Source: Psammoneis japonica (taxonomy: Eukaryota). Taken from it: a stretch of DNA of 21,920 bases. Below the pieces are notes generated by a model that saw only the letters and a list, made by a program, of their open reading frames with translations, was not told where the DNA came from and searched no databases. How positions within the stretch are numbered: the first letter of the stretch is position 1; each line of letters opens with the position of its first letter. Positions 1 through 21,920 of this stretch are shown here, one piece after another. The stretch spans positions 124,001 to 145,920 of the forward strand of contig QPGO01000186.1 of NCBI GenBank assembly GCA_008632985.1, written 5' to 3'. Made by a program: the position numbers and the translations under genes.

Positions 1-21
1 TTTTCGCAGCGGAGTCCGGTC

Positions 22-1107
22 TCATTGAGAGAAGCTTTGTTCTTGAACTGGCGTCTGAGCTACTGGAAATCGAGGTGGATGCAAGATGCATTTCGCTTGA
101 GGCTTGTTCCTTCTCCACATTGATGCTTTTTTCTTGCTCGCGACCAACGAAGGTCGCGGCAGAGTTTTCACCATTACCCGAAGAGATGAAGTTCCTTCCA
201 GCCTGAACGCACTGGAAGGATCTCTCGGAAACCTTTTCTTTTTTCCTGACTTAAAAATTTTCCCTCGCCGCGTTTTGGTTTCCGAACCGCTAATCACCGC
301 CTTGGCTTTTTGTGGCAACGGTTTAATGGGAAGAGCCATGGTCTCGGACCCTTCTTCATCCCCAGTGACCACCAACGATGCCAACCCAAGAGTAATCATG
401 TCCTTTCCTCTACAGAGACCAATGTGAATATCAATAGACTCTGTTCCGTAGTAGGTGTTCGAATTGATTCCATTCTTGTCCGCCAAGTTGGTATCCTTCA
501 GCATCATTCGTGACAGGGTGAAGGACGCTCTATCAATCTCCCCATGCTGCTCCGCAAATGAGTGACTCTCTGTTGGCCAATATGCTACGTAGTTTTGTTC
601 ACGCGGTTTCGTTGACTCTGTCACTTGTAATGGATGGCTTGGTATATGAGTTGCAATCATTGTGTTGCTGCTGGTAACGTTTCTTTGAAAGGTGACAACA
701 GCTGTCGTCGGAGTTTGATCAAAGTTCATGCCCGAGTCAGTGGACATATCTAGAGACGACAACGATGATATAGTTGAGCCTTTTGCACTTGTTTCGGAGA
801 CACTTGGACTCGGTAGTGATCTACGAGTAGAAGCCGTAGCCGAGTATGAACCTGACGTAAGCTTTTCCTTCTTTTTCTTCTTCGGGTTGACCTCCCTTAC
901 AATTCCCGTAAGTCCAAGTACAGTTACTTTGACCTCCACTAGCTCATAATCATGGTTTGCTCTACTTCCAAAAGTACTTCCTAATGATTCACATGATGGC
1001 TGATAGCCAGAAATCGAGTTTTCGCCAAAATTGAAAGAATGGGAATCTCGATTTGGCGGAAGAGGTGGTCTCGTTGATGGAGTGCCTTGCGAGATTGTTC
1101 CAGGCAT
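22..1107 (-). CDS. Hypothetical protein, ~361 aa, Ser-rich, possibly with a C2-like beta domain
   Basis: Long ORF 22..1140 with first ATG at 1107 (MPGTISQ) and normal TpA and Tyr content. Alternating hydrophobic strands (VEVKVTVLGLTGI; IDIHIGLCRGKDMITLGLASLVVTG). The true start or extra exons cannot be fixed, and the domain call is tentative. Confidence 0.7.
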   Translation of the reverse strand: MPGTISQGTPSTRPPLPPNRDSHSFNFGENSISGYQPSCESLGSTFGSRANHDYELVEVKVTVLGLTGIVREVNPKKKKKEKLTSGSYSATASTRRSLPSPSVSETSAKGSTISSLSSLDMSTDSGMNFDQTPTTAVVTFQRNVTSSNTMIATHIPSHPLQVTESTKPREQNYVAYWPTESHSFAEQHGEIDRASFTLSRMMLKDTNLADKNGINSNTYYGTESIDIHIGLCRGKDMITLGLASLVVTGDEEGSETMALPIKPLPQKAKAVISGSETKTRRGKIFKSGKKKRFPRDPSSAFRLEGTSSLRVMVKTLPRPSLVASKKKASMWRRNKPQAKCILHPPRFPVAQTPVQEQSFSQ

Positions 1108-1483
1108 GATCGCACAACAGAAAATGCTGCTTCTGGGCAATCTTTATCGTTCGGCCTCGAAAAGAATTGTGTAAATGCGACAAAAGCTGTTGCCAAGTTC
1201 TCTATTTTGGCTTTGTGGCGAGCTTTGAAGGCTTCGTTGTCAGCTTTGTGAGGCTGCGTGACAAACAATTAGAAGATTTAGCGAGTATGTACGTTTATAT
1301 ATTCGATATCAACATCAAAAAAAGTGATAAAGAAACTTGTTTCACAGACATTTCTTGGCTAGATCTTTAATCGATTAATACATTCATTTATGACTTTGGT
1401 CATAGTAGAAATAACGGCTTCCTTTATTTAAAACAAATCCACAAAGTGAAAATATTATTATTATATACATACTCTTAAATAAC

Positions 1484-1730
1484 ACACACGCGTGTGTAGC
1501 ACACGCGCTATGTATGATAGAGTAGACTAGCTAGAGCCTCTACTCTATCGAGTCTAGTAGCCTAGTCTCTCTGAGTAGCTACTCTCTCTCCAGTGGAGAG
1601 TAGAGTAGAGAGCGCTAGAGAGAGAGAGAGACGACTCTAGAGTAGAGAGTAGGGCCGGCCCTCTAGCTAGCTCTAGCTAGAGTAGACTACGACTAGTTCA
1701 AAATAGCACGGACTCTACTCTAGCTAGTAG
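1484..1730. repeat. Low-complexity TAG/CTA/TAGAG-rich island with a (GA)n run and palindromes
   Basis: About 31 TpA but only about 8 TpG/CpA in 1501-1730. Perfect palindromes ACACACGCGTGTGT (1484-1497) and AGGGCCGGCCCT (1651-1662). Intergenic, upstream of the first minus-strand gene. Confidence 0.85.
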
Positions 1731-1851
1731 ACCTCCCGCAAAACATACGGTAAGTATGCATCAGAAAAAGCGATTTACAAAAAGACTCTAAGTACAAAAG
1801 AAAGTGCCGTAGTCAAGACTAGCAACAAAGCTTGAAGCGTCAAAACCAAAC

Positions 1852-3897
1852 TCATTCCATGACGAGTGGCTCCCCGCCACCGCCATTTTGTTCCCGAACA
1901 TCATTGATTAGATCAGTATCTACTTTCAATACACCCTTTTCATCTTTGTAAAGAAGGTTCACGAATTGGTATCCAATACTTAAGTCCACAAAATCATATA
2001 TCTTTTGAGCGTAGACGTCTGAGGCACTCACGTTTGAGACACCATTCAAACTCACAAGAATCTGATTGAATTGAAGACTTTCCCTCACTTTAGCGTAGTT
2101 GTTGAGCGATCTCGGCCACGAGCCTTTGCTTCGTCGAATGAGTTTCCTAGCCCTAGGAGTAAGAAGAGGAGAGGTTTCATCAAGAACATGACGAGCCAAC
2201 CAAACTCGTTTGAAAAAAGGGTGCTCGCTTGCCTCAATCAGAAGCTTCGAGAAAATTCTCTTGTTCACAAGCTTTGAAGCTGGGTCCTCGTCCACAGCTT
2301 GATGATCCTTTCCCTTCCCCAGAAAATATGACAGGCCGCTGCCATGAAGAGTGGAGTCCATGAAATTCAACGCGGCACCCGAGTCAGATCCATTCTCGCT
2401 ATTTGAAAATGTCGAGGCAGAGCTGTTCCCCAAGAAACGTTGCCTATCAGTGTTTAGAGCGTCTCGCAGAATAGGATCCGCATCGTCGGCGTCAATGTTT
2501 GCCACACAGTTGAGCGACGCGTCCATGATTTCACCCCCAACTTCCCCAAAGAGGCGATTTACGATACGAAACTCCAACACTGGTAAAGGTAATTTCTGTG
2601 GCAACCCGCTGTCTTCGTCGTTGTTGTCCGCCTCGGCGAATTCATCTTCTACACCACTGCCAAAGCGAATAACGACGGGGTCGCTAAAAAGAACTTGAGC
2701 ATGGCTCTGGATACGGAGAACCTTTCCAAAGAGAATAGCGCCACAGAAACCAGAATATAGAACACCAACGAACGACTCCAACGAGCAAATGATCGTGATA
2801 AAGGCGCAATTCGAAGGATTCGAGTTTTCGTGACCAAGAGCTGGATACGTGCTTCCGTATCCCCTGCAGAGTTCAAAGAGATCGAGAAAATCATCATTGA
2901 GGAACCTTCTTACAAATAAGCATTTTAATATAGATTCCAAAACCAAAGCGAGAACTTACACCGTACTGAAAGTTGTCCAACTCAAAGCAAAGGCATCAGC
3001 AAATTTCGATTTGCCTCCTTGGTTGAATTCTAAGCCTCCGACTCGAACACACTGAGGGTCCATGTCACCAGCAATAATTATGAAACCGGCAAAAATGAAG
3101 GTCAGCCCGAAAAAGACAATGCAACTTATCAGAAACAGAAAGACAAAGTTGACCCTGAACATCCAGTGTAAGTACATTGCAAGGTTTCGCTTCCTGTTCT
3201 CGCCTTCAGCACGAGTGCCCGCGCCGCAACAAATAATACGCCGGTACATTCTCTTTCGCCAGTTGGAATCTCTCTACGGAAACGATAACAGAGATATGAA
3301 CAGAAAGAAATAAAATGAAAAATGATAAACAGAAAGTCATGTCAATTCTTGGCGTAAACCGCAGACTTACACGTCTTGTAGCGGCTAGCCTATACTGCTT
3401 GACTCGACCCTCTTCCAGAGACATGGACTCATCTTGTCTATGGAAACTTGCCTCTAGATTCGCAGGTCGTTCACAGCAGCATACTCGACGGAATAAGTTT
3501 CGCCATCGGTTCATGAATCTCTCTCGAGACCCCATAGCTTGAGCTTGATTCTCGCATCGCACCTGATACCGAGTGATCACAGGCAGAGTGAGTTGAATTG
3601 AATACACAACTTATAATTGACACAAATTGAAAACACAACATCATAAGTATTTAGAATCCCCTTGTTACTTTCGTCACTGGATTTCAACAATTCCGACGTT
3701 GCATAGGGACGTGACAGCGGCTCACGACTTACAAACACGGCTTGGCATCGATCACCCTCTTCATCGGCGGCAGGTGTAGTATCAACCGCCGGTTCTTCAT
3801 CAGCGATACTCTCTGGACGGGAAATACTACGAGCCCGAAGACCACTGGTCGCTCTGGTACCAATGTGCTCTTCCGTGTTGATGTCGTTGTCGACCAT
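1852..3897 (-). CDS. Inward-rectifier (Kir-type) potassium channel, 4 exons: 3897-3733, 3562-3371, 3273-2960, 2863-1852 (560 aa)
   Basis: Three GTAAGT...AG introns (3732-3563, 3370-3274, 2959-2864) join in frame to 1683 nt. Splicing builds the selectivity filter WTTFSTV-GYG. M1 and M2 helices and Kir motifs AQVLFSDPVVI, LEFRIVN and HVLDETSPL are present. An upstream ATG at 3996 is an alternative start. Confidence 0.9.
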
Positions 3898-4041
3898 GGT
3901 GCGGCATACGTACGTACATCGCAACTCGCAACTTTTTGTGATCTTTGGGACGGGCCGACGGTTCGTTTTGAAGTCTTGGTCTGACCATGCCACCATGCGG
4001 TCTCAGTGATTTTTCGCCATTGCTTGCCGGCACTGCTGCAG

Positions 4042-4061
4042 TAGCTACTCTAGAGTAGCTA
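4042..4061. promoter_or_regulatory. Perfect 20-bp palindrome TAGCTACTCTAGAGTAGCTA upstream of the Kir gene
   Basis: The palindrome is read directly. Its core ACTCTAGAGT also occurs at 1634-1643. A regulatory role is inference only. Confidence 0.4.
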
Positions 4062-4869
4062 GTCGACAGTGCGTGCCAGAGTTGTGCAAACAGCAGCGAA
4101 GTTATTTTTGTCATTGAAAAATCTCGACGCTGAAAATGCTTGTCGAAAATCGGCTTTCGACAGCCACTAAAACAGTTGCAGTGACTGACGAAAGCCTTTT
4201 TTCGACATCTTCGGTTGCAAGAGAGCTGCAGAGCAAGAGCAAAGTCCTGAAACATTGGGTTCCCTGGCAATTTGTGTGATGTTCATGGAGGCACCTCTCA
4301 TCAACGGAAACTGGCAAATGATTTGAAAGATTTTTGCACGCTTTTGGCGTGCATCTTCAGGCAAATCCGAGGATTGAAATGCCCGGCAACTCCAACAACA
4401 CATTGAACCCCAGCTCCATCCACCCCCCGTCCCTCACTCAAAACAAAAACAAGAAATTGATGCACATGCCATGGCTGTTGACAATGGTGAACCACAACCC
4501 AATTCGCCCAAAAGGAAACAAACTCATCTCCACAAGAAAGCCGTCAAGTCCTGCAAGAAGTGCAGGCAACCTCCTGAAGAGATCGTGGTTCACACCGGGG
4601 CTCCGTCCGCCAGCTGAGCCCAAAGAACCAGAAGAAGCCATCACCACACTGGTGCTTTGAAGCAATGCGGCATGAATGTCCTCAAGAGAATGAACCAAGG
4701 TCATTGAAAATGACATCTTGCTCAGCAAAGCTCTTCATGGTGATGACCACAAAGGCGTCATCAACGTGAACAAAGCTCAGAGGCATGCCACAGCTTGTGC
4801 ATTTTTGAGCTTCTTGACATGCCTCCTGAGGAGGAATGGGATGGTCAGAATGGAGCAATGCTCACAATT

Positions 4870-5150
4870 AAAAAAACCTGCACATCTCTCTGGGATCGAA
4901 TGTCAAAGACATCTTGCACAACATCACTCGCGACCATGAAATCGCATCGAGTGCAGCGGTGACAGGATCACAAACAGCACCATTGGCCTGTGTCCAATTG
5001 TGTCTTTTGGAAAAAAAAACCCTTGGCATCTCCCTGGATCAAATGTCAAAGACATCTTGCACAACATCACTCCAACCACGAAATTGCATTGAGTGCAGTG
5101 GCGACAGGATCACAAATGGCGCCCGTTGGCCTGCATCCAAGTTTGTCTTT
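4870..5150 (+). repeat. Diverged tandem duplication, 2 copies, period 143 bp
   Basis: TGTCAAAGACATCTTGCACAACATCACTC occurs at 4901 and 5044. Most differences between copies are CG vs TG/CA or TG vs CA. Confidence 0.85.
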
Positions 5151-5866
5151 CGATTTGCAAGAAGCCAAGATCGTTGGCAACAACATTGAAAAAGGACTTT
5201 TGGCACCCCAGACAGCTCAACTTTGCAATAAGCACCAGCATGAGCAAGGGAAAACTGCACTTGCAAGTGCTTCTGTTGACAACTTGACAGGGCGGGTGGG
5301 TGCCAAGGCACAGAAAGCCAAGACGACAAAACAAGGGAACAAAGATCCTGACTCTCCCTGGTCATGAGGAAGATGCAATTGGACTTGCCAGCTGTTGGTT
5401 TGGTTGGAAACAATTGGAGCACAAAAGAGAGCTGACAGAGATCCTGAAAGAAGTTCGCTGCTGCTCACACCTCCAGTGTGTGCCGTTGCCATCATTCCCA
5501 AACCTCCCATGGCAAGGAGCTGTTGATGATCAGCTTTCGTCTGGCTTTCTCCTTTTGCACCCGGCCTGTCATTGTGAGAAAACAACCACAACAAACACTC
5601 TCAGCCCTCCTGTTGTCTCAGCACACCCTCATCTGGGGACATTTCAACCCACAATTTTGGGCCCAGCTGCAAACAGGGGACATGGCTGTGGCCAGTTTGC
5701 TTCCTGGCACCCCACACATGCAAAGCAAACAATGGCGCCCCAATTCCCACCATGAATGGTGCAGCAGGGACCTCACTTGGGTGCTGCACCGCCATCAGTC
5801 TCTCAAAACGGTGGACGAAATTTTGAAAGCATGCTTGTTCTGGGGCGTTCAAACGTTCAAATCAAA

Positions 5867-6020
5867 ATGGCTGGGGCCAACTCAAACAAAGGTTTCATTG
5901 CTCAAATCATTGGTCCTGCACTGGACATTGAATTCCCATCAGGAGACTTGCCTCCTGTTTTGAGTGCAACAAAATTGAGCTGGAACACGGCAGCACAACC
6001 ATTGTGAGGTGGCTGCAACA
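5867..6020 (+). pseudogene. atpB: 5' fragment of plastid ATP synthase beta subunit (probable nuclear plastid DNA insertion, NUPT)
   Basis: Translates MAGANSNKGFIAQIIGPALDIEFPSGDLPPVLSATK and, after a 1-nt shift, IELEHGSTTIV. This matches the AtpB N-terminal pattern G.I.QIIGPVLDIEFP.G.LP.I..AIKI..IVEVQQ. Frameshifted and truncated. Confidence 0.85.
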
Positions 6021-6237
6021 GTGTCCGTTCAGGTCTTTAGTTCGCACTTTTCATTTTTGACACATGCAATCGCACTTGCACGTGCCAGCTGCGCACAAAG
6101 ACAATCAACACGGTCTGTCTGCCCATCCACCAGAATCTGCATGATGCGACCACTGCTGTGCTGCGGTGCGGCAGCCCGAGACACTGCAGCAAACTCATTC
6201 AACAACACCCGTGCACCCATGCACTGTGGCCTCGAGA

Positions 6238-6495
6238 TTCATCGTGAGACCCTGCAAATGTGGAGGGACCCTCCTGTGGAGCTCTGCGCGAATTTTTGCA
6301 CGTGGTGCTGAAACATGCAGCCCACACACGCAAAACTGGTGCAGCACAGTTTCTGCAACAAAAATCCGAAAAAACGCCCAGTTCGCGAGATGGCTCTGGC
6401 ACAAAACCTGCGTGAACAGTCCCCACACATTCATGCAGAACTCTGCACATTTCCGGGTTGCGGGTCCTTCCACATTTGTGGGGTCCCACGATGAA
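6238..6495. mobile_element. MITE-like element, 258 bp, with 34-bp terminal inverted repeats
   Basis: 6238-6271 TTCATCGTGAGACCCTGCAAATGTGGAGGGACCC vs reverse complement of 6462-6495 TTCATCGTGGGACCCCACAAATGTGGAAGGACCC (30/34). A subterminal inverted repeat lies inside. No clear target-site duplication. Confidence 0.65.
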
Positions 6496-8844
6496 GATGC
6501 CAGACTTCGTCCTTCAATGCGACCTCAGCCTTGACCACCTCTGCCACAATGGTTTTCCCCACCAAACTGTGTGCTCATTCATTGCCAGGGGTCTCGAGCA
6601 GCAAGGGTTGTAGCGGCACCAGCAGTCATGCTGGCATGCAGACGGCCATCCTGTGGGGTCGCACTCCACATCTCAATTGTCACCTCTTTGCCCCTGCAGT
6701 CGAAGTCAGGTTTGGAGTCGGGACATTTTGCCGCCTCGACCATGAACAAAGATTCAACTTTGTCAATGTCAGACAAAAAAGATGACATCTTTTCCTTGAC
6801 CGATTTTGTGATGACCGATGTGCACAAGATGATCAGCTAGGCCATTTGGAAGGGCGTTGAATGGCAGCAAGATTTGTGTTGTCTCCATAGATTGACCAAG
6901 GCAGAATCATGCAAATGCTTTAGCCATGCTGCATTGCACTTGGGCAACAATGCGTTTCCAGATGATGCCACCAATGAAAAACTCTTTTGCCATGCAAAGC
7001 AAGGTTGGTTCTTTCTCAAAGAGGCAGACCAACTTGCCAAGACTCGCATGAAAGAAGCCATGGATTTGGACCAGTGGGCGGTTGCGCAAAACAAACTGGC
7101 TGGGGTTTGGTGCTGAAAAGGATGTCTTGTGCTTGTCCTTTGCAAGGGAATGCAGATGGGGGCTGTCCCATGAACACCGTGCCTTTTCTGCCAACAAACG
7201 CTGACTTGCGTGGTCTGAGTTTTCGTCTTCTAATGCAACAAGGGCCTTTCTTCTGTTCAGCTGGCTGCCACCACACTTGTCACACCTGTCCAATGGGCCC
7301 AATGCAAGGCAGAACAGTTGACTCCATGGTGCAGTCGACTCTGATGCCAGGGCAAAATGCTGACATTCAATGGTGGCAAACATTTGGGATCTGAAACAAT
7401 TTCTAGTTTCAGAAAAAAACATTAGATTGACCTGACTGACATGCAAGTTCATCTCCTAAAAAGCCATTTGAGTTGCTTCTTTTGCTGTTTGTGCTCCAGC
7501 CGCACTTGGCAATGGCCACAATTTTCTCCAATCTAATTTGCCTGAAAAATTTGCAGTGTCATTTTTGTGAAATTCAGTGGAAGAGGCGATGAATGGCTGC
7601 TGTTGTAATTTCACAGATTGCTGTTTGCTGGAGCAGGCACTGTCAGGTGCCGGCGATGCCCGTGGCGCATGAACGGTGGGCGGAAACTTCCGGCAATCCA
7701 AAGGGGAAGATGCTGGGAGAATGTTTGATGAACCCTGTTGGTCACATGTTGAGTCACACCTGCAGCAAGAGTCCCTCATGCAAAGTCAATCAAATTGACA
7801 ATCGTGGCGAAGCATTTCATTTGGCGGTGCATTGGCTTGATTGTTTGCAGCAGGAAGATCCAGCATGCTTGCCACTCTGCCAAGAACTGTGCCACCATCA
7901 AAGCCAAATTGTTGAAGAATTCAAGCACTGTCAAGGTCATGCTGTCGATCTGGGCAGGTGCTTCTTGTTTGATCCCGACAAAGGCAAAATGGCGATGAGC
8001 CCTTCACCTGCCCTTTCAACCATTTTGGATCATTTTGGATGCTGAAGTGAAGATGTGTTGGGTGCAGCAACATCGGCGCTTGGTTAAAAGAAGAAACATC
8101 CTTCATGTTTGTGGGCATTCAACAGCTCATGTGCACAAATGCTCGCACCACCCTTTTGTTGTGTGTTGTTGCTGCCAGTGTCACCATGTGATGCTGCCAC
8201 TGCAACATCTTGCATCTCACAATCACCAACATCTTGCTGCTCACAATCATCGAGGCGCAGTTGTGGCAGTGGCAGCCATGACATTGTCAACAAGTCAACT
8301 GCACATGCACATGATTTGAATCTGTGCCTGGCATGGTCACAAAATGCAAGTTTGTTTTTCAACTGCGCTGGCTTGTCCTTTCTTTTCAACAATCCCGGCT
8401 TCAATGTTGGCATCGTCAACCACCTCTCTGATCTGGATGGCCAAATCCATCCACCAAAATGACACTGTTGGGACAATCTGTTGAGTTGTCATTGAATCCA
8501 CACTGACTTTGTCAAATGCAGCAAACAGCAGCACTGACCTTTGCCTTCTTGACAAAAAGTCCTCCCCTCAAATTCATTTTGTGCATCGCAAAGCCATCAT
8601 TGAGAGCTCCAACTTTGATCCATCAGCAGCAGCCAGAATTTTGATGGCGTTCCCAATGGCGATGATCCAATGCAAAAGAATGATCAAGTCTTTTGACAGT
8701 CTGCTGCATGCGTTGTTGGAACATGGAACAAACAAATCCCAAAGATGCCACCGATGTGGTTTTCCCTCTAGAGAGTCAGTGGACTTGGAAGCAGCAGGGG
8801 CTGCATGCCCATCATTGACATTGATGGGAAAGTCTGGGTCTTCA

Positions 8845-9092
8845 CACTTCATGATGCAAGCTCTCCATCAAAGAAACAAGTGTCCTGAGAGTCTTCTTGG
8901 TCATGCAATCAGCTGGCATTTGATTGGCGGGCAATGCTCAATCAGTGCATTGCCTCTGATGGCTTGGTCATGGACAAGAAACATCTGATGTTCAATGCAC
9001 TGGTTCGCTGCCCAGAGCTCCTCTTTCATCAGTCTCTGGGAGGATTGCAGCCTTGTTGTCTTGTCAGATGGCATTCCGTGTTGCATCACACC
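8845..9092 (-). mobile_element. Ty1/Copia (CoDi-like) remnant, 3' half of RNase H
   Basis: Minus strand reads GCDATRNAI*QDNKAAILPETD, then FLVHDQAIRGNALIEHCP and MPADCMTK in shifted frames. This matches Copia RNase H (YQDNKSAILLE...IEYCPT..M.AD..TKPL). Confidence 0.85.
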
Positions 9093-9459
9093 TGCACTAT
9101 GCTCGAAGAACGAGTGTAAACGAAAGTAGAATGGTGTACGAAAAGTGGAAATTATAAGATTAAATTTTGCTCTGTGATTTTTGGTTTCTCCGAACGAGTT
9201 CTCAATGGCCTAAAGCTTCTGTACTGCTTCTACAGACAAAAGGCCTTTCGGAGAATATATTCGTGACAACAGATTGTCCGGATACGATTGCTATTGACAC
9301 GTAAGATGTCAACATCGTCAATCGATCGTATTTGCAATTCTCGACATCCGATCAACTCTGTGTGATCGTTCTGTCCTTTGTACGCATCCACGACTGTGGT
9401 ACGATTGACATGTGAATAATATATAATCATAAATATGTATATAACAGTCGCATACTGCA
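9093..9459 (-). repeat. 3' LTR of the non-autonomous Gypsy element (367 bp)
   Basis: 360/367 identical to 13464-13830. Terminal inverted repeat TGCACTATGC...GCATACTGCA. Confidence 0.95.
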
Positions 9460-9471
9460 TTCGCCTCCCTA
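9460..9471 (-). other. Polypurine tract of the non-autonomous Gypsy element
   Basis: Minus strand AGGGAGGCGAA directly precedes the TG of the 3' LTR. It resembles the PPT of the second Gypsy (GGGGAAGCGAG). Confidence 0.8.
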
Positions 9472-12400
9472 ATTGCACATTAGAGTCATTTGTAAGTGGA
9501 TTATTCGACGGACATCGACAGTGTCAATAATGTCTCCACTTTCACTGTATTGTGCCATTAGCAATAACTGTTGTTGTTTTGTATAGGCAATATAGGGCCG
9601 TTCCAATTTCCGAATGTCTTTTGAGAGTGACATTGTTTGTTTCTCACTTAACATGTATATATATAGTATTACGTCGAGCATTCTCATTGACGTTCTTGTT
9701 GACATGAACACAAGGACTAATTGTCCTGGAGCAAGTGTTTTTCCTGACATCGATTGTACATAGCATCGTGCCCAGCACTTAATGTACGCTCTTAATTATG
9801 GCGTTCACTTGCTTGCTTCTTGTGGATTTCATGCAGTTTGGCGGGCTTGCTTTACATGCCATGTTGCTCTGCTGCACTGCCACGTTTCACAAGCAACAAC
9901 AAACGATGGTCAAAGACATTGTGACCATTTCGTCTTGACAATCAATCCTGTGATGGTCATGAATTCCATTGTGGATTTTTTTTTTTTGCACTTCAACCAT
10001 CTATCAGTTGGATTTTAATCGTCATTTGGACGTTTCTTTCTGACACACCGGTGTCATTTTGTCATTCCGAAGGCACTGGTTTCGTGCACCAAGTGGACAA
10101 ATGTCCATTTTTCTTTTCTTTTTCTAGATCTTTGGCACATCTCGTGTGTCGACATGATGCACATTTTAATGTCTTGCCTCGTACATTGTACAACACAACC
10201 GCACGGGTGTTGTGAGATTGTCTTTTGCCAGTGTGAAGTGGGTGCGTATAATGTGCACCAATCTGTCACTGTTTTTTCCTAAATCGCCCTTCAAAAAGGC
10301 GATTTTATCCTTGTGACATGAGCATTTTTCGATCTCGCTCGCCTCCACGAAAAGTGTTCGTATGATGTGTCGCGTCCGACAATTTGGAGGGAATGTCTTC
10401 ATCCCGTTTTAACGGCAGGACATTGTCGCAGGATTCAATTTTCTGTGGCAAGTCGGCTGATCGCGTCTGTCGCGACGATGTTCGCCTTGCCCTCGTTGTG
10501 TTCTAATTCGGGACTGAAGTTGTCAACGTGTGACTTTGTCCGTTGTGTCTTGTGATCCATGTGTGCATAAATCTGTTGGCCAAACAGCATGTTTCGGAAT
10601 TTTGTGAGTGTTTTCACCATGGACAGAAGTTCTTTTTTCCGTTGTGACGCACAACATTGAAATCCGTGCATGACAACAACACAGTTTTTGATTTGATGCA
10701 CTCCACATTTTCGGAGACTTTTCGTTCCGCACTTGTGCTTTTGCCGTTTGACCTTTGTTGAGGTGAATTTGGCTGGCATTGCACAGGAGATCGTTGAGAC
10801 TGCATGTCTCGACAACAGCAACGCATGACAACGAGATGTCGCAGTGTTCTTTGCGTTTTTCTCGTGTTGCGATTGCTTGAATCGCCTCCATTTTCTTTGC
10901 AATCGATTGCATGTCGTTGCGTGTGGAAGTCTTGATAGTTCATTTCAAGTTAAACAGTGAAGGACTTTTGTTGTCAACCTTCTAAGCGACTGTTCTGGTC
11001 GTTTGAATGCCGCGTTGAGCTGTTGCTTGTGCAGGTGACATTTTGAAGTTACTTTTGTCAGGCACAAACGATCACATGTGGTCATTCTGACAACTTCAAA
11101 CCTGTCATGAGTTCACTCAAGTGTTGTGCAAAAACATCTGGGGCTCTGTGGATTCTCATTGGAAGTCCACAGTGCTCATTTTCTCCCCACGGCATGATTT
11201 TCGTGTGAGCACGACGTGTGCTTTTTTTATTTGACATGGTGGCATTCCATGTTTGAATCAAATGGATCACACACATGAAACGTTCTTGCTTCAATGGCAT
11301 TTCCTGAATGTTGGGCAAAGGACACACCACCTGTGTGAACCTCACACTGAGCTTCTGAGTGTCGGATGCGGTCGAACTCGACCTGTTTTCTTCAGACAAT
11401 GAGTCTCAGAGCGACTCATTCAGAGCAACTTCATTCTCAAGACTTCAATCTTTCACAATGGGTCAAACTCCTTTTGATTGGATGCCTCCAAAGACTGTGA
11501 CAGGAGAAGGTTCTCACGCGTCGTGGAATCGCGTCAGATTTTCCACGATGAGATCCACTGATGCTTCCCATGCATTCGTCTGAGGAACTTTTCAAAACGA
11601 TTTCAACCTCTTAAGAAGAAGATTGAGTTGGTTGTGTTCATTTGGGTTAGATGCATCGCCGCAGTTGTCACTTGATTGAGATCGATGGCGTGACAATGTG
11701 AGTCGAGGACCATTGGTTCCATCATCAACTCTGTTCACGGCGTCACATTTTTCAATGTGATCGGTTTTCAGCTTGAAAACATCGGCATCGAAGAGTGTGT
11801 GAACATTCTTCATAAGGTAATTGCTTCTTCCCATTAGATTTCTTCATTTGCGTAGTCCAATGTGACTTGCAGGACTGGACATTAAGTCGCGTCCCATGAT
11901 CACATCATTCGAACCTGAAGAAAATTTGGTGTTTTCAACATTCACTGTTTGCATGTCAGCATGCCTTAAATTTTCGCACAGTGAGAACTGAATTCGGTGT
12001 TTACTATCAGTCGTAAAGAGCTCACCCTTGGTTTCCCAAGTTTTTGGTGGCGGATTCTTGTGTTCTCAACTTTCGCACGAATTTGCGCAAAATTGTGGTT
12101 GACGATGTTCCGTTATCGACAGGAACACGTAGATGCTTTTTTTTTTTTTTTCTCTCCTTTCCCAAGGAAGTGTTCATACAAATGATGACTCCTGGACTAG
12201 TGTGAATTATTTCTGCCTTTTTTCTAGGCTTCCTAACATCCAGCAAAGCATGTAATTCGTGAATAGACCAAAATTATTCTTCGGATTCAGTCTGGATCAT
12301 CCGATCAAATTGGCATTTTTCTTCACTGAGGGTATCAGAATCTGATTCTTTGCCCTTATGCTCTTTTTCTTTGTTCAAGGAACTCGCTTTGAGCATTTTT

Positions 12401-13463
12401 TGAACCGCCTGATCAATCATGACGTTCATCTCTTTTTTTGCGAGCGGCATTTTCGTTGTCGCGACGCGACCGCGTGCGATTGCCATTTGAACGGCGCATT
12501 TTTGGGTCTCTTTCAGAGTCACCCTTGCACTCTTTTGCTAGTTCATTTTTAGAACAGCTTCAATCCGTGATGTAGGTATTCTTTTTTCAAAGATAAGACC
12601 TTGCATTCACTTTGGATTGTTCTGGTACCACACAGGAGACCATTTTTGGAACCAAATTTGGAACCTTTTTTATTTTGGAACCAACTGCGCTATCAGAGCC
12701 TGAGTTGATATGTATTTTCGTCACGGACGTCATGAACGACCTTTAGATGACTCAAAACTTAATCAGCTCATCAAGGATGAGTTGCAATAGTTGATTGTTT
12801 TGGACAGTAGACTGATGCTGCCATCCTTGCGGTGCGAGTGATGGCCAATAGCTCACGGCTCGGTTTCCCGCTAGATTCAACATAGAATCGATTGAAGGGT
12901 CGTGTGGACGCTCTTCATTGACCTCTTGGGTCGAATGGGCACTCTCTTGCTGCTGAGAGCCTTGGGTTTCTTCAGATCATCTCGAAAATAATGATTCTGA
13001 TTCTGAAGTGCAATTCTTGGAGGACATGAGATAAGAGACTCTTAAGGTACTTTCCAATGGTTCCATCTTGCTCTTGGACTCGAGGCTCGTCGATTCGGTC
13101 TCTAAAAACTCTCCAATAGTCTCTCCTTGCATGCCAGACGTATTTCTCGGACCTGATCGACTCAAGACTTGAAATTCTACCCAACCATGACTTGGTGTGG
13201 ATATTTCGACAATGCTGTGCTCTTGTAGAGTCCTTGGTCCTGAGACACTTGGAATGGATCGTATTAGAACGAATCTTGTCATTTGCTAGACGAAAAACAG
13301 CGTTCCATCTTGAGGTGCTGCTCGGATTGAGCTTCTTCCGCTCGGAAATCGATTCCAGCAGAACTGATGCGATTCGTTCCTGTTTATAGAAGAATTTACA
13401 AAGGCACATTAGTTAAAATTTTCATTTTCCGTGCTTTTTACCTTCTGTGGTGTGTATACACAA

Positions 13464-13830
13464 TGCACTGTGCTCGAAGAACGAGTGTAAACGAAAGTAG
13501 AATAGTGTACGAAAAGTGGAAATTATAAGATTAAATTTTGCTCTGTGATTTTTGGTTTCTCCGAACGAGTTCTCAATGGCCTAAAGCTTCTGTACTGCTT
13601 CTACAGACAAAAGGCCTTTCGGAGAATATATTCGTGACAACAGATTGTCCGGATACGATTGCTATTGACACGTAAGATGTCAACATCGTCAATCGATCGT
13701 ATTTGCAATTCTCGACATCCGATCAACTCTGTGTGATCGTTCTGTCCTTTGTACGCATCCACGACTGTGGTACGATTGACATATAAATAACATATAATCA
13801 TAAATATGTGTGTAACAGTCGCATACTGCA
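13464..13830 (-). repeat. 5' LTR of the non-autonomous Gypsy element (367 bp)
   Basis: Direct repeat of 9093-9459 with 7 substitutions and no indels, followed by CACC. Confidence 0.95.
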
Positions 13831-13834
13831 CACC

Positions 13835-14420
13835 CTTGTGCCTCCACAAAGAGCTTGGTTCACAAGACCATCACACTGCAATCATCGACGGTGACAAGCT
13901 CTGCAGTTGTGCTGGAACTGGCGCTCAGCTTCTGTTTTCATGAGATCCATTGAACAGCTCCTCTTTGGATGTTGTTGAAGATCTGGGTGCCTCTGGCATG
14001 GCTCTTAAAATCAGATGTGCTGCAAAACTTGCATTGACAAACCATTTCACCACAGAGATGTCTCACTCGGTGCCAATTTGTTGAGCGCTGAACTTGGTGC
14101 AATCCAGCCATTTTGTCACAATGACAAGACTCTGCTGCCAATTGTTCTCAGCAGGTTCCTTTGCTCTTGCACACAGGACTGCAAAAACATGTTGGATGTC
14201 CTCACCCTTTTTAGCATGCTTGCAATTGAACAGAGCCTTCTTGGCAACAAAGGTCCTGAAGATCTCATTCGCCACTTTTGGCCGAGCAGTTTGTCAGGCT
14301 TGTGATCAAATGGATCATCTTGAGCTGGGTTTGCACAAGTGACATCAGGCACAAACTTGATGGGGAATTTGTTTGCCATTGACACGACACACTGGATCAT
14401 GTCCATCTCTGGGATTTTCC
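13835..14420 (-). mobile_element. Ty1/Copia (CoDi-like) remnant, end of RT and 5' half of RNase H; continuous with 8845-9092
   Basis: Minus strand reads DMIQCVVSMANKFP, EIFRTFVAKKALFNCK..DIQHVFAVLCARAKEP, VKWFVNASFAAH, and DFKSH..S*KQKLSASSSTTAELVTVDD..TKLFVEAQG. Confidence 0.88.
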
Positions 14421-14449
14421 AACCAATGAGCTGTTTGTCTCTTCATCTG

Positions 14450-14670
14450 TGTAAATTGCCAATGTTGTGAGGTTCAATGCACTTCCCAGTGGCTGGTCAA
14501 TCTGCCTGAAATTTTGTGCATTCGGCCAATGAGAAGTGGGTCCCACCAGCCAGCATCTGCCCTCCACCAATTTAGTTGGGCAGGCTTGTCAATTTTGGCT
14601 TGCTTGTTGTGCAGACAGTTTTGGGTTGCAGGCTTGACTTGTTTGATTGCTTCCAACACACTCCTGTTCC
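14450..14670 (-). mobile_element. Possible Copia PPT/3' LTR start (CAGGAGTG|TGTTGG, LTR starting at 14658)
   Basis: Minus strand GGAACAGGAGTGTGTTGGAAG resembles the junction I recall for diatom Copia elements. No partner LTR in the window and the extent is uncertain. Confidence 0.4.
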
Positions 14671-15430
14671 ACACTGATCAGGGTGCAAGGTTGAATGATG
14701 CATGGAAGATTGTGGGTCTGCAAAGCTCCAGATCTGGAGTCACAGCTCCAGGACATCTGGATCCAGGTTGTGTCCATCTGTCCTCTCCCCAGTGAGCTCC
14801 ACCCGGATGACATTCGTTGCATCACACTCACACACATGTGATGTGGATGGCATTGATTAAGGCTGGGTCCATTGCAGTTACAGGACAATGTAGAATTCAG
14901 TCTAGTGCGGCTTTGGTGCAGCTGTTGTTGGTCGTACAGTGGGCCAAGTATCAGCAACACATGAAACAGCAATGTAATGTTGTGCGGTAGATGCTGTTTT
15001 GGTGTGTCGACTACGGTGACAACACCGATGTTCGACGCATCGCCTACGGCGACAACAACAACGAGAATAGCCGGTCGTCGTTGGTTAACCACGCTGACAA
15101 CTGGAAGAAACACAAACGTCATCGAAACAACCTTCTCTGGTGTATCAATGCAGCCAAGAACGGGCATGAACAGGCGATAAATGGATTTGAAACGACTATG
15201 TTAATAAGGAAACAACTAAACTGGACACTTCGGGTCCTCGGCATGTCATCGGATAGAATGGAACGAAGTAGCGACGACATATTGCAAGTGTAAAATAGGA
15301 TGGCAAGGATCGACGTAACGTGTAAACGCGGCGGTCCCATTCAACACTTCATTCTTCAAGCTGGCTCGTGGTATTGTAGATAAGTTGTCATCACCATCAT
15401 CTATTCCTAGTCAAACCTCCCCACCGATCA

Positions 15431-16393
15431 TTATTTCTTTTTCTTCGGATCAGGCTTGTTGTTCAGGTAGATGTACCATTGAAGAGCGGTTGCAACCGCG
15501 ACCCAACCACAGGTAGGCAAAAGGTAGTAACCTGCCACTTTATCCAAGTCGTAGAACAAGTACGCACTGCTCAATAGGCATGCAAAGAACAGGGTGATTA
15601 CGGCCGCGCCACGACCGGGACATTGCAGACCAAAGAACACTTTATTCCAAGTGTCACCCAATGCCAGATGGGAGCAGTACACGAACAGCACCCCCAATGG
15701 AAGTGACGTCGTCCCGTCGATTTTTGACGTGCCATATTTTAAGATCCTTGACACACCACATAACTGTGTGGGTTTACTGATCAAGAGCCACATGATCGGG
15801 AAGACGTATCCTGGTGGATTCCACCATGGTTTCTTAAGTTGAGAATACCATTGGCTATCTCCCGGGATGACGTCCGGTGCGAGAACTTGGTTGGTAGCGG
15901 CAGAAAGCCCTCCATCGATGAACGATCCGAAGAAGGAGCTAGCGAAGATGATAAGGAATGCTGCCACAAGCTGTGTCAAGGGCAAGTTGAAGACAGACGG
16001 TATCGAATCGGGATACTTGTCAGACAATGCCACACTTCCCACTAAGGTCCCTAACATCACCACCGCCTCCAATACAGCGCTGATCGCAAGCTTGGCGAAT
16101 AGACTTGGATCGGAATCAGCACATCCCCCACCACGTAGTGTTTCTACCAATATCAAAGTCGAAGACGGTAAATGACTTGTTAGTCCATTGACATTGGGAA
16201 CATCGATTTCTTTGTCGATACTGTGACGACGGGGATGAAGGCTGTGACGTTGTTGCTGTTGGTGAAGCGTAACGGTGGCCCAACCGTTCGGGTTCGGAAC
16301 TGCATCGACACCACCACCCGCGAGTCCCAACAACAACAAAAAAACACCACCACAAGAAGTGATATACAAAGCGAGACGCGTTCCAATCTTCAT
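15431..16393 (-). CDS. tspO: TspO/MBR family protein with signal peptide and N-terminal extension (320 aa)
   Basis: Motifs WYSQLKKPWWNPPGYVFPIMW, WNKVFFG and LLPTCGWVAVATALQWYIYLNN. Likely start MKIGTRL at 16393 (ORF open to 16462), with a hydrophobic signal peptide, a TLRGG motif and C-terminal KKKK. Confidence 0.9.
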   Translation of the reverse strand: MKIGTRLALYITSCGGVFLLLLGLAGGGVDAVPNPNGWATVTLHQQQQRHSLHPRRHSIDKEIDVPNVNGLTSHLPSSTLILVETLRGGGCADSDPSLFAKLAISAVLEAVVMLGTLVGSVALSDKYPDSIPSVFNLPLTQLVAAFLIIFASSFFGSFIDGGLSAATNQVLAPDVIPGDSQWYSQLKKPWWNPPGYVFPIMWLLISKPTQLCGVSRILKYGTSKIDGTTSLPLGVLFVYCSHLALGDTWNKVFFGLQCPGRGAAVITLFFACLLSSAYLFYDLDKVAGYYLLPTCGWVAVATALQWYIYLNNKPDPKKKK

Positions 16394-16827
16394 GGCGATC
16401 CGATTCAAGTTCAGTACCGGTAGAAATGTTGTTGTTGTTTCTATTTCAATTTCACGGTTCATTTTTTTAGGGTTTTTTAGGGAAACCTTTTATTTACGGT
16501 ATCCATACTGTACTGTACGGTACTTACGCTGTGTGTGGAGTTCAAGCACGTGCAACGTCACCCAGTGGCGCGGGGGGAGGGCAGACCCAAGATGATCCGC
16601 AGATCGAAGATCCTGGATGTCTCGCCTCTTCTCGCCTGGGACCTGGGACAATCATTATGGTAACATACTGGTAACAAGCCTTGACGCTCCGCCCTTTTCG
16701 ATTCCCTCCTGAAGCAGAAGTACTAGTAGGTCGAAACGAGAAGGTCTGAAGATCGAGGAAGCAAAACGTTAATAGTGTGTAATTCTCTCTTGCATTTGAT
16801 CTGTTGATTCTTCTCTAATTTTCCGCA

Positions 16828-17944
16828 ATGTCGTCAGTGCCTGAAACCATGAAGGTATGTACAGTAGATGAAAGAACAAGCTTGAAGTGTGGTGCACGTT
16901 TTCCTTTTAACTTTCAAATCCACCAAACACCAAACGACTCAATTCCCATCGCAGGCAGTAGTGATTCATGCTACTGGTGATGCTCAATCTCTCAAGGTCA
17001 CGACCGATTATCCGACACCAACTCTCGAGCCCGGCCAGGTCCTGGTCAAGAATGAATTTGCAGGAATTAACTTTATCGACACCTATCACCGCAGTGGACT
17101 GTATCCTCGTAAGTTGCCCTTTATCCTTGGCGTGGACGGTGGTGGCGTTGTTGTTGCGGTAACTCCCGAGGCTGCTGACGTCAAAGTGGGAGATCGTGTT
17201 GCCTACAGCATGGTGGAAACCTATTGCGAATACACGGCGGTGCCGGCATCCAAGCTTGTTCCTGTTCCGGACGATATGGACATGACGGTTGCTGTAGCGT
17301 GCATGGTCCAGGGCTTGACGGCTCACTACCTCACCACGTCGGCTCATGCAAACCTGATTCAAAAAGGAGAATGGTGTCTCATTTACAGTGTTGGTAGTGG
17401 AACTTGTCAGTGGGCCGCTCAAATGGCAAAAGCAAAAGGTTACAAGGTGATTGGAACGTGTTCCAAAGGAAAGGCTGACGCTGTGCGAGCACTGAATTGT
17501 TGCGACGAGCTCATTGTGTTGGAAGAAGTTCAGGGAGCGTCGTATTCGGATTACAGCAGCGTGGATATAGTTGAAAAAGTAATGGAGGTTTCGGGTGGGG
17601 AGGGCGTGAAATGCATTATTGATGGAGTTGGAAAGTCAACGGCCGACGTTTCATTGAGTTGTCTCGCAACAAGGGGCATTTTCATTTCGTTTGGCAACGC
17701 GTCAGGGCCTGTACCTGCCTTTCCAGTGCTAAAACTGGGTGGAAAGTCAGCTTTTGTGACTCGCCCAAAGGCGAGCGATTACACAGCCACGCGTGAAGAA
17801 CTCATGGATCGAGCGCGCGATGTGTTCGGTTGGGTAAAAGACGGAACACTGAAAATTGTGGTGGACCAGGTGTTTGCCTTGGAAGATGCTGTGGATGGTC
17901 ACGTCTATCTGTGCCAAGTGGCGCCAAGTAATAGTATAAAGTAG
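16828..17944 (+). CDS. qor: NADPH:quinone oxidoreductase (zeta-crystallin/MDR family); exons 16828-16854 and 16955-17944; last 10 codons are LTR-derived
   Basis: MSSVPETMK, a 100-nt GTATGT...CAG intron, then AVVIH. Motifs AGINFIDTYHRSGLYP, VQGLTAHYL, DGVGK and FGNASG. Similarity stops at HVYL (17911), where the LTR begins. Confidence 0.9.
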
Positions 17945-18202
17945 CGTTGTAAAATTGACTGTTGCTAATATTGTGAGAAGAAATGAAAGAGATTCGGCTA
18001 CTCCGAAATCTCGTAGAATTAATACTAAGAAACCGCGTAGAAATATAAAGAAACAATCTTTCGAGAGGCATCGAGATGTATCGAGAAAGGAGAAGAGGTT
18101 TCTAGAAAGTGTCATCGTTGACATCCTTTTGACACTTTTGACATCAGGCTGACACCCACGAATGAATATACGAATGAATATAGATGACCGTGATACTCGG
18201 CA
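17912..18202 (-). repeat. 3' LTR of the second Gypsy element (291 bp)
   Basis: Bounded by TGCCAAGT...ACTCGGCA (7/8 inverted repeat). PPT GGGGAAGCGAG at 18203-18213 lies just after the pol stop. Internal tandem CGAATGAATATA x2 at 18159-18182. The partner LTR is outside the window. Confidence 0.8.
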
Positions 18203-18223
18203 CTCGCTTCCCCAATTGAGACG

Positions 18224-20728
18224 TTAGAAGACAGGGTGAAGACGGCGGATATTGATACGTTCAGTGACGTGAGGCGAGCGCTGGATGGTAACGGTTCCAT
18301 TGGTATGGACACGTACGATACGGAAAGGACCATCTTTGGTGTTGAGTTTGCGTTGGATGTCTTTGGTCATAACGAAGACTTGATCGCCGATGTTGTAGTC
18401 GTAAGTAAGACGTTTTGCGTTTTCGCGGAGATTATTGCGTAGGACATCGCGCTTGCGACGGGTATTAATCATTTTCCAGTTCGCAAGATAAGTAGCAGAA
18501 ATGACCATGTCTCGACCGAAGACAATTTGTCCGGGAGACGACATAAGGGCAGTATGGTAGGTACTGCGCAAGGCCCATGCAACGGATTGCAAAATTCCAT
18601 GAATTGTGTCTTCATCATGATCGCGAGAAGGGAGATCCATCGCACGGAGAGAATCGGCTATTACTTGATGAATACGTTCAACGAACGCGTTGGCTTGAGG
18701 ATTCTTGATTGTTGTAGGTTTCGGTTTAACACCATAACTGTAGAGGAGATCTGTAAACTCGGAAGTGAATTCGGAACCGTTGTCATAAATGACAATTTCT
18801 GGTCGCGGATAGCGACAAAACCACTCGCGATCGACGATAAGTGAAATGTCTTCGGACGTTTTGAACTTATAGTTCGCGAGTTCGACCCAACGGGTTGCGA
18901 CATCAATAATTGAAACGGCTCTGATTTTGCGATCGACACCATTTTTGTCGGCACACGTCCAGGGACCGAAAAGATCGACTTGAGTTGCCTGCCAAGGTTT
19001 ATAAGTAGTATCTGGAAGAGGTAATTCGCCATAGTTTGCCGTAGCACGCTTGGATTTGGAACACGTGCGGCACTTACGGACAAAAGTGCGGACTTTCGTC
19101 TGCATGTCGCGAATGTAAAAATGTGAAGCCAAAGTTTGGCAGGTGCGATTGGCACCAGGGTGGCAGAGAGTTTCATGGTGCCACCGTAGAACTGCAGGAA
19201 AAAGCGTTGGAGGGAGGACAATCTTGTTCTTGTAAAGGACAATCTGTTTTCCATTGAACAGTTCGGCTGAGCAGGATTCGGACTTGTCGAGTCGTTGCTG
19301 AAGAGCAGAATTTTTTTTCTGATGGTCGGCGACAATGTCGAAAGTAATGGGGAATGTCGAAGGATCGATTTCCAACGAAGTCATTTCCTCGTAATCGCTT
19401 TGATCGACTTGGACAATGGGATGGCGGCTCAAAAAATCAGCCACGACATTCTCATGGCCTGGCAGGCACTCGAAAGAGCAATCGCACTCCTCGAGAAGTA
19501 AACGCCAGCGTTTGACGCGTTCTGACTTGAATTTGTCAAATGCAAGATTTTTGTGATCGGCAAATGGGTGGCATCGATGACCAAAAAGGATGCTTTTGAA
19601 ATTTTCGGTCGTTTCCACGAGCGACAGCAGCTCTTTTTCCATTGTCGTGTAGTTTCGTTGCGCTTGAGACAATTTTCGGCTGTAGAATGCAATTGGCCAT
19701 TCGCCATCATCAAAATCTTGAGCAATCACTGCACCAAGTTGACAATCACTCGCATCCGGATAGATCTTGAAAGGTTGAGAGAAGTCGGGGAATCGGAGGA
19801 GGATTTCGCGCGCCACAATTTTTTTCATCTGATTGAAAGCTTCCGTGTGGACGTCAGTCCACTTGAATTTGACTTTGTCTGATGACAGCGCAGTTAAGGG
19901 CGCAAGAGTGTGGCTGCGTCGGCACCACAATTTCTTGCAATGATTCACGAACCCGATGAAACCACGCAATTGTCGACGGTTTTGAGGGCGAGCGAAGCAA
20001 AGTGAGGGTGGGATTTTCTTTTTCTGAGGCTGAGTGCCTTTTGCAGTCATGGTGCAGCCCAAGCAGTCGACGGTCTTGGCGGCGAGATGGGATTCTTCGA
20101 CATGTGCGTGAAGATTGTTCGCGAGGAGCCGTTGCAAGACGAGTTTGAGTCGTTGACAGTGATGGTTGAAGTTGTTCTTGGCAAAGAGGATGACATTGTC
20201 GATGCAGACTATGATGTCTTCCATGTCATGAAAAATGTCTGTCATGCAAGCTTGAAAAATGTCGCTTGCCGGTTTGATTCCTTGCGGCAGGCGGTTGCAG
20301 CAATGCTTGCCCCACGGCAGGATGATGCCGCAGAGTTTTTTTGACTCGTCGTCAAGCACGAAGTGACAGTAGCCTCGGTTGAGGTCCAAACATGTCGCAT
20401 GGGCAAAGCCGTTCATTTTCCATGCGACGTCGTCGATGACAGGCAGTGGATGTGGATGCCGTTCGAGACACTCGTTGAGTTTCCGTAAATCGGACAAGAA
20501 ATGGATGCCACCGCTTTTCTTCGATCGGAAAAGACAGGATGCGTCCCAAGGAGAGTGAAGTTTGCGCGTGATGACATCGATTTTTTCCAATTCATCCACT
20601 TCTTTGCGAGCCATGGGACACAACGCTTGCGGAACAGTGCAAGCTTTCGCACAGCATGGACGCGATCCTGGTTTCAGGGTCAAATGGACGGGTTTACCGG
20701 GTGCAGCTCCAAGTGTGCCATCGAACAA
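18224..20728 (-). pseudogene. pol: Gypsy pol (RT-RNase H-integrase), open for 834 codons but with a mutated RT active site (CIDN for YIDD)
   Basis: RT motifs LDLNRGY, RLPQG and VCIDN; RNase H DASD..LGAV and EKELL; integrase HHCC finger, VDLFGP, DNGSEF and NPQANAFVER. Confidence 0.93.
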
Positions 20729-20832
20729 TTGCGGGTCGTCCGAAGAGTTCGATGAGTTGGTGCTGTTGATCGTTCAAGGTGTTTGCAGCGTAGAACCATG
20801 TCGCGACAATTGTGCTTGTCGTGCATTGCTCG

Positions 20833-21270
20833 TCATACCTCGAACCTGACGGTTGACGGCATTCTGGAAGAACTTGGGCAATTCAGCATCGCCGGGATGA
20901 ATTGCATTAACTTCGACTTGGTCGAAAGAGCCCTTGGATCGCATGGATAGGGTACATCGTCCCACGTGATTGTTTGATGTCGAAAATCAAAAACGAGTCC
21001 CATTTCTGTGGCGGTTTTTCTTCCGATGACAATGTCGTGTTTTCCTGCGGCTTTGTCTTCCACACAAGCATCGACGGAAACCTTCTTGGACGATGCGAAG
21101 TCTGGGAACTTCAATGTCAGCGTCGCAATCTCGTGTAGATTAACGGCACTGTAACGGCCTTTAACGGGAACGTCATTTACGGATTTTGTGAGGAATCCCG
21201 CGAAGGGCTGAGCGCTTCACAAAATTGCGATTTGCGCCGGATCGAGTAGCAACACGGAACTTGTGCATTC
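20833..21270 (-). pseudogene. Gypsy aspartic protease region, frameshifted
   Basis: LLD(S)GANRNFV at ~21220-21255 needs a 1-nt correction. KHDIVIGRKTATEMGLVFDF..ITWD follows downstream. Confidence 0.75.
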
Positions 21271-21321
21271 CAGAATGAGTGTCAATCATCTGGACACGCG
21301 CTTCCGTGGTAAGATTGTCTT

Positions 21322-21920
21322 CTATTCGGATTCGATNNNNNNNNNNNNNNNNNNNNNNNNNNNNNNNNNNNNNNNNNNNNNATCGTCTGACGCGACGCTA
21401 TCGACATCGTTAGAAGCGGAGCGACTAGCTTTGGAGTCCACATTGTTGTTTTCGACGTTCCGTGTGCGGCTCCGTGTAGGACAGCGGTGTGTCGGCTCGT
21501 TTCGAGAGTTGTTTTGTTGATTCGGCGCATTCCGATTTGCGCGGTTCCGCTCATAATTTTCACGTTCACGACGGATGACATTGCACTCTTGACCGTTCGG
21601 ATGTACAACGCCATGGATTGGACATGTTTGTTCACGATTGTTTTGGTTCCTGTTCCTGGTGCGATTTTGGTCGTTGTTCTGGCCGCGACGCGCATTTCGA
21701 CCGTTGTTGCGTCGATTCCAATTGTTGTTGCGTCTGTTGTTGTCGGTAGACCCTTTGTCACCACGTTGTTCCATACGTCGGAGAGTCTCGTAGTTTGAGC
21801 TTGGTCGTTCAAGTTTAAGTTGCGAAGACGGGCTTTAGTCTGAGTTTCGGCCCATGATCTTGGTCCACATTTTCGAAGGATTACGGATAATTCCGCTTCC
21901 GTGAATGACGGAACTCTTTC
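21322..21920 (-). CDS. gag: Gypsy gag C-terminal part (Asn/Arg-rich, CPIH-x3-H-x5-C knuckle), partial
   Basis: ORF 21322..21774 contains CPIHGVVHPNGQEC and lies upstream of the protease. It spans an N gap. Confidence 0.7.
21337..21381. other. Assembly gap (45 N)
   Basis: Run of N in the sequence. Confidence 1.

Follow-up and report, generated by a model that had tools for sequence, protein, structure and literature searches.

To our knowledge, the hypermutation-based defenses known in eukaryotes until 2026, such as RIP and APOBEC editing, were directed at cytosine. RIP converts CpA to TpA by C-to-T mutation, which makes TpA and stop codons, and it needs duplication and a pre-meiotic stage. 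In animals, APOBEC3 edits retroelement cDNA, with G-to-A or C-to-T changes as the outcome, and ADAR, which acts on RNA and favors a 5' U loosely, hyper-edits double-stranded RNA. RIP is a process of ascomycete fungi (see also PMC7296669).

A recent preprint describes a process directed at adenine or thymine, in which integrated giant-virus and virophage DNA of Bigelowiella natans undergoes A:T to G:C hypermutation at TpA only (Mettrop et al., bioRxiv 10.64898/2026.01.13.699255). There, the TpA-only spectrum was measured de novo in mutation-accumulation lines, where changes came in bursts, in some lines only, and at a rate of ~1e-7 to 1e-6 per site and generation; a giant-virus region had a Rho of 0.45, the low-TpA gene set was enriched for reverse transcriptase and DDE domains, and the authors propose an ADAT2-like enzyme (10.64898/2026.01.13.699255). 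Our literature searches found TpA hypermutation in this preprint only, and found no report of it from a diatom.

Here, we describe such a footprint in the diatom Psammoneis japonica. Our scope is one window, the whole stretch of ~22 kb (21,920 nucleotides) that was analyzed, and both the confinement and the generality of the findings rest on that length. It holds 619 TpA in total by dinucleotide count, and its features are collected in Table 1. As in the account of B. natans, only TpA is changed, to TpG or CpA, in segments that are foreign and probably silent, and DNA outside them is ordinary, in our case within the window; the lasting footprint is TpA depletion with CpA and TpG enrichment, and single-copy DNA is affected. 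Unlike in that account, where a chlorarachniophyte (rhizarian) is the host and integrated viruses are hit, the host is a stramenopile, LTR retrotransposons, a MITE-like element, and a piece of a host-gene pseudogene are affected, the depletion is far deeper (observed/expected [o/e] ratio of 0.05 compared to a Rho of 0.45), and CpG decay joins in within the old block. The evidence differs in kind as well, being a footprint and an LTR clock here and measured de novo mutations in B. natans. The diatom case is a new lineage and a new set of targets for a just-described process, and the statement in the initial annotation of this DNA that no description was known has been overtaken by the TpA-only hypermutation reported in the preprint. 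The diatom footprint would carry the process across a deep split among eukaryotes and would widen its known targets to transposons, a MITE, and a pseudogene, with near-complete exhaustion of TpA as an end state. TpA-erasing hypermutation may be a widespread means of disabling foreign DNA.

Table 1. Features of the P. japonica window and the basis on which each was assigned
Feature	Position	Strand	Basis or remark
Block A, left part of the old TpA-free, CpG-poor block	4169..9092	.	Composite; TpA 15 vs ~210 at host-flank level
Tandem duplication, ~143 bp, in block A	4860..5145	.	Copies differ at CpG-type and CA-versus-TG sites
MITE-like high-copy element, ~45-bp inverted ends	6238..6495	.	Inverted repeat and X1 depth
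Monomeric isocitrate dehydrogenase (IDH) pseudogene fragment	7605..8039	+	Pfam PF03971, E 3.2e-19
Element C, young Gypsy-like LTR retrotransposon within the old block	9093..13830	-	LTRs, RT/RNase H similarity (minus strand)
LTRs of element C	9093-9459 and 13464-13830	.	367 bp, TG...CA ends
Block C, partial, TpA-poor, RT/RNase H region of element C	10250..11810	-	Dinucleotide counts
Block B, right part of the old block, starts with CACC	13831..14857	.	TpA 4 vs ~45 at host-flank level
Host genes, unaffected region	15434..17941	.	Pfam, TA o/e 0.66
TspO/MBR-like host gene	15434-16489	-	Pfam; unaffected
Zinc-type quinone reductase-like host gene	16886-17941	+	Pfam; unaffected
Element D, second Gypsy, runs off the window end	18230..21920	-	Pfam; tblastn with full-length relatives
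Open pol frame of element D	18227-20773	-	RVT_1, RT_RNaseH_2, Integrase_H2C2, rve (Pfam)
Block D, partial, TpA-poor, protease/RT/RNase H part of element D	19240..20790	-	Dinucleotide counts

An old block nearly free of TpA

Expected TpA numbers were taken from base composition, or scaled by the TpA o/e of the host flanks (0.66), and 1000 shuffles were made. Base composition predicts 321 TpA in block A and 68 in block B, and the lowest numbers among the shuffles were 285 and 48, compared to 15 and 4 observed. The initial annotation had counted about 14 in 4170-9092 and 4-5 in 13835-14855, close to our numbers for 4169-9092 and 13831-14857, and had noted the excess of TG and CA, which reaches an o/e of 1.66-1.96. 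In block A, o/e is 0.05 for TA, 1.78 for TG, 1.66 for CA, and 0.41 for CG; the corresponding values in block B are 0.06, 1.75, 1.96, and 0.18. The loss is specific to one dinucleotide, as o/e for AA, AT, TT, GA, and AG lies between 0.87 and 1.31 in the dinucleotide table, and G+C content (0.46-0.55) shows no rise. It is sharply confined within the window: a TpA at 4168 is followed by the next only at 4869, and after the TpA at 14573 there is none until 14858, so that the borders lie at 4168/4169 and 14857/14858, as sharp as originally proposed. The host flanks are ordinary, as had also been claimed, with a TA o/e of 0.66 and 1.9-3.7% Tyr in host frames. Genes are spared: the TspO/MBR-like and quinone reductase-like genes, whose best named relatives are from diatoms (63-73% identity), have a TA o/e of 0.66 and 3.4-3.7% Tyr, whereas the IDH piece has 0% Tyr and the TpA-poor half of the Gypsy pol has 1.0%.

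Blocks A and B belong to a single old insertion with decayed CpG, which a young Gypsy-like element has split. The interval 4170..14860, initially taken to be uniform, therefore stands for blocks A and B and not for 9093-13830, which is the younger LTR element; nor is it the full extent of the signature, with additional partial blocks inside it (10250-11810) and outside it (19240-20790). CpG depletion, which the earlier account did not include, is strong in both blocks and comes with a gain of TpG and CpA; together with indels, it marks block A as old, degraded DNA and is suggestive, indirectly, of methylation. CpG decay accompanies the TpA loss in the old block and feeds TG and CA, but it cannot account for that loss, since it cannot remove TpA and since TpA is lost while CpG is not in blocks C and D, and likewise in the LTR differences described below. 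One alternative adds to CpG decay an AT-to-GC bias, such as GC-biased gene conversion, in a recombining or methylated region. CpG decay does lift TG and CA, clearly so in blocks A and B, and among the listed differences between the window at 7142-9092 and a contig from run X1, 12 of 21 are of the CpG type. We nevertheless give this alternative hardly any weight: it is contradicted by the dinucleotide table, with AA, AT, and TT undepleted and G+C not raised, by the normal CpG of blocks C and D, and by the position of every LTR difference at TpA.

Of three listed sequencing runs, only X1 contains the stretch, and no RNA run that contains it is listed; most of block A is uncovered in runs X2 and X3, to which we attach no meaning. 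Exact 31-mers of X1 were assembled into contigs of up to 315 kb, with a single-copy depth of ~56. The window and the run contigs differ at 707 places, and our site-by-site reading comes from 40 of these 707. By depth, block A is repeated at its left end (369 at 4162-4492) and single-copy from ~6810 (56-82 at 6810-8795). On sequencing support, a point raised in the initial annotation, the TpA-free sequence of 7142-9092 was recovered in a 1976-bp X1 contig at k-mer depth 56 with 23 differences; the independence of this support is unproven, as X1 is possibly the sample behind the assembly of the window. Given the match to a contig from a deep run, the TpA-free bases are real. Alternatively, TpA in silenced DNA might bear a modified base that is systematically miscalled, the true sequence still being TA. 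Certain base-callers err systematically at modified bases, and the library type of X1 is unrecorded and the run perhaps the assembly's own sample. This explanation is nonetheless very unlikely, because noisy reads would not yield the same TpA-free sequence in exact 31-mer contigs at a depth of ~56, because miscalling would need an efficiency of ~100% in block A and ~11% in the adjoining LTRs, because block A is old and degraded in any case, and because the same spectrum came from Illumina mutation-accumulation lines in the B. natans preprint.

As with RIP, the transitions are host-imposed, restricted to a region, and tied to one dinucleotide context, repeats are disabled, and the borders are sharp. 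Whereas RIP creates TpA and stop codons, TpA is destroyed here and no stops arise. The RIP expectation of excess TpA and stops fails, with TpA down 10-20 fold, CA enriched, and open frames abundant. As for the duplicated sequence that RIP needs, the TpA-free stretch 7142-9092 is at single-copy depth (56) in X1, a figure for its present-day copy number that may not apply to the time of mutation.

Block A is composite. In the tandem duplication at 4860..5145, nine differences between the copies are of the CpG type and two are adjacent CA-versus-TG double differences; paralogous pairs show three such double differences overall, the pattern predicted if a single ancestral TA was hit independently in each copy. 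The inverted repeat of the MITE-like element was detected after purine/pyrimidine collapse, and its X1 depth is 1731, compared to 56 for single-copy DNA. Among the places listed, its sister copies have TA at 6400, 6410, 6426, 6436, and 6445, where the window has CA or TG; TA makes up 43-68% of X1 depth and all of X2 depth at these five sites. The IDH piece covers only the C-terminal ~140 residues (profile positions 602-734 of 734; tblastn). Its four conserved Tyr columns now hold His, His, Cys, and Phe, and two Arg columns hold Cys, a replacement that we count as a trace of CpG decay. The targets therefore go beyond retroelements, to a MITE-like element, a piece of an IDH pseudogene, and a stretch whose depth is that of single-copy DNA. 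The old block is rich in open frames on both strands, as expected of a process that creates no stop codon; no relative was found for the longest of these in block A (6910-7455, minus strand).

The view that unrelated sequences share the signature stands for the MITE-like element, the IDH pseudogene, unassigned repeats, and parts of two Gypsy elements, and is unsupported for the proposed Copia element and plastid fragment. In blocks A and B, Pfam searches turned up neither a Copia nor a gag or integrase domain, 41 frames of at least 100 aa across the window contained no Copia domain, and among 100 frames of at least 45 aa in blocks A and B (E up to 0.1) only IDH exceeded the curated cut-off. 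No plastid or RNA-gene fragment was found: Rfam gave no match at E up to 0.01, the tRNA search gave none, and three frames from 6145-6531 had a single match among PDB sequences, at chance level (E 0.15).

Changes at TpA after integration of a Gypsy-like element

Element C is flanked by a CACC target-site duplication (9089-9092 and 13831-13834) and belongs to a high-copy family, with an X1 depth of ~10,000 compared to 56 for single-copy DNA. Its LTRs are near normal in TpA (28 and 27 in 367 bp) and identical at 360 of 367 positions. All seven differences, which are unpolarized, set TA against TG (six) or CA (one). This class represents 107 of 367 possible transitions, and seven of seven would fall into it by chance with P=1.8e-4. 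Counted by site, 62 TpA account for all seven changes and the 610 other bases for none (Fisher P=4e-8); the rate ratio for TpA is >23 (95% bound). Because all LTR differences are TA versus TG or CA, the process acts on integrated DNA, and the LTR pair serves as an internal clock for its action after integration. Two pairs of changes lie 2 bp apart (9412/9414 and 13810/13812), which hints at clustered hits.

Within element C, block C is partially depleted, with 13 TpA compared to ~75 expected (TA o/e 0.11) and normal CpG (CG o/e 0.97). The pol frames of element C have many stops and align at ~24% identity, which limits the comparison of conserved Tyr there.

Tyrosine loss and the direction of change

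Block D resembles block C in its numbers, with 11 TpA compared to ~65 expected, a TA o/e of 0.11, and normal CpG. In the TpA-poor half of the element D pol, 14 consensus-Tyr columns hold Cys in eight cases, His in one, Tyr in three, and other residues in two; in the normal half, six such columns hold Tyr in three cases and Cys in none. Taken alone, the contrast between the halves is weak, with a Fisher P of 0.04 when only Cys is counted and 0.12 when His is added. Across 22 such columns, Cys occurs in 0 of 120 relatives, while the window copy has eight Cys and two His. A metagenome scan with this pol yielded three loci of 22-39% identity, too distant for base-level use.

The direction is TA to TG or CA, the reverse of RIP, as the initial annotation held: Cys or His replaces Tyr in 9 of 14 pol D columns and three of four IDH columns, and sister MITE-like copies retain TA. 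The polarized events are limited in number, comprising five MITE sites, three Tyr columns in IDH, and 10 in pol. The earlier claim of action on both strands is upheld by the presence of both products, seen in the excess of TG and of CA, the LTR differences (six TG and one CA), and the Cys and His replacements; the o/e values of TG and CA were not considered a reliable guide to strand balance, owing to the skewed base composition of blocks C and D. The same evidence bears on an explanation by intrinsic composition or selection, in which the elements avoid TpA or UpA (to escape RNA degradation or restriction) or come from a TpA-poor donor. TpA is under-represented in most genomes, and host flanks here have an o/e of 0.66. 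However, Tyr is missing from conserved and catalytic sites, with Cys-Ile-Asp-Asn in the RT motif, normally Tyr-x-Asp-Asp, the Cys replacements are shared by none of the 120 relatives, a host-type pseudogene fragment has the signature, and the MITE-like sister copies retain TA; we find this explanation scarcely credible.

Another alternative is RNA editing, in which an ADAR-like deaminase hyper-edits sense/antisense double-stranded retroelement RNA and retrotransposition fixes the A-to-G changes. It would reach the partial blocks C and D and leave the old block unexplained. Both partial blocks lie inside retroelements, stop within them, have normal CpG, and cover about the same RT/RNase H region; the very high copy number of the element C family means that a mutated source copy could have spread. 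In pol D, moreover, sense-strand A-to-G change (Tyr to Cys, eight columns) exceeds Tyr to His (1-2), although these numbers are small and confounded by the 3' context of the Tyr codon. On the other hand, LTRs are identical at integration, yet these differ, and at TpA only. The expectation that only reverse-transcribed sequence is affected fails for the LTRs, the MITE-like element, and the IDH pseudogene piece. AA, GA, and CA are untouched, even though the 5' U preference of ADAR is loose, and in the B. natans account changes appear in single-copy integrated DNA. We regard RNA editing as unlikely. APOBEC3 and ADAR resemble the present case in that deaminase-type editing inactivates retroelements and can fossilize in the genome, and differ from it in that integrated DNA and non-retroelement targets are affected here with strict dependence on TpA.

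A proposed host process on chromosomal DNA

As a whole, the data are probably best explained by a host process that turns TpA into TpG or CpA in chromosomal DNA. It would make an A:T to G:C transition at the A, on either strand, in segments that are repeat-derived or foreign and probably silenced, at a pace far above ordinary mutation, until TpA is nearly exhausted. Coding capacity would be lost through the change of Tyr codons to Cys or His, and stop codons would never be made. We infer that the process is a defense; its targeting may follow silent or methylated chromatin. Adenine deamination in DNA is a possible, still tentative chemistry, by analogy with the ADAT2-like enzyme proposed by the B. 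natans authors; a modified base and error-prone repair, which the initial annotation also named, would be further candidates.

A broader reading, for and against which we consider the chances evenly balanced, is that diatoms and chlorarachniophytes have a TpA-specific DNA-editing defense, for which an adenine deaminase directed to foreign DNA that is silent or methylated is a plausible agent. Such a defense would either be of ancient origin in the stramenopile-alveolate-rhizarian supergroup or have evolved more than once. Transposons, MITEs, and stray gene copies would be mutated in situ, by hits that fall in clusters, and the defense would still be active, given that the LTRs of a recent insertion are already marked. 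If this is true, tractable diatom species would make the enzyme and its targeting signal findable. The process would be relevant to models of mutation rate in phytoplankton and to the search for a natural DNA adenine-editing enzyme. It would also matter for the annotation of diatom repeats, as hypermutated copies retain long open frames and lose Tyr, and are for that reason missed by domain searches.

The partial blocks C and D, which end inside their elements and are normal in CpG, are not accounted for by simple targeting of whole domains; source copies that were mutated earlier may have passed these blocks on, or the blocks may have arisen at the RNA or cDNA stage. The excess of Tyr-to-Cys over Tyr-to-His replacements in pol D (8 versus 1-2, on small and context-confounded numbers) is a strand bias that a symmetric process on DNA does not predict.

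TpA depletion and the structure of the old block

DNA-level hypermutation specific to TpA probably operates in this diatom. The initial annotation proposed that the host converts TpA to TpG or CpA within restricted regions, the reverse of RIP, and this core reading holds. We counted dinucleotides in sliding windows and listed every TpA across the whole window, which contains 619. Fifteen fall in block A (4169-9092) and 4 in block B (13831-14857), the left and right parts of an old TpA-free, CpG-poor block, compared to 321 and 68 expected from base composition, 210 and 45 expected at the host-flank ratio of 0.66, and minima of 285 and 48 over 1000 shuffles. On the left border, a TpA at 4168 is followed by the next at 4869; on the right side, the TpA at 14573 is followed by one at 14858. 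The TpA figures and sharp borders reported initially are thus borne out. In the full dinucleotide table for block A, observed/expected ratios are 0.05 for TA, 1.78 for TG and 1.66 for CA while AA, AT, TT, GA and AG all lie between 0.87 and 1.31, indicating that the effect is specific. The CpG ratio is low as well (0.41 in block A, 0.18 in block B). Two additional TpA-poor stretches, absent from the initial list, are present at 10250-11810 (block C) and 19240-20790 (block D), with a TA ratio of 0.11 and normal CpG in both. A bias opposite to that of the hypermutated blocks was observed between two host open frames at 1251-2000, which is TpA-rich and TG-poor (TA 1.27-1.35, TG 0.54-0.55) and probably represents AT-rich DNA of an intergenic or promoter kind.

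The two 367-bp direct repeats enclose a region with reverse transcriptase (RT)/RNase H similarity on the minus strand, which, together with the CACC duplication, identifies 9093-13830 as a young Gypsy-like LTR element (element C). Element C entered one continuous TpA-free block. The two TpA-poor regions noted initially are therefore real but not separate, being halves of a single block split by this insertion. The old block is itself composite (see table). Neither a Copia domain nor a plastid or RNA-gene piece was found, and two of the initial element calls are thus unconfirmed. The flanking genes (TspO-like and quinone-reductase-like) are ordinary, and the best named relatives of the latter are from the diatoms Cyclotella, Corethron, Grammatophora, Eucampia and Mayamaea, at 63-73% identity, which places the host among the diatoms.

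Features of the old block and its neighbours (X1, a coded sequencing run)
Feature	Position	Strand	Description
Left end of old block			Repeated few-fold; X1 depth 369 vs 56 for single-copy DNA
Tandem duplication, ~143 bp	4860-5145		In block A
MITE-like element	6238-6495		Inverted ends; X1 depth 1731
Single-copy part of block A	from about 6810		Assigned from X1 depth
Monomeric isocitrate dehydrogenase (IDH) piece	7605-8039		C-terminal ~140 codons; Pfam E 3.2e-19
Target-site duplication, CACC, 4 bp	9089-9092 and 13831-13834		Flanks the 367-bp repeat
LTR direct repeat, 367 bp	9093-9459 and 13464-13830		360/367 identical; TG...CA ends
Second Gypsy element (element D)	18230-21920	minus	849-codon open pol frame

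Contigs from coded sequencing runs, including X1 and X2, were compared with the window. X1, one of three listed runs, contains 65% of sampled words, and its contigs have a k-mer depth of about 56 and reach 315 kb. A single 1976-bp X1 contig matches 7142-9092 apart from 23 differences, and the left border lies inside another, 4123 bp long. These matches indicate that accurate reads also give the TpA-free sequence, although we do not count X1 as independent support because it may come from the very sample that was assembled. For the 1976-bp contig, 21 differences were listed, 12 of CpG type, 3 of TpA type and 6 others; judged from its sequence, the old block would also seem to behave like methylated DNA. 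The contig ends exactly where the LTR inserted (9092/9093), which could reflect the assembler's repeat boundary or an insertion polymorphism. Elsewhere, an X2 contig links 3560 to 3731, omitting 170 bases that start with CT and end with AC. In minus-strand orientation the omitted segment runs GT..AG and looks like an intron spliced out of a host gene on that strand, suggesting that X2 may be RNA-derived.

Direction of change

Conserved tyrosines, other copies of the MITE-like element and paralogous pairs together indicate that the change runs from TA to TG or CA. In the pol frame of element D, Tyr columns were defined as those with Tyr in at least 70% of 57 relatives. The 14 such columns in the TpA-poor half now read Cys (8), Tyr (3), His (1), Asp (1) and Phe (1), compared to Tyr (3), His (1), Trp (1) and Phe (1) at the 6 columns of the integrase half, where TpA is normal. 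When 22 Tyr columns were compared across 120 relatives, the window copy had 8 Cys and 2 His; Cys occurred at these columns in 0 of the 120, and none had more than 2 His. The RT motif reads Cys-Ile-Asp-Asn, at a position where Tyr-x-Asp-Asp is expected. Four conserved Tyr columns in the IDH piece, assessed against those relatives (130 of the 150 listed) whose alignment spans 80 residues or more, are His, His, Cys and Phe, and two conserved Arg columns carry Cys, which is CpG decay. Tyr content is 1.0% in the TpA-poor half of pol and 0% in the IDH piece, compared to 3.8% in the integrase half and 1.9-3.7% in host frames.

Among the differences listed in the contig comparison (40 of 707 differing places), five sites in the MITE-like element (6400, 6410, 6426, 6436 and 6445) are CA or TG in the window and TA in other copies; the TA-giving base has 43-68% of the contig depth in X1 and the whole of it in X2. 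Three adjacent CA-versus-TG double differences were found in paralogous pairs of the old block, two between tandem copies and one between MITE arms, and this is the pattern that two separate hits on a single ancestral TA should leave.

Since conversion of TA to TG or CA can never create stop codons and deletes TAA and TAG, it accounts for the abundance of overlapping open frames, 80-180 codons long, that block A carries on both strands. No relatives of these frames were detectable, and they could be mistaken for genes in annotation.

Action on integrated DNA and partial blocks

Both LTRs of an element derive from a single template and start out identical when the element integrates. Those of element C differ at seven positions, all TA versus TG (6) or TA versus CA (1), with no difference of any other kind. 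This TpA class makes up 107 of 367 possible transitions (P=1.8e-4 for 7/7). Counted by base, there are 7 changes at 62 TpA and 0 at 610 others (Fisher P=4e-8), a rate ratio above 23 (95% bound). LTRs that began identical and now differ only at TpA indicate that the process acts on integrated DNA. If TA is ancestral, each LTR started with 31 TpA and has since lost 3 or 4. Paired changes 2 bp apart in TATA-like runs (9412/9414 and 13810/13812) suggest that several TpA may be converted per event. By eye, one X1 contig fragment resembles the end of this LTR with 4/4 TpA converted, a single observation.

X1 contig depth is about 10,000 over element C and about 66,000 over its LTR, vs 56 for single-copy DNA, which would imply roughly 100-200 copy-equivalents of the family and numerous solo LTRs. 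Yet stops abound in the pol frames of this copy, and the family may therefore be non-autonomous.

Blocks C and D end within their elements, and both occupy approximately the same stretch of RT/RNase H. Block D tapers off toward gag and stops close to where integrase begins, and its Tyr to Cys changes outnumber Tyr to His by 8 to 1-2. One interpretation is that these blocks were inherited from source copies already mutated, in favor of which the element C family is very high-copy. Alternatively, recombination in the course of reverse transcription may have produced mosaics, or a strand-biased step acting on RNA or on the non-template strand may be responsible. An assembly gap of 45 N lies at 21337-21381, in the gag region of element D.

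Comparison with known systems

Fungal RIP was ruled out as a family because its direction of change is opposite. ADAR-type RNA editing fixed by retrotransposition leaves the LTR differences and the non-retro targets unexplained. No report of TpA hypermutation in a diatom was found in the literature searched. The initial annotation knew of no precedent, but such a process is described in a preprint on Bigelowiella natans (bioRxiv 10.64898/2026.01.13.699255). As reported there, 231 of 302 nuclear single-nucleotide mutations in mutation-accumulation lines fell in an integrated giant virus and virophage, with a rate near 6e-7 per site per generation; with one exception these viral-region mutations were A-to-G or T-to-C, and every such change was on TpA. 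The same source reports 124 TpA-poor clusters and 324 low-TpA genes, among which reverse transcriptase and DDE domains are over-represented; its authors propose an ADAT2-like DNA adenine deaminase (10.64898/2026.01.13.699255).

Those aspects of the B. natans footprint that could be assessed here were all found in the window, which adds a new lineage and new targets to a kind of process described in just one 2026 preprint. Relative to that account, the host is a diatom rather than a chlorarachniophyte, and the targets are LTR elements, a MITE-like element and a pseudogene piece rather than integrated viruses. Depletion is also deeper, with a TpA ratio of 0.05 compared to 0.45 in the giant-virus region of B. 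natans, and differs in that TpA loss is accompanied here by CpG decay.

Follow-up and report, generated by a model that had tools for sequence, protein, structure and literature searches.

The question raised by this locus is how a piece of plastid DNA came to lie in a diatom genome assembly without a single TpA dinucleotide, and whether the TpA was lost there or had never been present. The locus belongs to Psammoneis japonica (assembly GCA_008632985.1, contig QPGO01000186.1, positions 124,001 to 145,920 of the forward strand); these 21,920 nt, which were analyzed as a whole, are referred to below as the window, and all coordinates are counted from its first nucleotide. The first-pass annotation had described positions 5867 to 6020 as a fragment of plastid atpB devoid of TpA, and the count bears this out: the segment holds 0 TpA against 10.3 expected, and of 5,000 shuffled versions none reached 0.

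The translation of positions 5867 to 6004 matches the N terminus of the beta subunit of F1 ATP synthase. In a search against solved structures, the top match is a chloroplast atpB (E = 3.2e-5), and the match to the Pfam domain ATP-synt_ab_N is weaker than the cutoff (E = 0.16). An exhaustive search of 1.84 billion representative proteins returned 78 matches, the genuine ones being short N termini of diatom-type atpB with 55 to 71% identity. The protein at the top rank overall in that search, P0001, proved on inspection to be a repeat protein, and the few long matches made up of multiple stretches are spurious. A word-indexed protein search with the 46-residue piece found nothing among longer proteins. 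At the nucleotide level, BLASTN of window positions 5300 to 6700 against plastid loci recovers about 70 to 77% identity over up to 221 nt, starting upstream of the start codon, and a transition-tolerant local alignment pairs window positions 5777 to 6022 with positions 2374 to 2616 of locus L007, the atpB protein of which is 96 to 97% identical to the plastid atpB of Bacillariaceae (Nitzschia, Cylindrotheca, and Psammodictyon).

Taken at its full extent, the feature is a 246-nt segment that is collinear with diatom plastid DNA and consists of some 90 nt of upstream spacer followed by the first 52 or so codons of atpB (Table 1). As the homology continues upstream of the ATG, the feature is wider than the 5867 to 6020 first delimited. 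Within the spacer, positions 5824 to 5866 can be aligned to all 78 of the plastid sequences compared below, and positions 5777 to 5823 align without gaps to L007-type loci; in the part from 5794 to 5823, 20 of the 30 bases are identical to those of L007-type spacers and 6 further ones differ by T>C or A>G. Downstream, the homology to plastid DNA stops at about 6022.

Beta subunits are conserved proteins, and bacterial and mitochondrial chains do appear further down the list of PDB matches (E = 6e-4 to 1), which raises the alternative that the piece is not of plastid origin at all but a fragment of a bacterial atpD or of a nuclear gene for the mitochondrial subunit. Against this, the top matches are of the plastid type, and the match lacks a presequence, starting at the plastid start codon and, in the DNA, extending into the plastid spacer. 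This spacer homology already refutes a bacterial or mitochondrial source, the chance of which we regard as negligible, and the initial assignment to plastid atpB rather than to a TpA-poor bacterial atpD stands.

The piece is a dead nuclear relic of plastid DNA. It is truncated at about codon 52, carries a 1-nt deletion at 5969/5970 and more indels near 6005 to 6015, and has a stop at 6005 to 6007 in the original atpB frame; past the 1-nt deletion, the plastid reading resumes in another frame as KIELEHGSTTIV, not KLSWNTAAQPL. Its nuclear setting is inferred from neighbors on the same contig, namely, a Ty3/gypsy pol frame (18224 to 20770), a TspO gene, and a quinone-reductase-like gene with diatom nuclear proteins as its closest relatives (63 to 73% identity). 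BLASTN and TBLASTX comparisons of the whole window with 80 plastid loci (which covered the DNA up to 2.5 kb from atpB) detected no second plastid-like piece, and no second copy of the relic is found within the window.

Table 1. Features of the plastid-derived relic and of the TpA-depleted DNA around it (window coordinates)
Feature	Coordinates	Strand	Basis
Mutated domain: TpA depleted, CpG poor, with CpA/TpG excess	4169-9097		15 TA in 4,929 nt
808-nt tract without a single TA that encloses the relic and extends beyond both of the relic's ends	5230-6037		0 TA versus 48.7 expected from base composition
Relic of plastid spacer/5' leader upstream of atpB	5777-5866	+	Plastid alignments
Relic of atpB codons 1 to ~52	5867-6022	+	Protein matches and plastid DNA alignments

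For the direction of the changes, window positions 5824 to 6022 were aligned with 77 metagenomic plastid loci and the corresponding stretch of the organism's own plastid, i.e., with 78 plastid sequences. The 80 plastid loci in use are the best of at least 551 relatives found by a metagenome contig scan with an alignment of N termini, ranked by likeness to one query; the 77-locus sample is accordingly biased and lacks N-terminal variants like the one in P0009. Across the 78 sequences, the homologous 181 to 183 nt contain 18 to 28 TpA (median, 24), versus 0 in the window, and the G+C content is 0.24 to 0.29, versus 0.46 in the relic. We read ancestral states from columns conserved in at least 90% of the plastids, in which the ancestral state is independent of the donor lineage. 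All 16 of the TpA dinucleotides conserved at this level have been lost, having become CA in seven cases, TG in five, CG in two, and CT and TT in one each; two of the 16 were lost through a transversion.

The same columns reveal a strong dependence on context. With the strands pooled and sites sorted by the 5' neighbor of the A, A>G or T>C changes affect 17 of the 32 sites preceded by T, 3 of the 27 preceded by A, and none of those preceded by C (0/3) or G (0/5). Substitutions are concentrated at TpA, with 17/32 TpA sites changed versus 3/35 other A/T sites (Fisher test, p = 1.1e-4). Altogether, 20 such changes are seen among the 67 conserved A/T sites with known context, next to 2 changes of any kind among 29 conserved C/G sites; the other 27 C/G sites are kept, and one of the two changes is a G>A at a plastid CpG (5897). 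A direct comparison of the relic with locus L002 is similarly lopsided, with 43 changes of the T>C or A>G type against 2 of the C>T or G>A type. The direction is TpA to CpA/TpG, the ancestor being inferred from the columns conserved across the 78 plastid sequences. As the CA and TG outcomes alternate along the relic, both strands must have been hit many times.

Two individual sites had been singled out earlier as examples of this process. The conserved GPVLD motif reads GPALD in the relic, which was attributed to a change from GTA to GCA, and the T in question, at position 5919, is indeed invariant in the plastids. The second example, according to which AIKI had become ATK through a change from ATA to ACA, does not hold as described: the plastids have ATT here, with AAA as the next codon, and one T was deleted and the other changed to C, with a shift of the frame. 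The T that became C beside this 1-nt deletion sat in a TpA spanning the codon border.

Some changes fall outside the main context. Relative to the consensus, 17 T>C or A>G changes are at sites other than TpA, ApA/TpT steps accounting for 14; a second, weaker context or mistakes in the reconstructed ancestor may be behind these changes. The string TAAA(A) now reads TGGG(G) at two places (5843 to 5845 and 5873 to 5876). We did not adopt an extended ApA context, given that ApA does not stand out from C/GpA (p = 0.26 to 1), that AA has an observed/expected ratio (o/e) of 1.31 in the surrounding block, and that the N-terminal codons of the donor may have differed; a minor ApA component may nonetheless accompany the TpA restriction. 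Two conserved plastid TpA are now CG (5846 to 5847 and 5854 to 5855), with both the T and the A changed, so that either both strands were hit at once or, once a first hit has occurred, TpA is no longer strictly required.

The relic does not stand alone in its composition. Along the window, DNA with ordinary dinucleotide frequencies alternates sharply with nearly TpA-free blocks that have an excess of CpA and TpG, and the relic lies in one such block, in which base composition predicts 321 TA and the o/e of 0.66 found elsewhere in the window predicts 212. Over positions 4200 to 9050, the o/e values are 0.05 for TA, 1.66 for CA, 1.78 for TG, and 0.41 for CG, whereas TA has an o/e of 0.66 outside the block, in the gene-bearing parts of the window, and the edges of the block are sharp. 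On either side of the relic, the TA-free tract continues beyond the border into unrelated DNA; hence, the relic was mutated in place together with its surroundings. The designation of positions 4169 to 9097 as a transposon graveyard is unproven: a Pfam analysis of 43 open reading frames gave no transposon domain there.

These figures also bear on the alternative that the relic merely followed ordinary compositional drift, be it a nuclear avoidance of TpA, GC-biased gene conversion, or decay of methylated CpG alone. The rest of the window is likewise lowish in TpA (o/e, 0.66), the CpG depletion of the block (0.41) would by itself add CA and TG, and the relic does contain one G>A at a plastid CpG (5897). 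Nevertheless, a drop in TA o/e from 0.66 to 0.05 across sharp edges and a context dependence as steep as that of the conserved columns (17/32 versus 3/35) both tell against such drift; furthermore, GC-biased conversion would not single out TpA, and CpG decay cannot remove TpA. We therefore consider drift a highly improbable explanation next to mutation of the relic in place by a process directed at TpA.

Several further elements lie in the block. A tandem repeat occupies positions 4883 to 5150 (unit of 143 nt, 1.9 copies, 84% matches). An open frame on the forward strand (7593 to 8042) matches monomeric isocitrate dehydrogenase (PF03971; E = 3.2e-19) over the last ~130 residues of that enzyme and constitutes a second gene fragment in the block, with a single TA (7606); it could provide another before-and-after pair if the intact gene were found. 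Long open frames of 100 to 180 residues occur in all six frames of the block. Since the loss of TpA removes the stop codons TAA and TAG, such frames arise everywhere, and the length of an open frame is therefore no evidence of a gene in this DNA. Elsewhere in the window, the Ty3/gypsy pol frame, which runs on the reverse strand for 848 residues and encodes the reverse transcriptase, RNase H, and integrase, overlaps a TpA-poor region (o/e of 0.1 to 0.2 over 19500 to 21000) in which CpG is normal (o/e of 1.1 to 1.3), unlike in the low-CpG block that harbors the relic. The loss of TpA is thus separable from that of CpG.

The window offers a second view of the process. Positions 9093 to 9446 and 13464 to 13817 form a pair of direct repeats of ~354 nt that differ at 7 positions, and all seven differences are of TA versus TG or CA, each copy holding some of the mutated states. 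The pair is likely to represent the two long terminal repeats (LTRs) of a young 4.7-kb element. The interior of this element is strongly depleted in TpA at 10500 to 11500, and the LTRs are not. The two LTRs of a retrotransposon are identical at integration, from which it follows that the TA versus TG/CA differences arose afterwards, in DNA. That 7 of 7 differences fall at TpA is a hint of recent activity.

It is in this light that an origin by RNA editing has to be weighed, in which an ADAR-like enzyme would have edited a transcript at TpA before its reverse transcription and integration. The start of the relic ~90 nt upstream of the ATG could correspond to an mRNA 5' leader, and ADARs favor a U before the edited A, as stated in a recent preprint (Mettrop et al., bioRxiv 10.64898/2026.01.13.699255). 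Yet the changes are on both strands, with CA and TG interleaved, the TA-free tract runs unbroken into unrelated flanks on both sides of the relic, and the LTR pair, with its TpA-only differences (7/7), points to changes made in DNA after integration. In view of these three observations, we judge RNA editing very unlikely and retain mutation of the integrated DNA itself.

A further issue is the identity of the donor. Had the relic been copied recently from the present plastome, that plastome would be its exact ancestor, and the piece is indeed of the plastid type and of typical size for a nuclear plastid insertion (NUPT). For the comparison, the organism's plastid was taken to be a single contig with a depth of 841 from the one public sample, comprising three runs, that carries the window's stretch. 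This contig aligns over positions 2457 to 2980 of L002 with 74 differences, and its sequence for 2457 to 2748 was rebuilt from the difference table; up to 5 of the 74 differences of run X1 are unlisted in the rebuilt sequence and may fall near the ends, and the 24 differences listed in 2490 to 2641 equal the count for run X3, which spans that stretch.

The own plastid, so rebuilt, aligns to the relic over 5824 to 6022 and resembles it less closely than do many other diatom plastids. Its identity to the relic is 67.5% (78.9% with the TpA changes forgiven), with 17 transversions, whereas L002 attains 72.2% (85.1% with the TpA changes forgiven), with 9 transversions. When all 78 sequences are ranked by their transversions to the relic, the own plastid stands in the middle, with 21, near the median of 20 (range, 10 to 31). 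In 19 scored columns, the own plastid differs from the diatom consensus; of these, the relic carries the own state unambiguously in 0, the consensus state in 11, an ambiguous state in 4, and neither in 4. At sites diagnostic between the own plastid and L007, the relic shares 0 states with the former and 13 with the latter (p = 2e-4), and in such own-versus-locus comparisons 56 of the 77 loci beat the own plastid. In the 30 nt of spacer further upstream, no in-register alignment of the own plastid to the relic was obtained, unlike with L007-type spacers.

In a likelihood tree in which the C and G of the window were treated as ambiguous, the relic groups with L016 and L020 within a clade of 10 members (support, 75). 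The own plastid belongs to a different clade, likewise of 10 members (support, 79), where its terminal branch measures 0.13 substitutions per site. Constraining the two to be sisters yields a shared stem of length 0.0, against an own terminal branch of 0.13 to 0.15. Nonetheless, an AU test with the C and G of the window masked did not reject their sisterhood (p = 0.43), for which reason we do not claim a foreign origin.

Several of these results tell against a recent copy: the low identity and the 17 transversions, the middling rank among the 78 sequences, the absence from the relic of all 11 unambiguous own-specific states, the own spacer being out of register further upstream where L007-type spacers are in register, and the zero-length stem beside a terminal branch of 0.13 to 0.15. 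It is certain that the relic was not copied recently from the present plastome; its reading as a recent NUPT of that plastome is largely refuted and, in our estimation, barely tenable. The earlier idea that the plastid gene supplies a known ancestor, by which direction could be tested directly, thus survives in part: the direction can be read, as TpA to CpA/TpG, from the conserved plastid columns, but the present plastome of the organism is not the direct ancestor (67.5% identity; 0/11 own-specific states). As to what the source was, an old transfer from the plastid of the host lineage itself has, in our assessment, somewhat less than an even chance of being correct. DNA from the plastid of another diatom lineage is a tentative reading, rather more doubtful than probable. 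Other causes, for instance a plastid contig mismatched with the nuclear genome, are unlikely.

On the basis of these observations, the explanation that best accounts for the locus as a whole is that it is a nuclear relic of plastid DNA from which TpA was stripped in place after arrival, to which we assign a probability of roughly 0.8. According to this model, a plastid piece comprising the spacer and the first ~52 codons of atpB would have arrived in what is a 4.9-kb silent block. A nuclear mutation process would then have acted on the DNA where it lay, affecting both strands throughout the block and converting the A of TpA to G (seen as T to C when the other strand was hit), and would have run until no TpA remained in the relic, lifting its G+C content from ~0.24 to 0.29 to the present 0.46. 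The chemistry can be proposed only from the pattern of changes: A>G substitutions on either strand, confined to TpA and made in DNA in place, fit the deamination of adenine to inosine in DNA, and the most likely agent, which we consider an even bet, is an enzyme deaminating adenine within TpA and aimed at silenced or foreign chromatin. The loss of CpG alongside that of TpA in the block suggests that the process is directed at methylated, silent chromatin.

The signature itself is already known, as it matches one reported in the 2026 preprint on the chlorarachniophyte Bigelowiella natans. According to that preprint, integrated giant-virus and virophage DNA undergoes TpA-restricted hypermutation in this alga, one of the targets being single copy and the viral region having a Rho of 0.45; adenine deamination is proposed, with an ADAT2-like candidate named; and the long-term traces are TpA-poor, CpA- and TpG-rich clusters in which transposon and foreign domains are overrepresented (Mettrop et al., bioRxiv 10.64898/2026.01.13.699255). 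The two systems are alike in that the changes consist nearly entirely of A>G and T>C, turn TpA into TpG/CpA, and are confined to defined regions. They differ in that the diatom is of an unrelated lineage and is near saturation, with a TA o/e of 0.05 against the Rho of 0.45, and in that its block also displays loss of CpG and includes a plastid-derived relic among the targets. Moreover, the rates in B. natans were measured in mutation accumulation lines, whereas the diatom relic displays the end state only. A literature search for a TpA-erasing process in diatoms found no description of one.

A comparison with repeat-induced point mutation (RIP) is also instructive. RIP, known from Neurospora and other ascomycetes, proceeds by C>T changes, creates TpA, and is defined by its dependence on duplication. 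The diatom process resembles it as a dense, regional transition mutation of silent DNA in place with a strong dinucleotide skew, the target of RIP being transposon-rich DNA; its chemistry is the opposite, in that A:T>G:C changes destroy TpA and 27 of the 29 conserved C/G sites are kept. For targeting by location rather than by repeat pairing, as raised in the first-pass annotation, the evidence is indirect: the TA-free DNA extends past the relic on both sides, and the window has no second copy of the relic. As for NUPTs, a survey lists 14 in Phaeodactylum, totaling 4 kb, and 8 in Thalassiosira pseudonana, totaling 1.6 kb (Smith et al. 2011, PMC3101015). The relic conforms to such insertions as a short, collinear, decayed, and nonfunctional piece of coding and noncoding plastid DNA, and its 246 nt are near the diatom averages tabulated there. 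It departs from the usual NUPTs in mismatching the host plastome, all of the unambiguous lineage-specific states of which it lacks, and in that a single transition, specific to one context, dominates its decay in place of the usual spectrum.

What the relic adds is a polarity. Pairs of copies such as the LTRs disclose that sites differ, not which state is older, whereas a plastid reference, never having been exposed to the nuclear process, fixes the direction as TpA to CpA/TpG at 16 of 16 conserved TpA. Because DNA that does not derive from a transposon was mutated along with its surroundings, the locus speaks in favor of a process targeted to a region or to a chromatin state. What is new here is that the relic does not derive recently from the organism's present plastome and is either ancient or from another diatom lineage; this mismatch raises the question of whether the depleted blocks hold foreign DNA. 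A doubtful further extension would have the relic acquired horizontally from a diatom lineage nearer to the L016/L007-type plastomes than to that of the host. The TpA mutator, like the one proposed for B. natans, would then mark and erase incoming DNA of foreign origin irrespective of the number of copies, and distant algae would have a deaminase-type genome immunity in common. Should the process be identical to the one in the chlorarachniophyte, it would be present in two distant algal lineages and would be a candidate for a widespread mutator with adenine deaminase chemistry that serves in genome defense or is linked to silencing.

Follow-up and report, generated by a model that had tools for sequence, protein, structure and literature searches.

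Why should the two long terminal repeats (LTRs) of one retrotransposon differ from each other solely by the exchange of TA for TG or CA, and does this pattern reflect a process acting on the chromosome itself? The question is raised by an element on the minus strand at positions 9093-13830 of a 21,920-nucleotide stretch of Psammoneis japonica DNA, the whole of which is referred to here as the window. The element comprises the following features:

9093-9459, minus strand: left LTR (the 3' LTR in element orientation), 367 bp, TG..CA ends, 28 TpA
13464-13830, minus strand: right LTR (the 5' LTR in element orientation), 367 bp, 27 TpA
9089-9092 (left) and 13831-13834 (right), no strand: target-site duplication CACC, 4 bp
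9460-13463, minus strand: internal region of a decayed Ty3/gypsy-like element, every minus-strand frame having 49-53 stops in its 1334 codons
9460-9470, minus strand: polypurine tract AGGGAGGCGAA (minus-strand reading), adjoining the 3' LTR, read directly
10899-11366, minus strand: reverse transcriptase remnant, 22% identity to pol2 (described below) over 157 aa, containing stops
10543-10647, minus strand: RNase H remnant (Pfam RT_RNaseH, E=0.0012; tblastn 47% over 30 aa)

The polypurine tract next to the 3' LTR sets the orientation of the element, and the intact 4-bp target-site duplication favours a single insertion. In its TG..CA LTRs, 4-bp target-site duplication, polypurine tract and weak remnants of reverse transcriptase followed by RNase H, the element is like diatom Ty3/gypsy LTR retrotransposons; unlike them, this copy lacks an open frame, and neither integrase nor gag nor a standard primer-binding site was detectable in it. 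The family to which it belongs is apparently non-autonomous or long-dead.

When aligned as direct repeats, the LTRs are identical at 360 of 367 positions (98.09%) with zero gaps. The first-pass annotation had claimed seven differences, all pairing TA in one copy with TG or CA in the other, split over both copies and sparing CpG in a CpG-rich LTR, and our alignment recovered exactly the sites that it listed (left/right: 9099A/13470G, 9133G/13504A, 9412G/13783A, 9414G/13785A, 9420T/13791C, 9439A/13810G and 9441A/13812G). All seven are transitions, with three TpA losses in the left LTR (9132/9133, 9411/9412 and 9413/9414) and four in the right (at the positions equivalent to 9098/9099, 9420/9421, 9438/9439 and 9440/9441), and each TATA>TGTG doublet is confined to one copy. 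There are 21 CpGs per LTR (observed/expected 1.5), and 0 of the 42 is changed between the copies. Positions at which a transition would exchange TA and TG/CA number 107 of 367 (0.29), giving a chance probability of 1.8e-4 for seven out of seven, or 2.1e-3 when adjacent doublets are taken as single events (5 events). Because a single TA-rich stretch of 41 bp, with 25 eligible positions, contains five of the seven sites, the evidence of the pair alone is suggestive, not overwhelming; in the source organism, the direct test of paired LTRs comprises this one pair. In a control set of repeat pairs from 12 related elements on metagenome contigs, TA-type changes made up 29 of 350 differences (8%), or 29 of 203 when transitions only were counted. 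With TA taken as ancestral, 7 of 124 TpA positions have changed versus 0 of 610 others (Fisher p = 3.4e-6). Without its TpA sites the pair has 0 differences in 610 positions, bearing out the earlier warning that LTR dating would be inflated, and the further claim that this change is faster than all other types combined agrees with both the pair (7 versus 0) and 27 of the 37 listed differences between this copy and its family.

Loss of TpA extends beyond the LTRs, and its limits in the window are defined by the following features:

4169-9092, no strand: block A, left part, near TpA-free (15 TpA in 4924 bp), with a CA+TG excess and CpG depleted
13831-14857, no strand: block A, right part, 4 TpA in 1027 bp
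7629-8039, plus strand: isocitrate dehydrogenase (IDH) pseudogene fragment in block A, C-terminal ~137 aa of a monomeric enzyme of diatom type
15431-16489, minus strand: host ORF with a TspO/MBR domain, rho(TpA) 0.62
16886-17944, plus strand: host quinone-reductase-like ORF, rho(TpA) 0.55
18224-20773, minus strand: pol2, a second Ty3/gypsy pol, an open 849-aa ORF with reverse transcriptase, RNase H, integrase zinc finger and integrase core in gypsy order

Block A, the 5.95 kb around the LTR element, contains 19 TpA versus 390.8 expected, 132 CpG versus 352.9 and 1291 CA+TG versus 743.7, such that the joint TpA and CpG deficit (593) approximately balances the CA+TG surplus (547). In a 250-bp profile its borders are sharp (4168/4169 and 14857/14858), and TpA density is normal again from 14858, 574 bp ahead of the TspO ORF. 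Stop trinucleotides in the 4924 bp of its left part comprise 7 TAA, 8 TAG and 112 TGA. A Pfam search of block A in six frames gave no match besides the one gene fragment, and the block, including that fragment, is without retroelement features. The element interior has a rho(TpA) of 0.35 overall and of 0.00-0.17 in the 250-bp bins from 10501 to 11750; for the interior and for positions 1-9092, which hold most of block A, TpA/ApT is 0.37-0.39 and (CA+TG)/(AC+GT) is 1.39-1.6. In pol2, where rho(CG) is 1.27 with a rho(TA) of 0.34, TpA is depleted from ~19180 to 20790, covering the reverse transcriptase and RNase H part, and the integrase part is normal. At a rho(TpA) of 0.55-0.62, both host ORFs are unaffected, making the TspO ORF an internal control. 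Relatives of the quinone-reductase-like ORF assign the window to a diatom or a near relation of one. The minimum 1-kb rho(TpA) is 0.02-0.15 in the window versus 0.31-0.96 in 78 related loci. Across its 21.9 kb the window contains 107 ORFs of at least 80 aa.

The annotation had looked to protein evidence for the direction of change, and this evidence points from TA to TG/CA, through replacement of Tyr by Cys or His in both pol2 and the IDH fragment. At 27 conserved-Tyr columns pol2 has 8 Tyr, 9 Cys and 3 His, so that 12 of 27 are Cys or His, versus 0-3 (median 1) in each of 120 homologues at the same columns; the 25 top-ranked homologue rows have no Cys at conserved-Tyr columns. Replacement of Tyr by Cys/His outnumbers the reverse by 12 to 1. 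Codon comparison of pol2 with 14 relatives found TA in the relative and TG or CA in pol2 248 times and the reverse 42 times, the sign being the same in all 14 comparisons. None of the 6 conserved Tyr survives in the IDH fragment (2 His, 2 Cys, 1 Val, 1 Phe), and in PDB alignments FYLA-YW has become FHLAVHW.

The state of the family was scored from contigs of the organism's own sequencing runs, a small run (X2) and a large run (X1), the latter of which may be the same sample as the assembly source. A check of the family consensus at the seven LTR sites, as the first-pass annotation had proposed, gave TA in X2 contigs, which represent an abundant family variant, at 9133, 9412, 9414, 9420, 9439 and 9441 (6 of 7 sites; 9099 was without coverage). 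In X1, among the 40 of 633 variable places listed, TA accounted for 70% of summed depth at 9133, 87% at 9412 and 94% at 9414. The family majority differs from the focal copy at 37 listed element sites, of which 22 have TG/CA in the copy and TA in the family; the rest comprise 5 with TA in the copy and TG/CA in the family, 4 of CpG type, 2 other transitions and 4 transversions. Those 22 sites are divided between the strands as 12 C/T and 10 G/A, which argues against editing of the sense RNA. X2 departs from the focal copy by 17 C>T, 18 G>A, 2 A>G and 2 T>C changes, amounting to 39 transitions and 0 transversions, and the variable places in X1 are 543 transitions versus 90 transversions. A total of 4563 contigs could be placed, the family being very abundant and polymorphic, and summed word depth in LTR bins was 38,694-73,086 versus 56 in the flank, although contig depth does not equal copy number. 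Block A, at a depth of 56 in one contig, looks low-copy, and 'repeat' is thus inadequate as a rule for targeting. Family state, block A, Tyr loss and codon asymmetry provide four independent lines of support for TA as the ancestral state that was later lost. In the window TpA gives way to TG/CA within regional limits, and it does so faster than CpG decays.

We consider it probable that a regional process in the diatom or a close relative turns TpA into TpG/CpA in selected chromosomal DNA. Such a process would change A to G on either strand, at TpA, and its targets in the window would be the retrotransposons and an old block carrying a gene fragment, with neighbouring host genes spared. The LTR element would be a young insertion into a block that was already TpA-free; since integration each of its LTRs would have lost 3-4 of ~31 TpAs with no other change, and its centre far more. 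We infer that the changes arose in place after insertion. As to the chemistry, the most likely agent is an enzyme that deaminates adenine in DNA to hypoxanthine and has a preference for a 5' T; TadA/ADAT2-type enzymes act at U33-A34 of tRNA, where a 5' U lies next to the target A. Chromatin or small-RNA marks may serve as the targeting guide. As a change from TA to TG/CA makes no stops and removes TAA and TAG, it leaves long 'ghost' ORFs in which Tyr codons are destroyed. The following observations count against this explanation: 0 of 15 central TpAs of the LTR are mutated (P = 0.007), mutation density in the LTRs is ~5x below that of the element centre, 5 of 27 listed TA-type majority differences run the opposite way, and at 9156 both LTRs have TA, yet 81% of family depth has TG.

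The best-surviving alternative, which we nevertheless regard as unlikely, is that other chemistry leaves the same signature, namely error-prone repair synthesis in silenced chromatin, for instance by a polymerase-eta-like enzyme. Polymerase eta misinserts G opposite T at WA motifs during phase 2 of immunoglobulin somatic hypermutation, and A>G at TA, its hottest motif, fits what is seen here; CpG decay in block A could, in addition, supply the mismatches that trigger patch repair. Against this, the 33 listed element transitions (from the 40 of 633 X1 places listed) include 27 at TpA, 4 at CpG and 0 AA>AG. TpA loss also precedes CpG loss, as judged from pol2 and from the LTR rho(CG) of 1.5, and polymerase error spectra do not resemble a near-total loss (19 of ~391) in which transversions are almost absent.

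We attach slightly less weight again to the suggestion that the process is real in the family but that the seven differences were imported into one or the other LTR, either from other family copies through ectopic gene conversion of short tracts or in the course of assembly or polishing, the family being very high-copy. The abundance and polymorphism of the family favour import, and the left-LTR TG alleles at 9133, 9412 and 9414 are common to 30%, 13% and 6% of X1 family depth; as these alleles are not private, recurrent mutation and import from other copies both fit. Most family polymorphism is of the TA/TG/CA type, so gene conversion would copy the same pattern. However, the imported states would need to be minority alleles at all six scorable sites, whereas polishing errors should bring in majority alleles, and the confinement of TATA>TGTG doublets to one copy each is as expected of one processive event. 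The target-site duplication is, moreover, intact.

Editing before integration, whether by ADAR-like A-to-I conversion of element RNA, by deamination of cDNA or through reverse-transcriptase errors, appears very improbable, even though a 5' U preference is typical of ADAR and the internal region is mutated more than the LTRs. ADAR and APOBEC3 resemble the process proposed here in being deaminase-driven sources of clustered transitions against parasitic nucleic acids, and the 5' U of ADAR fits the TpA context, but they act on RNA or pre-integration cDNA and mark one strand; in the window, the LTRs of one integrated copy differ, both strands are mutated and the changes extend to non-retroelement DNA. 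Since one template gives rise to both LTRs, pre-integration changes would be common to both and not split three and four between them. The strands are about equally represented (12 versus 10), and it is block A, with its IDH fragment, that shows the signature most strongly. Editing by ADAR of the sense strand only is also at odds with the presence in pol2 of both Tyr>Cys (9) and Tyr>His (3), as well as with the LTR split.

An equally slim chance attaches to coincidence, combined with the ordinary bias towards transitions where the LTR is locally rich in TA, or to a sequencing artefact at modified bases. The clustering of five sites within 41 bp lends itself to the former, and base modification could in principle give systematic miscalls, but the chance probabilities for the pair are low (1.8e-4 to 2.1e-3), and neither the window-wide depletion nor the protein evidence nor the family data depend on it. 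An artefact is further contradicted by an X1 contig over 8700-9092, which repeats the same TpA-free sequence with only 3 differences, all of CpG type.

Repeat-induced point mutation (RIP), a process that needs a cytosine-methyltransferase-like protein and premeiotic repeat pairing, is like the pattern in the window in being regional, in affecting repeated or foreign DNA at a YpR dinucleotide on both strands through transitions only, in sparing neighbouring genes and in leaving TA versus TG/CA differences between repeat copies. It is opposite in direction, however, producing TpA from CpA/TpG, turning CAA, CAG and TGG into the stops TAA, TAG and TGA, and lowering GC, whereas here TpA and stops disappear and GC goes up. 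Fungal-type RIP or another C-to-T change at CpA, with TG/CA ancestral and TA derived, is the least credible of all the readings: the LTR pair alone is without polarity and RIP yields exactly such differences, but TpA is depleted and not enriched (rho(TpA) down to 0.02, with both dinucleotide ratios opposite to RIP indices, under which TpA/ApT is high and (CpA+TpG)/(ApC+GpT) low), the 12:1 Tyr replacements, the 248:42 codon asymmetry and the TA majority in the family all run the other way, the host is a diatom-like alga and not a fungus, and in place of premature stops there are few TAA/TAG in the left part of block A and a pol2 that is open for 849 codons despite 12 replaced Tyr.

TpA-erasing genome defence has so far been reported once before, in 2026, in the unrelated alga Bigelowiella natans; no report of TpA-erasing hypermutation from diatoms or LTR retrotransposons was found in the literature. 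That preprint (Mettrop et al., bioRxiv 10.64898/2026.01.13.699255) describes B. natans mutation-accumulation lines in which a pair of integrated viral regions gained 231 mutations, 230 of them A>G or T>C, all at TpA, with a de novo rate of about 1e-7 to 1e-6 per site per generation in some lines only; TpA-depleted CDS were enriched in reverse-transcriptase and DDE domains, and the Discussion cites the 5' U preference of ADAR. B. natans and the window are alike in the near-exclusive change of A>G/T>C at TpA to give TpG/CpA, in its confinement to regions beside normal host DNA, in running against the usual GC-to-AT bias and in the long-term trace of TpA depletion with CpA/TpG gain. They differ in host, B. 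natans being a chlorarachniophyte (Rhizaria) and the present organism a diatom-like stramenopile. They differ also in targets, which there are single-copy giant-virus and virophage insertions mutated de novo and here are LTR retrotransposons and a gene-fragment block, as inferred from standing sequence, and in depletion, which is mild in B. natans (NCLDV region rho 0.45) and reaches 0.02-0.12 here. Diatoms, stramenopiles, LTRs and retrotransposons have 0 occurrences each in the accessible part of the preprint (10.64898/2026.01.13.699255).

We tentatively propose, as a possibility that we would not yet favour, a programmed 'reverse RIP' common to diatoms and chlorarachniophytes, in which a guided DNA adenine deaminase erases TpA across the SAR supergroup. 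A shared process of this kind would act on retrotransposons, integrated viruses and stray gene copies, would remove stops and thereby leave long dead ORFs of intact appearance, would destroy Tyr codons and TA-containing signals, and would speed up LTR-divergence clocks; the centre-outward gradient in both retroelements would record the spread of the guide, be it a small RNA or a chromatin mark.

LTR-divergence dating in such genomes must leave out TpA sites, upon which all seven differences found here (1.9%) vanish. With TAA and TAG gone, dead elements will be annotated by gene finders as long 'intact' ORFs, such as the open 849-aa pol with its conserved Tyr lost, and old targets will escape repeat and homology searches. 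For base-editing research, too, a naturally occurring DNA adenine deaminase that prefers one dinucleotide would be of interest. If the pattern is genome-wide, TpA-specific A:T-to-G:C hypermutation would be documented in a second lineage, its first among stramenopiles, and for the first time with LTR retrotransposons as targets. Comparison of two distant genomes would then offer a way to look for the enzyme, and the B. natans case would seem less a peculiarity of a single alga and more an instance of a genome defence widespread in eukaryotes.

The retrotransposon at 9093-13830 is bounded by two LTRs that align without gaps and are identical at 360 of 367 positions.

Features of the focal retrotransposon
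9093-9459: left LTR, 367 bp, TG start and CA end, one member of the window's only long direct-repeat pair
13464-13830: right LTR, 367 bp, TG start and CA end, the other member of that pair
9089-9092 and 13831-13834: target-site duplication CACC, identical four bases flanking both LTRs
10899-11366: faint reverse transcriptase (RT) remnant, element interior
10543-10647: faint RNase H domain remnant, element interior

A purine run, AGGGAGGCGAA, adjoins the left LTR on the minus strand and thus orients the element on that strand, making the left copy the 3' LTR. Primer-binding sites usually open with TGG, matching the 3' end of a tRNA; at the expected position beside the 5' LTR (13440-13463, minus strand) no TGG start was found. 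Each minus-strand frame of the 4-kb interior contains 49-53 stops per 1334 codons, and because this interior is stop-ridden and holds only faint RT and RNase H remnants, the element reads, from its sequence, as a decayed Ty3/gypsy-like retrotransposon.

Realignment of the LTRs recovered the same seven differences listed by the first-pass annotation, and no others. All seven are transitions that pair TA in one LTR with TG or CA in its partner (TA-type differences), and they are split across both copies as described, with TA absent three times from the left LTR and four times from the right. The statement that CpG is not involved also held, as none of the 21 CpG per LTR (observed/expected about 1.5) differs between the copies. 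Two TATA>TGTG doublets (9411-9414 and 13809-13812), lying on the same strand, are each confined to a single LTR, the pattern that one processive event altering two adenines 2 nt apart would leave. Of the 15 TpAs at the centre of the LTR, none is changed (P = 0.007).

Transitions would swap TA with TG or CA at 107 of the 367 LTR positions, giving a chance probability of 1.8e-4 for seven TA-type differences out of seven, or 2.1e-3 when the two adjacent doublets are counted as single events. Because five of the seven sites share one TA-rich stretch of 41 bp, in which 25 positions are eligible, the pair by itself is suggestive and not conclusive. As an empirical control, differences were classed in the internal repeat pairs of 78 metagenome loci that encode relatives of pol2, the second Ty3/gypsy pol ORF of the window. 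This revealed 350 differences, comprising 147 transversions, 124 other transitions, 50 CpG-type and 29 (8%) TA-type changes. With TA taken as ancestral, 7 of 124 TpA positions in the focal pair have changed versus 0 of 610 others (p = 3.4e-6). Chance was considered as the source of the pattern and rejected.

The decisive evidence lies outside the LTR coordinates, in the dinucleotides of the surrounding DNA and in protein comparisons. A dinucleotide profile placed the element inside 5951 bp of nearly TpA-free DNA (block A; 4169-9092 and 13831-14857) with sharp borders: on the left TpA stays dense through 4168, and on the right dense TpA resumes at 14858, leaving 574 bp to the TspO ORF.

Dinucleotide steps in block A
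TpA: 19 observed, 390.8 expected
CpG: 132 observed, 352.9 expected
CA+TG: 1291 observed, 743.7 expected

The deficit of 593 TA and CG steps is matched by a surplus of 547 CA/TG steps. Given the TpA deficit and the CA/TG surplus, only loss of TpA to TG or CA is possible, and not a TpA-making process. Fungal RIP resembles the pattern in leaving TA versus TG/CA differences between repeats; however, it runs in the opposite direction, and in the element interior and 1-9092 the RIP indices point the opposite way to RIP, such that a TG/CA-to-TA direction was rejected as incompatible with the depletion of block A. Editing of RNA or cDNA before integration, of the ADAR or APOBEC type, would be common to both LTRs and strand-specific, and was rejected since the LTRs differ and both strands are changed.

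The window has two host ORFs, in which the observed/expected ratio for TpA, rho(TpA), is 0.62 (TspO/MBR protein) and 0.55 (quinone-reductase-like protein); it is 2.0 in intergenic DNA at 1501-1750. The best relatives of the quinone-reductase-like protein share 63-73% identity with it, and the named ones among them (63-68%) are all from diatoms, including Cyclotella, Corethron, Mayamaea, and Eucampia, which places the host among the diatoms or their close relatives. Across the focal element rho(TpA) is 0.35, falling to 0.00-0.17 between 10501 and 11750 (250-bp bins), with the LTRs its least depleted part at 0.80-0.82. Two further minus-strand ORFs, 22-1143 and 1852-2955 (373 and 367 aa), had no Pfam match, and rho(TpA) in their region is 0.13-0.33 in some 250-bp bins.

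As conversion of TA to TG or CA makes no stops and removes TAA and TAG, its targets retain long uninterrupted frames. Block A has 7 TAA, 8 TAG, and 112 TGA in its left part (4924 bp), and all of its reading frames are long-open; the window as a whole has 107 ORFs of at least 80 aa. Across 3400-9092 and 13831-15430, Pfam searched in all six read-through frames returned a fragment of isocitrate dehydrogenase (IDH) only, and a search for terminal repeats at the borders of block A returned short local hairpins only. Block A may be an old transposon, a captured gene fragment, or a foreign insert. It is apparently low-copy in X1, a sequencing run of the source organism, so that repetition alone does not define a target. 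Block A also contains a 143-bp tandem repeat (4883-5150; 1.9 copies, 84% matches) whose differences are CpG-type. Two adjacent TG-versus-CA double mismatches occur in it as well; these were set aside as evidence of TpA loss because independent decay of one CpG fits them equally.

Two coding sequences in the window were compared with their homologues.

Coding sequences compared
7629-8039, in block A: 3'-terminal ~137 codons of a monomeric isocitrate dehydrogenase, Pfam E = 4e-17
18224-20773, minus strand: pol2, an open 849-aa ORF with RT, RNase H, and integrase domains

The best relatives of the IDH fragment, at 45-54% identity, include enzymes from the diatoms Cylindrotheca, Attheya, and Pseudo-nitzschia, and full-length IDHs used as tblastn queries matched these C-terminal ~137 aa and no further part of the gene. 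Measured against 68 homologues, the fragment has kept none of six conserved tyrosines, with His and Cys now at two of these positions each and Val and Phe at one each; in alignments it reads FHLAVHW where solved structures have FYLA-YW. Its arginine codons now encode Cys, His, or Gln, the outcome that CpG decay would give.

In pol2, where TpA is scarce between about 19180 and 20790, 27 columns were examined that hold Tyr in at least 60% of 120 homologues. At these columns pol2 has Tyr at 8, Cys at 9, and His at 3, versus 0-3 Cys or His per homologue (median 1), and none of the best 25 of the 120 homologues has Cys at any of them. Tyr-to-Cys is the commonest pol2 substitution overall and has reached the RT active-site box, usually Y-x-D-D, where it is the sole change specific to pol2. 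The box reads Y-I-D-N in 13 of the 13 closest relatives, and the D-to-N change was rejected as a mutation of pol2 because they share the Asn. At the codon level, comparison with the 14 closest metagenome relatives gave 248 cases where a TA of the relative corresponds to TG or CA in pol2 versus 42 of the reverse, with the same sign in 14 of 14 comparisons, which are mutually non-independent; the CpG trend was opposite (66 versus 140). The 78 pol2-related metagenome loci served solely as controls, and none is TpA-depleted to the degree of the window, no 1-kb window among them having rho(TpA) below 0.31. pol2 looks like a "ghost ORF", open only because the process removes stops and makes none. 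TpA depletion peaks over the RT-RNase H part of both retroelements (10501-11750 and 19251-20750) and the loss fades toward the ends (LTRs, integrase, gag side), which suggests that targeting starts in, or centres on, the most conserved part of a retroelement.

The state of the family, the genomic copies related to the focal element, was read from sequencing runs. X1 contains 61% of sampled words from window positions 8000-15000, and may be the sample behind the assembly itself, while X2 and X3, tiny runs of the same sample, contain small parts. Contigs from the runs, 4563 in total, were placed on 8700-13463, spanning flank, one LTR, and interior. The flank is covered by one contig only (depth 56), versus summed contig depths of 38,694-73,086 in LTR bins and 4,938-14,597 in interior bins; the family is clearly very abundant by contig number and depth ratio, both approximate since contig depth is not copy number. 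A 21-nt pattern from the LTR core had 0 matches when scanned against metagenomes.

Because contigs from a tiny run assemble from the commonest variant only, those of X2 report the abundant variant. One (9100-9221) differs from the left LTR at 9133 and 9156, and another (9251-9493) at 9412 and 9414. As these are their sole differences, six of the seven sites (9133, 9412, 9414, 9420, 9439, and 9441) read TA in the abundant variant, in agreement with the family consensus anticipated by the first-pass annotation; 9099 lies outside the contigs. In X1, TA accounts for 70% of depth at 9133, 87% at 9412, and 94% at 9414, among the 40 sites listed of 633. The TG alleles of the left LTR are thus common to 6-30% of family depth, and it is possible on this evidence that the LTR differences were imported from other family copies and did not arise at the locus.

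Contexts were read from the window for 37 element sites that differ from the family majority, among the same 40 listed of 633. The focal copy has TG or CA and the family majority TA at 22 of them (12 and 10 by strand), and the reverse holds at 5, a skew toward TA in the family (p = 0.0015 for listed sites). The rest comprise four sites with CpG in the family and CpA in the copy, two other transitions, and four transversions; TA-type changes thus make up 27 of 33 listed transitions versus 22% expected (binomial p = 7e-13). Relative to the focal copy, X2 has 17 C>T, 18 G>A, 2 A>G, 2 T>C, and 0 transversions, and its differences are about fivefold denser in the interior (37 in 716 bp) than in the LTR (4 in 365 bp). 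Position 9156 (and 13527) is TA in both LTRs and TG in 81% of family depth, and TpAs lost by the family are likewise retained at 9566, 12006, 12788, and 13044, indicating that the lineage of the focal copy kept TpAs that the bulk of the family lost. The single-copy flank differs from its X1 contig at three listed sites (8753, 8928, and 8999), all CpG versus CpA/TpG, which makes CpG decay the second process at work in block A.

That TA is the ancestral state, as first proposed, is borne out by the TpA-depleted block A, the tyrosine loss in the IDH fragment and pol2, and the 248:42 codon asymmetry; the first-pass observation is confirmed and its interpretation, including direction, supported. 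Most likely, a regional process in chromosomal DNA converts TpA to TpG or CpA. It would erase TpA on both strands while respecting target borders, and would far outpace CpG decay, because pol2 and the LTRs are TpA-hit yet CpG-rich, whereas block A has lost both (rho for CpG 0.07-0.7, versus 1.2-1.9 in the younger elements); block A is presumably older than pol2 and the LTRs. The seven LTR differences would then be the earliest marks on a young insertion. For the chemistry, we infer that an enzyme with a 5' T preference deaminates adenine to hypoxanthine, which, TpA being palindromic, would give an identical outcome from either strand; the TATA>TGTG doublets on single copies fit a processive enzyme.

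A full-text literature search found the signature unreported for diatoms or LTR retrotransposons. A 2026 preprint (bioRxiv 10.64898/2026.01.13.699255) on Bigelowiella natans mutation-accumulation lines reports 231 mutations within two viral insertions, of which 230 are A>G or T>C changes, every one at TpA, at a rate about 1000x background and in only some lines, with an ADAT2-like deaminase as the proposed cause. It is a close match to the signature of the window, and its main text mentions neither diatoms, stramenopiles, LTRs, nor retrotransposons. Stramenopile-specific deaminase-SAM-Tudor proteins, listed with no known role by Iyer et al. 2011 (PMC3239186), are no more than a lead as candidate enzymes. 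The phenomenon in the window is of the same kind as that described months ago in B. natans, which belongs to a different supergroup lineage, and compared with it the window shows a more extreme state and different targets.

Follow-up and report, generated by a model that had tools for sequence, protein, structure and literature searches.

Tyrosine loss in a Gypsy reverse transcriptase and probable TpA hypermutation of integrated mobile DNA in a 22-kb window

Introduction

How can a retrotransposon lose the conserved tyrosines of its reverse transcriptase and RNase H domains and still keep a long open reading frame? A Ty3/Gypsy pol gene raises this question in a stretch of 21,920 nucleotides, which we analyzed as a whole and call the window. 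The initial annotation of the locus held that these domains had been inactivated by systematic change of Tyr to Cys or His through loss of TpA, in a young element caught at an early stage. We compared the pol gene with its relatives, followed TpA across the window, and used contigs from sequencing runs to look at other copies of the element. We consider it likely that a targeted, DNA-level hypermutation of TpA in integrated mobile or foreign DNA is responsible, whatever the enzyme; this reading draws on a single 22-kb window, together with contigs from one sample, and the mutations are reconstructed from sequence.

Results

The open frame for Ty3/Gypsy reverse transcriptase (RT), RNase H (RH), and integrase (IN) lies at 18224..20773 on the minus strand (849 codons, stop to stop) and was identified with Pfam and with relatives. 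Its Pfam domains run in the order RVT_1, RT_RNaseH_2, RT_RNaseH, Integrase_H2C2, and rve, and a degenerate protease (PR) region upstream also aligns with the relatives, giving the pol order PR-RT-RH-IN of the Ty3/Gypsy elements (Metaviridae). We aligned the frame with 15 relatives of 43 to 59% identity and scored the columns in which at least 75% have Tyr. At these 23 columns the window has Tyr nine times, Cys nine times, His four times, and Asp once; all 13 Cys and His residues fall within the RT/RNase H half. The 14 changed columns all lie between codons 13 and 532, where 14 of 17 Tyr columns are altered versus 0 of 6 in codons 581 to 793 (Fisher test, P value = 8 × 10−4), and the Tyr-to-Cys/His changes of pol as a whole are confined to codons 1 to 540 (20773-19154). 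Within those codons, 14/17 Tyr columns are altered versus 38/254 of the remaining conserved columns (P value = 8 × 10−9). Single steps from TpA to TpG or CpA account for 19 of the 52 altered conserved columns there; a CpG-decay model accounts for 2 of the same 52 and three further control dinucleotide models for 0 to 5. In codons 541 to 849, single TpA steps account for 1 of 10 altered conserved columns. TpA loss in pol is present in all three codon phases.

The start of pol is indeed as poor in Tyr and rich in Cys as first described: codons 1 to 320 contain a single Tyr against 19 Cys, along with 17 His. When the check suggested by the initial annotation was carried out, the RT, RNase H, and integrase profiles were matched and the Cys and His residues proved not to be ancestral: the relatives have retained Tyr, and among the 120 listed not one is Tyr poor. 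The derived state holds for GYCHF (Y136C), WGKHCC (Y157H and Y159C), VCIDN (Y190C), VDCLGC (Y237C and Y240C), VNHC (Y278H and Y279C), EECDCSFEC (Y432C and Y436C), and WHHETL (Y532H). RHPHPLP and DASDCQLG, named in the same series, are weaker cases, because their columns vary among the relatives (Y/F/H/V in the former and Y in 8 of 15 in the latter). In VCIDN the cysteine is derived but the N is not, and the motif that had been expected, YIDD, is not that of the family, since the 12 closest relatives all have YIDN; the same 12 of 12 rule out a D-to-N change of CIDN as hypermutation damage. The proposed direction, loss of TpA, agrees with what we found: the changes are TAY to TGY or CAY within a regional conversion of TpA to TpG or CpA, and classification by codon context recovered companion changes, namely I>M, I>V, and V>A, as had been forecast, and also T>A. 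CpG, said to remain abundant, is retained over pol (observed/expected ratio of at least 1.17).

Changes of other kinds than TpA loss were about twice as common in the RT/RNase H half (33/252) as in the integrase half (9/134; P value = 0.06), which is only a hint that the Gypsy element may have a mosaic history. A protein search for close relatives of pol returned none above 59% identity, and a metagenome scan for pol relatives returned three loci of 22 to 39% identity, useless for polarizing changes at the DNA level.

The hypermutated core of the Gypsy element (19251..20750) has 11 TpA in 1,500 nt, versus 61.7 expected at the level of the host genes (observed/expected ratio, 0.11; Poisson P value = 2 × 10−15). 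On its coding strand the observed/expected ratios are 1.43 for TpG, 1.16 for CpA, and 1.17 for CpG. The integrase part has a TpA ratio of 0.67, and the sum of TA, TG, and CA is nearly the same in both (167 per kb in the core versus 174 in the integrase part). This steady sum indicates that TpA was converted to TpG and CpA and argues against a shift in composition. Across this one window, three tracts have TpA ratios of 0.05 to 0.13 with abrupt edges, versus 0.63 to 0.65 in host genes and intergenic DNA. The long terminal repeats (LTRs) stand at 0.80 to 0.87, while the cores are 85 to 90% depleted.

Upstream of pol, the gag and protease remnants (20767..21920, minus strand, frames −3 and −1, truncated by the window end) are spread over three frames, with premature stops at 21322 (TAG) and at 21286, 21217, 20833, and 20774 (TGA). 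Four of these stops are in frame −3 and the fifth (TGA 20774-20776) is in the pol frame, and there are at least two frame changes. TpA loss here is intermediate (observed/expected ratio, 0.34 to 0.44), and a run of N occupies 21337-21381. At the other end of the element, the 3′ LTR (17912..18202, minus strand) is 291 nt long, runs from TG to CA on the element strand, and has normal TpA (0.87). Directly upstream of it lies a run resembling a polypurine tract (GGGGAAGCGAG when read on the element strand; 18203..18213, minus strand). This LTR and the purine run are the parts of the Gypsy insertion's ends seen here, as the 5′ LTR and the target duplication fall past the window end.

The 3′ LTR begins exactly where the frame of a host quinone-oxidoreductase (QOR) gene breaks off (16848..17911, plus strand, with an intron at 16853-16952), and the insertion separates the gene from about its last 14 codons. 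Contigs of sequencing run X2 run on into the missing QOR C terminus, and thus an empty-site form exists and the Gypsy insertion is not fixed. All named relatives of the host gene are from diatoms, and by this homology the host is most likely a diatom.

The most depleted tract, block A, comprises a first part (4169..9092; 15 TpA in 4,924 nt; observed/expected ratio, 0.05) and a continuation past an inserted LTR element (13835..14857; 4 TpA in 1,023 nt). Its 5.9 kb thus retain 19 TpA (Poisson P value = 7 × 10−68 and 1 × 10−14 for the two parts), with edges sharp to a few bases (4168/4169 on the left and 14857/14858 on the right). Block A is CpG poor as well, and 13 overlapping open reading frames (ORFs), each 120 aa or longer, are distributed over its two strands. 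It also contains a C-terminal fragment of monomeric isocitrate dehydrogenase (IDH; 7593..8042, plus strand), which shows Y>H and Y>C changes like those of the Gypsy pol, plus one R>C. Pfam searches of 107 ORFs from block A and its flanks returned nothing except the IDH fragment, and no retroelement homology. A purine/pyrimidine-recoded repeat search found neither terminal repeats for block A nor any inverted repeat reaching 36 nt, and a plain repeat search likewise returned no inverted repeats. Since block A with its IDH fragment is affected, the process is not limited to retroelement RNA.

Inserted in block A is a second, degraded Gypsy-like element (9093..13830, minus strand), whose core (10401-12000) has a TpA ratio of 0.13. 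Its paired LTRs (9093-9459 and 13464-13830) are 367 nt each, run from TG to CA, and are flanked by a 4-bp target duplication, CACC. They differ from each other at 7 of 367 positions, and all seven differences are TpA versus TpG or CpA, with three sites mutated in one LTR and four in the other. As the two LTRs were identical at integration and now differ at TpA sites alone, the process acts on integrated DNA.

We then compared the flanks of the TpA sites surviving in the mutated tracts with baseline, which gave ratios of 0.00 for RTAY, 0.05 for YTAY, 0.12 for RTAR, and 0.33 for YTAR. RTAY was found at 0 of 46 survivors versus 133 of 453 baseline sites (P value = 6 × 10−7), and YTAR at 24 of 46 versus 74 of 453 (P value = 2 × 10−7). 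Survivors are mostly YTAR and never RTAY, which suggests 5′-TAY-3′, the Tyr codon itself, as the target. TAY is preferred rather than obligatory: TAR is the context of 2 of the 7 LTR differences and of 2 of the 8 TpA-type places among the 14 contig places listed for the Gypsy part. On the coding strand, A>G accounts for 14 of the changes at conserved Gypsy columns and T>C for 5, and hence both strands were hit. Relative to the integrase part, the coding strand gained more TpG (+0.41) than CpA (+0.15).

Variation among copies of the family was assessed with contigs from one sample; of the sequencing runs, X1 may be the source data of the window assembly and so is not independent, X3 placed nothing on the window, and neither X2 nor X3 contigs covered the Gypsy interior. 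Among the contigs placed, 152 of 518 were at least 99% alike to the window. Transitions made up 69 of the 82 variable places that the X1 contigs showed, and of the 13 transversions 11 were in the host part. Of 89 variable places, 40 were listed, so that shared and private TpA changes are bounded only. The 14 places listed in the Gypsy part comprise 8 of TpA versus TpG or CpA, 4 of CpG type, and 2 that are ambiguous. Contigs at 5 to 45 times single-copy depth are mostly TpA poor like the window. Beyond the listed host places, at most 24 have A or T in other copies, at 10% of depth or more, where the window has G or C. Set against the roughly 60 TpA that we estimate were lost in the core, this number suggests that most of the loss is common to the multicopy Gypsy family, and it seems not to have arisen at the locus. 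One X1 contig of 1,582 nt spans 13949-15522, including the continuation of block A, at a single-copy depth of 58.8 and with four other letters.

Discussion

We propose that a locally targeted host process would turn T:A into C:G almost solely at TpA, leaving TpG or CpA according to the strand, and would favor an adenine with a pyrimidine on its 3′ side (5′-TAY-3′). Because Tyr is encoded by TAY, an A>G change on the coding strand would put Cys in the place of a conserved RT or RNase H tyrosine, and the same change on the opposite strand would put His there. As this spectrum cannot make stops, the enzyme would be destroyed while its frame remains open. The proposal builds on what the window displays directly, namely the spectrum and direction of the changes, their confinement to elements, their continuation after integration, and their flanking-base preference.

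The same spectrum bears on the age of the element. TpA-to-TpG/CpA change makes no sense-to-stop change and removes TAA and TAG, so the open frame follows from the spectrum itself and is not the sign of youth for which it had been taken. Stop codons are absent from the 849-codon ORF, as had been stated, but the interval 19150..21100 to which that statement applied extends over the TGA of 20774-20776 and over a change of frame. Nor is the element otherwise intact, given five premature stops and at least two frameshifts in gag-PR and a degenerate protease motif. That the locus was caught at an early stage is doubtful, as the multicopy contigs are mostly TpA poor too. Much of the damage in this Gypsy copy was probably inherited from a mutated, nonautonomous lineage that is still mobilized in trans, with later hits at the locus. 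A uniform process acting on the whole element does not predict the spared LTRs and integrase part, and an extra assumption is needed; candidates are selection for cis-acting parts in trans-mobilized lineages, recombination, and nonuniform targeting.

A precedent is offered by mutation-accumulation lines of Bigelowiella natans, in which A>G and T>C together accounted for 230 of the 231 mutations across two integrated viral regions (Mettrop et al., bioRxiv 2026, 10.64898/2026.01.13.699255). According to that preprint on a chlorarachniophyte, the GC-biased changes were all on TpA, the TpA-poor coding sequences were enriched in RT and DDE domains, and adenine deamination is favored, with an ADAT2-like enzyme as the candidate. 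By analogy, we infer a host-driven defence of this kind here. As to the chemistry, a TadA/ADAT-like deaminase may convert adenine in DNA to hypoxanthine, a suggestion that we put forward tentatively, at somewhat short of even chances.

Could the changes instead predate integration, through A-to-I RNA editing at UA or through deamination of adenine in single-stranded cDNA while reverse transcription is under way, as an adenine counterpart of APOBEC3 restriction, with new insertions mutated on arrival? The coding-strand bias (TpG +0.41 versus CpA +0.15; 14 A>G versus 5 T>C) would fit, and this bias is not predicted by a purely symmetric process on DNA. Depleted cores beside nearly unmutated LTRs, an unfixed yet heavily mutated Gypsy insertion, and a family whose contigs are in bulk TpA poor would fit as well. 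However, the LTR pair of the second element differs at TpA alone and must have changed in situ, and the most depleted tract of all is block A, with no retroelement homology in 107 ORFs. The one-stranded changes and identical LTRs of an ADAR or APOBEC footprint are not what we found: T>C is present on the coding strand, so that both strands are affected, the LTR pair has diverged, and block A is affected. Depletion is moreover weakest beside the polypurine tract, and in APOBEC3G gradients the minus-strand cDNA is single stranded longest beside that tract. The B. natans process, too, works on integrated, nonretroviral DNA (10.64898/2026.01.13.699255). We therefore regard an origin before integration as unlikely. 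Equally unlikely, in our estimate, is a process with the same targeting whose chemistry is enzymatic modification of thymine at TpA of silenced DNA, for instance by oxidation to a base similar to 5-hydroxymethyluracil, which mispairs with G and gives T>C on either strand. TpA is its own reverse complement, so T>C by such a base looks identical to A>G; in the sequence data, A>G of one strand is indistinguishable from T>C of its complement, and the flanking preference can equally be read as 5′-RTA-3′ for an altered T. Hydroxymethyluracil of dinoflagellate DNA has been reported to prefer TpA and TpC. Against a modified thymine, we know of no 5-hydroxymethyluracil-like base in diatom DNA, and the context in which TadA-type adenine deaminases naturally act is UA(C). 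The preprint's authors, too, prefer adenine deamination, with an ADAT2-like candidate (10.64898/2026.01.13.699255).

Miscalling of modified bases in heterochromatic repeats, appearing as TpA to TpG or CpA in sequencing or assembly, would match the coincidence of the tracts with repeats that are probably silenced. Nevertheless, the separately built X1 contigs repeat the TpA-free sequence (the 1,582-nt contig at depth 58.8), and miscalls on both strands would give CpG at former TpA, whereas CpG shows no increase and block A is in fact CpG depleted; such an artefact is very improbable. Selection on composition, by avoidance of UpA in RNA or by codon adaptation, is the least credible account. It would be in line with the moderate rarity of TpA across the window (0.64 in the host parts), but invariant tyrosines of catalytic domains were removed, all three codon phases and noncoding DNA are affected, the loss ends at element edges, and the neutral differences of the LTR pair contradict selection.

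Targeted TpA hypermutation of integrated DNA would have several consequences. TpA-specific A:T-to-G:C hypermutation of integrated DNA has so far been described in one 2026 preprint, on a chlorarachniophyte. If confirmed in a diatom-like genome, the process would be no peculiarity of a single species, and it is stronger here, falls on LTR retrotransposons, and is backed by an LTR pair. It would also move into a group with genetic tools and large ecological weight. The preference for TAY over TAR offers a sharper motif for an enzyme search. Such tracts carry long spurious ORFs in every frame, swell the number of predicted genes, and raise local GC content, and dating by LTR divergence, which assumes a uniform rate, breaks down under TpA hypermutation. 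The process may be a genome defence, and a natural DNA adenine deaminase, if real, would be of interest to base-editing research.

Our literature search found the TpA signature in the B. natans preprint only and no diatom report; a term look-up in PMC2806351 and 10.1101/2025.10.24.684338 likewise returned no report of it in diatoms. The process in B. natans, as the preprint describes it, resembles the one seen here. In both, nearly every change is an A>G or T>C transition that converts TpA to TpG or CpA, TpA loss is coupled with a gain of TpG and CpA, and RT domains are hit (there, enriched among TpA-poor coding sequences). Here, nearly all changes are A:T-to-G:C transitions (7 of 7 in the LTR pair; 69 of 82 contig places are transitions), they are restricted to TpA with a constant sum of TA, TG, and CA, and in this one window they fall in foreign or mobile tracts with host DNA normal. 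The differences are that the host there is a chlorarachniophyte (a rhizarian) and here, by homology, a diatom (a stramenopile); that the targets there are a nucleocytoplasmic large DNA virus (NCLDV) and a virophage, and here LTR retrotransposons and a block with a gene fragment; and that the NCLDV region stands at an observed/expected ratio of 0.45, whereas loss here is near complete (0.05 to 0.13). The process was followed there in a mutation-accumulation experiment and is known here from sequence comparison; the LTR-pair evidence and the TAY preference are from the window, the main text of the preprint being without trinucleotide, flanking, or context terms.

APOBEC3 and ADAR footprints in animals are alike in being deaminase-type, context-dependent hypermutation of retroelements fixed in genomic copies. 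They differ in being G>A (APOBEC) or sense-strand A>G (ADAR) and in preceding integration, whereas here the changes affect both strands and went on after integration. TadA, ADAT2-ADAT3, and the TadA-derived base editors deaminate A after U or T, a comparison of how they work only. The natural site of bacterial TadA is UAC, which fits the TAY preference; we know of no instance of natural DNA editing by TadA/ADAT-type enzymes beyond those cited in the preprint.

Taken jointly, the evidence leaves room for a broader reading, possible although we would not favor it over its negation, in which diatoms have an A>G counterpart of fungal repeat-induced point mutation (RIP). This would be a locus-targeted defence by DNA adenine deamination, specific for 5′-TAY-3′, wiping out mobile and foreign DNA, making no stops, and having Tyr codons as its main target at the protein level. 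It would be common to diatoms and chlorarachniophytes, and so either old in the SAR supergroup or spread by transfer, and elements with dead RT would spread in trans while their LTRs escape. Like RIP, the process seen here is DNA level, dinucleotide specific, and transition only, and it inactivates repeats or mobile DNA with host genes untouched. The C>T change at CpA, TpA enrichment, and GC loss of RIP are not what the window shows, as Tyr is ancestral by comparison with the relatives: RIP turns CpA into TpA, enriches TpA, and creates stops, whereas here TpA is destroyed, GC content rises, and no stops are made.

Tyrosine loss in the Gypsy pol frame

The stop-to-stop pol frame of the Gypsy element (849 codons, 18224-20773, minus strand) carried RVT_1, RT_RNaseH_2/RT_RNaseH, Integrase_H2C2, and rve, which is the Ty3/Gypsy order, with RVT_1 matching at only 42 bits. 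Searching a 5.8-billion-sequence collection with pol gave 663 matches at ≤59% identity, the nearest being gag-pol polyproteins of ~1,420 aa from marine metagenomes and one MMETSP transcriptome. Upstream of 20773, the gag-protease region, a single frame in these relatives, was disrupted in the window: tblastn recovered it in pieces (21920-21795 in frame -1, 21792-20767 in frame -3, and from 20956 in frame -2) with premature stops at 21322 (TAG) and at 21286, 21217, 20833, and 20774 (TGA), and the protease motif was degenerate. The window ends within gag, before the 5' LTR; a 45-nt run of N at 21337-21381 in the gag region reflects either masking or a gap in the assembly.

Codons 1-320 of pol contained 1 Tyr, 19 Cys, and 17 His. 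We aligned the frame with 15 relatives and took as Tyr columns the 23 positions with Tyr in at least 75% of them; the window kept Tyr at 9 of them and had Cys at 9, His at 4, and Asp at 1. Altered Tyr columns were confined to codons 13-532 (14 of 17, versus 0 of 6 within codons 581-793; P value = 8 × 10−4), and over codons 1-540 Tyr columns were altered more often than other conserved columns (14/17 versus 38/254, P value = 8 × 10−9). None of the 120 relatives listed was Tyr poor (Tyr, 2.75 to 5.35%, median 3.80%; median Cys plus His, 4.02%), compared with 1.1% Tyr and 9.6% Cys plus His in window codons 1-540. Most of the motifs that the initial annotation had read as converted Tyr positions hold, but RHPHPLP and DASDCQLG are weak, their columns being variable among relatives. 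Its reading of the N in CIDN as damage to a YIDD motif fell away: the 12 closest relatives all have YIDN, and YLDD occurs only in three distant ones.

A single TpA>TpG or TpA>CpA step accounted for 19 of the 52 altered conserved columns in codons 1-540 (13 Y>C/H, 2 I>M, 2 I>V, 1 T>A, and 1 V>A), versus 2 for CpG decay and 0 to 5 for three other dinucleotide control models; in codons 541-849 it fitted just 1 of 10 changes. TpA counts per 250 nt fell from 12 to 15 (17751-18500) to 1 to 3 in the Gypsy core, the RT/RNase H part at 19251-20750, and were 5 to 6 in gag-protease. The core held 11 TpA versus 61.7 expected at the host level (P value = 2 × 10−15), with a few survivors in each of the three codon phases. 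The observed/expected TpA ratio was 0.11 in the core and 0.67 in the integrase part, whereas the sum of TA, TG, and CA was constant (167 and 174 per kb), and therefore TA was converted rather than diluted by a shift in base composition. CpG was not depleted on the coding strand (observed/expected: core, 1.17; integrase part, 1.56). The initial annotation was thus correct in its observation and in its core reading, that TpA is lost in one direction and Tyr codons are destroyed with it.

The same annotation took the open frame as a sign of youth, which does not follow: when we enumerated TpA>TpG/CpA changes in every codon context, none turned sense into stop, while TAG became TGG or CAG and TAA became CAA or TGA, so that this process keeps, and even lengthens, open frames.

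Patchy TpA loss and its flanking-base preference

TpA loss is a window-wide, patchy process, with three tracts standing out: the Gypsy core, the core of a second LTR element (10401-12000; observed/expected, 0.13), and block A, a 5.9-kb region (4169-9092 and 13835-14857) that the second element splits. Block A retained 15 and 4 TpA in its two parts (observed/expected, 0.05 to 0.06; P values = 7 × 10−68 and 1 × 10−14) and had sharp borders at 4168/4169 and 14857/14858; the host parts (1-4168 and 14858-17911) stood at 0.63 to 0.65. CpG in block A was 10.8 to 24.6 per kb versus 52 to 57 in host DNA, and TpA loss seems to have come earlier and CpG decay afterwards, because the younger elements retain CpG. 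On the coding strand of both retroelements (19251-20750 and 10401-12000), TpG gain exceeded CpA gain (+0.41 versus +0.15 in the Gypsy core), perhaps through a strand bias linked to transcription or RNA; block A had gained both to nearly the same extent.

Among 107 ORFs scanned in block A and its flanks, the sole recognizable piece was a C-terminal fragment of monomeric isocitrate dehydrogenase (7593-8042, plus strand; last ~130 residues; PF03971 positions 602-734, E = 3 × 10−19), and nothing recognizable of the rest of that gene was found upstream. A captured fragment, a decayed duplicate, and foreign DNA are candidate origins. Relative to solved isocitrate dehydrogenase structures, it reads FHLAVHW for FYLAMYW, GRCF for GGYY, and SCK for SRK, which are the same Tyr losses as in Gypsy plus one CpG-type change. 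On its two strands, block A carried 13 overlapping ORFs that were 120 aa or longer, and we found no terminal repeats in it, even after purine/pyrimidine recoding. A direct repeat within block A (4893-4981 and 5036-5123; spacing, 142 to 143 nt; parts at 97% and 82% nucleotide identity) had copies identical in the purine/pyrimidine code, which thus differ by transitions only.

We classed by both neighbors the 46 TpA surviving in the three tracts and 453 TpA in host DNA and little-mutated element parts. Relative survival was 0.00 for RTAY (0/46 survivors versus 133/453, P value = 6 × 10−7), 0.05 for YTAY, 0.12 for RTAR, and 0.33 for YTAR (24/46 versus 74/453, P value = 2 × 10−7). TAY is read on both strands of RTAY and on neither strand of YTAR, and the ranking fits a target A in 5'-TAY-3' with slower hits at TAR. 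Because TAY is the Tyr codon, tyrosines are the main protein-level casualties. TAY is a preference and not a rule: TAR was the context of 2 of the 7 LTR changes in the second element and, in the 14 contig rows listed for the Gypsy part, of 2 of the 8 that are TpA type. The natural context of bacterial TadA is UAC.

TpA changes in integrated DNA

The second LTR element (9093-13830, minus strand) showed weak Gypsy pol homology (23 to 38% identity). Its 367-nt LTRs, found by repeat search and lengthened by recoding the window as purines and pyrimidines, have TG..CA ends and a 4-bp duplication, CACC. The pair differed at 7 positions, every one TpA versus TpG (6) or CpA (1), with the mutated side in one LTR three times and in the other four times. 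The LTRs of a retrotransposon are identical at integration, and these changes therefore arose in the chromosome. Editing of retroelement RNA might be proposed as the sole source of the TpA changes, and these in-chromosome differences argue against it, as do block A and the presence of T>C alongside A>G on the Gypsy coding strand (5 T>C and 14 A>G at inferred sites).

Insertion site, copy family, and probable history of the Gypsy copy

The Gypsy element lies beside a TspO/MBR gene (15431-16489, minus strand) and interrupts a quinone-oxidoreductase gene (QOR; 16848-17911, plus strand) with a 100-nt GT..AG intron (16853-16952) directly after the start codon. All nine QOR homologues with organism-bearing source names were from diatom genera (63 to 68% identity; best unnamed match, 73%): Corethron (two), Cyclotella atomus, C. 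meneghiniana, Mayamaea pseudoterrestris, Eucampia, and three shortened names, which we take to be Grammatophora, Synedropsis, and a Cyclo- genus, recognizing all nine as diatoms. By these homologies, the host is not Bigelowiella and is most likely a diatom that the collection lacks. Two long minus-strand host ORFs (1852-2955 and 22-1143; 367 and 373 aa) had no Pfam match at E ≤ 0.1; the former has a GYG-like stretch with a hydrophobic segment after it, which gives an impression of a potassium-channel pore.

We compared contigs from three sequencing runs of one sample, X1, X2, and X3, over 13800-21300, where no X3 contig aligned. X1 depth was 45 to 60 over host genes versus 250 to 2,600 over 17816-21300 (518 contigs: 152 at ≥99% identity, 176 at 95 to 99%, and 190 at 90 to 95%), which makes the element one member of a family with some 5 to 45 copy equivalents. 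An X2 contig omitted the QOR intron with its GT..AG ends, and X2 is thus probably transcript derived. It tracked QOR to 17911 and continued with letters translating to ESGKSKGKLL; QOR homologues end in ..EGHLYLESGKSRGKLLYKV, and the window reads ..DGHVYL and then enters the Gypsy 3' LTR (17912-18202), ~14 codons short of the end of the coding sequence. An empty site thus exists, and the insertion is not fixed (heterozygous or polymorphic). Lack of fixation need not imply a very recent event, given that 959 nt contain 14 differences between the alleles, with a local density of 12 in 184. At 16948-17131, two X1 contigs (depths, 37.4 and 35.4), one identical to the window and the other with 12 differences in 184 nt, suggest two strongly diverged haplotypes or strains.

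Of the 82 places at which X1 varied, 69 were transitions; the remaining 13 were transversions, 11 of them among the 24 host-part rows listed, and the Gypsy part varied almost only by transitions. In 6 of the 14 Gypsy rows listed, other copies had TpA and the window CpA or TpG, so some hits are unique to this copy or shared by only a minority of the copies; 2 rows were the reverse, 4 were CpG type, and 2 were ambiguous (TG versus CA at one site). Places with A/T in other copies and G/C in the window numbered at most 24 outside the listed host rows, a bound rather than a count (40 of 89 rows are listed), versus ~60 TpA lost from the core as estimated from integrase-part density. The larger part of the core loss thus seems to be shared by most of the family, which speaks against the "early stage" first assigned to the element.

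The copy probably came from a lineage already without the RT/RNase H tyrosines and the gag-protease frame, which could still be mobilized in trans while its LTRs and other cis-acting parts functioned, and would have gathered further TpA hits after landing in QOR. Survivorship among elements with functional LTRs would account for the contrast between spared LTRs (TpA observed/expected, 0.80 to 0.87; ~11% loss since insertion in the second element) and cores depleted by 85 to 90%. It does not explain the spared integrase part, which may stem from a recombinant origin or from uneven targeting. Non-TpA changes were ~2 times more common in the RT/RNase H half (33/252 versus 9/134), but the P value was only 0.06.

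Comparison with known systems

In the full-text literature, we found no report of a TpA signature in diatoms, and no other description of this spectrum besides a preprint on Bigelowiella natans (Mettrop et al. 2026, bioRxiv 10.64898/2026.01.13.699255). Neither a diatom retrotransposon paper (PMC2806351) nor a diatom TE preprint (10.1101/2025.10.24.684338) yielded one on term look-up. According to the B. natans preprint text, 230 of 231 mutations in integrated NCLDV and virophage DNA were A>G or T>C; the GC-biased changes were all at TpA, at rates of ~6 × 10−7 per site per generation, and mutations arose in only part of the lines. TpA-poor CDS there were enriched in reverse-transcriptase and DDE domains, and the candidate enzyme is an ADAT2-like deaminase; the words diatom, trinucleotide, flanking, and context are absent from its main text. 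Fungal RIP follows a similar logic in the opposite direction, whereas APOBEC and ADAR footprints are one-stranded and precede integration, in contrast to the changes on both strands and in the chromosome observed here. Targeted hypermutation of this kind was described only very recently; our finding is a further case, from an algal lineage other than that of B. natans, and contributes the LTR-pair evidence of in situ action and the TAY preference.

Follow-up and report, generated by a model that had tools for sequence, protein, structure and literature searches.

Results

Two Gypsy elements and an interrupted host gene

The window analyzed here is a stretch of 21,920 nucleotides from the Psammoneis japonica genome (contig C186, positions 124001-145920), whose right edge is the end of the contig. 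It contains two minus-strand Gypsy elements, the left belonging to a family designated F and the right to a family designated R (Table 1). The order of pol domains, RT, RNase H, and integrase, is that of Ty3/Gypsy, as determined by Pfam on the window frame and on the natural frames of copies L005 and L125, and by tblastn for the left element. The paired LTRs and target-site duplication of Ty3/Gypsy are present in the window for the left element; the second LTR and target site of the right element are found at locus L002. The right element interrupts a quinone-oxidoreductase-like host gene near the gene's end, and all named homologues of this gene among the 120 best matches listed are from diatoms. 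The empty site of this insertion is present in short-read run X2. Run X1 appears to have the empty site too, and it lacks all private LTR variants of the window. The observed-to-expected ratio of TpA is mostly 0.5-0.9 in the genes of the window and 0-0.2 in its repeat blocks. The letters missing from the window consensus over 20735-21920 are carried by short-read contigs, none of which extends across the step near 19150 described below.

Table 1. Features of the window (window coordinates; o/e, observed-to-expected ratio).
Feature	Position	Strand	Remarks
Left Gypsy element (family F)	9093-13830	-	Paired LTRs of 367 bases and 4-bp target-site duplication
Left target-site duplication, 4 bp	9089-9092 and 13831-13834
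Left 3′ LTR	9093-9459	-	Nearly spared; flank TpA-erased (o/e 0.03)
Left integrase tail, spared	9460-9670	-	4/46 sites mutated in segment 9098-9670; sustained hits from 9679
Left TpA-hit pol	9680-11999	-	0.55-1.0 of sites mutated per bin
Sharp 3′-side edge of internal island in sister copies	10257-10365		Start of integrase zinc finger; hit in window copy
Internal island core (RNase H to zinc finger)	10366-10850		Spared in 13/23 family F copies; 0.89 mutated in window copy
Left gag/leader	12000-13463	-	Partly spared, gradient toward 5′ LTR; 17/69 sites mutated
Left 5′ LTR	13464-13830	-	Nearly spared
Host gene, quinone-oxidoreductase-like	16886-17911	+	Pfam ADH_N/ADH_zinc_N; TpA normal
Right target-site duplication, 5 bp	17907-17911		Twin adjoins 5′ LTR of locus L002 (contig C126); flank beyond is the X2 empty-site continuation
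Right 3′ LTR (family R)	17912-18202	-	Zero TpA sites mutated
Right integrase core and tail, spared	18203-19042	-	Pfam rve at aa 593-692 of ~18227-20773 frame
Right transition zone	19045-19210	-	Coincides with integrase H2C2 zinc finger (Pfam PF17921, aa 521-576); recurrent family boundary
Right RNase H and RT, TpA-hit	19211-20734	-	TpA o/e 0.06-0.19
Right protease/gag part	20735-21920	-	Consensus of low confidence, with 45 N and several deletions of 1-3 bases where TpA sites vary; truncated by contig end

TpA loss starts abruptly in the right element and an assembly join is an unlikely cause of the step

In the right element, the TpA ratio falls from 0.56-0.80 over 18001-19200 to 0.06-0.19 over 19201-20700. 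By comparison with sister copies, the best change point was placed at 19042/19045, with 1 of 61 sites mutated to its left and 62 of 77 to its right, up to 20730 (P = 1.6 × 10^-23); the change takes the form of a short ramp over about 19045-19150. Tyrosine codons number 12 of 307 to the left of 19150 and 6 of 541 to the right, as compared to 13 and 30 in a little-mutated comparator copy. Thus, both counts bear out an earlier note on this DNA, which had described tyrosine and TpA as intact in the integrase core and LTR of this element and mostly gone beyond. The three peptides quoted there are found in an 849-amino acid minus-strand frame at about 18224-20773. The step recurs across family R, as the inner edge of the spared tract lies at 18954-19140 in six of the eight tail-spared copies.

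The possibility raised in the earlier note that the step near 19150 is an assembly chimera does not explain it, because the step recurs in sister copies and the missing end of the element, located on another contig, matches. This end, a 5′ LTR that lies within the host gene and is largely spared, is supplied by L002, which is itself chimeric: its left flank is that of L007 (0 mismatches in 1500), its right end is the window's, and its interior mixes both loci. The right target site of L002 is the window's left one, and both private LTR variants of the window recur in its 5′ LTR, where four TpA hits are the sole differences from the window 3′ LTR. Between 20450 and 21330, 18 sites are mutated in both the window core and the right-anchored L002, and the outcome is the same at 17 of them. 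The two private variants of the window's spared 3′ LTR are common to its own 5′ LTR and occur in no other tested copy, and the LTR pairs of L009 and L007 behave likewise. Target sites match in all 22 testable family F copies and in 9 of 13 family R copies, with two more of the latter differing by one TpA hit; they mismatch in 3 of 16 copies of the Copia family CA (one more has an unclear end) and in 1 of 17 copies of the Gypsy family G3. We left the chimeric L002 out of the module-profile, step-edge, flank (family R, n = 16), and CpG counts and kept it in the mutation-signature, LTR, and module-state counts.

The mutator acts after insertion on both strands of DNA

The change observed is an A:T>G:C transition at TpA, and a given site can yield either TG or CA. 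TpG and CpA outcomes were counted 813 and 1046 times in family R and 1591 and 1685 times in family F; thus, both strands are hit about equally. Double hits giving CG are rare against expectation (10 versus 212 in R, 36 versus 423 in F). Because outcomes at a site agree between copies with a median of only 0.56-0.57, hits are independent, and successive hits form little or no strand runs (0.511 versus 0.514 and 0.516 versus 0.498, SD 0.0075). Moreover, LTRs paired in a single insertion differ from each other at TpA, and in two target-site duplications the two copies of the duplicated site are distinguished by one TpA-type change. Together, the strand balance, the rare doubles, the independent outcomes, and the differences between LTR pairs and target sites demonstrate a post-insertion process, which acts on both strands of DNA and needs an intact TpA.

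The change of A to G is favored before T or C (0.49 and 0.41) over G or A (0.28 and 0.18), and the base preceding the T of TpA has no effect. The most heavily hit copies have 0.6-0.9 of their TpA mutated. Spill-over T>C changes at non-TpA sites amount to 2.9 per kb in hit tracts as compared to 0.8 in spared ones; viewed from the A in family F, this spill-over reaches 3.0 per kb for TpG and 3.1 for TpC, with no excess after C over G. The autocorrelation of hits up to 400 bases revealed no evident nucleosome-scale periodicity.

The left element is spared at its ends, with an avoidance of LTR centers not distinguishable from chance

In addition to the spared stretch at its 3′ end (9098-9670), the left element has a second one at 13385-13824 (4 of 35 sites mutated). 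The heavily mutated bins, each of 200 columns, cover 9686-12053, and from 12000 to 13460 the mutated sites fall from 11/26 through 5/22 to 1/21 toward the LTR. The earlier note had this profile right as to the kept LTRs and the hit pol; however, the spared tail stops at about 9680 and not at 9800, and 12000-13460, described there as kept, is kept only partly. The two LTRs of the left element differ at positions 7, 41, 320, 322, 328, 347, and 349, in exact agreement with the two positions and the range given earlier, and all of the differences are of the TpA type. The avoidance of the LTR center that had been read from these positions has a chance probability of 0.058 and was not seen across the family: family F LTRs show no difference between center and edge (site permutation P = 0.55, with site 63 omitted as a subfamily polymorphism), which makes such sparing in family F indistinguishable from chance. 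The pattern was found only in lightly hit family R LTRs, whose mutations lie at the edges (37/312 versus 7/240, site permutation P = 0.011). The LTRs of family F are bimodal, with 17 at ≤0.17 and 29 at ≥0.45.

Sparing occurs in fixed modules that are on or off in each copy

We next compared copies of four families, in each case the best-scoring candidates by likeness to the query and thus the copies closest to it. For family R, 18 near-full and 2 partial copies were aligned from 30 loci, leaving out fragments and diverged relatives, and for family F, 23 full copies were taken from 30 loci. For G3, a sister family of F with 70-85% DNA identity, 17 copies were obtained from 20 long matches, and the one with mismatched target sites was dropped. 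Copia CA provided 16 full copies out of 23 loci, four of which were dropped (three with mismatched target sites and one with an unclear end). Two further Copia families were located and stand outside the counts.

The earlier note had proposed a repeated profile, in which the core of pol is hit while the LTRs and the integrase tail are spared. We scored this profile with lenient cut-offs as both LTRs and the 3′ tail spared and RT hit, leaving out truncated or barely mutated copies (4, 1, 1, and 5 in R, F, G3, and CA). In this metaplot, it fits only 9 of 57 copies (3/13 in R, 5/22 in F, 0/15 in G3, and 1/7 in CA). Hence, the profile as worded is not consistent across elements, which is the outcome that the note itself had named as speaking against its wording. 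The window's right copy, which is outside this count, would conform if its far LTR were taken into account. The reverse arrangement, a hit 3′ LTR with a spared RNase H, occurs in 7/22 copies of F, 7/15 of G3, 1/15 of R, and 0/8 of CA. Copia CA spares RNase H and the 3′ LTR (7/8 each) and has a hit gag; thus, position and not domain is what matters. Gag is spared in few hit copies of the four families (2/17, 3/22, 0/15, and 1/8), and one copy, L032, spares the gag half instead. In the three Gypsy families, the 3′ LTR is not, as a rule, the less mutated of the two LTRs (3 versus 2, 4 versus 2, and 4 versus 5 copies). Because some copies spare the gag half and 3′ LTRs are not generally less hit, an antisense polarity of sparing is not universal.

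We found instead that sparing is modular. The modules are the 3′ LTR with the tail, an island within the element that stops at the integrase zinc finger, and the 5′ LTR, and each of them is on or off in a given copy. In family F, four copies spare the tail only, seven the island only, six both, and six neither, with no exclusion between the two; in G3, the corresponding numbers are four, nine, one, and two, with an exclusion at P = 0.036. Copies of the same transversion haplotype differ in module state, which rules out subfamily inheritance of the state. Where the island is on, protection can be complete: in copies otherwise saturated to about 0.7-0.8, 0 of 79 island sites are hit in L042 and 0 of 41 in L051.

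In family F, the island has one fixed side. In all seven island-only copies, the last hit lies at 10256, and the next highly mutable site, 10366, is spared in all of them, while the position of the far edge varies across 860 columns (Levene P = 0.007). The completely spared core of G3 begins at the homologous position, but the difference in sharpness between this edge (SD 111) and the far side (SD 188) is not significant (P = 0.39). The same domain junction marks the ends of the R tails and the starts of the F and G3 islands. In tail-only copies, mutation crosses the position of the island edge. Because F and G3 are sister families, the internal island represents one evolutionary case seen twice. 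At the island edge, we detected no similarity to the element's own LTR, no shared motif, and no special base composition, and no conserved antisense ORF was found within the island.

CpG decay goes with TpA loss while neutral variants do not

After six diverged or chimeric copies were dropped, private CpG transitions were found at 326 of 18029 positions in TpA-hit stretches and at 28 of 8943 in spared ones (18.1 versus 3.1 per kb, 5.8-fold). In contrast, transversions occur at 0.42 per kb in hit and 0.39 in spared stretches and CpC/CpT transitions at 1.69 and 2.06 per kb. CpG loss at identical element positions affects 98/1602 in hit and 14/1075 in spared copies, with two of the five position-matched tests not significant singly (P = 0.088 and 0.071). 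In hit tracts, CpG loss is 1.8% when private changes are counted and 6% in total. The equal density of neutral variants implies that the spared tracts are not younger than the hit ones and not the product of collapse, and gene conversion or collapse was rejected on this ground as their source. Thus, part of the earlier proposal that the mutator follows a chromatin state stands: there is a local, copy-specific state, which CpG decay tracks and transversions do not. The single domain-based profile attached to it does not stand.

The accompanying proposal of gene-proximal sparing holds for one family but not for another. In family R, flank TpA correlates with LTR hits (rho = -0.70, n = 16; rho = -0.80, n = 15), whereas the 3′ LTR of family F shows no such relation (rho = -0.09, n = 22) and its 5′ LTR a weak one (rho = -0.43). 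Nine of the ten spared F 3′ LTRs lie in TpA-erased flanks, and all four tail-spared G3 copies have TpA-poor flanks, most of which span only 300 bases. The F internal island lies at least 1.2 kb from any flank and shows no correlation with flank state. The spared sites may, as formerly suggested, be promoter-like.

Discussion

A known type of mutator on a different set of targets

The mutator itself is of a known type. It matches the TpA hypermutation of integrated viral DNA in the rhizarian Bigelowiella natans (Mettrop et al., bioRxiv 10.64898/2026.01.13.699255), which likewise changes A:T to G:C at TpA on both strands and is confined to foreign or silent DNA. There, according to the accessible text of the report, it was measured in mutation-accumulation lines, in two viral regions, with a rate about 1000-fold above background in some lines only, and the authors proposed a host defense with an ADAT2-like candidate enzyme and a possible epigenetic trigger. 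The targets described in that text are viral regions, whereas those in the diatom are multi-copy LTR elements, saturated to 0.6-0.9 in the most heavily hit copies; set against 0.4 transversions per kb, such saturation may be compatible in size with the rate of about 1000-fold. The accessible text does not contain the terms diatom, LTR, promoter, or boundary and gives no within-element profile, per-copy states, or link to CpG decay. In the literature on TpA and transposable elements and on internal or antisense promoters that was accessible to us, which included few subscription journals, we found no paper with a within-element profile of TpA loss and no publication on a switchable pol island, multi-copy module states, or CpG coupling.

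The second system to be compared is repeat-induced point mutation (RIP), to which the Bigelowiella report also refers for comparison. RIP of ascomycetes changes C:G to T:A at CpA, thereby creating TpA; it is targeted by sequence duplication, depends on a RID-type methyltransferase, and takes place before meiosis. The likeness is that inserted repeats are disabled, in tracts, by transition hypermutation at a specific dinucleotide. However, RIP is excluded by direction, as TpA is lost and not made here (30 tyrosine codons in the comparator copy versus 6 in the window), and strand-coordinated runs are few or absent. All copies studied are repeats, and positions that are saturated in some of them carry no hits in others. 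An identical repeat can be mutated at one locus and entirely intact at another, so that the choice of target does not depend on homology alone. A further parallel is CpG-island-like protection from 5mC decay, in which dinucleotides are kept in unmethylated or open tracts, considered together with the DNMT5 methylation of diatom transposable elements (PMC9998398, as far as its accessible text goes); here too, CpG decay tracks the hit state. It differs from the present case in that TpA, at most of its sites, and not CpG dominates the loss, and in that methylation is deduced here from decay.

Silent chromatin as the probable target and switchable sites as its probable limits

Our preferred reading, which we consider probable, is that the mutator acts in CG-methylated silent chromatin and that sites within the element, on or off in each copy, keep it out with the help of open neighbors. 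After insertion, a host process would turn TpA into TpG or CpA on either strand, only inside silenced, CpG-methylated chromatin. Each LTR element would possess a few fixed sites able to hold chromatin open, namely the 3′ LTR and the 5′ LTR, and the two sister Gypsy families would have an additional one at the junction of RNase H and the integrase zinc finger. Each site may be on or off per copy, as an epiallele, and an open neighborhood may help in the family that inserts among genes. A site that is on would protect a tract, which in family F would start sharply and fade over 0.5-2 kb toward the 5′ end of the element, the shape expected downstream of an antisense promoter. This reading takes CpG decay as a probable mark of 5mC, protection as probably open chromatin, and the anchor sites as putative promoters. 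It is consistent with what is reported for Phaeodactylum, where CG methylation by DNMT5 falls mainly on transposable elements (PMC9998398, accessible text), which are also targets of H3K9me and H3K27me3, with active marks peaking at the 5′ ends of genes (PMC4504042, likewise).

The enzyme might be a TadA/ADAT-like adenine deaminase. We favor this candidate over thymine oxidation or an error-prone polymerase, while holding its identification to be tentative and slightly more doubtful than not. TadA prefers a pyrimidine context, and the preference for TA and for TAY fits such an enzyme; the spill-over spectrum, with nearly equal TpG and TpC values, does not favor it. The TadA-derived editor ABE8e edits TA on both strands, with TA preferred (PMC9398351, in the part accessible to us).

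Antisense promoters are documented in LTR elements, among them the HTLV 3′ LTR, AtRE1, Mdoryco1-1, and Drosophila micropia, the last of which produces non-coding antisense RNAs of 1.0 and 1.6 kb complementary to RT (PMC7264820, accessible text). Transcription in these cases starts from the 3′ LTR or inside pol, whereas here the mutation shadow alone points to such a site. The antisense promoter of micropia reportedly lies between RNase H and integrase. In each copy, the mutation scars seem to record where the element escaped silencing. A bolder version, which we regard as possible though rather unlikely, would make the mutator a natural, copy-resolved recorder of chromatin and the island the shadow of a bistable antisense promoter in pol, at the RNase H-integrase junction, tending in G3 to alternate with the 3′ LTR site. 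If so, the silenced state would be written permanently into DNA, and the element would possess a cis-acting means of protecting part of its own sequence from a host DNA-editing defense guided by CG methylation, or of supplying that defense with RNA.

Alternative explanations

The main rival to switchable sites, to which we assign a low but appreciable probability, assumes that silencing nucleates in gag and RT and in erased flanks and that it fades or stops at the integrase zinc finger, with spared tracts still to be reached and no promoter involved. The rarity of spared gag among hit copies agrees with such spreading, as do the inner edges that vary and fade, the single domain junction shared by R tail ends and F/G3 island starts, and the edge-biased hits of lightly hit R LTRs. 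What it does not account for is the untouched island of L042 and L051 between two saturated sides, which requires active, lasting protection, and the proposed barrier position is crossed in tail-only copies. Position only, with protection leaking from neighboring host genes and the element adding nothing, would agree with the flank correlations of family R, with the location of the window's right element within a gene, and with the weak effect at F 5′ LTRs. We retain it as a contributing factor; as the sole cause, it is refuted by an island remote from the flanks and uncorrelated with their state, and the TpA-poor flanks of spared F 3′ LTRs and, over mostly 300 bases, of tail-spared G3 copies argue in the same direction, so that we consider it very improbable.

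Gene conversion, that is, a recent resetting of spared tracts by cDNA or RNA of unmutated copies, is largely refuted and has, in our estimation, only a small chance, slightly above that of position only. Minus-strand cDNAs start at the 3′ end, and truncated ones would be expected to leave 3′-anchored tracts of variable length, whose youth would also lower CpG decay. However, private transversions and CpC/CpT changes reach the same density in spared and hit tracts, the window's 3′ LTR shares its private variants with its own 5′ LTR alone (as do the L009 and L007 pairs), and a 3′ cDNA would not produce an island in the interior of the element that has one fixed edge. Even less probable is an assembly artifact, in which steps would be joins of mutated and unmutated paralogues or the result of polishing toward the commonest allele. 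Chimeric copies such as L002 do occur, a few Copia and G3 target sites mismatch, and the window consensus is poor beyond 20735, but copies whose target sites match show the step at one and the same location, target sites match in all testable F copies and in 9 of 13 R copies, private variants are retained in spared tracts, and the window core agrees with L002 at doubly mutated sites. Least probable of all is editing of RNA or cDNA before insertion combined with template switching, or selection for an intact integrase or RNase H. The window's right copy does retain tyrosine in its integrase; against this stand the equal hits on both strands with little or no strand runs, the TpA differences between the LTRs and between the target sites of one insertion, and the retention of every TpA in spared tracts, coding or LTR, even in copies broken elsewhere.

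Implications

As to the rule by which TpA hypermutation is targeted, the one report that we found, that on Bigelowiella, only speculates in its accessible text on epigenetic guidance. In Psammoneis japonica, the same sequence is hit and spared within one genome, with CpG decay alongside, which makes guidance by 5mC as opposed to closed chromatin directly testable. The analysis also predicts where a hidden regulatory site of diatom Gypsy elements would lie, namely window positions 10257-10365 and their homologues. Last, dating by LTR pairs and annotation based on tyrosine both fail in this genome.

The right element is a polymorphic insertion in a host gene

The element at the right of the window, a copy of Gypsy family R, removed the final residues of the host quinone-oxidoreductase-like gene. 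We found the empty site, the host sequence without this element, in sequencing run X2 and apparently in X1 too; thus, the insertion is polymorphic. The core of the element is nevertheless about 80% saturated with TpA mutations, which, in a polymorphic insertion, hints that mutation is very fast. Toward the contig end, several deletions of 1 to 3 bases are located at variable TpA sites, as a consensus over mixed reads would give; this could reflect either mixing of paralogues or mutation still ongoing in culture.

Features of the window
Feature	Position	Strand	TpA
CTAG/AGAG-rich low-complexity tract, intergenic	1500-1740		in excess
Multi-exon membrane protein gene	1852-3610	minus	normal
CTAG/AGAG-rich low-complexity tract, intergenic	4040-4070		in excess
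Fragment resembling ATP synthase beta start	5885-5986		absent
TspO/MBR protein gene	15431-16489	minus	normal
Quinone-oxidoreductase-like gene	16886-17911
Short deletions	20735-21800		variable sites

Surroundings of the element families

Copies of the left Gypsy family F and its sister G3 lie mostly in TpA-erased surroundings, whereas copies of R and the Copia family CA lie mostly in normal DNA. Either insertion preferences or ages differ between these families. One copy, L002 (G000:C126:27993-34388), carries on one side the right end of the window element with the tail of the host gene, while the opposite side is the left flank of another copy, L007 (C125). C126 is probably a mis-join, made at the repeat, of sequence from C125 and the window contig C186, although the junction may be a genuine rearrangement.

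Two R copies (L015/L016, G000:C68:142204-151618) adjoin each other as an inverted pair; each carries many hits and lacks any spared tract. Three copies fall outside the common modules: L010 has a spared integrase with its own 3' LTR hit, L012 a spared RT with a hit integrase, and L032 a spared gag half.

Genes and low-complexity DNA in the window

The membrane protein and the TspO/MBR protein are both encoded by host genes. The membrane protein resembles an inward-rectifier channel, judging from a motif; a Pfam search with one exon gave no match. The short ATP synthase-like fragment lies within the erased block (best match chloroplastic, E=0.0003) and is possibly organelle-derived DNA that was mutated as well. 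TpA observed/expected reaches 1.76 in 1501-1800, and the second low-complexity tract directly precedes the start of the erased block (~4200).
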